The position numbers were made by a program, and so were the translations under genes. Under the pieces are notes generated by a model. The model had not been told where the DNA came from. It was given only the letters and a program-made list of their open reading frames with translations, and did not search any database. From a virus: 64,000 bases of DNA. Below are positions 1 to 64,000 of this stretch, one piece after another (position 1 is the first letter of the stretch; the number at the start of each line of letters is the position of its first letter). The stretch spans positions 1 through 64,000 of the IMG/VR virus record IMGVR_UViG_3300002026_000009. One strand, 5' to 3'.

Positions 1-77
1 TTTGGCTGTATAATTCACACATGGCGCAGATGATCGGGTTTGCAGCCAAGGGCAGCGAAAAGAAAATAAAAAATCTT

Positions 78-106
78 TTCGCAAACTGCAAAAACTGTGC
101 TACAAT
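78..106 (+). promoter_or_regulatory. sigma70-type promoter TTCGCA-N17-TACAAT
   Basis: Hexamers read directly. Region 1-106 is a diverged copy of 1905-2011. Confidence 0.45.
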
Positions 107-132
107 GTAGCCACTGCAACGAAAGGTTCAAA

Positions 133-618
133 ATGATTACAGAAATTAACGTGTTTGACTGTGATGGTGTGTTGCTGGACTCTAGCCACCGCTATGCTAC
201 ACAAACGAGAGCAGACGGTGCAACTGTTATTGATCTGGCACACTGGATCGAAAATGAGCACAAAGCGTATGATGACGAACCATTGCCCACGGCATTGCGT
301 GAATATGCGGCAAGTTTGGCAAATCCTGCCGCGTACACAATTATCGCAACTGCCGCTGTAGTTTGTGACAATCGCATTAAATGCTTGCGTGATAAAATTG
401 GAATGCCTGATTTTATTATTGGTCGCAATGGTCGCAGTGATATTCGAGGCGGCGCAGAATTGAAAATTGCCGGATTGAATAAATTGCTGCAATTAAAGCA
501 ATTCCGCAATGCGCGAGTTAATATGACAATGTATGAAGATAATTTGTCATATCTCACGAAAATCTGCAAAGCATTTAATTGCCGTGGTGTATATATCCCT
601 TCAGTTCAGGGTCACTAA
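133..618 (+). CDS. HAD-superfamily phosphatase (possibly T5 Dmp-like 5'-deoxynucleotidase)
   Basis: ORF 97..618. HAD motif I FDCDGVLLD follows the Met at 133, with a GAAAGG RBS upstream. TAA stop. Confidence 0.6.
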   Translation: MITEINVFDCDGVLLDSSHRYATQTRADGATVIDLAHWIENEHKAYDDEPLPTALREYAASLANPAAYTIIATAAVVCDNRIKCLRDKIGMPDFIIGRNGRSDIRGGAELKIAGLNKLLQLKQFRNARVNMTMYEDNLSYLTKICKAFNCRGVYIPSVQGH

Positions 619-689
619 TTAAATAGGTTTGTTAATTGTCCTACACAATTAACTTGCGATTATCCGGCAATTCCGGTATATAAAGGAAA

Positions 690-1394
690 ATGAAAATGGC
701 TAAAAAACAATTCTTTGCGATTCTTGACACTGAAACCACAATGGAAAATACAGTTGCTGATTTTTCAATTATCATTGTCGATCGTGAAGGTGTAATTCAC
801 AATCAATGCGCGGTAATGGTAAAAGATCATTATGGCAAATTTGAATTGTTCCACGATAAAGCTGCAAATGATATTTGGGGTTATGCTGGTTTGGAGCGTA
901 GAAAAAATAACTATGTCGATATGCTTAATTCCGGCAAACGAATGCTTGCATCTGTAACTGCAATTAATGCGTGGATTCAGCAAGCAATCGGTAAATACAA
1001 TCCAACACTTACCGCATATAATCTGGCATTCGATAAAGACAAATGCGAAAAGACTGGAATTGATTTGTCGGGTTTTAAAGATTCATTTTGCCTTTGGCAA
1101 GCCGCTGTTGGTAATATATGCAAAACTAAACAATATCGTCAGTTTACATTGGAGCAACACGGGTTTAATTCAGTTACCAGTTTTGGTAATATGACTTTCC
1201 AAACTAATGCGGAAATGGTTTGTGCATTTATTAAGGGTGAATTTATTAAAGAGCCACATACATCATTAGAAGATGCGCGAGATTTTGAATTGCCAATCCT
1301 CCAATTGATCTTGAAAAAGGCTAAATGGAAAGAGAAAATCACCCCTTACAATTGGCGCGAATTTCAGGTTAAAGATCATTTCACTGCAAAATAA
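690..1394 (+). CDS. DEDD-family 3'-5' exonuclease (DnaQ-like)
   Basis: Exo I motif ILDTETT and a C-terminal HTSLEDA (H-x4-D) motif. TAA stop. Confidence 0.65.
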   Translation: MKMAKKQFFAILDTETTMENTVADFSIIIVDREGVIHNQCAVMVKDHYGKFELFHDKAANDIWGYAGLERRKNNYVDMLNSGKRMLASVTAINAWIQQAIGKYNPTLTAYNLAFDKDKCEKTGIDLSGFKDSFCLWQAAVGNICKTKQYRQFTLEQHGFNSVTSFGNMTFQTNAEMVCAFIKGEFIKEPHTSLEDARDFELPILQLILKKAKWKEKITPYNWREFQVKDHFTAK

Positions 1395-1396
1395 AT

Positions 1397-1414
1397 AATG
1401 GGCGAAAGCCCATT
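1397..1414 (+). terminator. hairpin AATGGGC-GAAA-GCCCATT
   Basis: Perfect 7-bp stem with a GNRA loop just after the stop codon. The same hairpin recurs at 2398. The U tract is weak. Confidence 0.4.
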
Positions 1415-1429
1415 TAATTGGAGAATTAA

Positions 1430-1573
1430 ATGGAAACAATTAAATTTTTCTGTGAAATTAGATTCGACCCTGAAATTGTAGATAGGGAATACTTGGAACA
1501 ATTGATTTATTCCTATTTAAATGAAACATGCGGAAATGCGGAAGCAGATATTGAAATTGAAAAGAAAGAATAA
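1430..1573 (+). CDS. hypothetical small protein (47 aa)
   Basis: ATG 8 nt after a GGAG. Translates as METIKFFCEIRFDPEIV... with a TAA stop. Too short for the ORF track. Confidence 0.35.
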   Translation: METIKFFCEIRFDPEIVDREYLEQLIYSYLNETCGNAEADIEIEKKE

Positions 1574-1574
1574 T

Positions 1575-1603
1575 AAATGGGCCAATTGGCCCATTTATTT
1601 TAT
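1575..1603. terminator. bidirectional intrinsic terminator AAATGGGCC-AATT-GGCCCATTT
   Basis: 9-bp palindromic hairpin flanked by A-rich and T-rich runs. Confidence 0.6.
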
Positions 1604-1660
1604 CTCAAATATAAGTCTCGGCTTATATATAGCGCTATAAATATTATAGCGCGGGCGCCA

Positions 1661-1690
1661 ATTATATACTATATAATTGGGCCGTGTCAA
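1661..1690 (-). promoter_or_regulatory. leftward promoter TTGACA-N18-TATAAT with no leftward ORF
   Basis: TGTCAA at 1685-1690 and ATTATA at 1661-1666 on the top strand. It faces the terminator at 1575-1603. Confidence 0.4.
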
Positions 1691-1982
1691 GGGGTTTGTA
1701 CGAAAAACAACACAAATAAATAAAATATTTTGCTTGCAAAATCGCTCTGGACGTGGTACAATAAGGTGCGGGTGCGCCGAAACCCGCTCCTAAAATGATA
1801 GCACGAGGTCGCTACCGTATTATATCACGTCTGGAGGTGTTTGTATATAGGGGTTTCCACCACTGTGGTATTTTCACACTCGAAAATTTTTTGTTGATTT
1901 TGTACGGGTTTGTCTGTATAATTCTCTACATGATGCAGCGATCGGGCAGCGTCAGACGGCAAAAAGAAAATAAAAAATCTTT

Positions 1983-2011
1983 TTGCAAATGCTCAAAAAC
2001 TGGTGTATAAT
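1983..2011 (+). promoter_or_regulatory. promoter TTGCAA-N17-TATAAT
   Basis: Hexamers read directly, upstream of CDS 2065. Confidence 0.6.
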
Positions 2012-2064
2012 ATCCTCACTGGCCCAGCAGATTCTGGGAACCTTAGCTTACTAGGAAAATCGAA

Positions 2065-2394
2065 ATGACTGCTACTACTAAAACTGTAAACTACACTGCC
2101 GAGCAAACCGCCGCAATGGTTGCTGCTTACATGGCTGCCCCAACTGCCGATACTGTGGCAACCCTTGCTGAACAGTTCGGCAAGACTGTGAAATCTGTGG
2201 TTGCCAAATTGAGCCGCGAGAAAGTTTACGTTGCCAAAACCTATGTTACAAAAACTGGTGAGGCTGTTGTGAAAAAAGACAGCCTGGCAGATAAGCTGGC
2301 CGAGATCGTTGGCTTGACCGAGGCCGAGGCTGATAGCTTGACCAAGGCCAACAAAACGGCACTGGCTAAGATCATCGCAAAGCTGGAAGGCTAA
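2065..2394 (+). CDS. GcrA-like HTH family protein (paralogue 1)
   Basis: Sequence VNYTAEQ...GKTVKSVVAKLSREKVY is shared with the proteins at 4182, 6431(-), 34413 and 38351. AGGAAA RBS, TAA stop. Confidence 0.7.
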   Translation: MTATTKTVNYTAEQTAAMVAAYMAAPTADTVATLAEQFGKTVKSVVAKLSREKVYVAKTYVTKTGEAVVKKDSLADKLAEIVGLTEAEADSLTKANKTALAKIIAKLEG

Positions 2395-2397
2395 TCT

Positions 2398-2434
2398 AAT
2401 GGGCGAAAGCCCATTTAATAGGCGAAAGCCTATT
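2398..2434 (+). terminator. tandem GAAA-loop hairpins
   Basis: AATGGGC-GAAA-GCCCATT followed by AATAGGC-GAAA-GCCTATT, directly after the stop codon. Confidence 0.45.
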
Positions 2435-2461
2435 AAATGTGTTTTTAACTGGAGAAATTAA

Positions 2462-2635
2462 ATGTGGCCTCAAATTGCTGTAATTTGTTTGTTTGTTACT
2501 AACTTTGCGGTTAATTCTGCACTGCATGGTAAACCGCGTGATGTTAACTATTCCATTTGGACTTCCATTATCAATATTGCAATTTGGGCAGTTGTGCTGA
2601 ATTACGGTGGATTTTTTAATAACCTGAAAGGCTAA
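2462..2635 (+). CDS. small membrane protein (57 aa)
   Basis: GGAG RBS. Translates as MWPQIAVICLFVTNFAV...IAIWAVVLNYGG, with two hydrophobic segments. TAA stop. Confidence 0.4.
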   Translation: MWPQIAVICLFVTNFAVNSALHGKPRDVNYSIWTSIINIAIWAVVLNYGGFFNNLKG

Positions 2636-2639
2636 TAAA

Positions 2640-2852
2640 ATGCTGATTATTGCACAATATGTTAATCCATATGGTGAAGAATTTTTTGCATCAATTGTCT
2701 GCGATGAAATGCGCGGTGAGATAATTGAACAACTAACTACCGAATTGGTAGATAAATGCGGCGATGAAATACGGCTCGAGGATATCTATTTCTACAATTC
2801 GGTGCGGCTTAGGGTCGAAATTAAAAAGGAATATGTAATCTCGGAATACTAA
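2640..2852 (+). CDS. hypothetical protein
   Basis: ORF track entry. Tightly packed after the previous stop. TAA stop. Confidence 0.55.
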   Translation: MLIIAQYVNPYGEEFFASIVCDEMRGEIIEQLTTELVDKCGDEIRLEDIYFYNSVRLRVEIKKEYVISEY

Positions 2853-2854
2853 TT

Positions 2855-2880
2855 AAAGCGGCAATTGCCGCTTTTTATTT
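2855..2880. terminator. bidirectional terminator AAAGCGGC-AATT-GCCGCTTT
   Basis: 8-bp palindromic hairpin followed by TTATTT. Confidence 0.6.
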
Positions 2881-2946
2881 ATCTGCCTGCTATAATATTT
2901 ATAGCACAGCATATACCGTGCTATAAATATTGTAGCGGGGGCGCCA

Positions 2947-2976
2947 ATTATACTCTATAATTGGCGCACGTGTCAA
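2947..2976 (-). promoter_or_regulatory. leftward promoter TTGACA-N18-TATAAT with no leftward ORF
   Basis: TGTCAA at 2971-2976 and ATTATA at 2947-2952. The module is paralogous to 1661-1690. Confidence 0.4.
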
Positions 2977-3228
2977 GCATTTTCGTGCAACTTTACATAT
3001 CTTTACACAATGTTGTTTTTTCGCAACACCATGTGCGCCGTGAATGCGAATCATTCTCAGGTAGGTTCGTATATGCGTGTATGCTTATATTCTGTGCTAT
3101 TGATAATATAGCAGCGCTATCATTTTTGTAGCAGCGCTATCAAAAGCATAGCAGAGGTATCACCTCTGCGCCAGTGGTAGTTCGAAGTGAAAATCCTTGC
3201 AAAAATTCCGGGAGGTACCTCGCGCCCA

Positions 3229-3258
3229 ATTATAAGTGGAAATCCTTGGTAATGTCAA
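3229..3258 (-). promoter_or_regulatory. leftward promoter TTGACA-N18-TATAAT with no leftward ORF
   Basis: TGTCAA at 3253-3258 and ATTATA at 3229-3234. Confidence 0.4.
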
Positions 3259-3339
3259 GGGAAAAATTTTGCACTTGAAAAAATTTTCCAAATGAAATAT
3301 AATATTAAAAGTGGAAAAAATTATTTCGGAGGAAAAATA

Positions 3340-3996
3340 ATGAAGTATAAAAAATGGACGGATGAAGATTTTGCAGAATTAGCCAGGCTTAATGCACTAG
3401 GTAAAACTGCTAAAGAAATTGCAGACATATTGGGATGTAGTGATGAAACAATTAAAAGCTATAAAGTAAAACTGGGACTAAGTCGTAGATCAAATAGTAA
3501 CAGATTCGATTTTAATAAGTATAAGAATACCTTGGATGAATTAAGTATTACGGCGGTTGACTGTACATAGGTAAAAGGTAATAGCTTATTCAGCTGCATG
3601 AAGTGTGGGCTTGAGTGGAAAGCTAGATTATTTGATGTATGTTCTAGAAAACAGGAGTGTCCAGAATGTAAACCCAAGCACACGTCTAAAGCCGCTAATA
3701 CCTGGTTAGACTCTATTGGGATTACGCGCAGAGAAGTTAAAATACCTGGTACACAATACAAGGTTGACGGCTTAGGGTCAGATGGGGTTACAGTATACGA
3801 ATTTCTAGGAGACTACTGGCATGGTAATTTAGAGGTATTTGACTCAGAAGATGTAAATGCTGTAACCGGCGATACATATGGTACGTTATTTGATAGCACT
3901 GTTGAAAGGTTATTAGATATTAAATCTAGAGGGTACAAGGTAATTTACATATGGGAAAATGATTACCTTAAAGGTAATAAGCCAGAAGAGATGTGA
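3340..3996 (+). CDS. HTH + zinc-ribbon + PD-(D/E)XK-type putative homing endonuclease, one in-frame TAG (3568)
   Basis: ORFs 3292..3570 and 3598..3996 are in the same frame and are separated only by a TAG. GGAGG RBS before ATG 3340. Motifs CMKCG...CPEC and YEFLGDYWHGN. TGA stop. Confidence 0.6.
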
Positions 3997-4006
3997 AATT
4001 ATTGTC

Positions 4007-4035
4007 TTGCCACAGCAACCACAACCCTGTATAAT
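4007..4035 (+). promoter_or_regulatory. promoter TTGCCA-N17-TATAAT
   Basis: Hexamers read directly. Confidence 0.5.
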
Positions 4036-4114
4036 TAAGGCTTCAAAGGGGAAATTCAAATGACACTGGCAGACCTAACCGACACCGAACGCGCAGACGC
4101 TGAGAAATTCTGGC

Positions 4115-4143
4115 TTGAATCGCAAGATTGATCGGCGTATAAT
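4115..4143 (+). promoter_or_regulatory. promoter TTGAAT-N17-TATAAT
   Basis: Hexamers read directly, upstream of CDS 4182. Confidence 0.55.
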
Positions 4144-4181
4144 ATAGACTTCAACGCAGTAATCAACTAAAGGAAACGAAC

Positions 4182-4481
4182 ATGACTAAAGCAGTAAATT
4201 ACACTCCTGAGCAAGAGACCCAGATCGTTGACCAGTATCAGGCTGGTATGTCCACCGACGAAATCGCTACCATGTTGGGCAAGAGCGTTCGTTCTGTGGT
4301 TGCAAAGTTGTCCCGCCTGGGTGTGTACAAAACCAAGGCAAAAACTGCTGGTGAGACCAAGACTACCAAGGCTGATCTGGTAGCTCTGATTGAGGGTCGT
4401 TATGCTGTTGAGCCTGGTACCTTCGCTGAGCTGGAAAAGCTGACTAAGGCTACCCTCACCTTGCTGGCCCGTGAAGATTGA
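4182..4481 (+). CDS. GcrA-like HTH family protein (paralogue 2)
   Basis: VNYTPEQ...STDEIATMLGKSVRSVVAKLSRLGVY. AAAGGAAA RBS, TGA stop. Confidence 0.7.
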   Translation: MTKAVNYTPEQETQIVDQYQAGMSTDEIATMLGKSVRSVVAKLSRLGVYKTKAKTAGETKTTKADLVALIEGRYAVEPGTFAELEKLTKATLTLLARED

Positions 4482-4486
4482 TGCAG

Positions 4487-4537
4487 TTTAGGGTCAGAAA
4501 ATTTGATATTGACCCTAAATCGCCAAAAGTGTATAAT
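4487..4537 (+). promoter_or_regulatory. palindromic operator overlapping promoter TTGACC-N17-TATAAT
   Basis: Inverted repeat TTTAGGGTCA-N13-TGACCCTAAA at 4487-4519. Its right arm supplies the -35 box. A homologous module lies at 35982-36032. Confidence 0.55.
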
Positions 4538-4551
4538 ATATACTTAGACAC

Positions 4552-5531
4552 TCGCAATAAGGACAGGCAATACCGCATACCGATAAATACTGTCTTGCGT
4601 GAGTGTTCTATTTAATGTTATAATAATATATCTTAGACAGTTCTAGCCTCCGCCACGGACGCGACGAACATACTAAGTAGAGTGTTTCAGGTGTCTGCCA
4701 ACACTGTGACCCTAAGTTGCAGAGGCCTACACAGCGTGTACTGGTTAGAATGATATTCTTGCATAGCAGCAACCATGGCCAGTGGTGCAGGCTACACGAG
4801 TATCAGCCTATGGGACGTTGTTCGTGGACCACTACAACCGGATCGGGAACATTCTACTTAGTATTTGGGTTGCTATCTGATGATGGTCACACCCTGAGCG
4901 TAGCTCTAAAGTTGACCGAAACCCTAGGCTGTGTGGGCCTGCTCCGGCTTAGGGTCATAGTGAAAACTGTAGGTAACTAGGAACACCTATATCCCCTAGT
5001 CGTGTTTGGTGCTCTCACGTACCCAAAGTAGCCCGTTCGTATTCGTTAAGTACACCCCGCTAGAGTGATAGACTTACCATATCCCTGCTATAGGCAATAG
5101 ACTTGGAGCGCAATCTCCTAAGGTAAAACTACTGGCGGAAACGATAAACAGTTCCTTAATTAGCTAAAGGTATAAAACGATAGCTAGCCAATACAACACC
5201 ACCCGAGTGTCTTCGGTATCCCATCATCTAAGCTAAGAGCGTGGTTTTCACTACGTAATCTAGGTATCGAATCCTAGTGGGCGCTGGTTAGTCAATTTTG
5301 TTGCAAAATTGACTAGTCTAGTGAATACTTTATCAGCCAGCCAGGCGATTGGCTCAAGTCTAGCCACCTTGAGATTAGTCCGGTTTAGGGTCAGGGAAAC
5401 CAGTAAGTCAATCGCGGCCTGATTGCGGTAAGTCGTTTCCTAAAGTTTAATGGCAAGATCGCAACTTGTTGTTAGACATAAAACCATCGCCAGTTTTAGA
5501 GCCTCGGTACAGTAGTGCCGGGGCTTTTTTG
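4552..5531 (+). ncRNA. candidate long non-coding transcript (~0.9 kb)
   Basis: Two tandem promoters (-10 boxes at 4532 and about 4618) and a strong terminator at 5500-5531 bracket a region with TAA/TGA stops in all frames. Many local hairpins, e.g. 5291-5313, and a T-arm-like CTAGG-TATCGAATC-CTAG at 5259-5277. Confidence 0.35.
5500..5531 (+). terminator. intrinsic terminator
   Basis: 8-bp stem AGCCTCGG/CCGGGGCT followed by T6. Confidence 0.7.
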
Positions 5532-5561
5532 TTGCCCTAAGAATCCTCGAGAAATTTATGC

Positions 5562-5589
5562 TTGTCAAAATTTTTCATTATGATATAAT
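5562..5589 (+). promoter_or_regulatory. promoter TTGTCA-N16-TATAAT
   Basis: Hexamers read directly. Flanked by TTCTC(G/A)AGAA palindromes. Confidence 0.55.
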
Positions 5590-5639
5590 AAAGTATTCTC
5601 AAGAAATTGTGAGAATTCATTTAACCAAGGAAAATTTAT

Positions 5640-5978
5640 ATGCAGTATTCTCAAGAAACACAAGAAGAAGTTATCGAAGCACTAAAAACTGGAAGTACCC
5701 CTAAAGAAATCCACGAATTTACAGGTATTTCTTTAGCAACTATCTATCGTTGGCGGGATGAGAATTCTCGAGAATCTACTCCAGTTCTCGAGAATTCTCA
5801 GGAACGATTGGAAAAAGTTGTAGAGTTTCTCAAGAAATTCTTAACCCCTCAGCTAGAACAAGATATTAAGCTAGCGGATAAACAACTTAGTGAAGCTACC
5901 GGAGGTTTATCTGAGAAGATATGTCTAAAATGCTTGGAGAGATTTCAGCAGCTTAGGACCGAGTTAGAGTCCTTGTAA
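5640..5978 (+). CDS. small HTH DNA-binding protein
   Basis: STPKEIHEFTGISLATIYRWRDE looks like an HTH. AAGGAAA RBS, TAA stop. Confidence 0.65.
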   Translation: MQYSQETQEEVIEALKTGSTPKEIHEFTGISLATIYRWRDENSRESTPVLENSQERLEKVVEFLKKFLTPQLEQDIKLADKQLSEATGGLSEKICLKCLERFQQLRTELESL

Positions 5979-5982
5979 AATT

Positions 5983-6006
5983 AGCCCACCTTGAGTGGGC
6001 TTTTTC
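5983..6006 (+). terminator. intrinsic terminator GCCCAC-CTTGA-GTGGGC + T5
   Basis: Read directly. Confidence 0.65.
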
Positions 6007-6012
6007 GTGCCT

Positions 6013-6041
6013 ATTATAAAGTGGAAAACCTCCGCTGTCAA
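6013..6041 (-). promoter_or_regulatory. leftward promoter-like TTGACA-N17-TATAAT
   Basis: TGTCAA at 6036-6041 and ATTATA at 6013-6018. The predicted start runs straight into the hairpin at 5983-6006, so function is doubtful. Confidence 0.3.
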
Positions 6042-6294
6042 GTGTATTTTCTAGGCTCTCTGACCCTAAGCCGTAGCAAACTGCGAAGGCTCAAATTGAG
6101 CTTGTACCGCGATAATTTGAGTTAATTTAGTCAATTGTAGTCCAATTTTGGTTAGTCTCATTTAATTTGTGCTATTTGTGGATTTTGTTAGATTTATTCA
6201 GTTTAGGGTCAGGTTTGGGAGGCTGTCTGCGCCCAAAAGTGCTGCAACGGGGTTTTGCAACCACAATTTTTAGGTGGCCACCGTAATCAATTCT

Positions 6295-6424
6295 GACCCT
6301 AAATTGAAGCGATTGGAACAGGTAGGGCAGGTTAGTGCCGACCCTAAATTGAAGCGATTGGAACAGGTAGGGCAGGTTAGTGCCGACCCTAAATTGAAGC
6401 GATTGGAACAGGTAGGGCAGGTTA
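6295..6424 (+). repeat. 45-bp tandem direct repeat, 2.9 copies
   Basis: Identical units start at 6295, 6340 and 6385. Each begins with GACCCTAAATTGAAGCG. The array sits where converging transcription units meet. Confidence 0.95.
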
Positions 6425-6430
6425 CTTTTT

Positions 6431-6730
6431 TCATGTTGTTAGATGCTTGATTAATAGCTGTAGCACGCTTTTATTGCACTTTTCTAGGCTATCAAACACC
6501 AGTGGATCTTCTCCGCATAGTGTAGCAATCTCCTCGACTAAGGTGGCCTTTCGTATAGAAGGAGTACCCATTTTAGTCACGTATGGTTGCTTTCGGTATA
6601 GTCCCATACTAGACAGCTTGGCAATTAGTGAGCGTTCGCTGATTTCTAGTGCCACAGCGATTTCCTGCGGTGTTTGGGTCTCTAGTCGCAACTTAATGTC
6701 GGCTAGGAGTTCTGGAGTATATTTTACCAT
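6431..6730 (-). CDS. GcrA-like HTH family protein (paralogue 3)
   Basis: VKYTPELL...PQEIAVALEISERSLIAKLSSMGLY. ATG 6730 shares TAATG with the upstream stop codon. The ORF track start is 6742. TGA stop. Confidence 0.65.
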   Translation of the reverse strand: MVKYTPELLADIKLRLETQTPQEIAVALEISERSLIAKLSSMGLYRKQPYVTKMGTPSIRKATLVEEIATLCGEDPLVFDSLEKCNKSVLQLLIKHLTT

Positions 6731-7524
6731 TACAGCTCCCAAGGCATACGATTAGCTTTTGGTGCTACAGTCTCCGTAACAGATTTAGATACAACTTCTG
6801 TTTCTACTAGCGGAGGTGGCATAGAATCCCACGATTTAGGGTCAAGGATCATGTACTGATGTCGATTATCTGGATGTGCTGCCCAGGTTTGGCAAAGTAC
6901 CATACGTTGAATCTGCTGCAATTGAGCAGGACCCTTACCACAGCCACCATAAGTCCAGGACAGTCCATTAAGGCCATAAGTGCTAATGTAACTTTTTACA
7001 GTTCCCATTTTATCACCGCTCTTAACTGTAACACCTAGAGTACGCCACTCAATAATATCTTCTAGAGCATACTCTGGGATTTCTTCCGTCATTAGTGTGG
7101 CAAGGTCTTTACCAACCAAGTACTCTAGACCGTCTGACCCCCAGTCGCTGTATTTAATGCCATTGAACTGTTTGTGTGGCATCATTAGCAGCGGCACTAG
7201 ACGGCAATATGGCAGACCCTCAGTTGAGGTCTGCTTGAGCAAATAACGATCGCTAACACTAAACCAGTAGTAGATGCCTTTGTCTAGAGGATCTTTCCAA
7301 TTAGCTTTAATATATTCTCGTGGCTGAATTAAACCATCTTTGCCTCTAGAGATGGACCACTTAGCTACCCTTGCGGAGGCTTGTGCATATGCCCACGGCT
7401 TGTGCTTGATTCCATACTTTTCAGCCCATTCAGCGACCTCTTTCTTCCAATCCTCTTTACCAGTACAGTTCTCAAATAATTCTTGCAAACCAAGATTCTC
7501 AATAGTATTTTTAGCTTTAAACAT
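6730..7524 (-). CDS. hypothetical protein (264 aa)
   Basis: Long ORF with a TAA stop. No family recognised. Confidence 0.7.
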   Translation of the reverse strand: MFKAKNTIENLGLQELFENCTGKEDWKKEVAEWAEKYGIKHKPWAYAQASARVAKWSISRGKDGLIQPREYIKANWKDPLDKGIYYWFSVSDRYLLKQTSTEGLPYCRLVPLLMMPHKQFNGIKYSDWGSDGLEYLVGKDLATLMTEEIPEYALEDIIEWRTLGVTVKSGDKMGTVKSYISTYGLNGLSWTYGGCGKGPAQLQQIQRMVLCQTWAAHPDNRHQYMILDPKSWDSMPPPLVETEVVSKSVTETVAPKANRMPWEL

Positions 7525-7653
7525 GTTTTTCTTTCTGTCTTGCGGGACAATATTAGATTCGCTTTTTCTTTATAAAGAATAAAAAGACGTAAAAATTCTT
7601 AATTGAAAATAAAAAATTTAAATATAGGTTTGGGCTCCACATCATCTGGACAT

Positions 7654-7776
7654 GTGTGTTGAGTCTGAGAAAACTTTTTATAATTTTCGAGGATTTCAAA
7701 TATGTCCCCGGTAAACCGTAGAGGGGGGCCATCATGAACTCCTGAAAAATAAAAAAGATTTTCAGACTCAACACAC
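7654..7776. repeat. 20-bp inverted repeat with ~80-nt spacer
   Basis: GTGTGTTGAGTCTGAGAAAAC at 7654-7674 pairs with GATTTTCAGACTCAACACAC at 7757-7776. Confidence 0.7.
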
Positions 7777-7803
7777 AGTATAATTTCTCTAGTAATTACA
7801 TAT

Positions 7804-7833
7804 ATTGTATCACATTCGAATTATACCTGTCAA
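7804..7833 (-). promoter_or_regulatory. leftward promoter TTGACA-N18-TACAAT
   Basis: TGTCAA at 7828-7833 and ATTGTA at 7804-7809, upstream of the genes at 7524..6431. Confidence 0.55.
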
Positions 7834-7854
7834 ACTTATTTTTATGGTGCTGTT

Positions 7855-8085
7855 TCACCACACGATTTCAATGTAACACTCTCTATGGGTAATTGTATAC
7901 CCTAAACCGCGCAAGGTGTCCAAGACGGGGGTTATTGTTGTAGGCGCAATAAATAAACTGTTGAATCCATTATCCGCTAACTCAGTAATAGCATCTAGTA
8001 TCCTACCCAGTTTTGGATATGGCGCGTACTCAAACTTGTCGCGGAAAGCATTAGTCACTTCTCTAGCCCTTTGTGCTGTTACCAT
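7855..8085 (-). CDS. hypothetical protein, paralogue of 8079..8300
   Basis: The end ...LGYTITHRECYIEIVW resembles ...LGYNVKTVQEWTDTTWKITW in the neighbour. Start at the internal Met (the ORF track gives 8112). TGA stop. Confidence 0.55.
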   Translation of the reverse strand: MVTAQRAREVTNAFRDKFEYAPYPKLGRILDAITELADNGFNSLFIAPTTITPVLDTLRGLGYTITHRECYIEIVW

Positions 8086-16740: not shown

Positions 16741-17020
16741 GTTGACGGAAACGTATTCTGGACGGCGGGGCAGTACCGCCCAGGTCCACCATAAAACACA
16801 CTACGGCACTGTCTTAGTTCAGTGTGGTTCGATTAAGTAGTGTGTTTTATATTGGGCCTGACACAGTTTCGACAGGGTAAAGAGTACTGATATGGACAAC
16901 TCGTCAGGAGTAGACGTTAAAAGCAAACTAAACTAACCGCAAACGACAGCGAGTTCGCCCTAGCCGCTTAAGGCTTGGCTGAGGTTTGACCCGTTACCTT
17001 ATTAACAAAAACGGGTCACT
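16741..17020 (+). ncRNA. ssrA: circularly permuted (two-piece) tmRNA gene
   Basis: The acceptor piece ends ...GGAC-GGCGG-GGCAGTA-CCGCC-CAGGTCC-A-CCA at 16793. A 12-bp hairpin spacer occupies 16795-16850. The coding piece starts GGGCCTGACACAGTTTCGACAGGG at 16853. The acceptor stem GGGCCTG/CAGGTCC has a G3:U70 pair. The tag ORF GCA AAC GAC AGC GAG TTC GCC CTA GCC GCT TAA (16939-16971) encodes ANDSEFALAA. The outer boundaries are uncertain. Confidence 0.75.
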
Positions 17021-17030
17021 AATTTCTCTC

Positions 17031-17059
17031 TTGAAGACGCTGGTTATCTTTGATATAAT
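17031..17059 (+). promoter_or_regulatory. promoter TTGAAG-N17-TATAAT
   Basis: Hexamers read directly. Confidence 0.55.
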
Positions 17060-17083
17060 TATTGTTCTTTAGGAGATTAAAGC

Positions 17084-17278
17084 ATGGCTGGATATACAAA
17101 AGAATTTTTGGTTGATGCCTTTCTTTCGCGGTATATGGACATTGATCCACAAAAATTTGAAGACCTAGCCACTATGGCTAACAACTTCTATGATGCAGAA
17201 GGCCGCGACAAGTTCCGCGCGTACTGCTCACTAGATGCTGAGGCAATTAGGGTTTATAAAAATTGGCTTGCGGCTTAA
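17084..17278 (+). CDS. hypothetical protein
   Basis: AGGAG RBS. TAA stop. Confidence 0.6.
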   Translation: MAGYTKEFLVDAFLSRYMDIDPQKFEDLATMANNFYDAEGRDKFRAYCSLDAEAIRVYKNWLAA

Positions 17279-17317
17279 TTGGTTTTTTGTTATAATTATT
17301 GTTCTCTTGGAGAATAT

Positions 17318-17515
17318 ATGCCTGTAACATTACACCCAGCAGTTTGGAGCAAAGTTTATGATAACCCCAAAGTGGCTAAGGCCGCATGGGATGCCGGTAA
17401 GGATTTTAAAATCCTAGATGGGCCATACTGCTCAAAACGTGACAGGGAGCTGTTAGTTAAACAGTACGCTAAGATTGTTATCGAGTACAAGCCTGGGCAC
17501 TTTCTTGAGGTATAA
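17318..17515 (+). CDS. hypothetical protein
   Basis: ORF 17279..17515. GGAG RBS before ATG 17318. Confidence 0.55.
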   Translation: MPVTLHPAVWSKVYDNPKVAKAAWDAGKDFKILDGPYCSKRDRELLVKQYAKIVIEYKPGHFLEV

Positions 17516-17525
17516 GAATTCTGTC

Positions 17526-17554
17526 TTGAATGTCTTAGCTAAACGGTGTATAAT
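17526..17554 (+). promoter_or_regulatory. promoter TTGAAT-N17-TATAAT
   Basis: Hexamers read directly. No ORF for about 130 nt downstream. Confidence 0.55.
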
Positions 17555-17560
17555 ATAGTT

Positions 17561-17690
17561 TCTTTCGCAATAACTGAGTATACAGTTGGGCGCGAAATAA
17601 AATAAAGGCCAAAACAACCAGTGTGGATTGCTGTGACCCGTCCTCAGTAGCGCAGAGTCGCTAATCAAGTTTTGAAATATAGACTTGATT
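17561..17690 (+). ncRNA. candidate small RNA
   Basis: A promoter-fed, ORF-free stretch of about 130 nt that ends at the hairpin ATCAAGT...ACTTGAT just before the next promoter. Confidence 0.25.
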
Positions 17691-17713
17691 TCAAAGATTA
17701 TTTAGTATATAAT
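17685..17713 (+). promoter_or_regulatory. promoter TTGATT-N17-TATAAT
   Basis: Hexamers read directly. Confidence 0.55.
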
Positions 17714-17741
17714 TAGTCTTTGAAATCAATTGAGAACCAAA

Positions 17742-18041
17742 ATGCGCGAACTTTACGTTATTGAATTTGAGTCAGCTAACTACGCTGGTGCACACGAAAC
17801 CTGCATGGTATGGGCCACTAGCGAAGATGATGCTCAAACGCAATTTGAGCTATCTGGATGGGGCGAAGATTACTACCGCAAACAAGACTACGATCAGTAC
17901 GTAGACGAAAATGGTAGTGATGAAGATGTAGCTTGCTGGTCAACATTTAATCGTGCTGTGCGCGTGGCAGGTTCTAGTTACGAACAGTTTGTTAACGATC
18001 CTTCGCAAGCTAGTTTTTATCAGATTGTTAACGAAGAATAA
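17742..18041 (+). CDS. hypothetical acidic protein
   Basis: ORF 17730..18041. ATG at 17742. TAA stop. Confidence 0.6.
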   Translation: MRELYVIEFESANYAGAHETCMVWATSEDDAQTQFELSGWGEDYYRKQDYDQYVDENGSDEDVACWSTFNRAVRVAGSSYEQFVNDPSQASFYQIVNEE

Positions 18042-18046
18042 ATAAT

Positions 18047-18129
18047 GGAGTAGATGGAACAATGGCGTTCTAGCCGGCTGTAACCCGGTGGCCTCTGGCA
18101 GGTAAGTTCGATCCTTACCTACTCCACCA
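18047..18129 (+). tRNA. tRNA-Tyr (GTA)
   Basis: Acceptor GGAGTAG/CTACTCC, anticodon loop CTGTAAC, long variable arm, T loop TTCGATC, A73, CCA encoded. Confidence 0.85.
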
Positions 18130-18277
18130 ATTTTATTAGAAATCTTCTAGCAATAGACACTTGGGCATACTGGACGCAGTACATGAGGCTTGACAGCCTA
18201 CAAGTGGCCGATACGTAGACTAAAGCCCGGCAGGGTGATTAAGATGCGTAGTCGGGGGATTCCTAATAAGATTAGTC

Positions 18278-18361
18278 GGGAGAGTGGTGGAATGGCATAC
18301 ACAGGGCGCTTAAAACGCCCCGCCGCAAGGCATACGGGTTCGAATCCCGTCTCTCCTACCA
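18278..18361 (+). tRNA. tRNA-Leu (TAA)
   Basis: Class II. Anticodon arm GGGCG-CTTAAAA-CGCCC, long variable arm, T arm ACGGG-TTCGAAT-CCCGT, A73, CCA. Confidence 0.8.
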
Positions 18362-18366
18362 ATTAT

Positions 18367-18443
18367 GCGGATATGACGAAATAGGTAAACGTGTCACGCT
18401 TAGAACGTGAATTCTGGGGGTTCGAGTCCCTCTATCCGCACCA
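18367..18443 (+). tRNA. class I tRNA with anticodon TAG (formally Leu-CUA reader, identity uncertain)
   Basis: Perfect acceptor GCGGATA/TATCCGC, anticodon arm TCACG-CTTAGAA-CGTGA, 5-nt variable loop, A73, CCA. 77 nt. Confidence 0.7.
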
Positions 18444-18454
18444 AGTTTTATGCA

Positions 18455-18526
18455 GCAGTTAGTGTAGTGGAAGCACATGAGTCTGTGAAACTCATAGGAA
18501 CGGATCGTATCCGTACTGACTGCCCA
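18455..18526 (+). tRNA. tRNA-His (GTG)
   Basis: G-1 (18455) lies opposite C73. Acceptor CAGTTAG/CTGACTG, anticodon arm TGAGT-CTGTGAA-ACTCA, reduced D arm, T loop ATCGTAT, CCA. Confidence 0.75.
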
Positions 18527-18538
18527 AAGATAGTTAAT

Positions 18539-18613
18539 GGAGCATTCGTCTATCGGTTAGGACACCTGGTTTTCATCCAGATAAGAGGAGTTCGATTCTC
18601 CTATGCTCTTCCA
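18539..18613 (+). tRNA. tRNA-Glu (TTC)
   Basis: Acceptor GGAGCAT/ATGCTCT, anticodon loop TTTTCAT, T arm AGGAG-TTCGATT-CTCCT. Confidence 0.8.
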
Positions 18614-18642
18614 AATTTTTCAACAGCAACTAAAAGGCAAAC

Positions 18643-18771
18643 ATGAGCTACAATCGCGAACTGGAAACTGACAAGCAAGCTAAACAAACCTCGGACAAAA
18701 ATCTGAAGGCTGCAGCTAGTGAGCGACTGAAGAAAAACGCCGAGTGGAAAAAGCGTAATCAAGCTAAATAA
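18643..18771 (+). CDS. hypothetical small basic protein (42 aa)
   Basis: MSYNRELETDKQAKQ...KKRNQAK. Lies between tRNA genes. Confidence 0.3.
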   Translation: MSYNRELETDKQAKQTSDKNLKAAASERLKKNAEWKKRNQAK

Positions 18772-18778
18772 CCTACGT

Positions 18779-18873
18779 GCCACCATAGCTTAACGGTAAA
18801 GCTCCGGCCTTATACTCCGGCGATGGCTCTAGATTGGGGCATGATATAGGTTCGAATCCTATTGGTGGTACCA
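18779..18873 (+). tRNA. atypical tRNA, anticodon TAT (Ile-AUA type) with 25-nt variable insertion
   Basis: Acceptor GCCACCA/TGGTGGT, D arm GCTT-AACGGTA-AAGC, anticodon arm CCGGC-CTTATAC-TCCGG, extra hairpin at 18821-18845, T arm ATAGG-TTCGAAT-CCTAT, CCA. Confidence 0.55.
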
Positions 18874-18874
18874 A

Positions 18875-18985
18875 ATGAATAAACTAAAAACGCACTTGTT
18901 ACTAACAAGCATAATGTTATGCTGTATACTGTTTGCAGTGTGGTTCAACATCGTAGTGCTGTTTATTAGTTTTGTAAGTAATTAA
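18875..18985 (+). CDS. small membrane protein (36 aa)
   Basis: MNKLKTHLLLTSIMLCCILFAVWFNIVVLFISF. Confidence 0.3.
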   Translation: MNKLKTHLLLTSIMLCCILFAVWFNIVVLFISFVSN

Positions 18986-19061
18986 CGCGGGGTATGTCAG
19001 CGGCAGACGGCTGGGCTCATAACCCAGAGGTCGTGGGTTCGAGTCCCACCCACCGCAACCA
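18986..19061 (+). tRNA. tRNA-Met (CAT), initiator-like
   Basis: The 5' CGCGGGG and the anticodon arm CTGGG-CTCATAA-CCCAG carry three G:C pairs, as in fMet tRNAs. The 3' end is ...CGCAACCA. Confidence 0.75.
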
Positions 19062-19068
19062 AATAAAT

Positions 19069-19143
19069 GCATCGTTAGCTCAGAGGTAGAGTTCCTGATT
19101 TACATTCAGGCTGTCGGCAGTTCGATCCTGTCACGATGTACCA
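19069..19143 (+). tRNA. tRNA-Val (TAC)
   Basis: Acceptor GCATCGT/ACGATGT, anticodon arm CCTGA-TTTACAT-TCAGG, CCA. Confidence 0.85.
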
Positions 19144-19148
19144 AATAT

Positions 19149-19224
19149 CCGTCCGTGGTCTAATGGATAAGGCAAGGGACTTCTATTCCCTACGATATGG
19201 GTTCGACTCCTGTCGGGCGGGCCA
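19149..19224 (+). tRNA. tRNA-Arg (TCT)
   Basis: Acceptor CCGTCCG/CGGGCGG, anticodon arm AGGGA-CTTCTAT-TCCCT, G73, CCA. Confidence 0.85.
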
Positions 19225-19239
19225 ATAATTTAAAATACT

Positions 19240-19407
19240 ATGAACGTACTTGTTGTATCAAATCCAGAACTTGGTTGGGATTGTGTTATTGGTGTCTACG
19301 CTGACACACCACGCAATCGTGAACTACTGCAGTCCAAAGAAGAAAATGACGGGTATGTAATCACAGAGCGAGATCTAGAGCAGGACTACGAAGATTGTAC
19401 TGATTGA
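19240..19407 (+). CDS. hypothetical small acidic protein (55 aa)
   Basis: MNVLVVSNPELGWDCVIGVYAD... TGA stop. Confidence 0.4.
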   Translation: MNVLVVSNPELGWDCVIGVYADTPRNRELLQSKEENDGYVITERDLEQDYEDCTD

Positions 19408-19472
19408 TATTTGTAACTCAACTAACTTAAAGGAGAACATTATGCGATTGTGAACAACAACAGGAGCATAAT

Positions 19473-19832
19473 ATGTCTAGAACATACAAAGACAAAAAGT
19501 GGAAGCTACGTCACCCAGAAAATGAATATACATTTGGTGTCGAACGTGTAGCATATGAAGTACAGCGTAGAAACTGGAGCACAGGCGAACTGCTAGACGA
19601 GTACTCTACACGTTATGCATACTTTGATATTCCAGGTGCAAAAAAGAAAAAGCCTCGTCATGAGCATGGTGTGTGGAACTGGTGCAGGAATACGCCTAGT
19701 TGGTGGAATAAAATGACCAGTCATGTCCCAAAGCGTGCTAAGTGCCGTAATTGGGAAAAGACTCGTACGCTAGATAATCTTGACGAAACCTGTCCAGACT
19801 ACGGACGCAAGCCACACATTTACTACTATTGA
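19473..19832 (+). CDS. hypothetical basic protein
   Basis: ORF track entry. AGGAG RBS. TGA stop. Confidence 0.6.
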   Translation: MSRTYKDKKWKLRHPENEYTFGVERVAYEVQRRNWSTGELLDEYSTRYAYFDIPGAKKKKPRHEHGVWNWCRNTPSWWNKMTSHVPKRAKCRNWEKTRTLDNLDETCPDYGRKPHIYYY

Positions 19833-19842
19833 AAAAATTTAC

Positions 19843-19871
19843 TTGACTTTTGGCTGCATATGTACTATAAT
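19843..19871 (+). promoter_or_regulatory. promoter TTGACT-N17-TATAAT
   Basis: Hexamers read directly. Confidence 0.6.
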
Positions 19872-19901
19872 ATGTATGTGGTCAAAAATTATAGGAAAAA
19901 T

Positions 19902-20630
19902 ATGACAATAGGTATTTATAGGCTAATATTTAAAGGTACGGATAAAGTTTATATTGGTCAGTAGGTAAATATAAAGAATAGATATTCTGAGCACCTGCGT
20001 ACATTTAAAGAAGGAAGTGCATCTTGTAAACTGCAAGATGCATATAATTTATACGATATACCTAGCCTAGATATACTGTGTTAGTGTAATCTAACTGAGT
20101 TAGACTCACTAGAGAATGAGGCCATAGAACTTTTTGATAGTGCTAATAATGGGTTTAATACATTTACTCATGAAGGTGGGTCTATACGAAGTGCTGGTGG
20201 GCTAGACCACTGGAACTCGAAGTATCCTAAACGACTTATATTAAAAGTCTTTGCAGCTCTCATTAGATACAAAGACTTATCGTATGCTGCAATAGCTAGA
20301 AAGTTAAACACTTCTCCGTATTTAGTACACAATGTTGTATCTGGGAAGCATCATTTATGGTTGAAAGATTCATATCCAGGTAAATTTGCTATAATGTTAG
20401 AGCTTAAAGCCGGTAAAAAAGATAGAACTAAGAAAACAATAAGTACAGAATTAGGTAATATACCAGTACTTGTATCCCCATCAGGTGATTATTTCAAAGT
20501 ACCGAATATTCGACAGTTTTGTGTAGAGCATCCAGACTTTTGTAGTAACATAGATGCATCTAGATCGTCTTTAGGTAAAGTAATTAAAGGCACAAAGACT
20601 TCTCACAAAGGCTGGGTATTAGCCTCTTAA
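19902..20630 (+). CDS. GIY-YIG homing endonuclease, 2 in-frame TAG (19962, 20082)
   Basis: One frame reads MTIGIYRLIFKGTDKVYIGQ-TAG-VNIKNRYSEH...KGWVLAS, 243 codons with no TAA or TGA. The ORF track shows only the last third (20361..20630). Confidence 0.7.
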
Positions 20631-20638
20631 ATATTGTC

Positions 20639-20667
20639 TTGATTTTGTAAACCAAACCGTGTATAAT
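20639..20667 (+). promoter_or_regulatory. promoter TTGATT-N17-TATAAT
   Basis: Hexamers read directly. Confidence 0.55.
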
Positions 20668-20687
20668 TATTGTTTTAAAGGATAATT

Positions 20688-21647
20688 ATGCTCGGTTTCG
20701 CTTGTAAAATTAACAGTGCATACGATACAGCAGCTTCCGGGCTGAATATCAAGGGTACAACTCTTACATGGTTACGTGCTAACCCTGATAAAGCGTATAT
20801 CAAGCTATCTGACTTGTTGCGCGATAATCTCAAGGCATTAGAGGCTCAGATTGAGTTTATTGGTGCCCTGCCAAAGCAGCAGCGAATGTTTCGTATTACC
20901 AGTGACTTGCTTCCCGCATACACTACTGATGATTTTATGCCATTCTACTACCAAGATCATATCCAGCAAATACTGGAACATATACTTGGTCGTATTGGTG
21001 CTCGTGCTAGATAGTTAGGCATTCGCCTTTCAATGCATCCTGGCCAGTTCTGTGTATTAGCTAGCGATAATCCAGCGGTTGTAGAAAATTCTATTGCAGA
21101 GTTTGAGTATCACGCTGATATTATTCGTTGGCTAGGGTACGGTAAAACATTTCAAGACTTTAAGTGTAATATCCACATTGGTGGTAAACGTGGCCCTGCG
21201 GGACTGCGTGAAGCGTACTACCAGCTTAGTCAAACTGCACGTAACTGCATTACAGTTGAAAATCAGGAATTTACCTGGGGACTAGAGCATTGCCTAGAAT
21301 TGGCTGATATTATACCTACTGTATTCGATATTCACCACGACTGGATTTACAACGGCAAATATCGTACAGAAATTCCTCTAGACGTGCTAACTAGCTGGCG
21401 TGGGCTTCGTCCTACAATGCATGTTAGCTGTTCTAGAGTTCGTGAGCATGACGCAACGGCTATAGCTACCAAGCAAGCACTACGTGCTCATAGTGATTAC
21501 ATCTACGAGTCTGTGCTGGTAGACGAGCTACTGCCATGTTACCATGAACACTTTGATATAATGGTTGAGGCCAAAGAAAAGAATTTTGCTCAGCAACAGC
21601 TTGTCGATAGTTGGGTAGAAAAATTTGGATTTGACCCCAATGTTTGA
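20688..21647 (+). CDS. UV-damage endonuclease (UvdE family), 1 in-frame TAG (21012)
   Basis: ORFs 20688..21014 and 21033..21647 are in frame. Motifs FRITSDLLP, IRLSMHPGQF, NIHIGG, ENQE and DIHHD span the TAG. Confidence 0.75.
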
Positions 21648-21659
21648 TTACTGTATAAT
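21631..21659 (+). promoter_or_regulatory. promoter TTGACC-N17-TATAAT
   Basis: Hexamers read directly. Feeds the tRNA block at 21.8-22.4 kb. Confidence 0.55.
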
Positions 21660-21804
21660 TTATTTATAAATTGAAAGAGCGACTCATTATCCTTAAATGG
21701 TAGCGAGAAAGGCGCGTTTACTAGGATCGTAAAAACAACTAGACGGGCAGTGTATCAATGCTTAGTAATAATTTGATGCCGGTACCCATACGACAATGGG
21801 TTAT

Positions 21805-21880
21805 CTCTGGTTCGGTTAGCGGCTATACCTCTACGTTTGGGACGTAGCTTTCGTAGGTTCGAGTCCTACACCAGAGACCA
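21805..21880 (+). tRNA. tRNA-Pro (TGG)
   Basis: C1:G72 acceptor CTCTGGT/ACCAGAG, anticodon arm CTACG-TTTGGGA-CGTAG, CCA. Confidence 0.85.
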
Positions 21881-22061
21881 TAAGTAAATATCTTGCTAGT
21901 TCCATGTATTTGGAACCTTGCACTCCAGTGAAATAAGGGTACCCGGCCGGTATATCCCTAAAGCGGAGTAGTTCTAGTATAGCTAGCCTTTAGCGGGGTA
22001 GTGCAAAAGCTAGAGTATGCGTAATTTGACTACGTAGGCAGCAAACAGGATATTTAATTAT

Positions 22062-22136
22062 GGGCTATTAGTGCTAACGGGAACACGCCTGGTTTGCAAC
22101 CAGGAATTGACAGTTCGATCCTGTCATGGTCCACCA
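22062..22136 (+). tRNA. tRNA-Ala (TGC)
   Basis: G3:U70 acceptor GGGCTAT/ATGGTCC, anticodon arm CCTGG-TTTGCAA-CCAGG, CCA. Confidence 0.85.
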
Positions 22137-22331
22137 AAACCTACCTTAGGGTTCGTTGTCGCAACGGTTAGAGGCTAATACCTCAGGCGTCCGTGATCTA
22201 TATAGTCGTCACGTTAAACCTCTTTATGAGTGACCACAGCCGCCAAGCAGTGGGGTACAAAGGAACTATACGTATTATGTACGCGGTAGGAGCGAAATGC
22301 CTACGCTGGAGTCGTAACCAGCACTAATTCA

Positions 22332-22411
22332 GGAGGTAGGGACTGCACGGCGTGGTCGCCACACTGTCACTGTGGATATTCAGATGGGTTCAATTCCCAT
22401 TACCTTCGCCA
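22332..22411 (+). tRNA. tRNA-Asp (GTC)
   Basis: Acceptor GGAGGTA/TACCTTC, anticodon arm CCACA-CTGTCAC-TGTGG, G73, CCA. 8-nt variable loop. Confidence 0.8.
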
Positions 22412-22487
22412 GTTTAGCCGAAAAGGGTAGCTCCCTCCGTTATTACCACGAATAATAACTAGGCTTTCATCTTTCGTGGAGATTATA

Positions 22488-23213
22488 ATGAATAGTGGAA
22501 TTTACTCCCTTAAATGGGATTAGCAAGGTTTAATATATGTTGGCCTAAGCCAGGATATAGATGGCAGATTGAAAAGTCATATAAATATGTTACTAGGTAA
22601 CAGGCATACTAACTATAAAGTACAGAATGCTTTTAATAAATTTGGGCATCCAAGTACAGAAGTACTTGAATTATGTGACATATAGAAGCTAGCAGAAAGA
22701 GAAGTTTATTGGTGTAATAAACTAAATGCGCTAGGACCAAATGGGTTATGTATTGTTGAGCCTGGAATAGTAGGTTTTGGTACAAATAGCAACTATACTA
22801 AATATAGTAAATATCAAATACTAAAAGTATTTTCCTTGTTATACAATGGTCAAAAAAGTTAGACAGAAATAGAATAGATGACCAAAGTATAGTCTAGGAC
22901 TGTAAAAGATATTTCACGTGGTAATTAGCACTTATGGTTAAGGGAACAGTATCCCCAAAAATATGATTTAATGCTAAAAGCTGATAGAGCCGCTATAGGT
23001 ATTCAATAGAAATCCAGAACATTAAAAGGATACTTACTAACTCCATAGCTAGATGTCGTGCCTATACACAGTTATGCAGATTTTGTACGAAATATACATC
23101 CAGAACTGGATCAAAAGTAGATAAATACTATGGTCTAGGGTTTGGCAAGAGTTTTACGTGGCGAACGTAAAACTTATAAAGGGTATAGTAGAGCAGATGG
23201 AGTAGTCGCATAA
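22488..23213 (+). CDS. GIY-YIG homing endonuclease, 10 in-frame TAG
   Basis: 242 codons (MNSGIYSLKWD-TAG-QGLIYVGLSQDIDGRLKSH...YKGYSRADGVVA) with ten TAG and no TAA or TGA until 23211. The 3' end overlaps the suppressor tRNA. Confidence 0.6.
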
Positions 23214-23285
23214 CGGTATTGCAGGGGTCTCTAAAACCCCCGGTCAGAAATGGCCTTCTGAGTTCGACCCTCAGCTACTCCGCCA
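23199..23285 (+). tRNA. suppressor tRNA, anticodon CTA (reads TAG); Ser-type architecture
   Basis: Reads as GGAGTAG TC GCATAACGGTATTGC A GGGGT CTCTAAA ACCCC CGGTCAGAAATGGCCTT CTGAG TTCGACC CTCAG CTACTCC G CCA. It has a 3-bp D stem, a 17-nt variable arm, G73, and G2:C71, A3:U70 and C11:G24 pairs. Its arm lengths and variable arm match tRNA-Ser(GCT) at 27406. Confidence 0.85.
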
Positions 23286-23295
23286 AAAGAAAACG

Positions 23296-23577
23296 ATGAT
23301 AAAAGTACCTGATGAGTGGTTGCCACTAGCCAATGAGTTGTTAGCAGATTTAAATCTGCTGAAAAAACAAAAAGTATACGAGACACTAGAAGTCTTATGG
23401 ATAGTAGAAAAAGACAGGCACTTAAAAGTTGCCTATAGATTAGAGCCTGATGTTGATGAATTATATGAAGTAATCATGAACATCATTAAGTATTACGAGA
23501 AACATATGCAAGCTATTTCCTTTACCAAAACAAGTAATATCCAGGGTAATACTGGAGGAAGTAGCACAGCCTTTTGA
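23296..23577 (+). CDS. hypothetical protein
   Basis: ORF track entry. TGA stop. Confidence 0.6.
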   Translation: MIKVPDEWLPLANELLADLNLLKKQKVYETLEVLWIVEKDRHLKVAYRLEPDVDELYEVIMNIIKYYEKHMQAISFTKTSNIQGNTGGSSTAF

Positions 23578-23601
23578 TTTATAGACTTACTCTATAAACT
23601 C

Positions 23602-23626
23602 AAGGGGCCAATTGGCCCCTTTTTTA
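23602..23626 (+). terminator. intrinsic terminator AAGGGGCC-AATT-GGCCCCTT + T run
   Basis: Read directly. Confidence 0.7.
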
Positions 23627-23628
23627 TT

Positions 23629-23703
23629 GCCCCATTATCCTTAATGGCAGAGGTCTGCTTTTGTAATGCAGGTGTGTGTGTTCGATTCATACATGGGGCA
23701 CCA
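23629..23703 (+). tRNA. tRNA-Thr (TGT)
   Basis: Acceptor GCCCCAT/ATGGGGC, anticodon loop TTTGTAA, CCA. Confidence 0.8.
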
Positions 23704-23714
23704 GAATTTCTGTC

Positions 23715-23743
23715 TTGATTTACCAAAGCCTTTCGTGTATAAT
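23715..23743 (+). promoter_or_regulatory. promoter TTGATT-N17-TATAAT
   Basis: Hexamers read directly. Confidence 0.55.
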
Positions 23744-23767
23744 AGAGGCTTAAACAGTGAGAAAAAC

Positions 23768-23962
23768 ATGAATTACCGTAAGCGCAAAAAAGCTATTACC
23801 AAGAAGCTAGCGCTACAAGGTGTACGTTTAGCGTACAATCCTCTTAACCGACATGCAGGCAGCGAATATGAGTTTTACCTATTCCAATTGCGTGTTTTAA
23901 AAAATATGAAAAGAGCACTAAATGAGCGCAAAAAATCGAAAAAAGCTGCCAAAGCCGCGTAA
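23768..23962 (+). CDS. hypothetical highly basic protein (64 aa)
   Basis: ORF 23666..23962, trimmed to the Met after the tRNA and promoter. Confidence 0.5.
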   Translation: MNYRKRKKAITKKLALQGVRLAYNPLNRHAGSEYEFYLFQLRVLKNMKRALNERKKSKKAAKAA

Positions 23963-24049
23963 CATATTTGCGACTTTGGCATGTAAACGGGTTGCTGGTT
24001 CCCATACAAAACCATACAAATCACTTCGCGGTAGGCTAAATCGCGATAC

Positions 24050-24124
24050 GGAGGTATAACTTAACGGTTAAAGTACGGCACTTTTAATGCTGTAATCAGG
24101 GTTCGATTCCCTGTGCCTCCACCA
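24050..24124 (+). tRNA. tRNA-Lys (TTT)
   Basis: Acceptor GGAGGTA/TGCCTCC, anticodon arm CGGCA-CTTTTAA-TGCTG, CCA. Confidence 0.85.
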
Positions 24125-24165
24125 TATTTAAATGTATTGTTTAGTGCCTTTAAATATGGTAATGT

Positions 24166-24240
24166 TGGGGGTTAGTGAAATGGTTATCACCACGCACTTT
24201 GACTGCGTTATTTCAAGTTCGAGTCTTGAACCCTCTGCCA
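24166..24240 (+). tRNA. tRNA-Gln (TTG)
   Basis: U1 is unpaired and G73 is present, as in bacterial tRNA-Gln. Perfect D arm GTGA/TCAC. Anticodon arm ACGCA-CTTTGAC-TGCGT, CCA. Confidence 0.85.
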
Positions 24241-24253
24241 AATAAGGAAACGT

Positions 24254-24592
24254 ATGGAAAGACCAGACTGCTGGAAGATTGTTAAAATAACTGCTCCAAC
24301 CGGAGAAATACACTATCGTGTAGCAATGGGCTGGTACGGTGGTTATTTAGGTAGTGATAGCTGGCAGATGAATAGTGGAATTGCTAGCCATTACTTTACA
24401 AACGAGGATAAAGATGTTGTTTTTGTTGGCGTTAGTGGTAGCGAATATATATGTTCACTACACAATGAAGGTTTAAACGGCTACGTTTCAAGCGTGGTTG
24501 TTGGTTATAGTAAAAAACTAGCCAATATAGGTGCTAGTATTGAAGAAGTATTTTTTAGCGAATACTGCGTGTGTAGTTCAATGGTAGAATAA
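24254..24592 (+). CDS. hypothetical protein
   Basis: ORF track entry. The 3' end overlaps tRNA-Gly by 26 nt. Confidence 0.5.
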   Translation: MERPDCWKIVKITAPTGEIHYRVAMGWYGGYLGSDSWQMNSGIASHYFTNEDKDVVFVGVSGSEYICSLHNEGLNGYVSSVVVGYSKKLANIGASIEEVFFSEYCVCSSMVE

Positions 24593-24640
24593 GACGTTGC
24601 CAACGTTTGGACGAGAGTTCGATCCTCTCCACCCGCACCA
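24567..24640 (+). tRNA. tRNA-Gly (GCC)
   Basis: Acceptor GCGTGTG/CACCCGC (one U:C mismatch), anticodon loop TTGCCAA, CCA. Confidence 0.8.
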
Positions 24641-24641
24641 T

Positions 24642-24716
24642 GCTGGATAGACCGAGTGGCGAGGTACCGTCTTGATAAGGCGGCTGTAGATGGATCGTAA
24701 CCATCATCCAGTACCA
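24642..24716 (+). tRNA. tRNA-Ile (GAT)
   Basis: Acceptor GCTGGAT/ATCCAGT, anticodon arm CCGTC-TTGATAA-GGCGG, T arm GATGG-ATCGTAA-CCATC, CCA. Confidence 0.75.
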
Positions 24717-24725
24717 AAATAAAAT

Positions 24726-24804
24726 ACCGTATAGGCCGACAAGGTGTTAGGCAAATGGCTGTTAACCATTCTCAAGCTGGGTTCGATTCCTAGATACGGT
24801 GCCA
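24726..24804 (+). tRNA. tRNA-Asn (GTT)
   Basis: Acceptor ACCGTAT/ATACGGT, anticodon arm AATGG-CTGTTAA-CCATT, G73, CCA. Confidence 0.8.
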
Positions 24805-24811
24805 ATTAAAT

Positions 24812-24888
24812 CCCGATATAGCTCAAGTGGACTAGAGCGTGCGTGTGCACTGCGCAAGATGGTGGTTCGAATCCGCCTTGAGGGGCCA
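24812..24888 (+). tRNA. tRNA-like gene with defective acceptor stem (anticodon position GCA); possible pseudo-tRNA
   Basis: The D arm (GCTC/GAGC) and T arm (GGTGG-TTCGAAT-CCGCC) are perfect and the gene ends GCCA. Only 4 of 7 acceptor pairs form, and the loop GTGCACT is atypical. Confidence 0.4.
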
Positions 24889-25027
24889 AGAAAAAAGTAT
24901 CGTATAGGGAACATTGCCGAATACTTCACCCTGGACTGGGCGTCCATCGGAACCTATAGACCTTCTGCAGGGGGTTTATAACAGTGTTTATTTAACATTG
25001 TTATAAGTCAGGCAAAGAAATTTGCAC

Positions 25028-25056
25028 TTGCCTTGTTTCCTAAAACCCTGTATAAT
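25028..25056 (+). promoter_or_regulatory. promoter TTGCCT-N17-TATAAT
   Basis: Hexamers read directly. Feeds the 560-nt non-coding leader of rsr. Confidence 0.55.
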
Positions 25057-25069
25057 TATATCTTTAACA

Positions 25070-25276
25070 GCGACTAAAACAACACACTGTTGTAGCGAAA
25101 GTAAACTGCTTGGCGGCAGTTAAAATCAGTTACTTCAAACTATGATGGTCTGGGCTTGTAACCGGACGCCCCTCATATACGGTTAGTATATAATCCCTAA
25201 TGTAAGGCATGTTGTAGGTTAATGAACATGCTGAGCACTGATGCGGATATTCTCAATAGTGTGTTGCTTTAGTTGT
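25070..25276 (+). ncRNA. Y-RNA-like module 1 (long terminal stem)
   Basis: Positions 25070-25088 pair with 25258-25276 over 19 positions with one A:C mismatch. The interior contains CAGTTACTTC (25127) and the hairpins 25177-25191 and 25207-25232. Confidence 0.45.
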
Positions 25277-25283
25277 AGTGTTT

Positions 25284-25371
25284 AAATCGGTTACTTCTTT
25301 TTATTTGTTCTAAAAACGACTGGGTGTTCGATTCCCCGGAGGCCGCTGGTGCATGGGCCAATATCCGATTT
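25284..25371 (+). ncRNA. Y-RNA-like module 2
   Basis: Closing stem AAATCGG/CCGATTT, then TTACTTC, then a degenerate T-arm (GGGTGTTCGATTCCCC) and a D-arm-like GGCC-GCTGGTGCAT-GGCC. Confidence 0.4.
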
Positions 25372-25482
25372 TCCTGTTCTCAACTTTCTTCTTTGGTGTC
25401 TCGACCGTTACGTTCTCGTAATATAAAGACTTGATTTTAGGTAAACCGTCTCCCTAAAGCCAACCCTATTTTAGTAGTGTTA

Positions 25483-25586
25483 GAAACAGTTACTTCACTT
25501 TTAATGAAGAGGTCGGTGGTTCGAGTCCACCCAGGTTGGTCTCTAGCCTGTAGCTCAGTTGGATAGAGCGCTAAAATCTCTGTTTC
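25483..25586 (+). ncRNA. Y-RNA-like module 3 with permuted tRNA-like domain (YrlA-type)
   Basis: Closing stem GAAACAG/CTGTTTC. Order of elements: hairpin CTTCA-CTTTTAA-TGAAG, AGGTC, T arm GGTGG-TTCGAGT-CCACC, acceptor 3' strand CAGGTTG, cap GTCTC, acceptor 5' strand TAGCCTG, TA, D arm GCTC-AGTTGGATA-GAGC. Confidence 0.6.
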
Positions 25587-25621
25587 GTCTTGTTCTCTAA
25601 ATTCTTTTTTTAAAGGAAACT

Positions 25622-26932
25622 ATGTCTTCGATCAATCGCGTATCCCGTGTAGTTAATAAAACTTTCGAGGGTGCTGCTGCAAAACTAATTACTCCTGAAG
25701 CTAAGCTGAATCGTGTGGTTATGGCTTCCATGCTGTGGGAAGGACAATTTTACATCGACGGCCAAAAGTCGGCTGATGTAATTAAAGACCTTGTTGCTAA
25801 AGTCGACCCTAAGGTGGTAGAGTCTATTGCAATCAAGGCACGCGAAGCCATGAAACTTCGCCATGTGCCACTGTTCATTACCCGTGAACTGGCACGTATC
25901 GGCAAACTCTCACACGAGGTGCTAACTCGTGTTATCCAGCGTCCTGACGAATTGGGTGAGTTTGTATCAATGTATTGGATGGATAAGAAACAACCGCTGT
26001 CCAATCAAGTTAAACGTGGTCTAGCTAACGCTTTCCACAAGTTTAACGAATACCAGTTTGCTAAGTGGAATAAGTCTAGCGCAGCTGTGAAGCTCCGTGA
26101 TGTACTATTCCTAACCCACGCTAAACCTCGTACAGAGGGTGAGGCCGATCTCTTCAAGCGTATCGCTGATGAGAAACTGGAAACTCCAGATACTTGGGAA
26201 ACCGAGCTGTCTGGTGGTGCGGATAAAGGTGCTACCTTTACTCGCCTTATGAAGGAAAATAAGTTGGGTGCACTGGCATTCCTTCGTAACCTGCGGAATA
26301 TGGTACAGGCTGGAGTTGACGAAAGCCTTATCCGGGAATACGCTCGTGGTGTGAATACTGACCGTGTTCTTCCATTCCGCTTCCTTGCAGCAGCCCGCAT
26401 CGTTCCTCAATTCGAGGACATGCTGGAAAGCATGATGCTTCGTAGCCTTGAAAGCCACGAAAAGCTGCCAGGAAAAACCGTTCTGCTAATCGACGTTAGT
26501 GGCTCGATGTTCGGTACGAAAGTATCTGAAAAGAGCGATCTTGATCGTTTTGACGCAGCAGCTGCACTTGCTATTCTAGCTCGTGAAATCTGTGAAGAAG
26601 TAGAAATCTACTCCTTCTCGTACAACGCAGTTCGCGTTCCAGCCCGTCGTGGCATGGCACTGGTAGAGGCTATTCGCAACAGCCAAAACCACGGTGGTAC
26701 AGCAACAGGTAAAGCTGTTCGTAGCATTAACGCTAATGTTGAGTATACTCGCTGTATCATCTTCACCGATGAACAGTCGCATGACGTAGTACCTAACCCA
26801 ACAGGTATTGGTTATATCATCAACGTAGCTGCCTACGAAAACGGTATCGGTAACTCTAACTGGACTACCATTAGTGGTATGTCTGAAGCCGTTATCGACT
26901 ATATCCAGTTGTCTGAAAAGACAGTGGATTAA
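25622..26932 (+). CDS. rsr: Ro60-related protein (Rsr): TROVE + vWA domains
   Basis: 436 aa. The N-terminal part is TROVE-like. The vWA MIDAS motif LLIDVSGSM is present. AAAGGAAA RBS, TAA stop. Confidence 0.75.
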   Translation: MSSINRVSRVVNKTFEGAAAKLITPEAKLNRVVMASMLWEGQFYIDGQKSADVIKDLVAKVDPKVVESIAIKAREAMKLRHVPLFITRELARIGKLSHEVLTRVIQRPDELGEFVSMYWMDKKQPLSNQVKRGLANAFHKFNEYQFAKWNKSSAAVKLRDVLFLTHAKPRTEGEADLFKRIADEKLETPDTWETELSGGADKGATFTRLMKENKLGALAFLRNLRNMVQAGVDESLIREYARGVNTDRVLPFRFLAAARIVPQFEDMLESMMLRSLESHEKLPGKTVLLIDVSGSMFGTKVSEKSDLDRFDAAAALAILAREICEEVEIYSFSYNAVRVPARRGMALVEAIRNSQNHGGTATGKAVRSINANVEYTRCIIFTDEQSHDVVPNPTGIGYIINVAAYENGIGNSNWTTISGMSEAVIDYIQLSEKTVD

Positions 26933-27075
26933 AGACTAGAATTGATCCTTCTAGTCTACAACGCGTGATGCTCCAGGAACCACTTGCCTATGGTCGAGAG
27001 CTAGTAACCACACGGTAGTCAGTCCGGTTAAATAATGTTGGCTCTAAGCTTCGGCTTAGAAAAGTGCTTAGTGTA

Positions 27076-27116
27076 GTAACAGTTACTTCATTTTTGGTAT
27101 AATAAAAGCCTGTTAC
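27076..27116 (+). ncRNA. Y-RNA-like module 4 (stem-loop only)
   Basis: GTAACAG/CTGTTAC stem enclosing TTACTTC... Confidence 0.3.
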
Positions 27117-27272
27117 GCTTTTTCTAGCTCTTTTCTAAGCCATAGCGTATATTTTGATTACATCACTAACCACACTTCTAGTACCGCACAGTTGGGTGCA
27201 TGCAGGGTTCGAATCCCAGGGCAAAAACATCAAAATAGTTTTTCTTGGCTAATTTTTACAATCCTTAGCGTA

Positions 27273-27381
27273 TAAACAGTTACTTCTTAACCTCAATAGC
27301 CGTACCTGGGTTCGATTCCCAGCATCCCTAAACTGGGGTGTAATCTAATGGTAGGATTGGCTAACTAAAAAAGCCTGTTTA
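27273..27381 (+). ncRNA. Y-RNA-like module 5 with permuted tRNA-like domain (YrlA-type)
   Basis: Closing stem TAAACAG/CTGTTTA, then TTACTTC. T arm CTGGG-TTCGATT-CCCAG, acceptor CATCCCT-AAAC-TGGGGTG capped by a tetraloop, then TA and the D arm ATCT-AATGGTA-GGAT. Confidence 0.6.
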
Positions 27382-27405
27382 ATTTTTCTAGGATTACTTT
27401 ATATT

Positions 27406-27492
27406 GGAAGATGTGTTGCAAGGTGCGACATCGGTTTGCTAAACCGCCGTTCAGAAATGGGCTGATAGGTTCGATTCCTATATCTTCCGCCA
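27406..27492 (+). tRNA. tRNA-Ser (GCT)
   Basis: Class II. Acceptor GGAAGAT/ATCTTCC, anticodon loop TTGCTAA, variable arm CGTTCAGAAATGGGCTG, G73, CCA. Confidence 0.85.
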
Positions 27493-27505
27493 ACTAATAA
27501 ATATT

Positions 27506-27733
27506 ATGCACGACCCTAAATCGCTAGAAGCGTTCTTCTTAGAGTATATGCCTAGGACTAAAGAAGTTCTAGAGTCACTATGGGCTACAGATCGACGTGA
27601 GTTGTCCTAGGTTCTTCAAGAGTTTATGCGCGCAAGCGGAGAAAATTCTTGGATGTACCCGTATTTTTCCGATCTAGATTATTACACACGAACAGCACAA
27701 CATAAGTACACCAATCCCTGGGAAGTACTGTGA
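27506..27733 (+). CDS. hypothetical protein, 1 in-frame TAG (27608)
   Basis: MHDPKSLEAFF...RELS-TAG-VLQEFMRASG... The TGA stop overlaps the GTG start of the next gene. Confidence 0.45.
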
Positions 27734-27954
27734 GCAATATATCCACTGATTACGTCGCTAGTGATACCACTAGGCGACGTATTGTTGTTACTAGTCTCAT
27801 CCTTAGCTGGGCCATTATAGGCTGGCTAATTTTATACGGCAATCAATCTAATAGCCTACACGAATCGGCTTTAGCCTGGAGTTACGCGTACAATATTTTA
27901 GTACTATTTGCATATAGCTTTGGTACTATTATTAAAGACTACTTTAAGAAATAA
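27730..27954 (+). CDS. membrane protein (74 aa)
   Basis: ORF track entry. Two hydrophobic segments. Confidence 0.5.
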   Translation: MSNISTDYVASDTTRRRIVVTSLILSWAIIGWLILYGNQSNSLHESALAWSYAYNILVLFAYSFGTIIKDYFKK

Positions 27955-27955
27955 T

Positions 27956-28029
27956 ATCTCCTTAGTGTAATGGCAACACGTCGCGCTCCAAACGCGTTAA
28001 TCAGGGTTCGAGTCCTTGAGGGGATGCCA
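27956..28029 (+). tRNA. tRNA-Trp (CCA)
   Basis: Acceptor ATCTCCT/AGGGGAT, anticodon loop CTCCAAA, G73, CCA. Confidence 0.85.
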
Positions 28030-28035
28030 AAACCT

Positions 28036-28127
28036 GGAAAGTAGTGCAGCGGGGCTGGTCCTGCGACGAGCCTTGAAAACTCGGTTCTCAGAAATGGGAT
28101 GGGGTTCGACTCCTCTGCTTTCCTCCA
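28036..28127 (+). tRNA. tRNA-Ser (TGA)
   Basis: Class II. Acceptor GGAAAGT/GCTTTCC, anticodon loop CTTGAAA, variable arm containing CAGAAATGG. The D loop is long and position 73 is U. Confidence 0.7.
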
Positions 28128-28166
28128 ATTTTTAACCAGCGCCCACCGCGCAAAATTTAGCACATT

Positions 28167-28793
28167 ATGAGTAAAGATTCCAAAAGCATTGACCTTGATA
28201 ACATTGTTAGTGGAGGCTCTAATGTCTTTACTAAAACAGTTGCACGTGACTATAGCTTCTACCTTAGTGGAGAAATTCTAGAGCCTAGTGAATATATAGA
28301 GTGGTTTGATACTATTCGCACTGCTGGGCCCAACGACAGCGTAACCATTCACATTAATTAGATGGGTGGCAATCTAGATACAGCTATTCAGTTTATTCGT
28401 GTTCTAGGTGAGACTCAAGCAGAGGTTATTACTAGCGTTGAAGGTTCTTGCATGAGTGCAGCTACCATGATCTTTTTATAGGGTCATAGTCTACAGATTA
28501 CACCTTTTAGCCTTTTCATGTTCCACAACTATAGTGGAGGTGCCTTTGGTAAGGGCGGGGAAATGTACGACAACATTATGTTCGAACGTAAGTGGTCAAG
28601 TGAATTTTTACACCATGTTTACAAAGACTTCTTAACAGCAGAAGAAATTAATTCTATGCTAGATAATAAAGATATTTGGATGGGACATACAGAGGCGGAA
28701 GATCGCTGCCGTAAAATGATGAAGGCGCGTACCGCAGCAACAAAAGCTCAACAGTGTGAACTTGATATAGACGACGCAGATGACGCCAGTTAA
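28167..28793 (+). CDS. ClpP-like serine protease, 2 in-frame TAG (28359, 28479)
   Basis: ORFs 28167..28361 and 28518..28793 plus the piece between them share one frame. IHIN-TAG-MGG resembles ClpP INSPGG, GSCMSAA carries the Ser, and MFHNYSGGAFG resembles MIHQPxGG with the His. Confidence 0.7.
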
Positions 28794-28800
28794 TTAACAC

Positions 28801-28829
28801 TTGAATTGTCTGTTAAGTTTTGATATAAT
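28801..28829 (+). promoter_or_regulatory. promoter TTGAAT-N17-TATAAT
   Basis: Feeds the tRNA-Cys, Met and Arg block. Confidence 0.6.
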
Positions 28830-28838
28830 TATTCTTTA

Positions 28839-28913
28839 AATACAGTGGCCGAGCGGCGAGGCAAGTGATTGCAAATCACTATTATGTGGGTTCGAATCCC
28901 ATCTGTATTTCCA
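28839..28913 (+). tRNA. tRNA-Cys (GCA)
   Basis: Perfect acceptor AATACAG/CTGTATT, anticodon loop TTGCAAA, U73, CCA. Confidence 0.85.
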
Positions 28914-28914
28914 T

Positions 28915-28991
28915 AGTCAAGTAGCTCCAACGGTTAGAGTAACGGTTTCATACGCCGGCTGTTGTAGGTTCGAGTCCTACCTTGACTACCA
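28915..28991 (+). tRNA. tRNA (CAT): elongator Met or Ile2
   Basis: Acceptor AGTCAAG/CTTGACT, anticodon loop TTCATAC, T arm GTAGG-TTCGAGT-CCTAC, CCA. Confidence 0.8.
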
Positions 28992-28994
28992 AAT

Positions 28995-29069
28995 ACCTCG
29001 TTAGTACAACGGATAGTGCACTAGGCTACGAACCTGGGAATGTGAGTTCGATTCTTGCACGAGGTACCA
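28995..29069 (+). tRNA. tRNA-Arg (ACG)
   Basis: Acceptor ACCTCGT/ACGAGGT, anticodon arm CTAGG-CTACGAA-CCTGG, CCA. Confidence 0.85.
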
Positions 29070-29070
29070 T

Positions 29071-29196
29071 AAATAACCGCATACATCAGCTACAATGGAA
29101 CACCGATAGCCTATTACAAGTTCCGGATACGTAATAGGCAGGCCATGAAGAGTTAGAGCTGGCAGAAGTTTAAGCATTCAGTATGCGGTTATTTAT
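29071..29196 (+). other. 126-nt structured element closed by a 14-bp stem
   Basis: AAATAACCGCATAC (29071-29084) pairs with GTATGCGGTTATTT (29183-29196). An inner 9-bp hairpin GCCTATTAC/GTAATAGGC is present. The 3' arm covers the RBS and start of the next CDS. Confidence 0.4.
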
Positions 29197-29476
29197 GGCA
29201 AAAACATTTACATCTATTAAAAATCCAGCACTACAGCTAACTGACCAACTACCATTTGGTAAGTTTAAAGGCTGTAGAATTTGTGATATACTCGAGGACG
29301 ATTGGGAATATCTTAAGTGGATGAAGCAAAATACTAGCATTAACTTTAGCCGACCAGTACTTGACTCAATTACAGCGCGGTTTTCAGCTTGGGCAGATGA
29401 AACACACTATAACGAAGAAGTAGCCCCGTATCTTAACAATGATGCCGATATTGACCCAGAGGATGTACCATTTTGA
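29195..29476 (+). CDS. hypothetical protein
   Basis: ORF 29183..29476. Start at MAKTF. Confidence 0.55.
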   Translation: MAKTFTSIKNPALQLTDQLPFGKFKGCRICDILEDDWEYLKWMKQNTSINFSRPVLDSITARFSAWADETHYNEEVAPYLNNDADIDPEDVPF

Positions 29477-29700
29477 CTAAACGAGTATTTAAAACCGTAT
29501 CACTTAGCCCTAATACATCAACACAACGTAGTACTGAGTATATTCCTAGTCGCGTGACTTCTGGTGGTTCTACTGCTGCTAAGCCTGTAATGACGTATAC
29601 CGGACATGAAATGGTTGGCATTGCTATTATTCATAAAAGCTGCCTGCAACCTGTCTTTAGTAAAGAAGCAGCCGAAGATACCGCTAAAATGCGTAGATAA
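29473..29700 (+). CDS. hypothetical protein
   Basis: ATGA overlap. TAA stop. Confidence 0.55.
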   Translation: MTKRVFKTVSLSPNTSTQRSTEYIPSRVTSGGSTAAKPVMTYTGHEMVGIAIIHKSCLQPVFSKEAAEDTAKMRR

Positions 29701-29705
29701 ATAAA

Positions 29706-29779
29706 GCGTGGTTCGTTTAATGGTAGGACTTCTGCCTTCCAAGCAGATAGCAAGGGTTCGATTCCCTTACCCCGCACCA
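29706..29779 (+). tRNA. tRNA-Gly (TCC)
   Basis: Acceptor GCGTGGT/ACCCCGC, anticodon arm TCTGC-CTTCCAA-GCAGA, CCA. Confidence 0.85.
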
Positions 29780-29788
29780 AGGAAAATA

Positions 29789-30112
29789 ATGTATACATCA
29801 TATTATACTTATCTAGAAGAAACAAGTGTTCGCAGATCAAAGTATGCAGAACCAATTAACGATTTAGAACCCATGAGAACCAATCTTACAAACGATAACA
29901 TCGAAACCTACGTTCGTAAACACGCTTACATCGTAGCATCCATGTCCGATGCTGGTCTTAGCGTTGCCGAGGCTCCTGTAATTCATCCTACAATTATCGT
30001 AGCACGTGCAGAATGCCAACGTCTTGCTAAACTGAATCCTGGTAAAAACTTCATTGCCCTACAATTAGGCGCATTGGAGCGAGTAGCGTATCAGCCAAAC
30101 GTTTCAATTTAA
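29789..30112 (+). CDS. hypothetical protein
   Basis: ORF 29708..30112, trimmed to the Met after the tRNA (GGAAAA RBS). Confidence 0.55.
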   Translation: MYTSYYTYLEETSVRRSKYAEPINDLEPMRTNLTNDNIETYVRKHAYIVASMSDAGLSVAEAPVIHPTIIVARAECQRLAKLNPGKNFIALQLGALERVAYQPNVSI

Positions 30113-30116
30113 TCAC

Positions 30117-30145
30117 TTGATTCGTTGAAGTGTTTATTGTATAAT
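30117..30145 (+). promoter_or_regulatory. promoter TTGATT-N17-TATAAT
   Basis: Hexamers read directly. Confidence 0.55.
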
Positions 30146-30169
30146 TTATACTTCAACGGAGAAATTAAA

Positions 30170-30517
30170 ATGGAAAATATGCGTAAAATTGTTGTCCACG
30201 TTACTGCTGGTACTGGTATGGATAACTGGGAGTTCTACGAAGTAGACCCTAAGGTAGAGCGAGGCGTAATCGACAACTTTGCTGAAGAGGCCGCCATCGA
30301 ATGGGCAGATTCATATGGCATAGGCGACCCCGGCAATTACCCAGACGAGCAAGACTTCGAAGACGATGAAGATGGGTACTCTGATGCCATTGATGAATGG
30401 GAAGCAGCCAGCCACGACTGGGATCAAGTAGAAGGCTCATTCGAAGATTACGTTCCAGAAAAACACGATGGATACTCAATGACGGGTACTCCAGAGTTTC
30501 AACGCTTCTCTAGCTGA
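30170..30517 (+). CDS. hypothetical very acidic protein
   Basis: GGAG RBS before ATG 30170. The 3' end overlaps tRNA-Phe. Confidence 0.55.
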   Translation: MENMRKIVVHVTAGTGMDNWEFYEVDPKVERGVIDNFAEEAAIEWADSYGIGDPGNYPDEQDFEDDEDGYSDAIDEWEAASHDWDQVEGSFEDYVPEKHDGYSMTGTPEFQRFSS

Positions 30518-30579
30518 TGAGGTCATAGCAGTGGATTGAAAATCCATGGAAACAGGTTCGAGTCCTGTGGGAAGCACCA
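30504..30579 (+). tRNA. tRNA-Phe (GAA)
   Basis: Acceptor GCTTCTC/GGGAAGC, anticodon arm GTGGA-TTGAAAA-TCCAT, CCA. Confidence 0.8.
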
Positions 30580-30590
30580 TACAAATCAAT

Positions 30591-30776
30591 ATGACAACAC
30601 TATTTGCCTTATACATTTGGACAGTTGTAGGTGTAGGAGAAAGTCGCGTATCTAGCCTAGTTAAATACGACTGGCGATACAGTGGTGAGTATAAAACACT
30701 AGCTCATTGTGAGCGTGCTAGAACTGCATTAGGTCTAAAACCTGAAGTATCTAGATGTATAGACACAGGTAAGTGA
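30591..30776 (+). CDS. small secreted/membrane protein
   Basis: MTTLFALYIWTVVGVG. ORF 30546..30776 trimmed. Confidence 0.45.
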   Translation: MTTLFALYIWTVVGVGESRVSSLVKYDWRYSGEYKTLAHCERARTALGLKPEVSRCIDTGK

Positions 30777-30821
30777 TCATATTTTTAACCCTAAATTATA
30801 CCCTAATTCGGGGTTAAACAT

Positions 30822-30989
30822 ATGATAAGTAAAGATAAATTAGAAAAAGTAGCCGCTATAATTCATAAATTTAATACAGAGTATAAGTTTATAAAAGAGC
30901 CTGACTTTCCTCCATGTCCAATATGTGGGCGCATTATTTACTGCGGAGTAAATGAACTATGTTCATTGAAAGAATGTCCTAAAAAATGA
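30822..30989 (+). CDS. small CxxC...C protein (55 aa)
   Basis: PPCPICGRIIYCG...CSLKEC. ATGA overlap with the next gene. Confidence 0.4.
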   Translation: MISKDKLEKVAAIIHKFNTEYKFIKEPDFPPCPICGRIIYCGVNELCSLKECPKK

Positions 30990-31522
30990 GCAATATTTTT
31001 CTTATTAGTGATAGTCACTTCTCACACGAAAATAGCTGGAAAACCTTCAAGCTAGATGACGGAGTTACTCCAATGCGTCCATTTACCTCAACTGAGGAAA
31101 TGGATGAAACAATGGTAGATAATTGGAACCGTGTAGTACGTCCACAAGACAAAGTATATCATCTAGGTGATATTGCAATGTCTAAGCGTCCACTACATGC
31201 AATCATGCCTAGACTTAATGGAGAGAAAGTCCTTATTAAAGGCAACCATGATATTGAAAAAATTACTTGCTACCTCCAGTACTTTAAGGATGTTAGAGGT
31301 AGTCACATGCTCGATAGGTTGGCGCTTAGTCACATACCTATTCATCCTGATAGTCTATCTCGCTGGCGCGGCAACATTCACGGGCATTTGCACAACTACC
31401 ACGTAAAACTTCCTAACGGGTTATTCGACCCTAGATACGTTTGTGTTAGTGTAGAGCGTATTAACTATACTCCGATACCTTTCGAAGAAGTTAATACTAT
31501 GTTTAAGGCAAGAGGTCTTTAA
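30986..31522 (+). CDS. metallophosphoesterase (Ser/Thr phosphatase-like)
   Basis: Motifs ISDSHF, HLGDI, GNHD and GHLH. Confidence 0.7.
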   Translation: MSNIFLISDSHFSHENSWKTFKLDDGVTPMRPFTSTEEMDETMVDNWNRVVRPQDKVYHLGDIAMSKRPLHAIMPRLNGEKVLIKGNHDIEKITCYLQYFKDVRGSHMLDRLALSHIPIHPDSLSRWRGNIHGHLHNYHVKLPNGLFDPRYVCVSVERINYTPIPFEEVNTMFKARGL

Positions 31523-31528
31523 TTAACC

Positions 31529-31800
31529 GCACTCATAGCTCAATGGTTAGAGCAGTGAACTTAAAATAATGGGTCGCTATATTGGAAACGATATAGTAGT
31601 CAGGTGTAAATTCGGTGAACGCTTTAATATGCCAACGCCGAGCGAAGCCCGAAAGGGAACGTGTAGAGACTATAATCACCCACCTAAGGCTTGCTAAGGT
31701 GAAGGCATAGTCCAGACCACAAACATTAATACTGGTAGTGAAAACTATAGTGGTAAGCATAATTCATTGGTTACAGGTTCGAGTCCTGTTGAGTGCACCA
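31529..31800 (+). tRNA. tRNA (CAT) interrupted by a group I intron
   Basis: Exons 31529-31561 and 31758-31800 join into a 76-nt cloverleaf: GCACTCA..GTGAA-CT|CATAA-TTCAT..TGAGTGC-A-CCA. Splice points are approximate, within 1-2 nt. Confidence 0.75.
31562..31757 (+). mobile_element. group I intron (~196 nt, no ORF) in tRNA anticodon loop
   Basis: The 5' exon ends in U and the intron ends in G. P7-type elements GTAGAGACTATAA and AAGGCATAGTCC are present. Confidence 0.65.
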
Positions 31801-31814
31801 TATAAAAAATAATC

Positions 31815-31843
31815 TTGCAAATTTTTGAGTCCTCTGTTATAAT
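31815..31843 (+). promoter_or_regulatory. promoter TTGCAA-N17-TATAAT
   Basis: Hexamers read directly. Confidence 0.55.
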
Positions 31844-31865
31844 ATAAGTTAACGGAGGATAAAAA

Positions 31866-32504
31866 ATGGATAAATATACTGCTCTTGTAGAGGCACTAGA
31901 TATAGTGTCCCCTAATTATAGAGAAATTATTACAAAATTCAGTGATAGTGCACTGAGACAAAATAAAACGTCATTTGCTGGTATTACGCCAGAGGCTTTC
32001 CTTGAGTTGATTTCTAGACATTCTTACTCATTAACTGAACTTGGATTTTCTGCTTCTACAACGACAAGACTACTAAAAACACTATGCCCTGAAAGAGTTA
32101 CTGGTTCTACAGGGTCAAAAATATGTACTTATATATTACAAGAAGTAGGGTGTAAGTACTGCTCAAACTGTAGGCAGGTAAAGCTAGTAGAAGATTTTAG
32201 ACCAAATGCTGCACAAAAAACTGGATTAAATACTTTATGTAAAGACTGCCATGCTGCGACTACTAAGGTTACTCAAGCGAGTAGACAACATGAGTATCGT
32301 GCATCTAAAATACAAAGAGTGGTACCTTGGTCAGAATTAGAAGAAATAAAGAAATTCATTAACAAATGCCCTACAGGGTATCATGTAGATCATATTATAC
32401 CTTTAAATGGTGAAAAAGTATCTGGGCTACACGTGCTGGCCAACTTACAGTACTTATTGGCCTCAGAAAATTGTAGTAAATCAAACAAATTTAACATATC
32501 ATGA
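31866..32504 (+). CDS. HNH homing endonuclease
   Basis: HVDHIIPLNG...N...N motif and multiple CxxC. Lies next to the intron-containing tRNA. Confidence 0.7.
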   Translation: MDKYTALVEALDIVSPNYREIITKFSDSALRQNKTSFAGITPEAFLELISRHSYSLTELGFSASTTTRLLKTLCPERVTGSTGSKICTYILQEVGCKYCSNCRQVKLVEDFRPNAAQKTGLNTLCKDCHAATTKVTQASRQHEYRASKIQRVVPWSELEEIKKFINKCPTGYHVDHIIPLNGEKVSGLHVLANLQYLLASENCSKSNKFNIS

Positions 32505-32716
32505 CAAAATACGCAGTAGCCCACCACGACTTAGCAACAGGCGAACTCAGCCTTCTGATTATATCAGATGCACTTAATGAAGTAGATGCATGTGCTAGAG
32601 CACTAACAGATATAGACCCTAGCTATGACTACGCTGAACTAGCTGAGTGTGCTGATATAGATGCACTGTGGGATCTTCTTTCCGATGAAGAAAGCATCAC
32701 AGTATTGCCTGTATAA
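32501..32716 (+). CDS. hypothetical acidic protein
   Basis: ATGA overlap. TAA stop. Confidence 0.55.
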   Translation: MTKYAVAHHDLATGELSLLIISDALNEVDACARALTDIDPSYDYAELAECADIDALWDLLSDEESITVLPV

Positions 32717-32722
32717 ATCCCC

Positions 32723-32746
32723 GCCACCAGCTTGGTGGCTTTTTTA
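32723..32746 (+). terminator. intrinsic terminator GCCACCA...TGGTGGC + T6
   Basis: Read directly. Confidence 0.7.
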
Positions 32747-32767
32747 TTGGAGAGAAAAAATTCTCTC

Positions 32768-32796
32768 TTGAAGTTTTTAATAAATTCGAGTATAAT
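32768..32796 (+). promoter_or_regulatory. promoter TTGAAG-N17-TATAAT
   Basis: Hexamers read directly. Confidence 0.55.
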
Positions 32797-32826
32797 TATT
32801 TTTTAACAACTAGCAAAAGGCTAAAA

Positions 32827-33156
32827 ATGAACAAGCAAATTTTCTTTGGTGCTTATACACAAGACGAACTAGACGAAATGGGCATTAGCGATGTATTCGA
32901 GCACAATGGTAGCTTCTATGAGTTTCGTCTTGACGTATTTCTTGAGGATGGCTTCTGCCGCTTGACTGATTCCATTGGTCGTATGGTTCCATTTGACATG
33001 ACACACTACCAAGAATTTGCAAAAGCATTGCAATTGGTAGTATCACTACAAAATATGCAAGACATGAAGGAAACTCTGGACACGGTACTCTACAATGGAA
33101 AATCAGCTATTGGACTCCACTACGATCGAGAACTGGGCGAAGTTACCAGCGAGTAA
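32827..33156 (+). CDS. hypothetical protein
   Basis: ORF track entry. AAAGG RBS. Confidence 0.6.
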   Translation: MNKQIFFGAYTQDELDEMGISDVFEHNGSFYEFRLDVFLEDGFCRLTDSIGRMVPFDMTHYQEFAKALQLVVSLQNMQDMKETLDTVLYNGKSAIGLHYDRELGEVTSE

Positions 33157-33370
33157 AAAAGCCCAGCTAGTGTGTGATATATTTTCGCAGGAGTGGAGTA
33201 GTCTAGAAATTACACAGCTAGCAAAGCTATGTACTTATGCTAGCCTTGAGGGCCACGAGATCCCCAATAATACTCAAGCAATGTTATCCGTACTAGCGTG
33301 CTTAGAACAAGCGGGAGCTATTGAAACCCGTGAGTCAGAAGATAAAAAATTAGAAGTAAGGACTAAATAA
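33095..33370 (+). CDS. hypothetical protein (start uncertain)
   Basis: ORF track entry. Overlaps the previous gene by 62 nt. Confidence 0.4.
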   Translation: MENQLLDSTTIENWAKLPASKKAQLVCDIFSQEWSSLEITQLAKLCTYASLEGHEIPNNTQAMLSVLACLEQAGAIETRESEDKKLEVRTK

Positions 33371-33371
33371 T

Positions 33372-33797
33372 ATGGCAGTTGGTAAAGCATCAAAATCACA
33401 AGAAGCATACTACTCTAAGTACAAAACACTAGCTCCAATTAACCGCAAACGTAAGCTAGAGCGCATATTGAAGGCCCAACCAAATAACGAACAAGTTAAA
33501 ATGGCTCTCAAGGATATTCACTATCGCCGTAAGACCCCTAATACGCATGTGTGGTCAGCTAGTGATAAACGCATGGCACAGGTGCTGCGAGACTGGACAG
33601 GCGGGTTTAATATGGAGATTCTTAACTCCAACCCTAAAACAGCTAGTGACGCAATGCAAAGACTGCCTAGTCGTGGGGCTGTAAAACAAGATGACACCCT
33701 GCAGGCACGTAGTATGTTTGCACTTAAAACGCGACTTAAAGTTAACGGTACACTGCTGTTTCCTACTTCCACGCGGTTGAATGGGCTTGTTAGCTAA
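33372..33797 (+). CDS. hypothetical basic protein
   Basis: ORF track entry. Confidence 0.6.
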   Translation: MAVGKASKSQEAYYSKYKTLAPINRKRKLERILKAQPNNEQVKMALKDIHYRRKTPNTHVWSASDKRMAQVLRDWTGGFNMEILNSNPKTASDAMQRLPSRGAVKQDDTLQARSMFALKTRLKVNGTLLFPTSTRLNGLVS

Positions 33798-34051
33798 TGG
33801 CAGAACTCATTTTCTATTACGCTATTTTTGCAACAAGTGTGGGTATTTGGGCTTGTTATGATCTACTACCAGAAGTACGCAGAAAACTATTCGAAGAAAA
33901 TCGGCTAGACGATGTTATGTACGATAGGCCACTAATAGCATTCGTAACGCTGCTAGTTATTAGTACTGTTATGGCTCCTCTTGTTGTAGTTACTATTCTA
34001 GTACCCGGCCTTCGCAATAGCGCTGTCTCAGCACTAGTTAAAAAGGTTTAA
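33797..34051 (+). CDS. membrane protein
   Basis: TAATG overlap. Two TM segments. Confidence 0.55.
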   Translation: MAELIFYYAIFATSVGIWACYDLLPEVRRKLFEENRLDDVMYDRPLIAFVTLLVISTVMAPLVVVTILVPGLRNSAVSALVKKV

Positions 34052-34061
34052 AAATATAGAG

Positions 34062-34090
34062 TTGCACTAGAGACCCTAAAGTTGTATAAT
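34062..34090 (+). promoter_or_regulatory. promoter TTGCAC-N17-TATAAT
   Basis: The spacer contains GACCCTAAA. Confidence 0.55.
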
Positions 34091-34124
34091 ATATACTTCT
34101 CTGGCACACAAAGGGTTACGAAAA

Positions 34125-34400
34125 ATGGCACTAATTTACAGCTTTAAATATACGGACGCTAAAGGCAAGCAATCTGATAGAGTGCTGATGGCACACACTG
34201 TACCTGCTACAATGTACGGTGGCACAGACATTACTGAGCTGGATGAGGAAGCGCGTGGTCTGTTTATCGCAGCAGTTGAGGGTGCTAAAGATTCGTATAC
34301 TGCACAATTGCAGAAAATACATGAGGAATTTGACCTCAAACACAAGTACCGTCAGTTCAAAGCAGAGTCTATGACTGATGTAACCACAGAATCAATTTAA
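34125..34400 (+). CDS. hypothetical protein
   Basis: ORF track entry. Confidence 0.6.
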   Translation: MALIYSFKYTDAKGKQSDRVLMAHTVPATMYGGTDITELDEEARGLFIAAVEGAKDSYTAQLQKIHEEFDLKHKYRQFKAESMTDVTTESI

Positions 34401-34412
34401 AGGAAATCAAAA

Positions 34413-34772
34413 ATGGCATGGACCGACGAACAAAAAGCACAAGCTAAACAAATGTACTTGGATGGCAATCCCACTCCAGAAAATTCAACCGAGCTGGTCA
34501 AGCAAATTGCTGAAGACCTCGACCAGTCTGCTAACGGTGTACGTATGCTACTGACCCAAGCAGGCATTTACGTCAAGAAAGACGACAAGGCTAAGCCTAC
34601 TACAGGCACGGCTAAAAAAGAAGGTGATGCTCCAAAGCGCGTTAGCAAAGAATCTCAAATCGCTGAGCTGAAAGCTGCAATCGAAGCCCGTGGTGCTGAA
34701 GTTGATGCTGACATTCTCGATAAACTTACAGGTAAAGCTGCCCAATACTTTGTAAAAGTTCTGGCTGCTTAA
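34413..34772 (+). CDS. GcrA-like HTH family protein (paralogue 4)
   Basis: MAWTDEQKAQAKQMYLDG...IAEDLDQSANGVRMLLTQAGIY. Confidence 0.65.
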   Translation: MAWTDEQKAQAKQMYLDGNPTPENSTELVKQIAEDLDQSANGVRMLLTQAGIYVKKDDKAKPTTGTAKKEGDAPKRVSKESQIAELKAAIEARGAEVDADILDKLTGKAAQYFVKVLAA

Positions 34773-34775
34773 TTT

Positions 34776-34800
34776 AAGGCAGCTTTAGGCTGCCTTTTTC
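34776..34800 (+). terminator. intrinsic terminator AAGGCAGC...GCTGCCTT + T run
   Basis: Read directly. Confidence 0.65.
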
Positions 34801-34815
34801 ATTTTAAGGACTAAT

Positions 34816-35436
34816 ATGGCAACACGCAAACCAAAGGATGACGAACTACTTGATGATGCTCATTTGGAGCGTGTAATCGCCCTGCTTGAGCCGAAAGAAG
34901 AAGATGCCAAGCCTATCACTAAGAAAGATGCTTGCCAGATTCTTAACATTGCCTACAACACTACAAGGCTAGGACAGTTAATTGATCGCTACAAAGAAAA
35001 GAAGTCTCGTGAGACAAAAAGACGAGCGGAGCTACGCGGCAAGCCCCTTTCTTCAGAAGAAATTGCTTATATCATTGGAGAATACCTGGAAGGAGTTTCC
35101 GTCGAAGAAATTTCTCGCTCGACGTACCGTTCGCGCGAGAAAGTCGCTCAGGCCTTGGTTGAAGCTAACGTACCGGTCAGACCTGCTAGTTACGATTACT
35201 TCAGACCGGAACTTATCCCTGACGATGCAACACGCGAAAGGTTTAAGGTTGGTGAAGTTGTCTGGTCTGCTCAGTATGATTCAGCAGCAAAAATTGAAAA
35301 GGAAGATACGCACTCAACATGGGGGTTCATTTATAGAGTGTGGCTTCTTAGCGAGAAGTGGAGGCAGTACGCGCATGTCCCAGCCTGCGAGCTTGCCAGT
35401 TTAGAACATTTGAGAAAATTAGGAGTACGAGTATAA
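34816..35436 (+). CDS. hypothetical protein (206 aa)
   Basis: ORF track entry. Confidence 0.65.
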   Translation: MATRKPKDDELLDDAHLERVIALLEPKEEDAKPITKKDACQILNIAYNTTRLGQLIDRYKEKKSRETKRRAELRGKPLSSEEIAYIIGEYLEGVSVEEISRSTYRSREKVAQALVEANVPVRPASYDYFRPELIPDDATRERFKVGEVVWSAQYDSAAKIEKEDTHSTWGFIYRVWLLSEKWRQYAHVPACELASLEHLRKLGVRV

Positions 35437-35630
35437 TGCACGGCGCCCAACCTATAAATAATGTGCTTATAAAACACTTTCAAGTTACGCATAAGCATGG
35501 GTACCTGATAGACCAACTTACATCGTGGCAACTTCTAGCAATGGAAAATCTGCTAAAGTGCAGACGCGGAGATGTACCCGCCGACTATGTTATTGAGCAA
35601 GCACTTGTTTTACTAGATACAGACCAATGA
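35436..35630 (+). CDS. hypothetical protein
   Basis: TAATG overlap. ORF 35358..35630 trimmed. Confidence 0.5.
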   Translation: MHGAQPINNVLIKHFQVTHKHGYLIDQLTSWQLLAMENLLKCRRGDVPADYVIEQALVLLDTDQ

Positions 35631-35974
35631 GCGTAACCTGGCCGGACATTACATTTCCGCCAATAAACCTGCACGTAATGGTGCCCCTATTTAAAATGGC
35701 AAATCAAATTCATTATGAAAAGCTCATTTACCATAATGAGGATAAATTTTACCAGCTGCGGTTAACCGTTAGCGAGTTTAGAGATAAGTATTATGTTAAC
35801 GTACGGAAGTACTTTCAGACGTATGAAGGGGACTTCCAGGCTAGTCGCGAGGGCGTCTCGATGGAAGCTTCGATGGGAAATATCAGTGCTCTACTTGAGG
35901 GCTTACTGGAAATTGTCTCAAACGAAGAAGGTCAAGAGTTGATTAAAAAACTATACAACGAACGTTGTAAGTGA
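35627..35974 (+). CDS. hypothetical protein
   Basis: ATGA overlap. TGA stop. Confidence 0.6.
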   Translation: MSVTWPDITFPPINLHVMVPLFKMANQIHYEKLIYHNEDKFYQLRLTVSEFRDKYYVNVRKYFQTYEGDFQASREGVSMEASMGNISALLEGLLEIVSNEEGQELIKKLYNERCK

Positions 35975-35981
35975 TATGCAG

Positions 35982-36032
35982 CTTAGGGATCAGAAATTTA
36001 CATTTGACCCTAAGTTGTATTTATTGTATAAT
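35982..36032 (+). promoter_or_regulatory. palindromic operator overlapping promoter TTGACC-N17-TATAAT
   Basis: CTTAGGGATCAGAAATTTACATTTGACCCTAAG, homologous to the module at 4487-4537. Confidence 0.55.
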
Positions 36033-36058
36033 ATATTCTTTACAGCGTGTATTATACA

Positions 36059-36403
36059 ATGAACAACTTTCTTAAAAATCTTACGTTCTATCAAACCAAT
36101 CAACGTGCTCTGGTTCAGGAACCTTTTTCATTTGAAGATAATTTTACAAATGTAAGGTATGTGGAAGAGCGTGTTGTGTACGAACTAGCAGCTAAAATTG
36201 GGGATCGAGTAGTAATTAGTGAGAGTATGGCTTCTGAAGCTAAGAATCTTATTAAACACAAACTCATGCGATCACTTAATGAGCACGTACATGGCGGGTA
36301 TAGACTACCACTATTAGATTTGTTTAGACACTTAGTCAAACGCGGTGACCAAGAAGGTATTAAGCAATTAGAAAAGATTATGGACGAAATGTTTAAAGTA
36401 TGA
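36059..36403 (+). CDS. hypothetical protein
   Basis: ORF 36047..36403. ATG at 36059. Confidence 0.55.
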   Translation: MNNFLKNLTFYQTNQRALVQEPFSFEDNFTNVRYVEERVVYELAAKIGDRVVISESMASEAKNLIKHKLMRSLNEHVHGGYRLPLLDLFRHLVKRGDQEGIKQLEKIMDEMFKV

Positions 36404-37362
36404 ACAAACAACAAATTTCCAACTATCTTGATCGGTGCAGCGATGCGTATTATGCGGGTAATCCTATTCTTGATGACGCTACCTTTGACAGTCTCGCTGA
36501 CCTTGTTGGTTACAACAGAGTGGGCGCTACGGTCACTAGCGGGAAGGTTCGACACCTCTATCAAATGTACTCGCTTCAAAAGCATTACGAAGATGAAGGT
36601 GCCCACCCTCTAAAAGGCTATACTGGTGGTATCTCTACCAGTCCTAAACTGGATGGTGCTGCAATCTCTATTCTGTATGTTGATGGTGCACTAACTCGCG
36701 TAACCACTCGTGGTGATGGGGTTGAGGGTCAGGACATTACAGATAAGTTCCTGACTACAAAGTCACTGATTCCCCACAATATTCCTAGTATCGGTACATT
36801 CCAGATTACTGGTGAGATTGTAGCCCCGAATCATATTGAGAATGCTCGTAACTACGCTGCTGGTGCTCTCAACTTGAAAGATGTTGCAGAGTTCAATACT
36901 CGCGCAATCGAGTTCTTCGCTTATGGTGTTCAGCCATACATTAGCGAGAGTTTTGTTACTGACATGCAGCAACTCAAGGCATGGGGATTCAATACAGTTT
37001 TCGAATCGGAAATTGATAAGATTTACCCTTGCGATGGTGTTGTACATCGTATCAACAGTAACAAAGTATTTGTTGAGTGGGGTTACACAGGTAAGCATCC
37101 CAAAGCTGCCTATGCTCTTAAAGTTCGGCAGCAAGCTGTTGAAACTAAGATTATTGGTGTTGAGTGGCAAGTCGGTAAGACAGGTCGCGTTTCACCAGTA
37201 GCTATTCTAGAACCTGTTATGATTGGTGACGCTCAAGTTAGCCGCGCTACTCTTAACAATCCTGGGTTTATCGAAATGCTTGGCATTGAGATCGGAGATA
37301 CAGTAGCCATTATTCGTAGTGGCGAGATCATTCCTAGAATCCTTCACAAGGTTGATGCATGA
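36400..37362 (+). CDS. NAD-dependent DNA ligase, N-terminal part (adenylation + OB)
   Basis: KxDG motif SPKLDGAAISI, and TRGDGVEGQDIT. Confidence 0.8.
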   Translation: MNKQQISNYLDRCSDAYYAGNPILDDATFDSLADLVGYNRVGATVTSGKVRHLYQMYSLQKHYEDEGAHPLKGYTGGISTSPKLDGAAISILYVDGALTRVTTRGDGVEGQDITDKFLTTKSLIPHNIPSIGTFQITGEIVAPNHIENARNYAAGALNLKDVAEFNTRAIEFFAYGVQPYISESFVTDMQQLKAWGFNTVFESEIDKIYPCDGVVHRINSNKVFVEWGYTGKHPKAAYALKVRQQAVETKIIGVEWQVGKTGRVSPVAILEPVMIGDAQVSRATLNNPGFIEMLGIEIGDTVAIIRSGEIIPRILHKVDA

Positions 37363-37532
37363 CTAAATGTATTTATAAAACTGCTAGCGGCGATTGTAGA
37401 AATGTTCATATGCTTGATAATAAAAATCCTTCCATTAAAAAATGTGTACTGCTTGAACCACGTAGTAACCCAAAAGTACTAATATTTTGCAAGCTAGAGC
37501 GTGGCCCGGAGTCCTTGCTAACTAACCCATAA
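37359..37532 (+). CDS. hypothetical small protein between the ligase halves (57 aa)
   Basis: ATGA overlap with the stop of the ligase N-terminal part. Confidence 0.35.
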   Translation: MTKCIYKTASGDCRNVHMLDNKNPSIKKCVLLEPRSNPKVLIFCKLERGPESLLTNP

Positions 37533-37542
37533 AAATTTAGAC

Positions 37543-37571
37543 TTGCTGTTGGTGTGGGTTTCGTGTATAAT
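37543..37571 (+). promoter_or_regulatory. promoter TTGCTG-N17-TATAAT with AAATTTAGAC upstream box
   Basis: The same AAATTTAGACTTG head recurs at 47353 and 56767. Confidence 0.55.
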
Positions 37572-37598
37572 ACATATATTCAGTCGATAAACACATTT

Positions 37599-38354
37599 AT
37601 GAAAATTGACATTCCTACACATTGCCCATGTTGCAGTGAGCCACTCGAATTTACTAACGATCAGTTATTTTGTGTTAACTCTAGTTGCCCAGCACAGCTT
37701 TACAAGCGGGTTGAGCATTTTACAAAAACTCTTGGCATTAAAGGATTTGGCTCTAAAACTATCGAAAAACTAGCCCTAGATTCAATCCCCGAGATTTATT
37801 ATTTAGAATTTGAAGATGTAGCCGCTGCCCTGGGCAGTGAGCGTATGGCAGAAAAATTATTACTCGAAATTGAGGCTAGCCGAAATGCCTCACTAGACAA
37901 GGTACTGGCTGCATTTTCAATCCCTCTTATCGGACAAACGCTGTCAACACGGCTTTGTCAAGTAGTCAATAACATTGACGAAATTACAGCCGAAGCTTGC
38001 AATTCCGCAGGTTTAGGTGCTAAAGCTACAGCCAACTTGATCGGTTGGTTGAATACAGAATTTCTAGAGGTCAGAGAGTTTTTACCCTTTGACTTTAAGA
38101 CTTCTGGAACTGCCAGCAACACAGATAACGGTAAAAGTATCTGTATTACTGGTAAACTCGTTACCTTTAAAACCAAAGCAGAAGCCACAACAGCCCTAAC
38201 AACGGCTGGATACAAAGTAGTAGAGTCAGTAACAAAACAAACAGACATGCTAGTGGACGAAGGCGATAAAGGTAGCGCAAAACGTAAACGTGCCGAAGAA
38301 CTCGGTATTCCTATTATTACAAATCTCAAAGATTTTTTGAAAGAAAACAAATGA
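37599..38354 (+). CDS. NAD-dependent DNA ligase, C-terminal part (Zn finger, HhH, BRCT)
   Basis: CPCCSEPLEF...CVNSSCPAQ, HhH-like repeats, and a C-terminal BRCT-like ITGKL... Confidence 0.75.
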   Translation: MKIDIPTHCPCCSEPLEFTNDQLFCVNSSCPAQLYKRVEHFTKTLGIKGFGSKTIEKLALDSIPEIYYLEFEDVAAALGSERMAEKLLLEIEASRNASLDKVLAAFSIPLIGQTLSTRLCQVVNNIDEITAEACNSAGLGAKATANLIGWLNTEFLEVREFLPFDFKTSGTASNTDNGKSICITGKLVTFKTKAEATTALTTAGYKVVESVTKQTDMLVDEGDKGSAKRKRAEELGIPIITNLKDFLKENK

Positions 38355-39103
38355 CAGAAAAAACTATTGCTAAAAACTGGTCTGACGAAGCCGTTGCAAC
38401 CCTGAACTCTATTGTTGGCTCCGCTAGCCCTGTTAGCGTTGAGTTGGTTGAGCAAGCTGCCGAAGCTCTCGGTAAGTCTACCCGTTCGATTGCAAGCAAA
38501 CTGCGTCAGCTAGACCGCGATGTTGCTAGCATGGCTAAGGAAAAAGTTGCTGCCTTTACCAAAGAAGAAGGTGATGCACTGGCTGCTTTCGTTAATAGCA
38601 ACGCAGGTCAATATACATACAAAGAAATCGCTGAAAACTTCCGTGGTGGTAAGTTCTCTGCCAAGCAAGTTCAAGGTAAGCTGCTGGCACTGGAACTGAC
38701 TGGTTCAGTTAAGCCTACTGAAAAAGTTGAAGTTGCTGGTAAGTACAGCGAAGCCGAAGAAGCCCAGTTCGTTGCGCTGGCTAACAGTGGTGCCTTCATC
38801 GAAGACATTGCCTCTGCTCTTGGCAAAGAAGTTAGCTCTGTTCGCGGTAAAGCACTGAGCTTGATGCGTAAAGAGCAAATTGCTAAGATTCCTGCACAAC
38901 GCGAATCACATGCAGCTAATACTGTTGATCCAGTTGAAGCTCTTGGTACCAAGATTGCTACTATGACTGTAGCTGAGATTGCTGCAGCAGTTGACAAGAC
39001 TGAGCGCGGTATTAAGACAATGCTGACACGTCGTGGTATTGATTGTGCCGATTATAAAGGCGCAGCTAAAAAAGAAAAAGCAGAAGCTAAATCTGCTGCT
39101 TAA
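38351..39103 (+). CDS. protein with four GcrA-like HTH repeats
   Basis: Four internal repeats of the (W/Y)(S/T)xE...hxxIAxxLGK(S/E)xxS(I/V)xxKLxxL type. Confidence 0.65.
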   Translation: MTEKTIAKNWSDEAVATLNSIVGSASPVSVELVEQAAEALGKSTRSIASKLRQLDRDVASMAKEKVAAFTKEEGDALAAFVNSNAGQYTYKEIAENFRGGKFSAKQVQGKLLALELTGSVKPTEKVEVAGKYSEAEEAQFVALANSGAFIEDIASALGKEVSSVRGKALSLMRKEQIAKIPAQRESHAANTVDPVEALGTKIATMTVAEIAAAVDKTERGIKTMLTRRGIDCADYKGAAKKEKAEAKSAA

Positions 39104-39112
39104 ATGAGTTAA

Positions 39113-39150
39113 GGGACGGAGATGCGGTAAAAGGCTCTCCGTCCTTTTTT
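39113..39150 (+). terminator. intrinsic terminator GGACGGAG...CTCCGTCC + T6
   Basis: Read directly. Confidence 0.7.
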
Positions 39151-39205
39151 ACTGGAAGTTCTAACAAATGCGTTAGCGTATTTGTTAGAGTTGCCGAGGA
39201 AACCT

Positions 39206-39508
39206 ATGCAAGTAACAATAACATACACAGATACTACTAGCTTTACTAAAGAAGAAGTAGTGCGTAATGCTGTCCACAATTATGGCAAAACAGCAGACGT
39301 AAAAGTAATGCCCGAAAGTTCAAATGCGCACGACTTAATTTATTTTGGTCTGCAGCAAATGATTACACATGAGCAGCTTAGCTTAATCTATGATAGCTCT
39401 GGTAGCTATCAACGAGACCTTAAAAAATTGCGTGCCGAAGCCCTGTATAAGCTAGAAGAGATTCTTGATGCTGTTATAGTGGACAATGAAGCCAAAGTAG
39501 CTAACTAA
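39206..39508 (+). CDS. hypothetical protein
   Basis: GAGGAAA RBS before ATG 39206. Confidence 0.55.
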   Translation: MQVTITYTDTTSFTKEEVVRNAVHNYGKTADVKVMPESSNAHDLIYFGLQQMITHEQLSLIYDSSGSYQRDLKKLRAEALYKLEEILDAVIVDNEAKVAN

Positions 39509-39520
39509 ACGGAGGCTATC

Positions 39521-49599: not shown

Positions 49600-51403
49600 A
49601 TATAAACGACTACGTTGGAGTAACTGCTTCTCCTACGGCGAAAATAATACGCTAGACTTCAATACTTCACAGATTCTACAACTTGTTGGTAGAAACGGGC
49701 ACGGTAAAAGCTCAATTGCCCTTATTTTAGAAGAAGTCTTATTTAATAAGAACTCAAAAGGCGTAAAAAAGCAGCATATTATCAATCGTAATTCTAAGGC
49801 TAAGAACTATAGCATTGGACTGGACTTTGCTAAAGACGGCGTAGAGTACACTATTGAAGTAACTCGTGGTAGTACCCAGACCGTTGTTCTGCTACGCAAT
49901 GGCGAAGATATTTCTAGCCATACAGCTACACAGACTTTCAAGGATATCGAGGCATTAATAGGGTATGACCATAAAACTTTCAGTCAGATTGTATACCAAA
50001 GCTCTACAGCTAGCCTTGAGTTCCTTACTGCTACAGACACTGCGCGTAAGAAGTTTCTTATTGACTTGCTTAATTTGGGTAGATACACAACTGCTCTTGA
50101 AGTCATCAAGGCTAAAGCACAGGTTGTATCAAAGGAGGTTACAGTTCAGGAGACTAAGCTAAAGCAGGCTCAGGGCTGGTTAGCCAAATATATTGGGCGC
50201 GACTTACAGAAAAAATCTTTAGTCGAAGTTCCGACTCTGCCTGATAGTCTATATGCCGAAAGTGCGCGACTTGAAAAATCCATTCAAAACGTGGGTTCGG
50301 AAACGGCAAAGATTGAAAAGAATCTGACATATAAAAAGCTATTAGACGGGGTAGAATTATATCCACTTCCCGAAGAAACTTTTTCTGCCGCTGATTTGAA
50401 AGCCTTAGAAACTGCAGAAATTGGCGTGGCTGCTGAAATTGCACAAATTGATAAACAGCTAAAGCAATTGGCTGCTACAAAAGACAGGTGCCCTACTTGT
50501 GGACAAAGTCTTGGGGTAGATACTAGTCATATTGCTAATGAGGTTGCTAAGCTAAATCAAGAACGTAAACTACTTGTAGCAACAAAACCGGAACTAGCCG
50601 ATAAAATAGCTAAACTTAAAGCGGCTAAAGCAGCCATTGATCGTTCTAATGAAGCACAAGAAAAATACGAAAAGTATCATCAGTTATACGACCCTAAGCT
50701 GCCGCAGGTAGTGCCAGATACAACTGCACTAACCGCTGAGCTTGCAGCTGTTAATGCTAGCATTAAAAAACATCAGCAAGAAATAAAAGCCGCACAGGAT
50801 GCTAATAAAGCAGCTGAAGTTCATAATGCTCAAGTAGATGGCATTCTAGAGCAGATTAGTGAGTTTGAACTTGAACGGGATGTTGCTACGCGCTCCCTTA
50901 CAGAGTTAGTAAAACTATCTAGTAGCTATGCAGTACTAACAAAAGCGTTTAGTACCACAGGACTAGTAGCATACAAAATCGAATGTCTTGTTAAAGACTT
51001 GGAGAAAATTACAAATGAATACTTGGCAGAAATGGCAGATGGACGATTCCAGCTCTCTTTCGAGATATCACAATCGGACAAGCTCAACGTGGTCATTACC
51101 GACAACGGAACAGATATCGACATTGCAGCTCTTAGCACAGGCGAGCGTGCCAGGGTTAACGTTGCTACTTTGCTGGCTATCCGCCGGTTAATGCAGAACC
51201 TTAGCAATACTCGTACTAATTTGCTTATCTTAGATGAAACAATAGAAAATCTCGATGCAGATGGTAAAGAACGTTTGATAGAGATTCTGTTGAATGAGCC
51301 AGATTTAAACACAGTTCTTATTTCTCATAGCTTTACACACCCACTTATTGATCGTGTTAGCATTGTTAAAGAACGTAATATGTCGAGGATTGATCGTGGT
51401 TGA
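49592..51403 (+). CDS. SbcC/Rad50-like ATPase
   Basis: Walker A GRNGHGKSS, a long coiled coil with a CPTCGQ zinc hook, signature LSTGE and Walker B LILDE. Confidence 0.8.
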   Translation: MIEYKRLRWSNCFSYGENNTLDFNTSQILQLVGRNGHGKSSIALILEEVLFNKNSKGVKKQHIINRNSKAKNYSIGLDFAKDGVEYTIEVTRGSTQTVVLLRNGEDISSHTATQTFKDIEALIGYDHKTFSQIVYQSSTASLEFLTATDTARKKFLIDLLNLGRYTTALEVIKAKAQVVSKEVTVQETKLKQAQGWLAKYIGRDLQKKSLVEVPTLPDSLYAESARLEKSIQNVGSETAKIEKNLTYKKLLDGVELYPLPEETFSAADLKALETAEIGVAAEIAQIDKQLKQLAATKDRCPTCGQSLGVDTSHIANEVAKLNQERKLLVATKPELADKIAKLKAAKAAIDRSNEAQEKYEKYHQLYDPKLPQVVPDTTALTAELAAVNASIKKHQQEIKAAQDANKAAEVHNAQVDGILEQISEFELERDVATRSLTELVKLSSSYAVLTKAFSTTGLVAYKIECLVKDLEKITNEYLAEMADGRFQLSFEISQSDKLNVVITDNGTDIDIAALSTGERARVNVATLLAIRRLMQNLSNTRTNLLILDETIENLDADGKERLIEILLNEPDLNTVLISHSFTHPLIDRVSIVKERNMSRIDRG

Positions 51404-51590
51404 GTATAAAACATAGTATGAATGGTATCGTACTCTACAAAGTCCAGTAATATTAGACCCAGATGGTTGGGATAGAGCTAACTTTAAATACTCTTTCCAT
51501 GAGGAAGAAATAACTAAAGAAGAGTATCTACACAGACATAGTAGGTCTACTACCTTAGTTTATCCAGTAGAGGCGGAAAATCATGGTTGA
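51396..51590 (+). CDS. hypothetical small protein, 1 in-frame TAG (51414)
   Basis: GTG 51396 is the only possible start. There is no start codon downstream of the TAG. The stop forms ATGGTTGA with the next gene. Confidence 0.45.
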
Positions 51591-52035
51591 CCCACGCGCC
51601 AAAGGCGCCAGGGCAGAAACTGTAATTAGAGATGCACTACGCAAACATACAGGGCTGCAGTGGGAACGAGTACCGGGAAGTGGTGCTCTTGACCCTAAGC
51701 ATAAGCTAAAAGGAGACATTTATGTTCCTAATGCAAATAACCTGTACTGCGTGGAGGCAAAACATTATGCTGAGGATCATCTTACAAGTGCTGTGCTAAC
51801 AAGTAAGAATCCTCAGCTAATGCAGTTCTGGGAACAAACAGTTCGTGAGAGTTAGCAGGTCGATAAAGAACCGTTATTAATCTTTAAGCATGATCGTAGT
51901 AAGCTGTTTGTAGGATTTAAAGATTTCCCAAGTGGTAACTATAATTATATGTTTATACATCACTCAACACATGAGTTCTATGTAGCCTTGTTAGATGATT
52001 GGCTACAACACGAAAGCATAAAATTTACAACTTAA
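51583..52035 (+). CDS. PD-(D/E)XK nuclease, putative Holliday-junction resolvase, 1 in-frame TAG (51853)
   Basis: GDIYV...VEAKH motif. ORF 51583..51855 continues in frame to the TAA at 52033. Confidence 0.6.
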
Positions 52036-52061
52036 TTAAGTATACCAAACAAAATTTTACC

Positions 52062-52090
52062 TTGACAGCGATTGTAAAAAATAGTATAAT
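52062..52090 (+). promoter_or_regulatory. promoter TTGACA-N17-TATAAT
   Basis: Consensus hexamers. Confidence 0.65.
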
Positions 52091-52111
52091 TGTTGCTTCT
52101 TGGGAGATTTT

Positions 52112-52810
52112 ATGCAAAAAATGGCAGGTATTTATAAGCTTTTATACAAAACTGGTCACTATTATATTGGTCAGAGCGTTAATTTAAGTAGTAGAAAATT
52201 AAATCACTATAAAATGTTAATGCTTAAAAAGCATCATAGCTATAAGATGCAGGAGCATTATGATACACACCAGGAGCTACCTGAATTCATAGTCGTTAAA
52301 TATTGCGATATCAATGATCTTAATGCTGAAGAATCATCCTTAATAAAGTTAGATGATCCATTATGCTTAAATGTAAAAGCCGGTGGAGACAATAATTACG
52401 GATATGAAGCTATAGGTGCTAAGTACCTAACAGCTGATATTGAAGTAGCATTTTTACTTTTGGTAAACAATCCTGGTATTTCACACAAAGAAGTTGCCGA
52501 TATCTCTGGTATAGATATTTCTACAGTACATGATATTAGTGCAGGTAGAAATAGAGTGTTCACGGAAATGAGTAAGATATATCCGGAACTATATGCGCAG
52601 TTGTTAAAACAAAAAGCCCCTAATACACGTGGCAAAACTACTATCATGCTGCAGCATGAAGATGGTAGACAAATTACCTTAATAAGTGGGCAATACTAGG
52701 ATTTTTGCAGAAACTATGGGGTTCAATCCTCTAACCTTTCCAAAGTTGTACAAGGTAAAAGAACATCTACAATGGGGTGGAAACTTATAAATAAATATGA
52801 AAACTTTTAA
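52112..52810 (+). CDS. GIY-YIG homing endonuclease, 1 in-frame TAG (52697)
   Basis: MAGIYKLLYKTGHYYIGQSVNLSSRKLNH... After the TAG comes the typical C-terminus ...GKRTSTMGWKLI. Confidence 0.7.
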
Positions 52811-53636
52811 TACATTCACAGAATCAAATAATACTACTGCTCTAGTAGTAGATAGCCTTAACTTATGCTTTAGATACCGAAATAAAAATGTAACAAGTTT
52901 TGTTGAAGACTATGTGCGTACAGTGGAAAGCCTTAAAAAATCATATAAGGCAGGAAAAGTAATTATACTAGCGGATTGGGGAAAATCCTCGTATAGAAAA
53001 AGTATATTTCCAGAATATAAAGGTAATAGGGAACTACTACGTGCAGAGCAAACACCTGAAGAAGAGCAGTTCTTTAAAGAATTTTTTGATGAATACTTAA
53101 GAGTTCTAGAGTATTATAAAACTAATACCAAATATCCGGTATTACGTTTTCAAGGGGTAGAAGCAGACGACTTGGCTGCTCATATTGTAAGTAATAGACG
53201 AAAATACGGCCTTGAAAAAATCTGGTTAATTTCTAGTGATAGAGACTATGATTTGCTATGCAATGAACAAACAAGTCGCTTTAGCTATGTAACACGCAAA
53301 GAAATAACCTTTGATAACTACAATGAACACTACGAGTGGACTCCAGAAGAGTACATTAGTATCAAGTGCCTACAAGGAGACCCAGGTGACAATGTACCAG
53401 GCGTACTTAAGATTGGCCCCAAGACGGCTTTCAAACTTGTAAGAGAGTACGGTACAGCACTAGATATTGCAGATGCCATTCCACTACCTGGTAAGTATGT
53501 GTATATTAAAAACCTCAACGACTTTGGTGCAGATGCACTGCGTCGTAATTATCAACTAATGGACTTGTTAGCATTTAGTGACGATGCTATTGGTCTAGAA
53601 AACCTAAAAGAAATAGAAAGTGTACTATGCGCGTAA
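52797..53636 (+). CDS. flap endonuclease / 5'-3' exonuclease
   Basis: GVEADDLAA and H3TH motif GDPGDNVPGVLKIGPKTA. Confidence 0.8.
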   Translation: MKTFNTFTESNNTTALVVDSLNLCFRYRNKNVTSFVEDYVRTVESLKKSYKAGKVIILADWGKSSYRKSIFPEYKGNRELLRAEQTPEEEQFFKEFFDEYLRVLEYYKTNTKYPVLRFQGVEADDLAAHIVSNRRKYGLEKIWLISSDRDYDLLCNEQTSRFSYVTRKEITFDNYNEHYEWTPEEYISIKCLQGDPGDNVPGVLKIGPKTAFKLVREYGTALDIADAIPLPGKYVYIKNLNDFGADALRRNYQLMDLLAFSDDAIGLENLKEIESVLCA

Positions 53637-54133
53637 TACAAAATGTATACAGCAATCAAAAAATGGAAGTAGATGACAAAGCACCAGTACAGCCAGGAGA
53701 ACCAGGATACATGCCAGCAATACAGTGCTTAAAGTTAGACCCTAAGGCGTTGTTGCCTACACGAGCTAACCCATTTGATGCCGGTGCCGACCTATACGCC
53801 GCTGAAAGTCTAGAGATTCTTCCAGGTGAGTCAGCTCTTGTAAGTACTGGCATTGCTATGAAGATTCCACGAGGCTACGCAGGCTTTGTAGATCCACGAA
53901 GCTCTATGCGTACAAAGGGCTTGACAACACATGGAACCGGTATTATTGATAGTGACTATCGTGGTGCACTAAAGGTATTTATTCATAACATGGGTGATGA
54001 TCGTTTTGTTATCCAACAAGGTATTACACGTATTGGTCAAATTACAATTGTTCCAGTTATGCTACCAGAATTTGTTGATACGTGGAATGATACCGATCGC
54101 GGTGTGGGTGGATTTGGAAGTACTGGCACATGA
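53627..54133 (+). CDS. dut: dUTPase
   Basis: Motifs AGADLYA, IDSDYRG and GGFGSTG. Confidence 0.85.
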   Translation: MRVIQNVYSNQKMEVDDKAPVQPGEPGYMPAIQCLKLDPKALLPTRANPFDAGADLYAAESLEILPGESALVSTGIAMKIPRGYAGFVDPRSSMRTKGLTTHGTGIIDSDYRGALKVFIHNMGDDRFVIQQGITRIGQITIVPVMLPEFVDTWNDTDRGVGGFGSTGT

Positions 54134-54357
54134 GCGTAGCTAAATCAATCCTAGATGCTGTGCGCGTAAGTCGCGAAGCTAGCGCTAATATGCTAGAGTA
54201 CTACTACGATGAAGGTGTTATTAGTGCTACAGATTTGTATGACTACAGCCGCACTCTGCGTGCTATAAATGATGACCTAGAGTTTAGATTGCAAAGTGTT
54301 TTTGGCGTGTGTGAATCGCGCTTACAAGTAAAGAAAGAGTCAAAGAATGGAAATTAA
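54130..54357 (+). CDS. hypothetical protein
   Basis: ATGA overlap. Confidence 0.55.
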   Translation: MSVAKSILDAVRVSREASANMLEYYYDEGVISATDLYDYSRTLRAINDDLEFRLQSVFGVCESRLQVKKESKNGN

Positions 54358-56320
54358 ACAACCGTCAACACGAGCGCAGGTTATTACACGCCGTACGTAT
54401 AATCGCCCTACAAACGATAGTGGCACAGAGTTTGAGTCCTGGCGCGATACAATTACACGAGTTATCGATCACCAGCAATGGCTGTGGGAGCGCGCTGCTA
54501 AACGCGAGTTGTTAGATGTAGAGTACGCTGAATTGTACGACCTTGAGCAGTTAATGCTAGATCGTAAGGTACTTCCTAGCGGTCGTACACTGTGGTTGGG
54601 CGGTACACCAGTTGCTAAACTTCGTGAAGCTAGCCAGTTTAACTGCTCATTTACGCACGTTGAAACAGTATATGACGTAGTAGACGTTCTATGGTTACTA
54701 CTGCAGGGCTGTGGTGTTGGGTTTAAACCAATTATTGGTACACTTAACGGCTTTAGCAAACCAATCAAGCGTATTGAAGTTGTCCGTAGTACACGCACTG
54801 AAAAGGGCGGAGACGAAAACAACCTAGAGACATTTGACCGCGAAACTAAAACCTGGACAATTCGTGTTGGTGATAGTGCAGAAGCGTGGGCTAAGTCTAT
54901 TGGTAAATTAATGGCTGGTAAGTATCCAGCAGATAAGTTGGTACTTGACTTTTCTCAACTGCGTCCAGCAGGTGAGCGATTAAAGGGTTATGGTTGGATT
55001 AGCAGCGGAGATAGTGCAATCTCTACAGCGTATGTAGCAATTGCTAACATCCTTAACGGTCGTGCCGATAGTCTATTAACCCGCATGGATATTTTGGATA
55101 TTGTTAACTGGCTTGGTACAATTCTTTCTAGCCGTCGTAGTGCAGAAATTGCCCTTTTCGATTACGGTCAGCCAGAGTGGGAAGAATTTGCAGTAGCTAA
55201 GAAAGACTGGTGGTTGCACGGTAATGCACATCGTCAACAGTCCAACAATTCGCTTGTATTCAAAGAAAAACCACTTCGCGAAGAACTGGCAGGAATTTTT
55301 GATCTAATGGTAAAAGCCGGTGGTAGTGAGCCGGGATTTATCAACGAAGTAGAAGCTCTACGTCGTGCTCCATGGTTCAAGGGCGCTAATCCTTGTGTAG
55401 AGATTTTGCTAGGTAATAAATCGTTCTGTAACCTAACAGAAACTGATATTGCTAAGTTTAAGGGTGATACAGCTGGATTGCATGAAGCTATTCGACTAGC
55501 TGCTCGTGCTAACTACCGTCAAACGTGTGTAAACTTGCAAGACGGTATTCTGCAAGAGTCTTGGCATCTTAATAACTATTTCTTGCGGCTATGTGGTGTA
55601 GGTATTACTGGTATTGCAATGCGTCCAGATATGAAGTCATATGACTACGAATATCTAAAGCGTACTGCGACTGCTGCTGCTGTTAGTATGGCTAATGAAC
55701 TAGGACTACCAAGCCCTAAGAACGTTACTTGCGTTAAGCCAAGTGGTACGTTGAGCAAGATCATGGATACAACTGAGGGTGGGCACAAGCCACTAGGCAA
55801 GTACATCTTCAACAATGTACAGTTTAGCAAGCATGACCCTATTGTTGAAGTTATGCGGGCTGCTAATTACCACGTATTTAATCATCCAACAGACGATAGC
55901 GGTGTACTTATTACACTACCAGTTGAGTGGCAAGGCGTACCGTTTGATATTGTAGATGGCAAAGAAGTTAACCTAGAGTCTGCTGTTAAGCAACTTGAGC
56001 GTTACAAGCTGCTGCAAACATCTTGGAATCAGCAAAATACTTCAGTAACTATTAGCTACGATCCTAGCGAAGTACCTGATATTATTGACTGGTTGTTAGA
56101 CAACTGGGACTGCTATGTTGGCGTTAGCTTTATTTATAGAGCCGACCCTACTAAGACGGCTAAAGACCTTGGTTATCTGTACCTACCACAAGAAGTAGTT
56201 GACGAGCAGACGTACCGTAACTATGTACAGGGGCTACTACCAGTTGATCTTGAAGCAGCTAATTCTTTTGATGAATTAACCGACGAAGGCTGTGCAACAG
56301 GTGCCTGCCCAGTTAAATAA
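54347..56320 (+). CDS. nrdJ: class II (B12-dependent) ribonucleotide reductase
   Basis: 657 aa, single chain. NPCVEILL...FCNLTE active-site region and a C-terminal Cys pair CATGAC. Confidence 0.7.
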   Translation: MEIKQPSTRAQVITRRTYNRPTNDSGTEFESWRDTITRVIDHQQWLWERAAKRELLDVEYAELYDLEQLMLDRKVLPSGRTLWLGGTPVAKLREASQFNCSFTHVETVYDVVDVLWLLLQGCGVGFKPIIGTLNGFSKPIKRIEVVRSTRTEKGGDENNLETFDRETKTWTIRVGDSAEAWAKSIGKLMAGKYPADKLVLDFSQLRPAGERLKGYGWISSGDSAISTAYVAIANILNGRADSLLTRMDILDIVNWLGTILSSRRSAEIALFDYGQPEWEEFAVAKKDWWLHGNAHRQQSNNSLVFKEKPLREELAGIFDLMVKAGGSEPGFINEVEALRRAPWFKGANPCVEILLGNKSFCNLTETDIAKFKGDTAGLHEAIRLAARANYRQTCVNLQDGILQESWHLNNYFLRLCGVGITGIAMRPDMKSYDYEYLKRTATAAAVSMANELGLPSPKNVTCVKPSGTLSKIMDTTEGGHKPLGKYIFNNVQFSKHDPIVEVMRAANYHVFNHPTDDSGVLITLPVEWQGVPFDIVDGKEVNLESAVKQLERYKLLQTSWNQQNTSVTISYDPSEVPDIIDWLLDNWDCYVGVSFIYRADPTKTAKDLGYLYLPQEVVDEQTYRNYVQGLLPVDLEAANSFDELTDEGCATGACPVK

Positions 56321-56330
56321 TAGGACTAAT

Positions 56331-56501
56331 ATGTATACATATAAAAGTGCAACACAACGAACAGTGTCAGTAGATAAAACTATGGACATTGATGCTACTA
56401 CAGGCGTTGTAGTAGAACAGCCACTAGAGTTACTAGATCAACTAGTACTTGAAGGGTTTTTAACTAGAACTCCACCACTACAAGGAAGTACCAATGATTA
56501 A
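56331..56501 (+). CDS. hypothetical small protein, paralogue of 56494..56700
   Basis: MYTYKSATQRTVSV aligns with MINYRSATGRTVPM. Confidence 0.5.
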   Translation: MYTYKSATQRTVSVDKTMDIDATTGVVVEQPLELLDQLVLEGFLTRTPPLQGSTND

Positions 56502-56700
56502 TTATCGTAGTGCCACAGGCCGAACAGTACCAATGGGACGTTATCAAGTCACTGCTAATCCAGGCGTAGACCTGGAAGTAGAAGATACAGAACTAGAAGC
56601 CCTTGTAGTTAGCGGCGTCTTAATCAAGGACGGAGGTGCTCCAGTGGAGGCCCCAAAATCCGTGGAAAACGCCACTCCTCCGACTGGCAAATCCAAGTAA
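56494..56700 (+). CDS. hypothetical small protein
   Basis: ORF track entry. Confidence 0.5.
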   Translation: MINYRSATGRTVPMGRYQVTANPGVDLEVEDTELEALVVSGVLIKDGGAPVEAPKSVENATPPTGKSK

Positions 56701-56711
56701 AGAAATAAAAA

Positions 56712-56748
56712 AGCCCCCTACAGCTTATGGCCGTAGGGGGCTTTTTCT
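56712..56748 (+). terminator. intrinsic terminator (10-bp stem) + T run
   Basis: AGCCCCCTAC...GTAGGGGGCT. Confidence 0.75.
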
Positions 56749-56776
56749 TTGTCGGTGTAGGAGTGAAAATTTAGAC

Positions 56777-56805
56777 TTGTGTCGTATTTTTATTTCTGCT
56801 ATAAT
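56777..56805 (+). promoter_or_regulatory. promoter TTGTGT-N17-TATAAT with AAATTTAGAC head
   Basis: Hexamers read directly. Confidence 0.5.
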
Positions 56806-56827
56806 AGTTTTTTAAATGGAGACTATT

Positions 56828-57727
56828 ATGGAAATAAATTCGGGAATATACATATTATACTTTGAATGCGACGATGGTATGTACTACGTAGGCAAATCAT
56901 CAAATATATCAGCTAGATACTATGAGCATTGTAGAAAACTAATGTACGGGTCACATATTAACAAAGCGCTTAGTCGTGGATATAATAAATATGGTGAAGT
57001 ACCTACATTATTTAGGTTAGAAGAAGTATAGGTAGAAAAGCAATCTGAAAGAGAAATTTATTGGATAGCTACATTAGATACGTATAAGAATGGAATGAAC
57101 GCTACTTTAGGTGGTGATGATCTAGGATATGGAGCAAATACTCCTAGTTCACTATATGAAGAAGATACATATATAAAAATACTGTAGGAATTGGCTAATA
57201 CAGATAAGTCTTTACGTGATATATAGATTGATTTAGATGTATCTTATTAGGTTGTTCAAAAAATATCTAATTTCTCAGAACATACCTGGTTAATAGAAAA
57301 GTATCCAGAACTAGCTGCTAAAGTTAAAGAAAAATGTGGTAATAGAAAAGGATATATTGCAGACTCCTAGGTATATGAAAATATTATGAGACTTAGAGCC
57401 TATACAGATATTTCAAACGTAGAGATAGCCGAAAAATGCGGAGTTAAATTATCTGTAGTACGCAATATTATATATGCACAAAATCATCTCTACTTAAGGG
57501 ATAAATTTCCTACTGAGTGGAACTTAATGTATGCGAAACGTGGTACTATACTAAAAGGTAAGAAAGATACTGAGGAATATCCTAATATCAAAGACAAGGA
57601 TGGTAATGTATATAAGATATAGGGTTCGTGCAAGGCATTTAGTGAAGCACATGGATTAGACTATACACATCTACATAAAGTACTAAGAGGTAAAGCTCTA
57701 AGTCATAGGGGCTGGACTCTTGCGTAA
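56828..57727 (+). CDS. GIY-YIG homing endonuclease, 6 in-frame TAG
   Basis: One frame of 300 codons reads SGIYILYFECDDGMYYVGKSSNISARYYEH...HRGWTLA, with six TAG and no TAA or TGA. The ORF track shows only two fragments. Confidence 0.65.
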
Positions 57728-57768
57728 TAAAAAAGCCGCCAAAGCTATTTAGCTTTGGCGGCTTTTTA
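57728..57768. terminator. bidirectional terminator (13-bp stem)
   Basis: AGCCGCCAAAGCT-ATTT-AGCTTTGGCGGCT flanked by A and T runs, between convergent genes. Confidence 0.8.
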
Positions 57769-57769
57769 C

Positions 57770-58495
57770 TTAATAATGACGGTAGGCTTTTAATACCTTT
57801 TTACATACACCGCTACGAATACAATCATCATCAGTAAATTGTATTACTTCTACTTCGTCTAGATGGCGAAGTTTACCAATGGCATCTTCTAACCCTGTGG
57901 CATCAATTCTATCACGTTGACCAACGTCACCATTAATCATCATTTTAGTATTATTACCAATACGTGTTAGCAACAGCTTCATTTGCATTGGCGTTGCCTA
58001 TTGCATCTCATCTGCCAATATAATGCAGTCTTTAAAGGACCTGCCGCGCATGAATGCTAGAGGGACTGGTTCGATTGTACCAATCTTAAGACAGTATTCA
58101 ACAAAACTCTTACCCAATAGTTCGTTTAAAGTCTCCATATATGGAACTAGATAGGGTAACATCTTGCCTTCAACAAGATCTCCTGGTAAGAATCCTAGCT
58201 CTTCGCCGCAAGCTTCTACAGCTGGGCGAGTAAGGATTATCTTATTTACTCGTCTATAATATAGTTGCTCTGCTGCATAGTGTGTACTAACATACGTTTT
58301 ACCAACCCCCGCATCACCTAGTGCGAATACAATATCCTTAGTATTTAGTGCATCTATATAATCTTGTTGACGATATGTCTGCGCTTCTAGTTTAGGAAAT
58401 TTCTGAGCCGGTTTGCGGTCTGCAGGAGATTGATAGCCCATATCTTGTACCATCTGTGTAGTACGACGAGCTTTTTTACCAGAGGAAGTAGCCAT
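57770..58495 (-). CDS. phoH: PhoH-like ATPase, 1 in-frame TAG (57998-58000)
   Basis: ORFs 57998..58495 and 57770..57988 are in frame. Walker A GDAGVGKT. ...ILADEMQ-TAG-ATPMQMKLLLTRIGNN matches the family pattern DEAQN..QMK..LTR.G. Confidence 0.8.
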
Positions 58496-58503
58496 GTGAT
58501 TCC

Positions 58504-59057
58504 TTAGTTATTTAAAAGAGGTACGTATTTATGTATACGTACATTTAGTACATCATGTACATGATGATTGTTAATATCCCTAGCACTGCGATTAGCATAT
58601 AGTACTTTACGGGATTTAACGTTATATAGTTCAACGTTGTTAAACCAATATCTGTGATTGCAAGAGGCGCTAAGGTTGCACGCTACGCGTGAACGCCGCA
58701 CATCACTAACACCTCCATTATACGCGCTATCTGCAAAAGCTAGCGGCTCGTGCGTGTCTAGGAATAATGAGTAATTGGCTCGACTCATTAGTATCATAGT
58801 GCGTATTTGAAGATCTGGACGACTATAGATAGTACTCCAGTTTAGCTCACCTAACTCTTGTGGCCAACGACGACGCGCATCTTGCAGCGAATCAAATCGT
58901 AGGCTTCCATCTTCTCGCCAGGCTCTTGTAAGCTGCCCAAGGCCCGCACCCTCTTCTTTTGAAGTTTTAAGCCGCGATTGTGGGTTCCAACATTTGGAGT
59001 GCTTAAGGTGCTGGCAGCTTTCATGTTCGATTAGACTGGCGAGATATGCTTTTTTGG
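58504..59057 (-). CDS. lytic transglycosylase (SLT) domain, reached by -1 shift at A_AAA_AAG
   Basis: This frame reads KKAYLASLIEHES...GLGQLT...AYNGG, and it has no start codon of its own before Met 58797. Confidence 0.6.
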
Positions 59058-59450
59058 TACGTTAGGCCAGTATGTGGCTACCTCACTGGCAAGTACTGGT
59101 AGGTGTATTTTAGCTTGTGCCGGAATATACGTCTTAACATCTTGAGCCCGCGCCGATGGACCAAATAATCCGTAGATAGCCATAACGAATAGGCACATGC
59201 CTAAGAAGGTAATAGCCTACCCAATAGACTACTTCTTGGCCTCGTCGTACAGGTCGCCCATATCTACATACGGGAAAAGTAGTTTACGCAGCCAATGTCC
59301 AGCTAGAACTACCAGGATTGGTGTAGTTAGGTAGATTAAGAATTCCTACGTAATTGCCCCGGCTGTAGGGTCTGTTACATATTTAACAACCAATAGTAGT
59401 AGTGTAACTACTAATAGGGATAGGTTACGTTTATTGAAGTAAGGTTTCAT
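59031..59450 (-). CDS. 3-TM membrane protein (holin-like), 3 in-frame TAG, zero-frame product
   Basis: MKPYFNKRNLSLLVVTLLLLVV... with TAGs at 59346, 59229 and 59217. Ends PKKHISPV-TAA. ATGA-coupled to the upstream ORF. Confidence 0.5.
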
Positions 59451-59617
59451 CTTCTGATTTGTCCTATTAGCTGATCTAGTACATTGTCTATACGATCTAG
59501 ACGTTTCTACATACTTTCAATATGCTACTCTAGATCACGAGCACGCTACTCTAAGTGCGCAATATGTTCTCGTGCATTTGGTGTTAAACCTAGTACACGT
59601 AGTATCCAATTTTTCAT
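59447..59617 (-). CDS. small coiled-coil protein, 3 in-frame TAG
   Basis: ATGA overlaps at both ends. MKNWILRVLGLTPNAREHIAHLE-TAG-RARDLE-TAG-HIESM-TAG-KRLDRIDNVLDQLIGQIRR. Confidence 0.5.
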
Positions 59618-59871
59618 TGTACTACATCCTTTACTGCTTCAATAAGCTTTTTATGGCGTAACCTGCACTCACCATACTGTTCAATGTACTGCAAGTCTTC
59701 GTGCAGCAGATCTTGTAGCGCTATAGGACTTAGAGTTTTTAACTCTGGGCATTGTAATAATAATTCCGCAGGCACATTTACACGTTTTAATACCTCTACA
59801 CGTTCAATAACTGGAGGATTGTGGTTGCAAGCCGCTAAGATTGGTAAAAGAAGAAAGATTAAGTATTTCAT
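59614..59871 (-). CDS. o-spanin (outer-membrane lipoprotein, Rz1-like)
   Basis: Lipobox LLPILAAC. ATGA overlap with the i-spanin gene. Confidence 0.7.
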   Translation of the reverse strand: MKYLIFLLLPILAACNHNPPVIERVEVLKRVNVPAELLLQCPELKTLSPIALQDLLHEDLQYIEQYGECRLRHKKLIEAVKDVVQ

Positions 59872-60224
59872 TTGTTAGCTCTTTCTATAATCTTGCGGCG
59901 CGCTTCCAATAATTGCTCACTTGCTACACAGTCACCTTCACGAACCACTACTAGTGGCCCACTTTCTTTTAGTGCTGCGCGTATTTGTTGAGTATCTTGT
60001 ATTAATGCATTAATTTCTTTTGTTAGATCAACAGATCTTAGGCTTAGTGCTTTATTTACTACTGCAGTTTGGTTGTCTAAGGCTGTACGATATTCTGCAA
60101 CTTGTTTTGTATACTGCTCTGCTGCTGCTAATTCACCTGCTCTATATCCCGTAGTAGACCCTAAATAGTATACAAGGGCTAGTATTGCAGCTAGTGCTAC
60201 CACTATAATTATATTTTGTTTCAT
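59868..60224 (-). CDS. i-spanin (Rz-like)
   Basis: N-terminal TM segment IIIVVALAAILALVYYL followed by a coiled coil. Confidence 0.7.
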   Translation of the reverse strand: MKQNIIIVVALAAILALVYYLGSTTGYRAGELAAAEQYTKQVAEYRTALDNQTAVVNKALSLRSVDLTKEINALIQDTQQIRAALKESGPLVVVREGDCVASEQLLEARRKIIERANK

Positions 60225-60262
60225 TTTAGCCCTAAGAATTTAGGTACGGTTAATAGTAGCTT

Positions 60263-60715
60263 CTAGATAAATCCACCTATTTTACTTTTATCTGTCATAC
60301 CACTAATAGGCTGTTCCCAAACAGCGGCAGCTACCTCAGCTGGAGTAATAGAACTGCCACTAGTAGCAATACCTTGTGCTTGTACAGGTACTGTTAGTTT
60401 TACAAGAACGTTGTAGTTACCTACAGTAGGAACGACTGGGTCACCACCGCCATCTACGAATAAATTGCCGGTAATATTTAATACTTGGGTAGCTTCCATT
60501 GGTCGTACTCGCCAGCCGTTTGCTAGAAAGTAGTATGGTGGAATTGATAGTCCACTGCCCAAGCCATCGCCACCTACAGAAGTAAAGGCAGGCAGATACT
60601 TTAGGTTATCTGCCTGACTAGCCCAGTCGACCCAAGTAGCATATATACTCTGTGCAGTAACATTAGTACTATCTAGTATAATTAGCTTATTAACGGGGTC
60701 GATTGTATATGCCAT
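60263..60715 (-). CDS. tail-fibre-associated structural protein (may extend to 60221 through TAG)
   Basis: The ORF ends in TAG. Reading through adds 13 codons and ends in a TGA that overlaps the i-spanin ATG. Confidence 0.55.
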   Translation of the reverse strand: MAYTIDPVNKLIILDSTNVTAQSIYATWVDWASQADNLKYLPAFTSVGGDGLGSGLSIPPYYFLANGWRVRPMEATQVLNITGNLFVDGGGDPVVPTVGNYNVLVKLTVPVQAQGIATSGSSITPAEVAAAVWEQPISGMTDKSKIGGFI

Positions 60716-60718
60716 ATA

Positions 60719-62083
60719 TTATGCGTAAACGCGATCTTGTTCTGCAACCAAGGATAGAGAGATTGCTTTACTCTTTGTTAGCGTACCAGTTGCGACTGCA
60801 AACTTACCTGTACCAGGTTTTACACCAATTAGTGTTACTGCACGATCTGTACCAGGCGTCGCACCGCCCTGAGTATTACCATCGTAGTCGTACGTAAATG
60901 ATATTGAACCACTAGAGATAGTACCTGCGATAGGTGTGCCGCTTGCGTCGTTGACGGTAATTGCACCGCTTTCGCCGTAGTCATTGCCAGCACCTGGAGG
61001 AGCTGTAAACATAAGGCGATAACTTGAACCTGCGCCAACCAGCACGCTGTTAAAGGTCATAGTACCGGCTGCACTGTATGGATATGTACGTGTTACACCG
61101 TTTTGGTCTTTAAACTCAATACGGTTGGTATCAGCTGAAAGTAGGTTTTCAACGAACACACCGGTTGTTGTTTGTAGGGTATCACCAACGAAGCCTAATA
61201 GGGCTGCTGCAGTTTTACCGTTTACGGTACCGGCTCCTGCGTCTATATCGCTATCTTGACGTAGTAAGTATTGAACCTTAGTATAGATTTGTTCTAGCGT
61301 AGCGTTATTACCATTAATAACAACACGGAATGGATAACTACCACCACCAATTGTTTTGTTCTGGTCACTACCATAGTACGTAATTGTAATACCACTATAA
61401 GGGGCACCACTCATTGCAGCATCATTAGCTTGAATCTTTAAGTCATCTTCGTTAGAAAGTAGCAAGTTAACAATGTTAGCACCGGTCGACGTTTTACCCG
61501 TATCGGCTAGAACAGAGTCTTTGTATTTTTTACCGTATTCACGAACGAAGCCTTTAAAGTAACTACGCTTATCAAAGTTACCATTGCTGGCATCCCCAAA
61601 AACTTGAATACCTTCGTTACATTGGTCTGTAAAGGTAAAGTTAATTGGCGCGTCTGTTGAAGCACGCTGGTAATACAGCTGAGCACCGGTTGACACACCA
61701 CCCAGGCCTACAATACCTACGTATTGACGTTGTAGTACGCCCGCTGCGGAGAATTCACTCCAGCCACCATCGCGTAACATTTGACGAGTAGCATCGGCGT
61801 TAAATGTCCAACCACTAAAAGTTGAACCATCAGTACCAATTTGGAACTGACCAGATAACGCGTCGATTGCGTATGCAGGGAATGGGCTATCTTGATATGT
61901 TGAGGTAGCCCACAGGTCCACCAATTTAGAGTATAGAGCCTGCCAGGTTACACCATCTTTCGCTATAAGACCGTTAGTTGTAGAACCGTCGGCGCTTGCT
62001 AGCAATTGGATAGTCTTGGCTGTCTCGTTAATTACTAGGTTTGTGCCAACTACCAGTTGGCTTTTACTTGTTAGTTTTGCCAT
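60719..62083 (-). CDS. tail fibre / structural protein
   Basis: 454 aa, rich in Gly, Thr, Ser, Asn and Ala. GGAG RBS. Confidence 0.6.
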   Translation of the reverse strand: MAKLTSKSQLVVGTNLVINETAKTIQLLASADGSTTNGLIAKDGVTWQALYSKLVDLWATSTYQDSPFPAYAIDALSGQFQIGTDGSTFSGWTFNADATRQMLRDGGWSEFSAAGVLQRQYVGIVGLGGVSTGAQLYYQRASTDAPINFTFTDQCNEGIQVFGDASNGNFDKRSYFKGFVREYGKKYKDSVLADTGKTSTGANIVNLLLSNEDDLKIQANDAAMSGAPYSGITITYYGSDQNKTIGGGSYPFRVVINGNNATLEQIYTKVQYLLRQDSDIDAGAGTVNGKTAAALLGFVGDTLQTTTGVFVENLLSADTNRIEFKDQNGVTRTYPYSAAGTMTFNSVLVGAGSSYRLMFTAPPGAGNDYGESGAITVNDASGTPIAGTISSGSISFTYDYDGNTQGGATPGTDRAVTLIGVKPGTGKFAVATGTLTKSKAISLSLVAEQDRVYA

Positions 62084-62148
62084 GTTTAGGCTCCATAGTT
62101 ACGGTCGATTGTTTGAGCTACTGGTAGGCTAGCATTTGTAGTACCTAG

Positions 62149-64000
62149 CTAGTAGTTGCGAATGTATAGTGGTACATATCCTGGCTTGATAACACCGATA
62201 TCTACCGGCTGTGCAGTTTCATATTCGTACACCCAACTAGAACCAGCATAATTATCCACTGATGCTATAATATTTGTTGTCCCAGCTTGTAGAATGACAA
62301 CATCAGAACCAGATACCAATCCAGTCAATGTTAGCTTAACTGTGTCTAATGGATAACTGTTATCAGTGTGAGCTGCGTAGTTAGACCAGCCGTTGAATCT
62401 AATAACAGTGATCGCAGTGGCAATTGCTGTTACACAAGTAACTTTTACCTTGAATCTAGTTCCTGCTGGATTTGGGGTTTCATCCGGAAGATGATTGAAG
62501 TAAACAATACCCGACGCAGTACCGGTATTAGCTCTAGTCAGTGTGACTGTGGTTCCGACTACTGATACAACTCTATTACGCTGAGCGATGTTAGTACCAC
62601 CGTACAACCAATCCCCGGGTGAAATACCAGTTGTATTAGCGATAGTAATAGTAAATGCACCGTTAGCACCTGTGTTTACGGTTTTGACTCTAGACAGGTT
62701 CTTGAATGTACCACTAAACCCTGAGCCAGTATCAATATCGTATTCAAGTAAGAAGTTAGATAAAGTGCTACCAGCTAATGTTGGAGCTAAGTATTCATCG
62801 AACCCAGTGAACCCTTTGGCAAAGTAAGGCATTTCCCATACAGCAGATGTTCCTACTACACCCATCAAAACCCCACCACTGGAGTTAAACTTAGGTGTTC
62901 CAGATAACACTGTATAGTAAGCTGCTGTGTCTGTTGTGGGCTCGTTCATCCGTAGAGTAATGTTACCCGTGCCTCTAGAGAACGTGGTCATGAAGTGATG
63001 ACCATAAACCGAAGCTTGCCCAGATACACCGGGAATACCGCCGAAACCTTTTAGTTGCGCATTGAGGTTAGCTGGATTGATTAGTTCAATACCAAAAGTA
63101 TTGAGAGCATTGTCATTTTGCTTGTAAACGTTTTCGTATGTTACTCCAGTATCAGAGTTAATGAACGTTGTTACTGTGCTTCTAACCCGGTCTACGTAGC
63201 AGTTCTGTAATCTGTAGTTAGAGCAGTTACCGCCAGTAACAAACAATCCACCCATGCCCATGGTATTAGGATTCCAACTTCCACACTTCAATGGATTGGT
63301 TTTTGTACCTAGATTTCTGAATGTTACATTATTTGCTCCACCTCCAATACGAGCAGCAGTGCTAGATGGATGGCAGTTAGGTATAGTATCATTCATGCCG
63401 AATGTCAAACCATCAACAACTACATCTGATGATCTAGTATCAATGTTGATAGCAGAATATCCACCTGTTGCATTTGTGTATCCAGTGAATCTATCACAAT
63501 AGTCTGTATTGTTGATCCGCACTTTGTTACTCGTAGTAACTAAGATCTGACTGTTGAATGTCTTATTATTGTTTAAGGTTATGTTGTCACATGAAGATAA
63601 GTTAAACGAATATCCGGAACTTCTGGCGTATTGAATAATACCAAACTCACAATCATTGAACGTCAAATTATTACAGAAGTTGACGTTCACAGCGTGGTCT
63701 GATGTTCCCGGAGTATTGCCACGTTTCAACGTGGCATTGGTGATAGTACCACCTGAGAAATTAGAAGTAAGCAACAGTGTGTTAATGTCTAAGCTACCAT
63801 ACATCCCTACGCCGACATTATCTAACGTCATAGCAGTAGCACATTCAGAAATTTGCAATGTATCCATGTGCCAATTGTTTATAAGACGTACACTATATGC
63901 TTGACCGAACGTAGCTGCCCAGTTATTGTTGCAGAAGAATTCTAGATCAATAGCACCCGCAGAGGTTGTTGTAAACTCAGGTCTAGTACCTTGAGTACCG
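62149..64000 (-). CDS. tailspike-like beta-helix protein (5' end outside window)
   Basis: Repeated N-x-T/N-N motifs typical of right-handed beta-helices. The frame stays open upstream of Met 63867 to the window edge. It ends in TAG, and readthrough would add 20 codons (TAG plus 19 sense codons) before the TAA at 62086. Confidence 0.6.
   Translation of the reverse strand, partial: GTQGTRPEFTTTSAGAIDLEFFCNNNWAATFGQAYSVRLINNWHMDTLQISECATAMTLDNVGVGMYGSLDINTLLLTSNFSGGTITNATLKRGNTPGTSDHAVNVNFCNNLTFNDCEFGIIQYARSSGYSFNLSSCDNITLNNNKTFNSQILVTTSNKVRINNTDYCDRFTGYTNATGGYSAINIDTRSSDVVVDGLTFGMNDTIPNCHPSSTAARIGGGANNVTFRNLGTKTNPLKCGSWNPNTMGMGGLFVTGGNCSNYRLQNCYVDRVRSTVTTFINSDTGVTYENVYKQNDNALNTFGIELINPANLNAQLKGFGGIPGVSGQASVYGHHFMTTFSRGTGNITLRMNEPTTDTAAYYTVLSGTPKFNSSGGVLMGVVGTSAVWEMPYFAKGFTGFDEYLAPTLAGSTLSNFLLEYDIDTGSGFSGTFKNLSRVKTVNTGANGAFTITIANTTGISPGDWLYGGTNIAQRNRVVSVVGTTVTLTRANTGTASGIVYFNHLPDETPNPAGTRFKVKVTCVTAIATAITVIRFNGWSNYAAHTDNSYPLDTVKLTLTGLVSGSDVVILQAGTTNIIASVDNYAGSSWVYEYETAQPVDIGVIKPGYVPLYIRNY

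Follow-up and report, generated by a model that had tools for sequence, protein, structure and literature searches.

A free-standing GIY-YIG endonuclease gene with ten in-frame amber codons has probably inserted beside a resident serine-type suppressor tRNA in a phage tRNA array

We analyzed a window of 64,000 nucleotides of viral DNA (positions 1 to 64,000 of IMG/VR record IMGVR_UViG_3300002026_000009). In this window, a GIY-YIG endonuclease gene fills the spacer between tRNA-Asp and an amber suppressor tRNA, tRNA(CUA) (Table 1). Both tRNAs are intact and there is no intron or intein, so that the endonuclease gene is free-standing. Translation of the raw sequence placed the start of the ORF at ATG 22488 and its stop at TAA 23211–23213, with 241 sense codons between them. 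Ten in-frame codons are TAG (codons 12, 66, 125, 130, 135, 147, 174, 187, 211, and 217) and none is TAA or TGA, confirming an earlier, sequence-only reading of this DNA. That reading gave the ORF 242 codons, which is right if the stop is counted; the interval it assigned, 22488–23285, starts correctly but ends with the tRNA and not with the ORF. It also reported correctly that the last 15 nt of the endonuclease gene overlap the 5' end of the tRNA(CUA) gene. In the +1 and +2 frames, the same stretch contains 12–13 TAA, 7–10 TAG, and 3–5 TGA codons (15–18 TAA or TGA). Because frame 0 is free of TAA and TGA while the other frames are rich in both, TAA and TGA have been excluded from the ORF and TAG has not. 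The promoter-like and terminator-like sites that bracket the region suggest a single transcript carrying tRNA-Pro, tRNA-Ala, tRNA-Asp, the endonuclease, the suppressor, and orf93.

Table 1. Features of the endonuclease–suppressor locus and related features elsewhere in the window
Feature	Position	Strand	Remarks
Phage tmRNA	16683–17046		
Second GIY-YIG endonuclease	19860–20630	+	2 TAG; TAG35 at near-invariant Ser of 'YIGxS'
Promoter-like site 5' of tRNA-Pro	21631–21659	+	TTGACC-17-TATAAT; consensus match only, 11 of 12
tRNA-Asp(GUC)	22332–22411	+	left flank of insertion site; ARAGORN; Rfam tRNA 34.7 bits
Structured conserved leader of endonuclease gene	22416–22487	+	covariation
Leader helix P0	22416–22419 with 22462–22465	+	covariation read from alignment rows
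Leader helix P1	22425–22427 with 22433–22435	+	
Leader helix P2	22439–22445 with 22453–22459	+	
P2 loop and its complement	22446–22452 with 22473–22479	+	abuts Shine-Dalgarno GGAG, 22478–22481
GIY-YIG homing endonuclease, free-standing	22488–23213	+	241 codons + TAA; 10 in-frame TAG
Overlap of endonuclease and suppressor	23199–23213	+	15 nt; last four sense codons (GVVA) + TAA = tRNA positions 1–15
Amber suppressor tRNA(CUA)	23199–23285	+	class II, serine-type, CCA encoded; ARAGORN; Rfam
orf93, small conserved ORF directly 3' of suppressor	23296–23577	+	
Terminator-like hairpin after orf93	23602–23621	+	8 bp, 6 G-C, then T run; consensus scan
tRNA-Ser(GCU)	27406–27492	+	ARAGORN; variable arm and G73-CCA like suppressor's
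ClpP-like protease	28167–28793	+	2 TAG; TAG65 at Ser of conserved 'INSPGG' motif
PDDEXK_15 phage endonuclease	51583–52035	+	PF24608, E = 2e-30; 1 TAG inside domain
Third GIY-YIG endonuclease	52112–52810	+	1 TAG
Fourth GIY-YIG endonuclease	56816–57727	+	6 TAG

The product of the ORF belongs to the GIY-YIG family. It matched the Pfam model PF01541 above the curated threshold (32.3 versus 22.6 bits; E = 1.2e-7), and the catalytic domain of I-TevI aligned with residues 1–86 (E = 1e-7). The two family motifs, G4-I5-Y6 and Y17-V18-G19, lie at the 10–11-residue spacing, and Y6, Y17, R27, H31, E72, and N85 align with Y6, Y17, R27, H31, E75, and N90 of I-TevI. These motifs and catalytic residues are invariant or near-invariant in 22 homologues. 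In cultured phages (INPHARED), we found no close DNA relative of the window, and the protein matches were only generic GIY-YIG endonucleases with 29–38% identity. We compared the gene with its orthologues on three metagenomic contigs (L022, L023, and L043): all four have 241 codons followed by TAA, align without a single gap, and have no internal TAA or TGA. The dN/dS ratios among the four were 0.07–0.15, with dS up to ∼2. The TAG sites themselves turn over, three being shared and 7 and 4–5 lineage-specific, and none of the ten TAGs of the window ORF falls on the 51 conserved columns of the family. As judged from these alignments, the ORF is a functional gene under purifying selection, with predicted nuclease activity.

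The gene is preceded by a leader that is 95–100% identical in the window, L022, and L023, while the ORFs of the window and L023 are only 65–70% identical. In an alignment of 12 loci, the leader showed 17 pairs that were 90.4% paired, 12 of them with compensatory changes, and none of 500 shuffles reached its covariation score. The loop of helix P2 is complementary to a stretch next to the Shine-Dalgarno sequence (Table 1). The window contains a single copy of the leader motif CGAAAAGGGTAGCTCCC, and the leader matched no Rfam family. Its folding energy was no better than that of shuffled sequences (z −0.7 to +0.1, single-sequence folding); thus, it is covariation, and not stability, that makes the case for a structure.

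tRNA(CUA) is a genuine tRNA by the Rfam model (48 bits; cut-off, 29). It folds as a cloverleaf with a 17-nt variable region containing a 5-bp stem, G73, and CCA; the variable arm is nearly identical to that of the tRNA-Ser(GCU) of the window, and the G73-CCA end matches. The suppressors of six lineages have G73, G1:C72, G2:C71, A3:U70, C11:G24, and the anticodon loop CUCUAAA without exception, and compensatory changes are seen in 11 of their 25 pairs. The anticodon plays no part in recognition by SerRS, which relies on the long variable arm, G73, and pairs of the acceptor and D stems. The class II arm and the whole E. coli-type serine identity set (G73, G2:C71, A3:U70, and C11:G24) are present in the suppressor. 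The suppressor and the tRNA-Tyr of the window have the same acceptor stem, so that a mixed identity is possible on sequence alone. The tRNA-Gln of the window is 75 nt long and unlike the class II suppressor. A derivation of the suppressor from the tRNA-Ser(UGA) of the relatives was not supported, there being no special similarity between them.

The sequence-only reading had left aside the meaning of TAG, which our evidence indicates to be serine rather than the usual glutamine. Over 27 columns aligned with TAG, serine was the sole amino acid with positive log-odds (+13.7 bits, versus −9.2 for Asn, −14.6 for Glu, −54.5 for Tyr, and −64.8 for Gln). TAG also stands at conserved serines of the ClpP-like protease and of the second GIY-YIG endonuclease, and the L060 orthologue of the latter has a standard serine codon at the position of TAG35. 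Among the orthologues of the endonuclease, TCN or AGT codons lie opposite the TAGs of others at positions 7, 135, 136, 147, and 217. Other TAGs fall on non-serine columns: the Asn of PhoH 'DEAQN', the near-invariant Glu91 in L043, and positions 12 and 187 of the endonuclease, which are Glu/Asp columns in homologues. Judging from its identity elements and these alignments, tRNA(CUA) is most likely a serine-type tRNA that reads TAG as serine, a naturally occurring analogue of E. coli supD. At most two of the ∼67 confident ORFs of the window may end in TAG (60221–60715 and 62086–63867). Suppressor-free relatives also seldom end genes in TAG (0–15% in most loci), so the scarcity of such terminators in the window argues only weakly for a genome-wide reassignment. 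In isotype surveys covering 180 phage suppressor tRNAs, the types listed are Gln, Trp, Ile, and Tyr, and Ser is absent (PMC10879173). Our search of the phage recoding literature returned TAG read as Gln and TGA read as Trp or Gly, and no serine-type suppressor.

TAG codons are concentrated in endonuclease genes. The four GIY-YIG ORFs of the window contain 10, 2, 1, and 6 TAGs and the PDDEXK_15 ORF one, so the 20 TAGs that the sequence-only reading attributed to these five genes are all there; its figure of 34 for the window becomes 33–38 in plausible ORFs, depending on where starts are placed. The four GIY-YIG genes have 19 TAGs in 1032 codons versus at most 19 in the 15044 codons of 85 other ORFs, a ∼15-fold higher density (odds ratio 14.8, Fisher p = 2e-13). 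Of the 24 presumed serine codons of the ten-TAG ORF, 10 are TAG, versus ∼1–2% in other genes, and recoding outside endonuclease genes affects ∼0.1% of codons. The same bias was found in relatives. All ten copies of the endonuclease family on suppressor-bearing contigs have internal TAGs (1–11 each, whether or not they adjoin the suppressor tRNA) versus none of the 12 copies in suppressor-free relatives (Fisher p = 1.5e-6), in agreement with the earlier suggestion that the endonucleases have adapted to, or are confined to, genomes with a suppressor. Two of the suppressor-free copies (L026 and L031) appear to terminate with TAG. HNH endonuclease ORFs of L023, L051, and L053 contain 2–5 TAGs while, with one exception, the neighboring non-endonuclease ORFs contain none.

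With orf93 as a marker, we found suppressor-bearing relatives and compared the locus between tRNA-Asp and the suppressor; all relatives compared are short metagenomic contigs. The locus is occupied by the endonuclease in four lineages, empty in five (L051/52, L053–55, L056, L057–59, and L060), and holds a remnant, the last ∼58 codons of the gene, in one (L061–63). Empty lineages have the order tRNA-Pro/Ala/Asp, a 6–8-nt spacer, the same class II tRNA(CUA), orf93, and tRNA-Thr. Every suppressor found sits between tRNA-Asp and orf93, and none was at a new site. From this gene order, the suppressor belongs stably to the tRNA array of this phage clade and predates the insertion. Because five lineages have the suppressor without the endonuclease, the endonuclease appears as a free-standing invader of the spacer. 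Copies of the family lie in tRNA arrays at eight of nine IMG/VR loci, usually 63–80 nt 3' of a tRNA. L022 and L023 share the 15-nt overlap with the suppressor; in the suppressor-free relative L044, another family copy overlaps tRNA-Glu by 15 nt at a junction unrelated to this one. Thus, the overlap is a habit of insertion rather than a special tie to the suppressor. Scans of IMG/VR, JGI metagenomes, and GTDB genomes with tRNA patterns returned no relatives, only chance matches without tRNAs or nothing. Several candidates were set aside: L024, from a 17-mer scan, belongs to an unrelated phage whose class II tRNA(CUA) is not the same, and is uninformative here; 15 IMG/VR relatives reached through the TROVE protein are too distant and have no suppressor; and an ARAGORN tRNA(CUA) call beside the tRNA-Asp of L007 was treated as a false positive, with a poor fold and no Rfam tRNA match.

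If the endonuclease were a dead gene gathering stops, its TAGs would be true stops. Homing endonuclease genes often degenerate, as the remnant at the same locus illustrates, and standard gene callers report the ORF in pieces. However, only TAG breaks the frame, the catalytic residues are all intact, and four lineages show low dN/dS without a frameshift, TAA, or TGA; in addition, conserved motifs of the ClpP-like, PhoH, and UvdE genes contain TAGs. We therefore regard a decaying pseudogene as extremely improbable. An ordinary code 15, with TAG read as glutamine as in crAss-like and Lak phages, is very improbable as well. The closest database proteins (P0001–P0003) bear Q at every TAG position, but their underlying DNA has TAG, and we rejected these residues as evidence because they are artefacts of gene callers that assume code 15. 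Although orthologues have CAA or CAG opposite the TAGs at positions 130 and 188, the log-odds over all aligned columns speak against glutamine and for serine, as do the class II form, G73, and serine-like variable arm of the suppressor, which differs from the tRNA-Gln of the window. As an alternative, the sequence-only reading had proposed that endonuclease and tRNA move jointly as a recoding cassette; such a mobile unit would carry TAG reassignment into new phage genomes. The stop inside the tRNA invites this view, the pair is conserved in four lineages at dS ∼2, hitch-hiking of the tRNA is mechanistically possible since SegB-type homing co-converts flanking tRNA genes, and, with 26 tRNAs and a single suppressor among them, an array copy would lie directly 5' of that suppressor by chance in ∼4% of cases. 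It is contradicted by the five lineages that have tRNA(CUA) without the endonuclease, by the remnant in another, and by the constant position of the suppressor. TAG-rich copies also lie far from a suppressor (an 11-TAG copy of the family ∼1.9 kb away in L056, and the window genes at 19860, 52112, and 56816), and the overlap recurs with tRNA-Glu where there is no suppressor. A cassette is thus highly improbable.

Taken together, these results lead us to favor, with a probability of about 0.7, the insertion of a working free-standing GIY-YIG homing gene beside a resident serine-type suppressor, its TAGs being read as serine and accumulating in selfish nucleases. The endonuclease would cleave the empty junction of tRNA-Asp and the suppressor, and its gene, with its own ∼72-nt structured leader, would have entered the 6–8-nt spacer. 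Having no stop of its own, the inserted ORF would run into the tRNA until U13-A14-A15 spells TAA, which would account for the 15-nt overlap. The suppressor, presumably co-transcribed with the rest of the tRNA-array unit, would be charged by SerRS and decode the ten TAGs as serine, presumably in competition with the release factor 1 (RF1) of the host. Each TAG would thus tie translation to the suppressor and, through the attenuation expected from RF1, cut the yield; with ten TAGs, the yield of full-length endonuclease would be tiny unless suppression is efficient. Because little protein is needed from selfish nucleases, which can also do harm, TAG would be tolerated in them and may even be of benefit. 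Core genes would largely avoid TAG, so that TAGs would accumulate and turn over in the GIY-YIG and HNH genes of the suppressor-bearing clade.

In a sharper form of this explanation, TAG richness would be positively selected as a timer or license, keeping the nucleases silent until the suppressor accumulates, or at trace level, with the structured leader as a second lock. The large share of TAG among the presumed serine codons of the endonuclease is in line with such selection, as are the high TAG counts that diverged orthologues keep while positions turn over, the occurrence of the pattern in both GIY-YIG and HNH genes, and the covarying leader that pairs with the Shine-Dalgarno region; the same logic was proposed by Borges et al. 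for an intron endonuclease of Agate phages (bioRxiv 10.1101/2021.08.26.457843). On the contrary, the number of in-frame TAGs (10) equals that found out of frame (7–10), and conserved columns are free of TAG as expected for tolerated changes, both of which fit relaxed selection; the HNH_3 gene of L056 has no TAG. We thus hold positive selection for TAG to be possible but doubtful. It is unlikely that the main role of the suppressor is to license selfish nucleases. Selection would then keep GIY-YIG and HNH genes TAG-rich, and their translation would be confined to places and times with plenty of the phage suppressor. Because the endonuclease stop lies inside the tRNA, maturation of the suppressor by RNase P would leave a non-stop endonuclease mRNA, on which the tmRNA encoded by the phage itself would act, and the leader, by masking the ribosome-binding site, would be a further lock.

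The favored reading, insertion beside a resident suppressor, resembles known systems in part. The endonuclease shares with I-TevI of the td intron (PDB 1MK0/1LN0) the GIY and YVG motifs, R27, H31, the Glu (E75 in I-TevI, E72 here), and the Asn. An RNA hairpin that conceals the ribosome-binding site of I-TevI delays its translation. Unlike I-TevI, the present gene is not intronic and has recoded stops, and its C-terminal DNA-binding region is unrelated in sequence. E. coli supD (serU) and T4 psu1+ are serine-inserting amber suppressors, tRNA-Ser bodies with a CUA anticodon, that arose as laboratory mutants of normal tRNA genes. The present suppressor, in contrast, is natural, conserved at one locus in at least ten phage lineages, and lies beside genes that would need it. 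Like T4 SegB, the endonuclease is a GIY-YIG nuclease between tRNA genes of a phage array, present in some related phages and absent from others; SegB recognizes the TΨC motif of tRNAs and drags flanking tRNA genes along (PMC2330249). Only the fold of the catalytic domain is common to the two, and the ten in-frame TAGs, the predicted dependence on a suppressor, the 15-nt tRNA overlap, and the conserved structured leader set the present gene apart. CrAss-like, Lak, and Agate phages (TAG to Gln, TGA to Trp) also have a phage suppressor tRNA and in-frame stops concentrated in a subset of genes, and for Agate phages an intron endonuclease rich in recoded stops was described and delayed expression proposed (Borges et al.). 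Here, however, the amino acid is predicted to be serine, recoding is sparse, the enriched genes are selfish nucleases and not late or lysis genes, and the source is not a gut phage; a search for theta and HDV-like ribozymes found none.

If correct, these phages would have a natural TAG-to-serine code. Since current pipelines put glutamine at TAG, database sequences from this clade probably have the wrong residue at each TAG. The leader may represent a regulatory RNA of phage endonuclease genes that has so far escaped description, and the empty, occupied, and remnant states define a candidate homing site, so that the biology is directly testable. The locus would provide a clean natural case of a reassigned stop used mostly by selfish endonucleases and not by late genes. 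This would bear on the reasons for which phages keep suppressor tRNAs, and also on the first spread of a new sense codon, in genes where inefficient decoding costs little.

We examined a GIY-YIG endonuclease ORF in this phage-like window (~41% G+C), within an array of 26 tRNA genes that runs from 18047 to 30579, every gene on the + strand. The ORF lies between tRNA-Asp and an amber suppressor tRNA gene, tRNA(CUA), which it overlaps by 15 nt. Ten in-frame stops precede its terminal TAA, and all of them are TAG. The remaining two frames of the same stretch contain 12–13 TAA and 3–5 TGA, showing that TAA and TGA are excluded from the endonuclease frame but TAG is not. The product scores above the Pfam GIY-YIG threshold, and the I-TevI catalytic domain can be aligned to residues 1–86 with all catalytic residues present. 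The TAG counts of the sequence-only reading held up: 10, 2, 1, and 6 in the four GIY-YIG ORFs and 1 in a PDDEXK_15 ORF. TAG density was 19/1032 codons in the GIY-YIG genes versus at most 19/15044 elsewhere (odds ratio 14.8, p = 2e-13). Endonuclease genes also have lower GC3 than core genes (0.25 versus 0.36) and lower codon scores. Two structural-looking genes on the - strand (60221-60715 and 62086-63867) carry a single TAG, 13 and 20 codons upstream of their TAA/TGA stop; there, either TAG still terminates or suppression gives short C-terminal extensions.

Coordinates of the features discussed, in window positions
Feature	Position	Strand	Remarks
Endonuclease ORF	ATG 22488, TAA 23211-23213	+	241 sense codons
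tRNA(CUA)	23199-23285		Rfam 48 bits
Leader, RNA-like	22416-22487		also in L023, L026, L028-L032, L043, L044 (two copies), L047, L051, L056
tmRNA gene, permuted (two-piece)	16683-17046	+	Rfam RF04321 123 bits, RF01850 108 bits
tRNA-Ile(UAU)	18779-18873		unusual length, 95 nt
tRNA-like match	24812-24885		weak, Rfam 32 bits; no ARAGORN call
TROVE/Ro60-like protein with vWA domain	25622-26932	+	within tRNA array
Family A DNA polymerase gene, split	42027-45543	+	
DNA polymerase part 1	42027-43745	+	Pfam positions 9-214
ORF between polymerase parts	43983-44888		301 codons, unassigned, low coding score
DNA polymerase part 2	45175-45543	+	Pfam positions 286-378

Among the other elements in the table, the tmRNA gene was missed by ARAGORN and is encoded by several relatives too, the TROVE/Ro60-like protein was found at 46–65% identity in all relatives fetched, and the ORF between the polymerase parts may be another mobile insertion. 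JGI 3300001765 MIS_1001755 (99.9% identical) represents the population of the window itself; all relatives compared (L-numbered loci) are short metagenomic contigs.

A protein search recovered full-length homologues of the endonuclease, and the closest three have Q at the TAG positions. The contigs encoding them read TAG, and the standard code does not yield these proteins. Thus, the Q residues are the product of gene callers assuming code 15, and the public entries (P0001, P0002, and P0003, from L022, L023, and L043) show Gln at each TAG. The L022 orthologue is 95.5% identical to the window in nucleotides and has the same 10 TAGs, while those of L023 and L043, both 68% identical, have 7 and 8. 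Positions 125, 174, and 211 are TAG in all four orthologues and the remainder are lineage-specific. All four consist of 241 ungapped codons followed by TAA, with no internal TAA or TGA, and dN/dS is 0.07–0.15 with dS up to about 2. These comparisons indicate that the gene is under purifying selection, that its TAGs must be read through, and that it is not a pseudogene.

Serine is the most likely meaning of TAG. The 87-nt suppressor adopts a cloverleaf fold and has G73 as its discriminator, an encoded CCA, and a long variable arm of 5 bp. This arm is nearly identical to the one in the window tRNA-Ser(GCU), and the suppressor is dissimilar to the 75-nt tRNA-Gln. Across six lineages, G1:C72, G2:C71, A3:U70, C11:G24, G73, and the CUCUAAA loop are invariant, and 11 of 25 pairs show compensatory changes. 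E. coli SerRS reads the long arm, G73, and these pairs rather than the anticodon, which is why supD inserts Ser. The proteins point to the same residue. TAG occupies the S position of ClpP 'INSPGG' and the invariant S of GIY-YIG 'YIGxS', where the L060 orthologue has an ordinary Ser codon. At five positions, TCN or AGT in some orthologues stands opposite TAG in others, an exchange of two mutational steps. Log-odds summed in the manner of Codetta over 27 columns aligned with TAG, with homologues drawn from suppressor-free loci, were +13.7 bits for Ser, against -9.2 for Asn, -14.6 for Glu, -54.5 for Tyr, and -64.8 for Gln. Exceptions were a TAG on the Asn of PhoH 'DEAQN' and one on Glu91 in L043, and the acceptor stem of the suppressor is the same as that of the window tRNA-Tyr. 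Because of these columns and this stem, we consider serine well supported but not proven. If TAG is Ser, the P0001–P0003 entries are mistranslated. The class II tRNA(CUA) on a contig of an unrelated phage (L024, IMGVR_UViG_3300028805_000183, 5784-5872, - strand) is a different one, 89 nt long, but shares the anticodon arm, which suggests that long-arm amber suppressors also occur in other phage groups.

The sequence-only reading had proposed either that the endonucleases are adapted or confined to suppressor-bearing genomes, or that endonuclease and tRNA travel together as a recoding cassette. The distribution of TAG supports the former and not the latter. Internal TAGs were present in 10/10 family copies from suppressor-bearing contigs (1 to 11 each) versus 0/12 from suppressor-free contigs (p = 1.5e-6). 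Two of these 12 copies (L026, L031) seem to use TAG as their stop. An 11-TAG copy in L056 lies ~1.9 kb away from the suppressor. HNH endonuclease ORFs of L023, L051, and L053 contain 2–5 TAGs, while neighbouring non-endonuclease ORFs have none save one L051 ORF with 1–2.

Further relatives, reached through homologues of orf93 (the conserved small ORF directly downstream of the suppressor), also spoke against the cassette: the suppressor occurs at the same locus without the endonuclease in L051/52, L053-55, L056, L057-59, and L060. The order at this empty locus is tRNA-Pro, Ala, Asp, 6–8 nt, class II tRNA(CUA), orf93, tRNA-Thr. The insertion spans roughly 22416-23198, that is, leader plus ORF. 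By orf93 identity to the window its distribution is patchy (occupied L023, 67%; empty L056, 75%, and L051, 73%). In L061-63, only the last ~58 codons remain, fused to the suppressor and retaining TAGs 211 and 217; this remnant (L061, 1322-1495) is 84% identical to the window, and tRNA-Asp is absent from these loci. Empty, occupied, and degenerate states thus correspond to the usual homing endonuclease gene life cycle, and the alleles indicate that tRNA(CUA) came first and the endonuclease inserted later. The ORF runs into the tRNA as far as positions 13-15, which are TAA. The same 15-nt run-in recurs at tRNA-Glu in the suppressor-free relative L044; therefore, the overlap is a by-product of the family's mode of insertion. 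Positions 13-15 are TAA in all endonuclease-bearing alleles, where this is the endonuclease stop, and also in endonuclease-free L056; they are TAG in the endonuclease-free suppressor genes of L051 (4262-4350) and L053 (4909-4996).

Family copies lie within tRNA arrays at 8/9 IMG/VR loci, typically 63–80 nt past a tRNA. T4 SegB, too, is located in a tRNA cluster; it recognises a tRNA TpsiC motif and causes co-conversion of neighbouring tRNA genes (PMC2330249). The 76-nt stretch between tRNA-Asp and the ATG is 100% identical in L022 and 95% in L023, where the ORF is just 65–70% identical. The leader recurs upstream of family copies at further tRNA junctions and of one HNH ORF in L051, and is better conserved than the proteins. 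It contains the motif CGAAAAGGGTAGCTCCC and has a three-way junction in which helix P0 closes off the small hairpin P1 and the 7-bp hairpin P2. The 7-nt P2 loop is complementary to an equally long stretch abutting the Shine-Dalgarno GGAG. Over 12 loci, 90% of cells were paired, 12 of 17 pairs showed compensatory changes, and no shuffle reached the observed score; single-sequence folding energies were unremarkable and Rfam gave no match. In T4, access to the ribosome-binding site of endonuclease genes is under RNA control. We infer that the leader is an RNA that likewise controls such access here. Consensus scans found a promoter-like site at 21631 and a terminator-like hairpin at 23602, which suggests a single transcript.

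Stop-codon recoding in phages, suppressor tRNAs, and homing endonucleases in tRNA arrays are already known. This case differs in serine as the probable amino acid (no report of TAG-to-Ser in phages was found in the literature searched, whose coverage was incomplete), in the way the recoded codon concentrates, throughout the clade, in genes for selfish nucleases, and in the leader. In-frame TAG frequency in the endonuclease equals the out-of-frame frequency and its TAGs avoid conserved columns; TAG richness may reflect either selection or tolerance. We propose that production of the endonuclease would require the serine suppressor and stay low, since termination can compete at every one of the ten TAGs. 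Borges et al. argued likewise for an intron endonuclease of Agate phages that is rich in TGA (bioRxiv 10.1101/2021.08.26.457843). Selfish endonuclease genes would tolerate such attenuation and may even profit from it, while core genes avoid TAG.

What the first reader, a model, noticed from the sequence alone, without database searches (positions are those of the whole stretch)
24950..27500. Ro60 (Rsr) orthologue embedded in the tRNA cluster and flanked by five Y-RNA-like modules
CDS 25622..26932 has a TROVE-like N-terminal part and a vWA MIDAS motif (DVSGSM).

It is preceded by a 560-nt promoter-fed non-coding leader and followed by 470 nt of non-coding sequence.

The flanks contain five copies of the motif CAGTTACTTC (one variant reads CGGTTACTTC), at 25127, 25287, 25487, 27080 and 27277:
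- Each copy forms the 3' end of the 5' strand of a closing helix whose partner strand lies 30-110 nt downstream. The pairs are ATCAG/CTGAT, AAATCGG/CCGATTT, GAAACAG/CTGTTTC, GTAACAG/CTGTTAC and TAAACAG/CTGTTTA.
- Module 1 is additionally enclosed by a 19-position helix (25070-25088 with 25258-25276) that has a single A:C mismatch.

In bacteria, Y RNA genes sit next to rsr, and Y RNAs are defined by a long stem formed by their two ends. This locus fits that pattern. It is unusual in having several copies inside a lytic phage tRNA island.
Basis: partly seen in the sequence, partly recalled or inferred. Interest (0 to 1): 0.85.

Follow-up and report, generated by a model that had tools for sequence, protein, structure and literature searches.

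The report
Phage Ro60 gene with six Y RNAs
A T5-like phage carries a gene for the ring-shaped RNA-binding protein Ro60, flanked by six small structured "Y RNA" genes that share one conserved docking motif; this pairing is already known in bacteria and some phages, but the array here is unusually large and varied.

Summary
CDS 25622-26932 is a TROVE+vWA protein. Its closest solved relative is Thermus phage phiRo60, and a family profile also reaches Xenopus and human Ro60 and Deinococcus Rsr. The motif CRGTTACTTC occurs exactly five times in 64 kb, all on the + strand and all in the gene's flanks; the variant starts at 25288, not 25287.

Each copy ends a 5-8 bp helix inside a larger conserved architecture: outer helix, U-bulge, RG:CY pairs, internal loop (UGwwa / nnyuUGUU), inner helix, UUACUUC, variable core, AAAAnn.

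About 70 related loci from phage genomes and metagenomes carry the same modules around their TROVE gene. A strict detector found 130 on the gene strand and none opposite. Four module classes show strong compensatory covariation.

The cores differ: two full tRNA-like (YrlA-like) cores, two partial, one minimal hairpin, and one large core that is not tRNA-like.

Rfam's YrlA model detects only module 3, below its threshold.

Ro60 with adjacent Y RNAs is already documented in phages (Chen 2014; Hu 2025). This is therefore a new variant of a known system, not a new kind. RNA expression, protein binding and function remain untested.

The parts
25028..25056 (+). Sigma-70-like promoter (TTGCCT-17-TATAAT). 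It is the likely start of the Y RNA / rsr transcription unit.
   Evidence: 10 of 12 matches. A TTGnnn-17-TATAAT site lies at the same place, just before the class-E outer stem, in L008, L009/L010, L012 and L013 (sequences, read by eye). This is a consensus match only; transcription is not shown.
25070..25276 (+). Module 1 (class E): a large Y-like RNA whose core is not tRNA-like. Outer helix 25070-25092 / 25254-25276. U-bulge 25093. AG:CU pairs 25094-95 / 25252-53. Inserted hairpin at about 25104-25121. Inner helix ATCAG 25125-29 / CTGAT 25238-42. Motif at 25127-25136.
   Evidence: Orthologues occur in L022 (74% protein identity locus), L040, L042, L008, L012 and L017. In seven of the nine class-E loci the duplex folds gave a long outer helix of different sequence; in L013 and L009 my 3' anchor was misplaced. 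Over all nine loci, own-partner duplexes average -19.0 kcal/mol against -7.2 for cross-locus pairs. This is the weakest module by the strict rules: the inner helix is only 5 bp and the 5' loop is rearranged.
25271..25385 (+). Module 2 (class B). Outer helix AGTTG / CAACT. Inner helix AAATCGG 25284-90 / CCGATTT 25365-71. The core holds an anticodon-arm-like hairpin, a T arm (with a bulged U) and a GCUGGUGCA hairpin. There is no D arm. Its first 6 nt overlap the 3' outer strand of module 1.
   Evidence: model R1, 29.2 bits, E = 2e-5. Alignment A3 of 14 orthologues: 88.5% of cells paired against 39-57% in slid controls, and 22 of 29 pairs have changes on both sides.
25470..25601 (+). Module 3 (class A), YrlA-like. 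Outer helix TTTAG / CTAAA. Inner helix GAAACAG 25483-89 / CTGTTTC 25580-86. The core holds a 5-bp hairpin with loop CUUUUAA, linker AGGUC, a T arm, a closed 8-bp acceptor-like hairpin and a D arm. It ends 20 nt before the rsr start codon.
   Evidence: Rfam YrlA RF02553 scores 40.9 bits, E = 5.9e-7, below the gathering score of 69. Model R1 scores 39.2 bits, E = 7e-7. Alignment A2 of 11 orthologues: 97% paired against 39-52% slid, and 18 of 25 pairs have changes on both sides. The anticodon-like hairpin covaries.
25622..26932 (+). rsr-like gene: a phage Ro60 homologue (TROVE ring domain plus vWA domain with MIDAS), 436 aa.
   Evidence: phiRo60 9KOP/9L5Y, E = 7e-23 over residues 12-428. (profile of 15 phage proteins): phiRo60 1e-49, Xenopus Ro60 1YVP 2.7e-12, human RO60 8e-12, D. 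radiodurans Rsr 2NVO 2e-10. Homologues occur in 98 phage records.
26933..26958 (+). 9-bp hairpin (AGACUAGAA / UUCUAGUCU) immediately after the stop codon. It has no U-tract. It may be a processing site or a stabilising hairpin.
   Evidence: Minimum-free-energy fold. The terminator scan did not call it. Conservation was not examined.
27053..27141 (+). Module 4 ('mini' class). A roughly 15-bp outer stem (GGCUUAGAAAAGUGCU / AGCUCUUUUCUAAGCC), an internal loop, the inner helix GTAACAG 27076-82 / CTGTTAC 27110-16, and a 27-nt apical loop.
   Evidence: Alignment A1 of 11 orthologues lying just downstream of the TROVE gene: 95.6% paired against 35-46% slid, and 16 of 23 pairs have changes on both sides. 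Model R1 scores 78.6 bits here and finds this class in most of 69 loci.
27138..27250 (+). Motif variant TGATTACATC at 27155. Outer helix AGCCA / TGGCT. Inner helix TATTTTGA 27150-57 / TCAAAATA 27230-37. The core holds a D-like hairpin followed by a T arm (GGTTCGAATCC at 27206). It shares 4 nt with module 4.
   Evidence: Against L010_946 and L035_105 the core is about 85% identical, while the 8-bp closing helix is fully compensated (TAATATAG / CTATATTA). The D-like stem also covaries (GCAC/GUGC against GCAG/CUGC). Only three sequences are available.
27260..27395 (+). Module 5 (class D), with the canonical YrlA topology. Outer helix AATCCT / AGGATT. Inner helix TAAACAG 27273-79 / CTGTTTA 27375-81. 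An anticodon-stem-like helix (AGCC / GGCU) leads into a T arm, a closed acceptor-like hairpin and a D arm (UAAUGGUA loop).
   Evidence: Alignment A4 of 6 sequences: 89.9% paired against 38-55% slid, and 14 of 20 pairs have changes on both sides. The class-D member in Xanthomonas phage MET23-P3 (L002 1308-1403) is the best Rfam YrlA match seen here, at 52.3 bits. Module 5 itself has no Rfam hit.
27406..27492 (+). tRNA-Ser(GCU), the first ordinary tRNA after the array. Given as context: the array sits inside the tRNA island.
   Evidence: ARAGORN. tRNAs at 24567-24804 lie just upstream of the array.

Best explanation
This is a phage Ro60-Y RNA locus.

Shown by the sequence and comparisons:
- A Ro60/TROVE-vWA gene is flanked on its own strand by six structured RNA modules, three upstream and three downstream.
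- All six share one architecture. The 5' and 3' ends pair in an outer helix. Next comes a bulged U, two covarying RG:CY pairs, a conserved asymmetric internal loop (5' UGwwa, 3' nnyuUGUU) and a 5-8 bp inner helix ending in CRG. The conserved single-stranded UUACUUC then opens a variable core, and AAAAnn closes it.
- The cores fall into six classes, and each class is orthologous across related phages.

Inferred:
- The invariant stem, loop and 5'-strand motif form the docking site for the phage Ro60. In known Y RNAs, Ro60 reads mainly the conserved 5' strand of the terminal stem.
- The variable cores are effector or adaptor modules. They comprise two full tRNA mimics, two partial ones, one bare hairpin and one large core that is not tRNA-like.
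- The unit is probably transcribed from the promoter at 25028-25056 as one precursor together with rsr and the downstream tRNAs. Host RNases would then cut it. RNase III is a candidate at the 15-24 bp outer stems, and tRNA-processing enzymes at the tRNA-like cores.
- By analogy with D. radiodurans Rsr-Yrn1-PNPase and Thermus phage phiRo60-Yrl-PNPase, the resulting particles would gate Ro60 and tether it to host RNA-metabolism enzymes early in infection.
For: Protein. TROVE lies above the Pfam cut-off and the MIDAS signature is complete. The protein matches solved phage Ro60 along its full length. The family profile reaches Xenopus and human Ro60 and D. radiodurans Rsr.

RNA in the window. The motif is confined to the gene flanks and to one strand. 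All closing helices form in the minimum-free-energy folds.

Comparative evidence.
- The motif and architecture recur around the TROVE gene in phage records and in 63 environmental loci.
- A strict detector finds 130 modules on the gene strand and 0 on the opposite strand in 323 kb.
- A model built from one class (R1) gives 98 of 99 hits on the gene strand.
- Covariation is strong in four classes. Compensated helices are also seen in the other two.

Reverse test. I searched IMG/VR with the motif alone. In the 15 loci that hold a TROVE gene, all 20 motif copies were on the gene's strand and 16 of 20 had the full architecture. Among 66 copies without a TROVE gene in the held DNA, which are mostly chance matches, 9 had it.

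Known-family links. Rfam YrlA gives sub-threshold hits to module 3 and to modules next to the TROVE genes of Xanthomonas, Caulobacter and Brevundimonas phages.

Literature. YrlA RNAs lie next to Ro60 in 254 bacteria and 22 phages, with several per locus in some (PMC4201824). Ro60 reads mainly the conserved 5' strand (bioRxiv 10.1101/312249). Phage phiRo60 binds two upstream Yrl RNAs and host PNPase (PMC12135203).
Against: - There is no expression, processing or binding evidence for this phage or for any member of this clade.
- Five of the six modules have no Rfam match. Module 3 is well below the YrlA gathering score (40.9 against 69 bits).
- The conserved motif (CRGUUACUUC) differs from the CGAAUGC / 'CGAA' motif of described bacterial and phiLo Y RNAs, so binding is by analogy only.
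- Thermodynamic z-scores of single modules are modest (-0.05 to -2.1).
- Adjacent modules share nucleotides in their outer helices (25271-25276 and 27138-27141), so not all outer helices can form at once on one precursor.
- Module 1 has only a 5-bp inner helix and a rearranged 5' loop.
- The window contains no PNPase, RtcB or RNA ligase partner among the 20 larger ORFs scanned.
Confidence: 0.85

Rival explanations
1. The modules are cis-acting parts of one long mRNA / tRNA precursor rather than free-standing Y RNAs. They would serve as RNase III or RNase E processing punctuation, stabilising hairpins, or an autoregulatory leader through which Ro60 controls its own translation. Module 3 ends only about 20 nt before the start codon.
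For: All modules lie on the same strand as rsr and the tRNAs, and no intrinsic terminator is predicted between them. Only one strong promoter lies upstream. Module 3 abuts the ribosome-binding site in the window and in its orthologues. The outer stems of 15-24 bp resemble RNase III substrates. Adjacent modules overlap, which suggests folding or cutting in sequence.
Against: Co-transcription followed by processing is also how the Salmonella yrlA and yrlB RNAs are made, to my knowledge, so this does not exclude free Y RNAs. Six distinct conserved cores, including full tRNA mimics, are far more than processing signals would need. Modules downstream of the gene cannot regulate its translation initiation. 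The two explanations are not mutually exclusive.
Confidence: 0.1
2. The modules are decayed or rearranged tRNA genes (pseudogenes or fused tandem tRNAs) left over in the tRNA island. Their closing helices would be fortuitous.
For: Four cores contain T-loop consensus sequences and D-arm-like or anticodon-arm-like elements. The class A order (anticodon arm, AGGUC, T arm, fused acceptor, D arm) is what a fusion across two tandem tRNA genes would give. The Rfam tRNA model scores part of module 3 at 27.5 bits.
Against: Descent from tRNA is likely, but decay is not. The non-tRNA parts (outer helix, internal loop, inner helix, motif) are the most conserved and covary strongly. Modules 1 and 4 have no tRNA-like part. 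The modules track the TROVE gene, not tRNA clusters in general. No motif copy occurs elsewhere in the window's 26-tRNA island.
Confidence: 0.02
3. CAGTTACTTC and its surroundings act at the DNA level, as a phage-specific promoter or operator, or as a small mobile repeat (MITE- or REP-like) that has spread through intergenic DNA.
For: A/T-rich hexamers resembling a -10 element follow some copies. The clearest is TATAAT at 27098-27103, which together with GTAACA 16 bp upstream (27076-27081) scores 10 of 12 as a promoter.
Against: The TATAAT in the module 4 loop is absent from all orthologous mini-class loops. Strand bias is absolute at 130 to 0. Base pairing, rather than sequence, is conserved in the helices. 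The six window copies are not near-identical repeats of one another; each is closest to its own class in other phages.
Confidence: 0.02

Closest known systems
Salmonella Typhimurium rsr-yrlB-yrlA (and the YrlA family, Rfam RF02553)
   Same: A Ro60 homologue has tRNA-like Y RNAs encoded beside it on the same strand. The terminal stem carries a conserved 5'-strand motif. The core has a T arm, a closed acceptor-like hairpin and a D arm (modules 3 and 5). A shorter partner RNA that is not tRNA-like accompanies them (compare module 4 with YrlB).
   Different: - There are six modules here instead of two.
- The motif is CRGUUACUUC instead of CGAAUGC.
- Only module 3 matches the model, at 40.9 bits against a gathering score of 69.
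- In module 3 the stem leading into the core is replaced by long linkers plus a closed 5-bp / 7-nt hairpin with an anticodon-loop signature. S. Typhimurium YrlA 'lacks the anticodon loop' (10.1101/312249).
- No rtcBA genes were seen among the ORFs scanned.
- The protein is about 100 aa shorter.
Thermus phage phiLo phiRo60 with Yrl1 and Yrl2 (PMC12135203; PDB 9KOP, 9L5Y)
   Same: This is the closest solved protein (E = 7e-23 alone, 1e-49 with the profile). It is a phage Ro60 with Y-like RNAs encoded just upstream. It is shown to bind those RNAs and host PNPase.
   Different: phiLo has two RNAs, picked out by a CGAA motif in a stem-bulge-stem. They were proposed from single-sequence folds. Here there are six, in six conserved classes, on both sides of the gene, with a different motif and with support from covariation.
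Deinococcus radiodurans Rsr-Yrn1-PNPase (the RYPER complex)
   Same: This is the functional model. The Y RNA stem binds Ro60, and the other end tethers an exoribonuclease and gates the Ro60 cavity. Several Y RNAs exist per genome.
   Different: Protein similarity is distant and detectable only with a profile (2NVO, 2e-10, vWA region only). Yrn1 has a different arrangement of tRNA-like elements (PMC4201824). No phage PNPase gene was seen.
Phage YrlA RNAs listed by Chen et al. 2014 (22 phages) and the TROVE genes of jumbo and crAss-like phages
   Same: These are the same kind of locus. Several of these loci lie beside tRNA genes.
   Different: The published list could not be read, because no supplements are held. 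I therefore cannot say which of these classes were already reported. The mini class and classes B, C and E are not captured by the Rfam model.

Membership tests
Ro60 / Rsr (TROVE-vWA ring proteins) | TROVE domain | tested here: met
   Pfam PF05731 scores 49.3 bits against a cut-off of 23, although only residues 185-275 align. Full-length alignment to phiRo60 covers residues 12-428.
Ro60 / Rsr (TROVE-vWA ring proteins) | C-terminal vWA domain with a MIDAS motif (DxSxS...T...D) | tested here: met
   DVSGS, GGTATG and FTDEQ are present in the translation. D291, S293, S295 and D383 are invariant and T360 is at least 90% conserved in 15 phage homologues. VWA_2 (26.4 bits, cut-off 27) and vWA_Ro60 (21.6 bits, cut-off 27.7) fall just under their cut-offs.
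Ro60 / Rsr (TROVE-vWA ring proteins) | Homology to Ro60 proteins of known ring structure | tested here: met
   The profile of 15 phage proteins matches phiRo60 at 1e-49, Xenopus Ro60 1YVP at 2.7e-12 (profile positions 10-391), human RO60 at 8e-12 and Rsr 2NVO at 2e-10. No structure was predicted, so the ring shape is inferred.
Ro60 / Rsr (TROVE-vWA ring proteins) | Binds Y RNA on the outer surface and RNA 3' ends in the central cavity | not testable with these tools
   This needs gel-shift assays, immunoprecipitation or a structure.
Y RNA (general definition) | Long stem formed by pairing of the 5' and 3' ends | tested here: met
   All six modules have an outer plus an inner helix. Covariation: 95.6%, 97%, 88.5% and 89.9% of cells paired, against 35-57% in slid controls.
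Y RNA (general definition) | Conserved Ro60-binding element in that stem, with the 5' strand conserved | tested here: inconclusive
   A strongly conserved 5' element (U-RG-UGwwa-helix-CRG-UUACUUC) and a 3' element (AAAAnn-helix-nnyuUGUUCY) exist. Their sequences differ from the published CGAA-type site, and binding is untested.
Y RNA (general definition) | Encoded next to the Ro60 gene (bacterial and phage Y RNAs) | tested here: met
   All modules lie within about 560 nt of the CDS on the same strand. The same holds in about 70 loci, at 130 to 0 by strand. The reverse search from motif to gene agrees.
Y RNA (general definition) | Discrete stable RNA of about 80-130 nt bound by Ro60 in vivo | not testable with these tools
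   Predicted sizes are 89-136 nt for modules 2-5 and about 210 nt for module 1. There are no expression data.
YrlA (Rfam RF02553) | Score at or above the family's gathering threshold (69 bits) | tested here: not met
   Module 3 scores 40.9 bits (E = 5.9e-7). The other five modules have no hit at E up to 10.
YrlA (Rfam RF02553) | tRNA-like core made of a T arm, a closed acceptor-like hairpin and a D arm | tested here: met
   Met for modules 3 and 5. Partly met for module 2 (T arm and hairpin, no D arm) and module 4b (D-like hairpin and T arm). Absent in modules 1 and 4.
YrlA (Rfam RF02553) | The Ro-binding stem continues into the core as the 'anticodon stem', with no anticodon loop | tested here: inconclusive
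   Module 5 has such a helix (AGCC / GGCU), and it covaries. Module 3 and class B instead carry a closed 5-6 bp hairpin with a 7-nt loop, CU-NNU-AA in most members. This hairpin could also be read as a long variable arm, which has been reported for many YrlAs (10.1101/312249).
tRNA genes | Called by ARAGORN, or by Rfam tRNA at or above 29 bits, with an open acceptor stem | tested here: not met
   ARAGORN calls none of the modules. Rfam tRNA gives only a partial match to module 3, at 27.5 bits. The acceptor-like stems are closed by 3-6 nt loops and have no CCA.

The most novel reading that the evidence does not exclude
The array may be a set of interchangeable adaptor RNAs, the largest repertoire I know of for one Ro60 (own knowledge, not a survey). 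All would dock through one clade-specific code (CRGUUACUUC plus the UG / UUGUU loop). Each would present a different bait.

Classes A and B would display an authentic anticodon stem-loop. The loop is CU-NNU-AA; here it is CUUUUAA, identical to a tRNA-Lys(UUU) loop. Elsewhere the loops are Asn-, Arg-, Ile- and Ser-like.

On this reading the phage Ro60 particle would capture or decoy host enzymes that target tRNA, such as anticodon nucleases or enzymes that modify the anticodon loop. That would tie the system functionally to the tRNA island in which it sits.
Probability: 0.12. Interest if true: 0.8.

Novelty: new variant of a known kind. Interest (0 to 1): 0.5.

Why it matters
Ro60 and Y RNAs are conserved from bacteria to humans, where Ro60 is a major lupus autoantigen. 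What determines Y RNA recognition, and what the variable modules do, is still poorly understood. Phage versions have barely been studied.

This clade offers a compact natural experiment. One small Ro60 is paired with up to six co-evolving Y RNA classes. These share a sharply defined candidate docking site and carry very different cores. The covariation-supported secondary structures are ready for binding and structural work.

The result also shows that the current Rfam YrlA model misses most phage Y RNAs. Long 'non-coding' stretches next to TROVE genes in phage genomes, including crAss-like and jumbo phages, are therefore probably unannotated Y RNA genes.

Tried and rejected
- Rfam at gathering thresholds finds nothing in the flanks. 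Rfam at E up to 10 finds only module 3.
- Megablast of the locus, and of 20 kb of the replication region, against 50,697 phage records finds no close relative. The only hits are 34-111 nt matches to the module 3 region in Xanthomonas/Xylella phages.
- The supplementary tables of Chen 2014, which list the phages, are not held. The 2020 Annual Review on bacterial Ro60 is not held either.
- Single-sequence folding z-scores are too weak to decide anything on their own.
I therefore relied on features that were not used for selection: the 3' motif, the outer helices, strand bias and covariation.
- Motif-only scanning of IMG/VR returns mostly chance hits, because 15 specified bases are too few for a database of that size. 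It is informative only after filtering for the full architecture.
- The spacers 25386-25469, 26959-27052 and 24886-25027 were folded in search of further modules, and none was convincing. A motif-like CCGTTACGTTC in the spacer between modules 2 and 3 (about 25406-25416) has no partner helix.
- Column-wise covariation of the class A anticodon-like hairpin and of the class E outer helix was not possible on the MAFFT alignments because of register shifts. I used per-sequence scripts instead. In one search my 3' anchor was misplaced for L013 and L009.
- I did not run structure prediction or the large protein searches. The PDB profile hits already settled family membership.

Full report
**1. The observation**

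The CDS 25622-26932 (+, 436 aa) is real, and both flanks are free of ORFs longer than 36 aa.

The protein has a Pfam TROVE domain (49.3 bits, cut-off 23) and near-threshold vWA matches. It also has a complete MIDAS signature: DVSGS, GGT and TDE.

A sigma-70-like site, TTGCCT-17-TATAAT, lies at 25028-25056.

The exact pattern CRGTTACTTC occurs five times in the 64-kb window, at 25127, 25288, 25487, 27080 and 27277. All five are on the + strand and all lie in the flanks of this gene. One-mismatch hits elsewhere are at the chance level.

The five quoted helix pairs and the 19-position helix (25070-88 with 25258-76; 18 pairs including two G:U, and one A:C) are all present. All form in the minimum-free-energy folds.

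The region sits inside a tRNA island of 26 genes. tRNAs end at 24804 upstream, and tRNA-Ser starts at 27406 downstream.

**2. What the modules look like**

Lining up the copies shows that the 10-mer is only the centre of a larger conserved design. From the outside in, the design reads:
- an outer helix of 5-24 bp;
- a bulged U;
- two pairs, RG with CY, that covary (AG:CU, GG:CC, GU:AC);
- an asymmetric internal loop (5' UGwwa, 3' nnyuUGUU);
- an inner helix of 5-8 bp whose last three pairs are the CRG of the motif;
- single-stranded UUACUUC, which opens the core;
- a variable core;
- AAAAnn, followed by the 3' strand of the inner helix.

Four cores contain a T-loop consensus that no tRNA finder called. 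These lie at 25325, 25518, 27206 and 27309.

Adjacent modules overlap by a few nucleotides. Modules 1 and 2 share 25271-25276. Modules 4 and 4b share 27138-27141.

**3. Comparative evidence**

The protein has homologues in 98 phage records. These include Ralstonia RsoM2USA at 58% identity, Brevundimonas and Caulobacter jumbo phages and small Xanthomonas phages at 46-49%, and crAss-like phages at 40%. I fetched 6 annotated loci, 15 IMG/VR loci and 48 metagenome loci. The nearest is 74-75% identical in protein.

The motif and its partner helix recur just upstream or downstream of the TROVE gene in most of these loci.

A strict detector requires the 5' loop motif, the core motif, a partner helix and the 3' loop motif. 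It finds 130 modules on the gene strand and none on the opposite strand in 323 kb.

I built a covariance model from 11 'mini' modules (R1). It recovers that class in most loci, and 98 of its 99 hits are on the gene strand. It also detects window modules 3 (39.2 bits) and 2 (29.2 bits), which were not in its seed.

In the reverse test, I searched IMG/VR with the motif alone. In the 15 loci that hold a TROVE gene, all 20 motif copies were on the gene's strand and 16 of 20 had the full architecture. Only 9 of 66 copies had it where no TROVE gene lay in the held DNA. Most of those 66 are the chance matches expected for 15 specified bases.

**4. Six orthologous classes, each with covariation**

The window's six modules are not copies of each other. 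Each is closest to one class found in other phages.

| Class | Window module | Sequences | Cells paired | Slid controls | Pairs changed on both sides |
|---|---|---|---|---|---|
| Mini | 4 | 11 | 95.6% | 35-46% | 16 of 23 |
| A | 3 | 11 | 97% | 39-52% | 18 of 25 |
| B | 2 | 14 | 88.5% | 39-57% | 22 of 29 |
| D | 5 | 6 | 89.9% | 38-55% | 14 of 20 |

For the mini class, none of 500 shuffles reached the observed values.

Class C (module 4b) has only three sequences. The core is about 85% identical among them, while the 8-bp closing helix is completely compensated.

Class E (module 1) is the first module after the promoter in many loci. In seven of the nine loci folded, its long outer helix has a different sequence each time. 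Own-partner duplexes average -19 kcal/mol, against -7 for cross-locus pairs. In the window the value is -29.9 kcal/mol over about 24 bp.

Module 1 and its nearest orthologue (L022) share a derived insertion between the 5' loop motif and a shortened 5-bp inner helix.

**5. The cores**

- Module 5 has the canonical YrlA topology. A short helix leads into a T arm, a closed acceptor-like hairpin and a D arm.
- Module 3 has the same three arms, plus a closed 5-bp hairpin with a 7-nt loop (CUUUUAA). The hairpin is joined to the T arm by AGGUC, a typical class-I variable loop.
- This hairpin covaries across orthologues (CUUCA/UGAAG, UUCGU/ACGAG, UUCGA/UCGAG, UUCCA/UGGAG). Among 33 non-redundant cases, 20 loops read CU-NNU-AA, and one further loop reads CUUGUAC.
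- The order of elements is what a fusion across two tandem tRNA genes would give. The hairpin can also be read as the long variable arm described for many YrlAs (10.1101/312249).
- Module 2 has the hairpin, a T arm and a conserved GCUGGUGCA hairpin, but no D arm.
- Module 4b has a D-like hairpin and a T arm.
- Module 4 is a bare stem with a 27-nt loop.
- Module 1 has a core of about 100 nt that is not tRNA-like.

**6. Comparison with known systems**

Rfam's YrlA model matches module 3 at 40.9 bits (E = 6e-7; gathering score 69) and none of the others. It gives similar sub-threshold hits next to the TROVE genes of Xanthomonas, Caulobacter and Brevundimonas phages.

The protein's best solved relative is Thermus phage phiLo phiRo60. 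A profile of 15 phage homologues also reaches Xenopus and human Ro60 and D. radiodurans Rsr.

The literature already covers this kind of system:
- Chen et al. 2014 reported YrlA-like RNAs within 4 kb of Ro60 in 254 bacteria and 22 phages, and listed all of them where a locus had several (PMC4201824).
- Wang et al. note that Ro60 reads mainly the conserved 5' strand of the stem, and that YrlA lacks an anticodon loop (10.1101/312249).
- Hu et al. 2025 showed that phiRo60 binds two upstream Y-like RNAs and host PNPase, and dampens PNPase activity (PMC12135203).
- Iyer et al. 2021 noted TROVE proteins in jumbo phages (PMC7824862).
- The crAss001 TROVE gene is transcribed early (review PMC10136315).

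**7. Mechanism**

Shown: the anatomy, its conservation, its strand specificity and its linkage to the gene.

Inferred: the invariant stem, loop and motif form the Ro60 docking site. The variable cores act as effector or adaptor modules. The unit is transcribed from 25028-25056 together with rsr and the downstream tRNAs, and is then cut by host RNases. RNase III is an obvious candidate for the 15-24 bp outer stems. The resulting particles would redirect or restrain host RNA decay or repair enzymes, with PNPase as the precedent.

Nothing here tests expression, binding or function.

**8. Rival explanations**

- Cis-acting processing or autoregulatory elements remain plausible as an additional role, especially for module 3, which abuts the ribosome-binding site.
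- Decayed tRNA genes are excluded as a full explanation, because the non-tRNA parts are the best conserved and they covary.
- A DNA-level promoter, operator or mobile repeat is excluded by the absolute strand bias, by the conservation of pairing rather than sequence, and by the class-wise orthology. The TATAAT inside the module 4 loop is not conserved in orthologues.

**9. Host phage**

The replication genes in the window indicate a distant T5-like virulent phage. They comprise a split NAD ligase, a DnaB-like helicase, a primase, PolA, SbcCD, RNR and a flap nuclease. The PolA relatives are Vibrio phages at about 51% identity, including pVp-1, which I recognise as T5-like.

**10. Verdict**

This is a phage Ro60-Y RNA locus, which is a known kind of system.

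It differs from described examples in four ways:
- its docking motif;
- the number of Y RNAs (six);
- the set of six conserved classes, most of which the current Rfam model cannot see;
- the anticodon-arm-like hairpin of classes A and B.

I rate it a new variant of a known kind, of moderate interest.

Noticed in passing
window 16683-17046: The phage encodes a two-piece (circularly permuted) tmRNA. Rfam tmRNA_permuted scores 123 bits and beta_tmRNA 108 bits. It lies upstream of the tRNA island.
   Followed up: no
window 23199-23285: ARAGORN labels an 87-nt tRNA with anticodon CUA as 'tRNA-Pyl'. It looks like an amber-suppressor tRNA with a long variable arm and an encoded CCA end. The ORF stops I checked were TAA or TGA.
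   Followed up: partly
window 28036-28128; 31738-31803; 24812-24885: Three further tRNA-like elements that ARAGORN did not call. The first is a class-II-like tRNA with loop CUUGAAA (anticodon UGA, Ser-like) and an encoded CCA. The second is a shorter T-arm-containing element ending in ...GCACCA. The third is a 74-nt element that Rfam tRNA scores at 32.3 bits but with three mismatched acceptor pairs. None carries the Y RNA motif.
   Followed up: partly
window 25271-25276 and 27138-27141: Adjacent Y modules share nucleotides. The 3' outer strand of module 1 overlaps the 5' outer strand of module 2, and the same holds for modules 4 and 4b. Their outer helices therefore cannot all form on one precursor. 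The same tight packing is seen in related loci, for example L024, L026, L027 and L060.
   Followed up: partly
window 25497-25513 (module 3 hairpin); related loci L002, L007-L009, L012, L015, L017, L035, L046, L058: The hairpin after UUACUUC in classes A and B has a 7-nt loop with a tRNA anticodon-loop signature. In 20 of 33 non-redundant cases it reads CU-NNU-AA. GUU is commonest, and UCU, CUU, GCU, UAU, AUU, UGU and UUU also occur. All are anticodons ending in U, that is, for ANN codons. In the window the loop is CUUUUAA, as in tRNA-Lys(UUU). In window module 2 it has drifted to UUUGUUC.
   Followed up: partly
window 27076-27103: A good sigma-70-like match (GTAACA-16-TATAAT, with a TG extension) lies inside the apical loop of module 4. 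It is not conserved in the orthologous mini-class RNAs, but it could drive modules 4b and 5 and tRNA-Ser in this phage.
   Followed up: partly
window 24975-25010 and 27044-27059: A 13-bp hairpin (UUAUAACAGUGUU / AACAUUGUUAUAA) lies directly upstream of the promoter. A 6-bp UUCG-tetraloop hairpin (CUAAGC-UUCG-GCUUAG) competes with the 5' outer strand of module 4. Their roles are unknown; they may be terminators, processing sites or alternative structures.
   Followed up: no
window 42027-43745 / 43983-44888 and 36400-37362 / 37554-38354: DNA polymerase A appears as two ORFs in the same frame. They are separated by 237 nt that contain several stop codons and a TTGACG...TATAAT site. The NAD-dependent ligase is likewise split, into adenylation/OB and BRCT pieces. 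These may be introns, inserted elements or genuinely split genes, as in some T5-like phages.
   Followed up: partly
loci L074, L080, L086, L092, L126, L137, L146 (IMG/VR): These loci contain complete Y-type modules (motif, partner helix and 3' loop motif), but no TROVE homologue was found in the DNA held for them. In some the module lies near the end of the held stretch, so the gene may simply be out of range. I did not check whether stand-alone modules exist.
   Followed up: no
L002 (Xanthomonas phage MET23-P3, record positions 34571-35273) and L003 / L004 (CcrColossus, Gurke): In published phage genomes, the 700-1000 nt 'empty' stretch upstream of the TROVE gene holds several unannotated Y RNA modules. 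MET23-P3 has four exact-motif modules plus one variant-motif module. In L004 (Gurke) a sub-threshold YrlA hit at 2336-2434 overlaps the annotated tRNA-Ser at 2311-2385.
   Followed up: partly

What the first reader, a model, noticed from the sequence alone, without database searches (positions are those of the whole stretch)
25483..25586. Complete circularly permuted cloverleaf upstream of rsr (YrlA-type tRNA mimic)
Read 5' to 3', the elements are:
- an anticodon-like hairpin, CTTCA-CTTTTAA-TGAAG
- a variable loop, AGGTC
- a perfect T arm, GGTGG-TTCGAGT-CCACC
- the acceptor 3' strand CAGGTTG, a 5-nt cap, and the acceptor 5' strand TAGCCTG, with a G:U pair at the 3:70 position
- TA, then a perfect D arm, GCTC-AGTTGGATA-GAGC

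All four tRNA arms are present. The acceptor end is capped, and the chain is opened between the D and anticodon arms. The ends are joined by the 7-bp helix GAAACAG/CTGTTTC.

A second copy with the same topology lies at 27273-27381:
- T arm CTGGG-TTCGATT-CCCAG
- acceptor CATCCCT-AAAC-TGGGGTG
- D arm ATCT-AATGGTA-GGAT

This is the topology reported for bacterial YrlA Y RNAs. Here it occurs next to 28 genuine tRNA genes.
Basis: partly seen in the sequence, partly recalled or inferred. Interest (0 to 1): 0.8.

Follow-up and report, generated by a model that had tools for sequence, protein, structure and literature searches.

The report
Phage Y RNA shaped like tRNA
The element is a real, conserved small-RNA gene of a known class (a YrlA-type Y RNA, a rearranged tRNA look-alike) that partners with the Ro60/Rsr protein encoded just downstream. 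It is a new example of a known kind, not a new kind of molecule.

Summary
Window 25483-25586 folds, without constraints, into a closing helix enclosing an anticodon-like hairpin, a 5-nt variable loop, a T arm, a capped 7-bp acceptor stem and a D arm. The next gene (25622-26932) encodes a TROVE+vWA protein whose best solved relative is the Ro60 of Thermus phage phiLo.

Thermodynamics alone is unremarkable. The support is comparative:
- Homologous elements lie upstream of rsr in related viral contigs, and in Xanthomonas and Mycobacterium phages, where they are mis-annotated as tRNA-Thr.
- In 122 distinct homologues, 91.5% of predicted pairs form, against 62% (shuffled) and about 44% (slid) in the controls. 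All 26 pairs show compensatory changes.

The element is a YrlA-class Y RNA, a family already reported in more than 250 bacteria and phages. Its circular-permutation relation to tRNA is also published.

What I add:
- The published "V" stem-loop carries an anticodon-loop signature (Y32-U33-NNN-R37-A38 with a free triplet) in many viral and bacterial members.
- The full RNA is longer than reported, about 25470-25601, because it includes a terminal stem.
- The rsr gene is flanked by four well-supported Y-RNA modules and two weaker candidates.
- The "second copy" has the canonical YrlA topology and no anticodon hairpin.

Verdict: new member of a known kind, of modest interest.

The parts
25470..25482 (+). 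5' strand of the terminal stem (UUUAG-U-AG) plus 5' internal loop UGUUA; this is the position of the Ro-binding motif
   Evidence: MFE fold. Relatives carry GGCGAAG, GGCGTAG or GGTGTAG at this position.
25483..25489 (+). Closing helix, 5' strand GAAACAG
   Evidence: Pairs with 25580-25586. In 38 homologues, 6 of its 7 pairs show compensatory changes. In 122 homologues, all 7 do.
25490..25493 (+). UUAC, the conserved YUAY motif of YrlA RNAs
   Evidence: ACAGTTACTTC occurs exactly three times around rsr, plus one near copy 1 mismatch away (25126) and a second 2 mismatches away read from the sequence (about 25287). Chen 2014 (PMC4201824) describes YUAY at the start of the V region.
25493..25509 (+). 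Anticodon-like hairpin: 5-bp stem CUUCA/UGAAG with 7-nt loop CUUUUAA
   Evidence: The partial tRNA model match covers positions 7-64 at 27.5 bits. The family-wide loop signature is Y32 U33 NNN R37 A38.
25510..25514 (+). Variable loop AGGUC; C48 can form a Levitt pair with G15
   Evidence: Sequence reading. AGGTC is the commonest linker in the family.
25515..25531 (+). T arm GGUGG-UUCGAGU-CCACC
   Evidence: In the realigned set of 122 homologues, 99.2% of its cells are paired and all 5 pairs show compensatory changes.
25532..25550 (+). Closed 7-bp acceptor stem CAGGUUG / UAGCCUG with cap GUCUC
   Evidence: Covariation. G3:U70 is not conserved (9 of 130 elements).
25551..25569 (+). U8 A9 followed by the D arm GCUC-AGUUGGAUA-GAGC
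   Evidence: 99.8% of its cells are paired in the realigned set.
25570..25579 (+). 10-nt single-stranded linker GCUAAAAUCU between the D stem and the closing helix
   Evidence: A linker of 9-11 nt is typical in relatives. No compensated pairing with UUA was found.
25580..25601 (+). Closing helix 3' strand CUGUUUC, 3' internal loop GUCUUGUU, and terminal stem 3' strand CUCUAAA
   Evidence: The 3' flank YGYYUnGUUCY is conserved in relatives.
25622..26932 (+). rsr: Ro60/Rsr orthologue, 436 aa, TROVE + vWA domains with MIDAS motif DVSGS
   Evidence: Pfam TROVE 5.5e-13. PDB 9KOP/9L5Y (phage phiLo Ro60) at E = 7e-23 over residues 12-428. Translation. 95 phage records carry homologues.
27260..27395 (+). 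Element B: second YrlA-type RNA with canonical topology (anticodon stem made by distal strands, T arm, closed acceptor, D arm AUCU/GGAU)
   Evidence: Model R1: 40 bits, E = 1.6e-9, full length. Fold. The orthologue L012 2681-2809 has a fully covarying anticodon stem, ACUGC/GUAGU. No Rfam YrlA hit.
25271..25385 (+). Module M2: same terminal stem, closing helix (AAAUCGG/CCGAUUU) and UUACUUC, but the insert is only a T arm plus hairpin GGCC-GCUGGUGCAUG-GGCC (no acceptor stem)
   Evidence: R1: 27.7 bits, E = 3e-6. Fold. 85% identical to L004 4845-4967. Orthologues also in L005, L008 and L009.
27143..27251 (+). Module M5: closing helix AUUUUGAU/AUCAAAAU and UACAUC. The insert has a D-like hairpin before a degenerate T arm.
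   Evidence: R1: 21.2 bits, E = 2e-4. Fold. Orthologue in L007.
27053..27141 (+). Module M4: mini Y RNA. A long terminal stem, closing helix UAACAG/CUGUUA and UUACUUC, with no tRNA-like insert.
   Evidence: Fold z = -3.9. Exact ACAGTTACTTC motif. R1: 12.5 bits, E = 0.04. Mini versions also occur in L010, L011, L015 and L018.
25111..25262 (+). Module M1: weak candidate with GGCGGCAG, helix AUCAG/CUGAU and UCAGUUACUUC
   Evidence: Motif with 1 mismatch. Fold. R1 gives only 6 bits, which is not significant. No orthologue found.

Best explanation
Element A (about 25470-25601) is the gene for a YrlA-class Y RNA, the non-coding partner of the phage-encoded Ro60/Rsr protein made from the next gene.

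Proposed anatomy:
- The 5' and 3' ends pair into a terminal stem with an internal loop, the position where Ro60 proteins bind Y RNAs.
- A covarying 7-bp helix then opens into a module that is a complete tRNA in circularly permuted order: anticodon arm, variable loop, T arm, capped acceptor stem, D arm.

Proposed mechanism:
- The module folds into the tRNA L-shape. Every nucleotide needed for the standard tertiary contacts is present.
- It is therefore handled by tRNA-recognising proteins. By analogy with characterised YrlAs these include TruB, Dus, and, because the acceptor stem has 7 bp, probably RNase P and the CCA-adding enzyme.
- This tethers an effector to the Rsr ring, or gates access to it, for degradation or surveillance of structured RNA during infection. 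Host PNPase is the effector shown for other Y RNAs.

What is shown here: the gene, its structure, its conservation and its linkage to rsr. What is inferred from the family: Rsr binding, folding, processing and the effector.

Origin: the arrangement fits the published dimeric-tRNA model, with the anticodon arm of the upstream tRNA still intact.
For: - Exact structure.
- The adjacent gene is a Ro60 orthologue.
- Rfam YrlA full-length match, E = 7e-7.
- Orthologues upstream of rsr in six related contigs at 75-81% nucleotide identity, while the Rsr proteins are only 53-65% identical.
- RNAalifold on an unguided MAFFT alignment recovers the closing helix and the T, acceptor and D helices.
- 122 distinct homologues: 91.5% of cells paired against 62% (shuffled) and about 44% (slid); 26 of 26 pairs have compensatory changes.
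- The hairpin is perfect in 32 of 79 viral and 19 of 76 bacterial members, against 3% of shuffles. U33 is present in 48 of 51 and the triplet is variable.
- 102 of 102 un-permuted members whose hairpin has at least 4 of its 5 stem pairs are called tRNA by ARAGORN.
- Rsr is encoded a median 275-342 nt from elements found by the RNA pattern alone.
- Literature: YrlA binds Rsr, carries pseudouridine and dihydrouridine, and M. smegmatis YrlA with a 7-bp acceptor stem is cut by RNase P and receives CCA (PMC4201824). L-shape crystal structure and the dimeric-tRNA origin model (bioRxiv 10.1101/312249). Phage Ro60 binds phage Y-like RNAs and host PNPase (PMC12135203).
Against: - The Rfam YrlA score is below the curated threshold (40.9 against 69).
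- The literal Ro-binding motif GNCGAAN0-1G is absent in the window. The sequence there is GUAGUGUUAG.
- Fold energies do not differ from shuffles.
- There is no expression, end-mapping or binding data.
- No convincing promoter or terminator delimits the RNA.
- No RtcB or RNA ligase is encoded in the 64 kb, so the RNA-repair link seen in Salmonella is missing.
- It cannot be decided from sequence whether the hairpin or the closing helix stacks under the D stem.
Confidence: 0.87

Rival explanations
1. Anti-defence decoy or bait. The complete tRNA-like module, with a U-turn anticodon loop (here identical to the tRNA-Lys UUU loop), competes for or absorbs host tRNA-targeting nucleases, or reports their activity to Rsr. 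This concerns what the Y RNA does and does not exclude that it is a Y RNA.
For: - The anticodon-loop signature is kept while the triplet drifts.
- The gene sits in a phage tRNA array, a feature linked in the field to evasion of anticodon nucleases (my own knowledge).
- Hughes et al. 2020 (PMC7790460) proposed that YrlA's tRNA-like domain may act as a competitive inhibitor of an anticodon nuclease.
Against: - The triplet differs among close orthologues (UUU, UCU, UAU, GCU). No single nuclease specificity is conserved.
- Many family members, including element B and S. Typhimurium YrlA, lack the hairpin altogether.
- There is no experimental support.
Confidence: 0.12
2. A genuine circularly permuted tRNA gene. 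The transcript would be circularised or re-ligated at 26/27 and opened at the acceptor end to yield a decoding tRNA-Lys(UUU), as in Cyanidioschyzon permuted tRNAs.
For: - All four arms and all tertiary-pair nucleotides are present.
- The un-permuted sequence is called tRNA-Lys by ARAGORN.
- Wang et al. raised the possibility that some YrlAs are processed towards canonical tRNAs (bioRxiv 10.1101/312249).
Against: - There is no bulge-helix-bulge motif. The closing helix is a plain 7-bp stem.
- The conserved Ro-type terminal stem and the linkage to rsr are unexplained by this model.
- The anticodon is not conserved among orthologues.
- The window already encodes a standard tRNA-Lys(UUU) at 24050-24124.
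- No RNA ligase is encoded in the window.
Confidence: 0.03
3. Non-functional debris: the junction of two decayed tandem tRNA genes that happens to fold.
For: Real tandem tRNA junctions in the window match the central part of my model. For example, 19011-19096 scores 38 bits over model positions 24-102.
Against: - Such junctions lack the closing helix and flanks. Element A matches all 127 model positions at 108.7 bits (A was one of the 38 sequences the model was built from, so its own score is not independent evidence).
- The two acceptor strands are complementary to each other.
- No full tRNA is found on either side.
- Conservation and compensatory changes occur across many phages and bacteria.
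Confidence: 0.02

Closest known systems
Mycobacterium smegmatis YrlA and mycobacteriophage YrlAs (Chen et al. 2014, RNA 20:1715, PMC4201824)
   Same: - Encoded just upstream of rsr.
- Same order: terminal stem, YUAY, extra hairpin ('V'), T arm, closed 7-bp acceptor stem, D arm.
- The published M. smegmatis primer CACTTCTAATGGAATGGTCGC shows the same hairpin: a CUUCUAA loop, followed by UGGUC and then the T stem.
- The Mycobacterium prophage element L003 aligns with element A.
   Different: - The window's 5' Ro-motif is diverged: GUAGUGUUAG instead of GNCGAAN0-1G.
- The host genome is an uncultured phage whose replication genes look T5-like to me (not tested against T5), and the gene sits inside a 28-tRNA array.
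- Chen et al. interpret the hairpin as a variable arm. Here it is shown to have anticodon-arm dimensions and loop signature.
Salmonella Typhimurium YrlA (Rfam RF02553; crystal structure 6CU1, Wang et al. 2018)
   Same: - tRNA-like L-shaped module with the T arm 5' of the D arm.
- Closed acceptor stem and YUAY motif.
- Rsr partner.
- Circular-permutation relation to tRNA (also PMC11472068).
- Element B of the window has this topology.
   Different: - S. Typhimurium YrlA has no anticodon loop or hairpin, and its acceptor stem has 6 bp.
- It lies in an rsr-yrlBA-rtcBA repair operon under RtcR.
- Element A has the hairpin and a 7-bp acceptor stem, with no rtcB nearby. It scores only 40.9 bits against the Rfam model.
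Thermus phage phiLo Ro60 with Yrl1/Yrl2 (NAR 2025, PMC12135203)
   Same: - A phage-encoded Ro60, which is the best PDB match of the window's protein.
- Several Y-like RNAs are encoded next to it.
- The proposed role is hijacking host PNPase.
   Different: As that paper describes them, the phiLo Yrls are stem-bulge-stem RNAs with a CGAA motif; a tRNA-like module is not among the features it lists. In the window, the modules with an insert carry tRNA-like domains.
Circularly permuted tRNA genes of Cyanidioschyzon and some archaea
   Same: The 3' half is encoded before the 5' half, the acceptor end is initially closed, and the transcript ends pair.
   Different: Those genes mature into decoding tRNAs through a bulge-helix-bulge splicing endonuclease and a ligase. 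No such motif exists here, the anticodon is not conserved, and the element is linked to rsr.

Membership tests
YrlA-class bacterial/phage Y RNA | Encoded next to a Ro60/Rsr (TROVE + vWA) gene | tested here: met
   The element ends 20-35 nt before ORF 25622-26932. That ORF hits TROVE at 5.5e-13 and matches phage phiLo Ro60 at E = 7e-23.
YrlA-class bacterial/phage Y RNA | tRNA-like module with the T arm 5' of the D arm and a closed acceptor stem-loop between them | tested here: met
   Supported by covariation.
YrlA-class bacterial/phage Y RNA | Conserved nucleotides for tRNA tertiary contacts (U8, A14, G15:C48, G18G19, U54 U55 C56, A58) | tested here: met
   Read directly from the sequence: UA 25551-25552, D loop AGUUGGAUA, T loop UUCGAGU, variable loop AGGUC.
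YrlA-class bacterial/phage Y RNA | Conserved YUAY before the V region | tested here: met
   UUAC at 25490-25493. GUUACYUC recurs in at least 120 viral and at least 120 bacterial loci.
YrlA-class bacterial/phage Y RNA | GNCGAAN0-1G motif near the 5' end (presumed Rsr contact) | tested here: inconclusive
   The window has GUAGUGUUAG at the homologous place. Relatives have GGCGAAG, GGCGUAG or GGUGUAG. The stem and internal-loop geometry is kept.
YrlA-class bacterial/phage Y RNA | Score at or above the Rfam RF02553 gathering threshold (69 bits) | tested here: not met
   40.9 bits, E = 7e-7. All 11 phage homologues matched also score below threshold (32-56 bits), so the model under-represents this subtype.
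YrlA-class bacterial/phage Y RNA | Bound by Rsr in vivo; carries pseudouridine-55 and dihydrouridine; expressed as a discrete RNA | not testable with these tools
   Needs immunoprecipitation, Northern blot or RNA-seq, and modification mapping.
Functional circularly permuted tRNA gene | Bulge-helix-bulge motif at the junction of the transcript ends | tested here: not met
   The closing helix is an uninterrupted 7-bp stem flanked by a 3-nt and a 10-nt single strand.
Functional circularly permuted tRNA gene | Anticodon identity conserved among orthologues | tested here: not met
   Orthologues read UUU, UCU, UAU, GCU and UGU.
Tandem tRNA gene junction | Complete tRNA on each side of the junction | tested here: not met
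   ARAGORN and the Rfam tRNA model find no full tRNA overlapping 25400-25620. Only a partial match to model positions 7-64 is seen.

The most novel reading that the evidence does not exclude
Element A has a 7-bp acceptor stem, like the RNase P-cleaved M. smegmatis YrlA. The cap could therefore be opened and CCA added. That would leave, held on the phage Rsr ring, a two-piece molecule with all four arms of a tRNA, including a canonical U-turn anticodon loop. Such an RNP could act as bait, decoy or sensor for host anticodon-loop nucleases, making Rsr with its Y RNAs an anti-defence device of phages that carry tRNA arrays. The variable effector modules on one common Rsr-binding stem would then be a panel of different baits.
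Probability: 0.1. Interest if true: 0.75.

Novelty: new member of a known kind. Interest (0 to 1): 0.3.

Why it matters
The effector and the physiological role of YrlA RNAs are still unknown. This locus offers a compact natural comparison: one Rsr gene and several Y-RNA modules that share the same terminal stem but carry different tRNA-like inserts. The inserts are a full permuted cloverleaf, the canonical YrlA form, a T-plus-D "elbow" only, and none.

It also gives sequence-level support to the published idea that YrlAs arose from dimeric tRNA transcripts, because the anticodon arm of the upstream tRNA is still recognisable.

In practical terms, genome annotators miscall these RNAs as tRNA-Thr, and Rfam's YrlA model misses the phage subtype at its curated threshold.

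Tried and rejected
- **Thermodynamic significance.** z-scores of -0.95 to -1.9 for A and B are not informative.
- **Near-identity search** of 24 kb of the window against 50,697 phage records found no match, so the genome is uncultured.
- **Rfam at gathering threshold** misses both elements.
- **MAFFT alignments** put the hairpin in two registers, CUUCN/N'GAAG and UUCNN/N'N'GAG. RNAalifold therefore did not predict it. I resolved this with anchor-based parsing and a covariance model.
- **A short anticodon stem** formed by UUA (25490-25492) with UAA in the 3' linker. I rejected this because UUAC is invariant while the partner varies without compensation (CGAA, CGAU, CCUA...).
- **G3:U70 as an alanine identity element.** It is not conserved: 9 of 130 elements, and G-C in the closest relative L112.
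- **Search for RtcB, RNA ligase or PNK in the window.** None was found among the 30 further ORFs scanned (of the 63 ORFs of at least 110 aa; a dozen or so non-overlapping ones were left unscanned); those with hits are replication, nucleotide-metabolism and lysis genes that look T5-like to me.
- **Promoter and terminator scan.** Counts were no better than shuffles.
- **Reviews.** Sim & Wolin 2018 and the 2020 Annual Review are not held in the library. I could not check whether they already note the anticodon-loop signature of the V hairpin.

Full report
**1. The observation**

- Closing helix GAAACAG 25483-25489 with CTGTTTC 25580-25586.
- Hairpin CTTCA-CTTTTAA-TGAAG 25493-25509.
- Variable loop AGGTC 25510-25514.
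- T arm 25515-25531.
- Acceptor CAGGTTG, cap GTCTC, TAGCCTG, spanning 25532-25550.
- TA 25551-25552 and D arm 25553-25569.

Unconstrained RNAfold returns exactly this five-helix structure. The energy is not better than that of shuffled sequence (z = -0.95 to -1.3), so folding energy alone proves nothing.

If the chain is re-joined between positions 26 and 27 and the cap opened, ARAGORN calls the result tRNA-Lys(ttt). ARAGORN and Rfam find no ordinary tRNA at the locus. There is only a partial tRNA match to model positions 7-64.

**2. The neighbouring gene**

ORF 25622-26932 (436 aa) has TROVE and vWA domains and a DVSGS MIDAS motif. Its best solved relative is the Ro60 of Thermus phage phiLo (E = 7e-23 over residues 12-428). 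Homologues occur in 95 phage records, including Ralstonia RsoM2USA (58% identity), Caulobacter CcrColossus, Brevundimonas jumbo phages, 43-kb Xanthomonas phages and crAss-like phages.

The rest of the window looks T5-like to me (not tested against T5). It contains a two-part NAD ligase, primase, DnaB, Pol A, SbcCD and RNR, with 26 tRNAs called by ARAGORN and a permuted tmRNA. No RtcB or RNA ligase was found. The genome has no close cultured relative.

**3. Identity of the element**

- Rfam's YrlA model matches 25483-25589 end to end at 40.9 bits, E = 7e-7. This is below its gathering score of 69.
- blastn finds about 78-80% identity to elements in Xanthomonas/Xylella phages and a Mycobacterium abscessus prophage. 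These lie just upstream of a Ro-like gene, and two of the three records inspected mis-annotate them as tRNA-Thr.
- Fifteen IMG/VR contigs encode Rsr proteins 46-65% identical to the window's, again inside tRNA arrays.
- Six of those contigs carry an orthologue of element A at 75-81% nucleotide identity.
- The 11 phage homologues that Rfam YrlA matched in the eight loci scanned also score below threshold, at 32-56 bits. Failing the curated cut-off is therefore a property of the subtype, not of this copy.

**4. Comparative structure**

A pattern built from RNA features only, GTTACYTC followed within 10-35 nt by a T loop, hits at least 120 viral contigs and at least 120 bacterial genomes. The bacteria include Streptomyces, Amycolatopsis, Chryseobacterium and Acidobacteria.

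Among loci that carry a T arm, a closed acceptor stem and a D arm, 50 of 61 viral and 49 of 65 bacterial loci also encode an Rsr homologue. The median distance is 275-342 nt.

RNAalifold on an unguided MAFFT alignment of 38 elements predicts the closing helix and the T, acceptor and D helices. Thirteen to 21 sequences show double changes at six of the seven closing-helix pairs.

I built a covariance model (R1) and realigned 122 distinct matches:
- 91.5% of cells pair, against 62% after shuffling and about 44% when partners are slid.
- All 26 pairs have compensatory changes.

The alignment was fitted to the model, which favours the structure. The unguided result agrees with it.

**5. The hairpin**

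Chen et al. [quoted passage not shown]

Across 79 viral and 76 bacterial non-redundant full elements:
- A 5-bp stem with a 7-nt loop is perfect in 32 and 19 elements, and has one mismatch in 25 and 26.
- In shuffles the figures are 3% and 21-24%.
- The loop reads Y32 (46 of 51), U33 (48 of 51), a highly variable triplet (17 and 16 different triplets), R37 (48 of 51) and A38 (45 of 51).
- It is usually followed by A/UGGUC.

This is the size and signature of an anticodon arm plus a class-I variable loop. After un-permutation, 102 of 102 elements whose hairpin has at least 4 of its 5 stem pairs are called tRNAs by ARAGORN.

The M. smegmatis YrlA primer printed in Chen et al. (CACTTCTAATGGAATGGTCGC) shows the same hairpin. 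Element A therefore belongs to the experimentally characterised M. smegmatis subtype.

The solved S. Typhimurium YrlA, by contrast, "lacks the anticodon loop". Its anticodon stem is made by the two distal strands (bioRxiv 10.1101/312249).

Sequence cannot decide whether the hairpin or the closing helix stacks under the D stem. A short UUA:UAA pairing that would favour the variable-arm reading is not supported, because the partner varies without compensation.

**6. The full unit and its siblings**

A terminal stem (25470-25477 with 25595-25601) and an internal loop flank the closing helix. Relatives have GGCGAAG, GGCGUAG or GGUGUAG on the 5' side and YGYYUnGUUCY on the 3' side. That is Chen's GNCGAAN0-1G Ro motif. 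The window's version, GUAGUGUUAG, is diverged.

The same frame of terminal stem, closing helix and UUACUUC recurs around rsr:

| Module | Coordinates | Insert | Evidence |
|---|---|---|---|
| B | 27260-27395 | Canonical YrlA topology | R1 40 bits, E = 1.6e-9; orthologue in L012 with a fully covarying anticodon stem |
| M2 | 25271-25385 | T arm plus a D-like hairpin, no acceptor | 27.7 bits; 85% identical to L004 |
| M5 | 27143-27251 | D-like hairpin before a degenerate T arm | 21.2 bits; orthologue in L007 |
| M4 | 27053-27141 | None | Fold z = -3.9; R1 12.5 bits, E = 0.04 |
| M1 | 25111-25262 | Unclear | Weak candidate; R1 not significant |

Arrays of two to four such RNAs are common in the other loci.

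**7. Mechanism**

Shown here: the gene, its structure, its conservation and its linkage to rsr.

Inferred from characterised members:
- The terminal stem binds Rsr.
- The tRNA-like module folds into an L-shape and is modified by TruB and Dus.
- With a 7-bp acceptor stem it is probably cut by RNase P and given CCA, as in M. smegmatis (PMC4201824).
- The RNP tethers an exoribonuclease such as host PNPase to the ring, or gates access to it (PMC4201824, PMC12135203).

A decoy role against anticodon nucleases has been suggested for YrlA (PMC7790460). It is not excluded here, but the triplet is not conserved even among close orthologues.

**8. Novelty**

YrlA RNAs in phages, their tRNA mimicry, the circular-permutation relation to tRNA and the dimeric-tRNA origin model are all published (PMC4201824; bioRxiv 10.1101/312249; PMC11472068).

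New here:
- An additional member, in an uncultured phage whose replication genes look T5-like to me.
- The quantitative anticodon-loop signature of the "V" hairpin.
- The set of modular Y RNAs around one rsr gene.
- The annotation pitfalls.

I rate it a new member of a known kind, with modest interest.

Noticed in passing
window 31521-31803 (+): A tRNA gene split by an insert of about 200 nt in the anticodon loop. The 5' half is GCACTCA-TA-GCTC-AATGGTTA-GAGC..., with loop CTTAAAA. The 3' half is ACAGG-TTCGAGT-CCTGT-TGAGTGC-A-CCA. The acceptor strands are perfectly complementary. The insert matches Rfam Intron_gpI at 46.3 bits (threshold 50), E = 1e-10, at 31552-31735. This is a likely group I intron in a tRNA-Leu(UAA)-like gene, missed by ARAGORN.
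   Followed up: partly
window 16683-17046 (+); also L008 4074-4472: A permuted (two-piece type) tmRNA gene. Rfam tmRNA_permuted scores 123 bits and beta_tmRNA 108 bits. It lies just upstream of the tRNA array and is also present in a related viral contig.
   Followed up: partly
L001 2487-2554 (Xanthomonas phage 10KY502B, OQ622092.1); L003 2473-2551 (Mycobacterium prophage prophiGD43A-5, MW584167.1): GenBank annotations call the 5' part of the YrlA-type RNA 'tRNA-Thr (tgt)'. The anticodon-like hairpin and T arm evidently mislead tRNA finders. The Ro-like gene follows within about 100-700 nt.
   Followed up: yes
window 19011-19096, 28864-28941, 18394-18477 (+): Junctions between adjacent genuine tRNA genes match the central part of the Y-RNA model (positions 24-102, up to 38 bits) but not the closing helix. 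This illustrates the published idea that YrlAs arose from dimeric tRNA transcripts.
   Followed up: partly
window 23199-23285 (+): ARAGORN calls an 87-nt 'tRNA-Pyl (cta)', that is, an amber-reading tRNA. Rfam's tRNA model does not report it at the gathering threshold. It may be a suppressor tRNA or a false call.
   Followed up: no
window 18779-18873 (+): The tRNA-Ile(tat) call is 95 nt long, unusually long for a class-I tRNA. It may carry an insertion.
   Followed up: no
L001 2029-2155, 2267-2393, 2485-2610; L003 2483-2603, 2644-2766, 2813-2930; L076 9316-10018: Other phages carry tandem arrays of three or four YrlA-type RNAs upstream of rsr. Hairpin-bearing and hairpin-less versions sit side by side.
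   Followed up: partly

Follow-up and report, generated by a model that had tools for sequence, protein, structure and literature searches.

The lysis region and its genes

The analysed stretch of DNA, hereafter called the window, covers 64 kb of the roughly 100-kb genome of an uncultured virus; the late structural genes for capsid, portal and terminase lie outside it. Hallmarks of the early genes of T5-like phages are present, namely a large tRNA cluster, a split NAD-ligase, a D5-like regulator, SbcCD (D12/D13), Pol A, a DnaB-like helicase and a primase. The best cultured matches of the polymerase are Vibrio T5-like phages (51% identity), and syntenic contigs of about 100 kb exist for the window.

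The lysis genes form the end of a minus-strand operon that they share with the genes of a tail-like module. A 593-codon protein (62086-63867, minus strand), which looks beta-helix- or tailspike-like from its repeat pattern, carries an in-frame TAG at 62151-62149, and its homologs align through this codon to residues 591-593, with T (27), A (18) and S (11) at the corresponding position. In the three-gene tail-like module, a conserved protein of 164 codons (60221-60715, minus strand) has its TAG at 60265-60263, 14 codons ahead of a TGA that overlaps the ATG of the i-spanin gene; homologs in five related contigs (L136, L145, L161-163) align over residues 1-164. Homology thus extends beyond both of these TAGs close to gene ends. 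The i-spanin (59868-60224, minus strand) features an N-terminal transmembrane (TM) segment and a coiled coil, matches PHROG 8821 weakly and occupies the position of the i-spanin in the related contig L112. It is followed by the o-spanin (59614-59871, minus strand; PHROG 2425 and 456, 'Rz-like spanin') with the lipobox LLPILAAC and its cysteine. The two genes are adjacent and not embedded, as in two-component spanins, and neither contains a TAG. A small ORF of 56 codons (59447-59617, minus strand; TAGs at 59548, 59527 and 59509), predicted to be helical or coiled coil, is joined to its neighbours by an ATGA overlap at each end. No family match was found for it and it is absent from the syntenic relatives; the NCBI-recorded protein P0121 corresponds to this ORF with Q at all three TAGs.

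Beyond the endolysin gene, the operon ends with a PhoH-like ATPase of 241 codons (57770-58495, minus strand), which has one TAG at 58000-57998 (DEMQ-TAG-ATP). A tblastn search against 3339 phage records recovered 98% of the query in one piece, through the TAG, and the position is Asn in 16 of 16 homologs. The operon is closed by a GC-rich hairpin and a T-run (57729-57767; GCCGCCAAAGC-TAAATA-GCTTTGGCGGC, by direct reading of the sequence). Located between PhoH and a converging homing endonuclease gene, it reads as a two-way intrinsic terminator, and the sole, weak matches of an Rfam scan of 57700-60300 fall on it. The original prediction had counted seven in-frame TAGs in this region (57770-59617), one in PhoH, three in an ORF with three TM segments and three in the small ORF; we confirm them as sense codons that are crossed by homology.

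A frameshift in the endolysin gene

The 0-frame part of the endolysin gene (59031-59450, minus strand; stop codon TAA at 59033-59031) comprises 139 codons for three TM segments and the start of a periplasmic domain, with in-frame TAGs at 59348-59346, 59231-59229 and 59219-59217. It had been taken for a holin-like 3-TM protein with a gene of its own. However, the endolysin aligns over its entire length with more than 1500 homologs, which are single ORFs of 300-330 aa; the 0-frame part corresponds to their N-terminal third, and a lytic-transglycosylase-like catalytic domain (LIEHES ... GAGLGQLT ... AYNGG) is encoded in the -1 frame (58504-59052, minus strand). PHROG 669 'endolysin' matches residues 106-309 and spans the frame junction, at which our alignment A1 is gap-free, with E144 and S145 invariant. 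As judged from these matches, what looked like a 3-TM protein makes up the N-terminus of a membrane-anchored transglycosylase of roughly 315 aa. An N-terminal TM/SAR segment precedes a lysozyme-like domain with the catalytic Glu (E-x-ES ... GLGQ ... AYNGG), which is the layout of SAR-type enzymes, and the catalytic domain shares 35-42% identity with annotated SAR endolysin transglycosylases; the endolysin is a putative membrane-anchored (SAR-type) lytic transglycosylase. The N-domain is poorly conserved, with 38% identity versus 58% in the catalytic domain, and all endolysin TAGs lie upstream of the latter.

The presumed frameshift site is the slippery heptamer A_AAA_AAG (59049-59055, minus strand; 0-frame codons CCA AAA AAG). 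No ATG, GTG or TTG start codon is present upstream of the catalytic Glu in the -1-frame open stretch of the window or of L073, L102 and L113, and the catalytic domain would be reached only via a -1 frameshift at this heptamer. The frameshift is probably programmed, because nine related contigs split at the same codon position, there with C_CCA_AAG or C_CCA_AAA. Programmed -1 frameshifting at X_XXY_YYZ sites is known from dnaX (A_AAA_AAG), from IS3-family transposases and from the phage tail chaperone G/GT. The site shares with these examples the canonical heptamer in the correct register, a position conserved in diverged relatives and a 0-frame that ends a few codons further on. Unlike them, it is located in a lysis gene, and no conserved hairpin or SD-like stimulator was detected: the RNAalifold consensus of the downstream RNA amounts to -1.8 kcal/mol with 5 pairs, no SD-like element was detected upstream of the heptamer, and no Rfam frameshift element was found. 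These results weaken the case for frameshifting but do not overturn it. For endolysin and holin genes, our literature search yielded no description of a site of this kind.

The spanin - holin - SAR endolysin cassettes of YuA-, M6- and Sonora-like phages have the same gene order as the window and a homologous catalytic domain (35-42% identity). In contrast to these cassettes, the window and the more than 1500 metagenomic homologs combine two N-terminal TMs, a SAR-like TM and the enzyme in one gene, and in the T5-like clade this one gene is split by the -1 frameshift.

TAG as a sense codon

The window contains 35 TAG codons in about 16,800 codons (0.2%), and 16 of these, a small count, lie outside homing endonuclease genes (HEGs). 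They sit inside genes with homology on both sides (PhoH, endolysin, the 593-aa and 164-aa proteins, a UvdE-like and a ClpP-like protein and GIY-YIG endonucleases), and these genes are broken by TAG alone, never by TAA or TGA. Not one of 102 genes ends with TAG, whereas at 19 related loci this codon terminates 9.7% of the ORFs (P about 3e-5). By the evidence of homology and stop codon usage, TAG is reassigned from stop to sense in this T5-like phage. A release factor or aminoacyl-tRNA synthetase gene was not seen among the proteins screened, a screen that was not exhaustive.

TAG is used most densely (18.6 per 1000 codons) in four GIY-YIG HEGs on the early strand (plus strand), which together hold 19 of the 35 codons (54%). 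The gene at 22488-23213 has 10 TAGs in 242 codons and no other stop, and the Pfam GIY-YIG domain (residues 3-81) runs across two of them. Six TAGs are found in the gene at 56816-57727, which is inserted between the RNR operon and PhoH in comparison with syntenic relatives, two in the gene at 19902-20630, where one follows YIGQ at a position occupied by Ser or Thr in paralogs, and one in the gene at 52112-52810, which is absent from the relatives L002 and L003. The paralogs have no TAG positions in common. Together with the small ORF of the lysis region, the TAG-bearing HEGs represent lineage-specific insertions.

About six further TAGs are present in other genes of the early region. A ClpP-like protease in the tRNA region (28167-28793, plus strand; PHROG 1827) has TAGs at 28359 and 28479; in an alignment with three solved ClpP structures, the first of these falls on the Ser of INSPGG. 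A UvdE-like endonuclease (20688-21647, plus strand; TAG at 21012) matches PHROG 8420 over its full length across the TAG (E=5e-72). In a conserved gene between SbcC and the exonuclease (51583-52035, plus strand), the TAG at 51853 is replaced by GGA (Gly) in L002 (81% identical) and by GAA (Glu) in L003 (69%). An HNH-like gene has one TAG at 3568.

Distribution of TAG among gene classes

PhoH and the lysis genes contain 8.5 TAG per 1000 codons versus about 0.6 in the other non-HEG genes. With HEGs excluded, 0.83 TAGs would be expected in this block and 7 are observed (binomial P=8e-6, by codon); counted by gene, 3 of the 5 block genes have a TAG, as compared with 15 of 101 overall (P=0.02). The difference was also found among genes matched for divergence, that is, for similar identity to L112: the 556 codons of PhoH and the endolysin include 4 TAGs, the 1638 codons of SbcC, SbcD, the helicase and the exonuclease none (P about 0.004). 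The lysis block is genuinely enriched in TAG, and in this sense the original prediction of a concentration in the lysis cassette was correct; the main location of TAG, however, is the HEGs. A general absence from early genes, which had also been claimed, is contradicted by the early-strand HEGs and the other TAG-bearing genes of the early region. It does apply to the leftward early operon, with no in-frame TAG in the 19 scored genes (2268 codons) of 6431-14656, a result that is weak when taken alone (P=0.08), and to Pol A, the helicases, the primase, both ligase halves, RNR and SbcCD, where we likewise counted zero.

A suppressor tRNA with features of a serine tRNA

The postulated phage suppressor exists: a genuine tRNA with the anticodon CUA, 87 nt in length, was identified by ARAGORN at 23199-23285 (plus strand), and with 48 bits it exceeds the gathering score of Rfam RF00005 (29). 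It is a type II tRNA with a long variable arm, G73 and an encoded CCA, and it is the only tRNA(CUA) in the window. The gene sits in an early-type tRNA cluster, between a near-consensus (11/12) sigma-70-like promoter on its 5' side (21631-21659) and a terminator-like site on its 3' side (23602-23621). Its 5' end is overlapped by the last 15 nt of the HEG with 10 TAGs.

The closest architectural relative is the phage tRNA-Ser(GCU) (27406-27492, plus strand), with 60% identity and the same 87-nt layout. The variable arms are near-identical (CGGTCAGAAATGGCC in the suppressor and CGTTCAGAAATGGGC in tRNA-Ser(GCU)), of equal length, and both tRNAs end with G73-CCA, whereas the discriminator of the phage Tyr and Leu tRNAs is A73. 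The acceptor stem, which is that of the phage tRNA-Tyr, counts against a serine identity. Seryl-tRNA synthetase reads the long variable arm, the acceptor stem and G73; since it ignores the anticodon, a change of the anticodon leaves serine charging intact. The suppressor is predicted to be charged with serine. In homologs, small or polar residues are most common opposite TAG, and Gln (7 of about 300 aligned residues) and Tyr are rare. Serine is found there in the conserved motifs INSPGG of ClpP and YIGQS of GIY-YIG proteins; several other positions are Asn, Ala, Gly or Glu, which is compatible with serine and no proof of it. Taking tRNA identity elements and alignments together, serine is the most likely amino acid at TAG.

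Serine-inserting amber suppressors are known from E. coli (supD/serU) and from phage T4 (psu1, derived from T4 tRNA-Ser), and like the window suppressor they have the body of a tRNA-Ser with a CUA anticodon. They are laboratory mutants that rescue nonsense mutations, whereas the gene in the window is fixed and at least 13 genes depend on it. With TAG as a sense codon and a suppressor encoded by the phage, synthesis of the full-length endolysin, the small ORF product and PhoH would therefore require this tRNA wherever translation is terminated at TAG by host RF1. The original prediction that the holin and endolysin region cannot be fully translated without the suppressor is supported for these three; the spanins have no TAG.

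Comparison with other recoded phages

Recoded lysis genes next to replication genes in the standard code have been described for crAss-like, Lak, Agate and Jade phages by Borges et al. (10.1101/2021.08.26.457843), who also reported a recoded homing endonuclease in the early region and a recoded tail gene beside the lysis cassette. This is the arrangement to which the original prediction referred, and the window shows its bias, although 19 of the 35 TAGs are in HEGs and about six in other early-region genes. Those phages resemble the window in a phage suppressor tRNA, recoded in-frame stops, preferential recoding of lysis genes, of a neighbouring tail gene and of a homing endonuclease, and standard replication genes. 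The window differs in that it belongs to a T5-like environmental lineage, TAG is predicted to be Ser and not Gln, its use is very sparse (0.2%), HEGs are the main carriers, and the suppressor gene is part of the early tRNA cluster and not a neighbour of the lysis genes.

The assumption that recoding had not been described for a T5-like phage proved incorrect. Cook et al. 2024 (PMC11210395, Table S1) list the Demerecviridae genus Shenzhenvirus (Aeromonas phages AhSzq-1 and AhSzw-1) as TAG-recoded with table 15, and our own check of AhSzq-1 revealed dense in-frame TAG, in replication genes (15-16 in helicases) as well as in tail genes (65 in a pb2-like gene), and a tRNA(CUA) in a cluster. Because the replication genes of AhSzq-1 are full of TAG, avoidance in early genes is no rule for recoded T5-like phages. 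AhSzq-1 and the window share a T5-like genome, a tRNA cluster with a tRNA(CUA) and in-frame TAGs; in AhSzq-1, however, this tRNA has a short arm and G3:U70 and is located next to tRNA-Ala, as opposed to the long serine-type arm and G73 of the window suppressor. By sequence comparison AhSzq-1 is not closely related to the window, and a megablast search with the lysis region (57000-62000) gave no match in the cultured-phage collection.

The bias to lysis genes and HEGs with TAG-free replication genes (Borges et al.) and TAG recoding in a T5-like phage (Cook et al.) are already known. Apparently new are the decoding of TAG as Ser, the sparse mosaic distribution and the endolysin frameshift; a TAG-as-serine assignment was not found described for phages in our literature search. 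If TAG is indeed serine, the deposited annotation, which is based on Gln, mistranslates at least 13 genes. The window constitutes an independent replicate of the pattern in which lysis genes and HEGs are recoded and replication genes are not, and its lineage is related to a classic model phage with well-understood temporal gene classes, which makes a timing hypothesis testable. With 35 codons, the sparse use of TAG may represent a code change at an early stage and would then bear on the beginnings of reassignment. The conserved -1 frameshift would be a new route to holin-like and enzyme products from one gene.

Possible explanations for the TAG pattern

Our preferred account, to which we assign a probability of roughly 0.6, is that TAG is now a sense codon, most likely for serine, read by the phage tRNA(CUA), and that its placement is shaped by demand for expression. 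Host RF1 would compete with the suppressor, which is presumably produced from the early tRNA cluster, at every TAG; each TAG would reduce the yield and tie translation to the phage tRNA, so that selection would act against TAG in genes whose products are required early or in large amounts. TAG would be tolerated only in genes with a low need for product or with late or conditional expression (the GIY-YIG HEGs, the lysis block with PhoH, the endolysin membrane domain and the inserted small ORF, the tail-like module and a few accessory early-region genes) and has been removed from the core genes for replication and nucleotide metabolism as well as from every gene end. For the lysis genes this would add a translational lock to late transcription, and full-length endolysin would require three suppression events and one -1 frameshift at A_AAA_AAG.

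One alternative, which we consider possible but doubtful, is an evolved timer: lysis proteins would wait until the suppressor has accumulated, and the delay would set the time of lysis or block premature or host-forced lysis. The enrichment in the lysis block, significant also against divergence-matched early genes, the same bias in crAss-like and Agate phages, which show it independently, and the location of all endolysin TAGs ahead of the catalytic domain, so that a stop at any of them yields an inactive protein, would fit such a function. But most TAGs lie elsewhere, including HEGs and the ClpP-like and UvdE-like genes, which share the early region with the tRNA, the spanins are free of TAG, syntenic relatives lyse without any TAG in their lysis genes, and the TAG positions are variable residues. 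Moreover, because the suppressor is in the early cluster behind a strong sigma-70-like promoter and the lysis genes end the tail-gene operon, the tRNA should precede the lysis mRNA; a delay by the tRNA would therefore duplicate late transcription.

To the same degree doubtful is an origin by drift and hitch-hiking, in which TAG accumulates neutrally in fast-evolving or imported DNA and the TAG-rich HEGs, perhaps with the suppressor, derive from a more heavily recoded phage. The HEGs and the small ORF are insertions missing from relatives, the HEG with 10 TAGs abuts and overlaps the suppressor gene, TAG positions differ among the HEG paralogs, the endolysin TAGs are confined to the poorly conserved N-domain, and the residues of homologs at TAG positions (Glu, Lys, Gln, Ser) can often be reached by a single mutation, all of which would be expected from such a history. 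Neutral accumulation does not account for the equally diverged SbcC, SbcD, helicase and exonuclease genes that are free of TAG, and the removal of all TAG terminators needs selection; furthermore, searches of IMG/VR and the JGI metagenomes revealed neither a donor nor another copy of the suppressor.

A more far-reaching reading appears to us improbable as a whole: a natural TAG-Ser code would have been seeded by a suppressor that travels with a HEG, and the output of the holin-endolysin fusion would be set by its three ambers followed by the conserved -1 frameshift, which would together act as a purely translational lysis clock and as a lock that silences HEGs and lysis genes outside the translation environment of the phage.

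Still less probable, in our view, are nested products from leaky stops, the ratio of which would drive lysis: a 2-TM holin-like form from a stop at codons 74/78, the 139-aa 3-TM form from readthrough and the enzyme from readthrough plus the -1 shift. The second and third TAG do lie at the border between the part that aligns with holins and the SAR-type endolysin of YuA-/Sonora-like phages, and the conserved frameshift already implies two products. Frameshifted relatives, however, have no TAG there, most family members are a single ORF, and a stop at the first TAG (codon 35) leaves a fragment of 34 aa.

That TAG encodes glutamine (translation table 15) is the assumption of the deposited annotation, and it is the usual assignment in recoded gut phages; the NCBI-derived P0121 has Q at the three TAGs of the small ORF. 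We regard it as very unlikely here: the sole tRNA(CUA) is of type II with G73 and a serine-type arm and does not have the features expected for code 15, Gln is rare opposite TAG, and TAG coincides with conserved Ser positions. Decayed genes or sequencing errors, which the A6 homopolymer at the frameshift site and the frequent decay of HEGs might suggest, are hardly credible, as only TAG and neither TAA nor TGA is affected, even in the 242-codon HEG with its 10 TAGs, in nine independent contigs the frame changes at the identical codon via another heptamer, and a matching tRNA is present.

TAG is a sense codon and is probably read as serine

With TAG permitted as a sense codon, the gene map of the window, which represents 64 kb of a 100.5-kb genome, comprises 102 genes (16,780 codons) with a total of 35 in-frame TAGs, and the genes end with TAA (61) or TGA (40) but never with TAG. 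Among the long ORFs in 19 loci of related phages 9.7% are TAG-ended versus 0 of 102 in the window (P about 3e-5). PhoH aligns over its TAG as a single piece to thousands of phage PhoH genes, the profile matches of a UvdE-like nuclease and of a ClpP-like protease run from end to end with the TAGs included, and the GIY-YIG domains of the homing endonucleases (HEGs) extend across TAGs according to Pfam. Sequence beyond the TAGs close to gene ends (60265 and 62151) is conserved in homologs. TAG is therefore reassigned in the window and was purged as a terminator, rather than being suppressed occasionally. No bias of the nucleotide context 3' of the 35 TAGs was detected (G 14, A 9, C 7, T 5 versus background frequencies of 0.33, 0.31, 0.19 and 0.17), and the TAGs are located between 0.05 and 0.96 of the gene length with no overall N-terminal bias. 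ORF-length metrics for recoding in the relatives were confounded by GC-rich contigs and were dropped.

The window has 26 tRNA genes, all on the + strand between 18 and 30.6 kb. One of them, the suppressor tRNA(CUA) at 23199-23285 (+), reaches 48 bits against the Rfam tRNA model (gathering score 29) and has a long variable arm. It resembles the phage tRNA-Ser(GCU) in length, in the variable arm (CGGTCAGAAATGGCC versus CGTTCAGAAATGGGC) and in the G73-CCA end, whereas A73 is found in the phage tRNAs for Tyr and Leu. Recognition by seryl-tRNA synthetase is independent of the anticodon. The first TAG of the ClpP-like protease aligns with the serine of INSPGG in three solved ClpP structures, and a TAG of a GIY-YIG HEG aligns with the serine of YIGQ-S in paralogs. 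Opposite TAG, the homolog alignments taken together show mostly S, T, A, N or G. Reading of TAG as serine is thus inferred but well supported; glutamine or tyrosine is rejected because of the tRNA features, the rarity of both residues opposite TAG and the serines in conserved motifs. The predicted peptides over TAG are DCIILADEMQ[S]ATPMQMK for PhoH and NY[S]LGTTNASLPVAQTIDR for a 593-aa protein. An NCBI protein (P0121) from a 100,539-bp contig is identical to a small ORF of the lysis block except for Q at three positions. Since these are the three TAGs, that genome was deposited and annotated with translation table 15, which, as the tRNA evidence suggests, gives the wrong amino acid.

The suppressor and the phage tRNA-Tyr(GUA) (18047-18129) have identical acceptor stems (GGAGTAG/CTACTCC), and the variable arm and discriminator of the suppressor match those of tRNA-Ser(GCU) (27406-27492); the molecule looks chimeric. 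This tRNA was absent from the tRNA regions of 15 of 15 relatives. Exact and degenerate pattern scans of IMG/VR returned nothing real (six matches without a tRNA), and a pattern scan of JGI metagenomes returned none. A 'tRNA-Pyl(cta)' called by ARAGORN in the contig L121 is devoid of T-loop and CCA and looks spurious. The HEG at 22488-23213, with 10 in-frame TAGs, ends within the first 15 nt of the suppressor gene; the gene most dependent on the suppressor is thus physically joined to it, and both may move together.

TAGs are densest in homing endonucleases, followed by the lysis block

The four GIY-YIG HEGs (19902-20630, 22488-23213, 52112-52810 and 56816-57727, +) contain 19 TAGs in 1022 codons (18.6 per 1000), followed by PhoH and the lysis block with 7 in 821 (8.5 per 1000). 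Far lower densities were determined for a tail-like module (2 in 1214; 1.6 per 1000), the non-HEG genes of the tRNA region (4 in 2945; 1.4 per 1000), the left end (1 in 1114; 0.9 per 1000), the non-HEG genes of the replication region (2 in 7396; 0.3 per 1000) and the leftward block (0 in 2268). With the HEGs excluded, the lysis block is enriched (7 TAGs versus 0.83 expected, P=8e-6) and the replication region depleted (P=0.004); taken alone, the zero count of the leftward block is weak evidence (P=0.08). Tested by gene instead of codon, P=0.02 was obtained for the lysis block and P=3e-4 for the HEGs. The enrichment of the lysis block is therefore real, but it is the second-strongest signal.

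On the minus strand, PhoH (58495->57770) has one in-frame TAG (58000), the ORF with three hydrophobic segments (59450->59031) has three (59348, 59231, 59219), the 56-codon small ORF (59617->59447), which overlaps its neighbours by ATGA at both ends, has three (59548, 59527, 59509), and the spanins (59871->59614 and 60224->59868) have none. Pfam gave no match for the lysis proteins, for which PHROGs had to be used. Translation of the minus strand from 60800 to 57700 reproduced exactly the TAG counts of the original prediction, and the gene map confirmed that the leftward block (6431-14656) and the large replication genes are free of in-frame TAGs. The proposed concentration in the lysis cassette holds as an enrichment, although the HEGs are denser, and the statement that TAGs are absent from early genes is too strong. 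The original observation was accurate in its counts but selective.

The endolysin gene presumably requires a -1 frameshift

Upstream of the catalytic motif LIEHES, its reading frame (59052->58504, -) lacks a start codon. A -1 shift at CCA_AAA_AAG (59057-59049; slippery A_AAA_AAG, 59049-59055) joins it to the ORF with three transmembrane segments (3-TM ORF), resulting in a 315-aa protein. Over 1500 homologs, each encoded by a single ORF, match it over its full length (46-52% identity, 96-98% coverage), and most of the family has this single-ORF form. The alignment continues across the frame junction without a gap, and a PHROG 'endolysin' match crosses it. In YuA-, M6- and Sonora-like cultured phages the homologous region is located 3' of the spanins, and its annotation shows a holin and then a SAR endolysin transglycosylase. 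Nine IMG/VR contigs from the T5-like clade (L073, L102, L104-106, L110-113) have the gene broken at this codon and continued in the -1 frame, with the heptamer C_CCA_AAG or C_CCA_AAA and a 0-frame stop 6-7 codons further on; none of the nine has a TAG in the endolysin gene.

A separate start of the catalytic domain is ruled out in the window and in L073, L102 and L113, where no start is available; some relatives do have a TTG or GTG. A sequencing error or a pseudogene is rejected, as the break recurs at one and the same codon, but with another heptamer, in nine independent contigs. The common split and the lack of an alternative start speak for programmed -1 frameshifting as a conserved feature and against a homopolymer error. 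A conserved downstream structure that could act as stimulator was not found. The gene looks to yield two products, a 139-aa 3-TM protein with the predicted 0-frame C-terminus VPKKHISPV and the full-length enzyme with the predicted trans-frame peptide YWPNVPKKAYLASLIEHESCQHLK. The 'holin-like' protein of the original prediction would then be the 0-frame part of the endolysin gene, and it may well act like a holin. Synthesis of the enzyme would need three suppressions and one frameshift. In a limited literature search we found no endolysin or holin gene for which a frameshift is described.

Divergence, selection and timing

As a control for divergence we used the syntenic standard-code relatives L105, L111, L112 and L113, whose ribonucleotide reductases are 83-86% identical to that of the window. 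Compared with L112, identities are 52-57% for SbcC, SbcD, helicase and exonuclease, 40% for PhoH, and 38% and 57% for the N-terminal and catalytic domains of the endolysin. At this about equal divergence the former set has 0 TAGs in 1638 codons versus 4 in 556 for PhoH and endolysin. By our arithmetic the chance that all four fall into the smaller set is about 0.004, and drift alone therefore does not explain the TAG bias. The genes richest in TAG are insertions specific to the lineage: the small ORF and the HEG with six TAGs are missing from L112-type relatives and the HEG at 52112 from the relatives L002 and L003, and the four HEGs (27-31% identical to each other) share no TAG position.

Promoters and terminators were called as consensus matches, which are not proof. 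The tRNA-cluster region (17000-31000) contains 12 sigma-70-like sites (at least 10 of 12 matches), 11 of them on the + strand and most with an exact TATAAT; they are similar to the strong early promoters described for T5. One (TTGACC-17-TATAAT, 21631-21659) lies upstream of a unit that ends at a terminator-like site (23602-23621). No comparable site was detected in the minus-strand block, which closes with a hairpin and T-run just past PhoH, with the same synteny in L112. These features suggest synthesis of the tRNA along with the early genes, ahead of the lysis mRNA, in which case a TAG lock would add little delay beyond late transcription. The lock could still reduce yield or prevent expression in a translation environment other than that of the phage. 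A lysis timer, as originally predicted, is a minority possibility. The data are best read as a sparse TAG-to-Ser reassignment, in which the codons would be permitted in genes that are mobile, late or in low demand and kept out of core early genes.

Comparison with known recoded phages and relatives

Borges et al. (10.1101/2021.08.26.457843) described replication genes in standard code and preferentially recoded lysis genes, proposing a role in lysis timing; preferential recoding also extended to an intron homing endonuclease and to a tail gene adjacent to the lysis genes. The lysis-timing interpretation is a fair but unproven analogy. The original prediction knew of no description of the arrangement in a T5-like phage, but Cook et al. 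(PMC11210395) include Demerecviridae (Shenzhenvirus MG676224 and MG676225) in their table-15 genomes. We confirmed a tRNA(CUA) and dense TAGs in replication and tail genes alike in AhSzq-1 (MG676224). Recoding in a T5-like phage is thus not new, and in AhSzq-1 it is not limited to late genes. A limited literature search gave no description of TAG read as serine in phages. The tRNA(CUA) of AhSzq-1 (loci L212/L213; record positions 62795-62869) has a G3:U70 pair, adjoins tRNA-Ala(UGC) and looks alanine-type rather than Gln; the residues of window orthologs opposite its TAGs (A 9, K 8, V 6, Q 5) are weak evidence.

The T5-type early genes of the window code for ribonucleotide reductase, SbcC, SbcD, Pol A, two helicases, a DnaB-like helicase, primase, an NAD-ligase in two parts (36400-37362 and 37599-38354), a D5-like regulator and thymidylate synthase. 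Pol A is 51% identical to Vibrio T5-like phages and 63-94% identical to uncultured IMG/VR contigs, several of about 100 kb. Megablast with the lysis region (57000-62000) found no cultured relative, and PhoH as query for close relatives gave no confirmed match. The Pol A region (42027-46033) is broken up into a polymerase domain (42027-43745), an HNH endonuclease gene (43992-44888) missing in the relatives L001 and L025, whose lineage shows 94-96% Pol identity, and two small conserved ORFs (45175-46033). The related contigs L115, L116, L119 and L120 have a tmRNA gene inside the tRNA cluster (ARAGORN; ANDxxxALAA-like tag peptides), unlike the window, in which ARAGORN found none.

A module of three genes (593, 454 and 164 codons; 60221-63867) is conserved across viral contigs of great diversity (about 80, of 20-170 kb) and has no match in Pfam or PHROG. 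Exact-protein look-up of the 454-aa protein and of P0121 returned no record. Identity of the 454-aa protein reaches 78% between contigs that are otherwise unrelated. Its 70% identical homolog in the related 97-kb contig L189 (IMGVR_UViG_3300035661_000023; region 2417-11434) has an in-frame TAG opposite a serine of the window protein, and an open frame of 2495 codons in this contig contains nine TAGs; L189 may represent another sparsely TAG-recoded relative.
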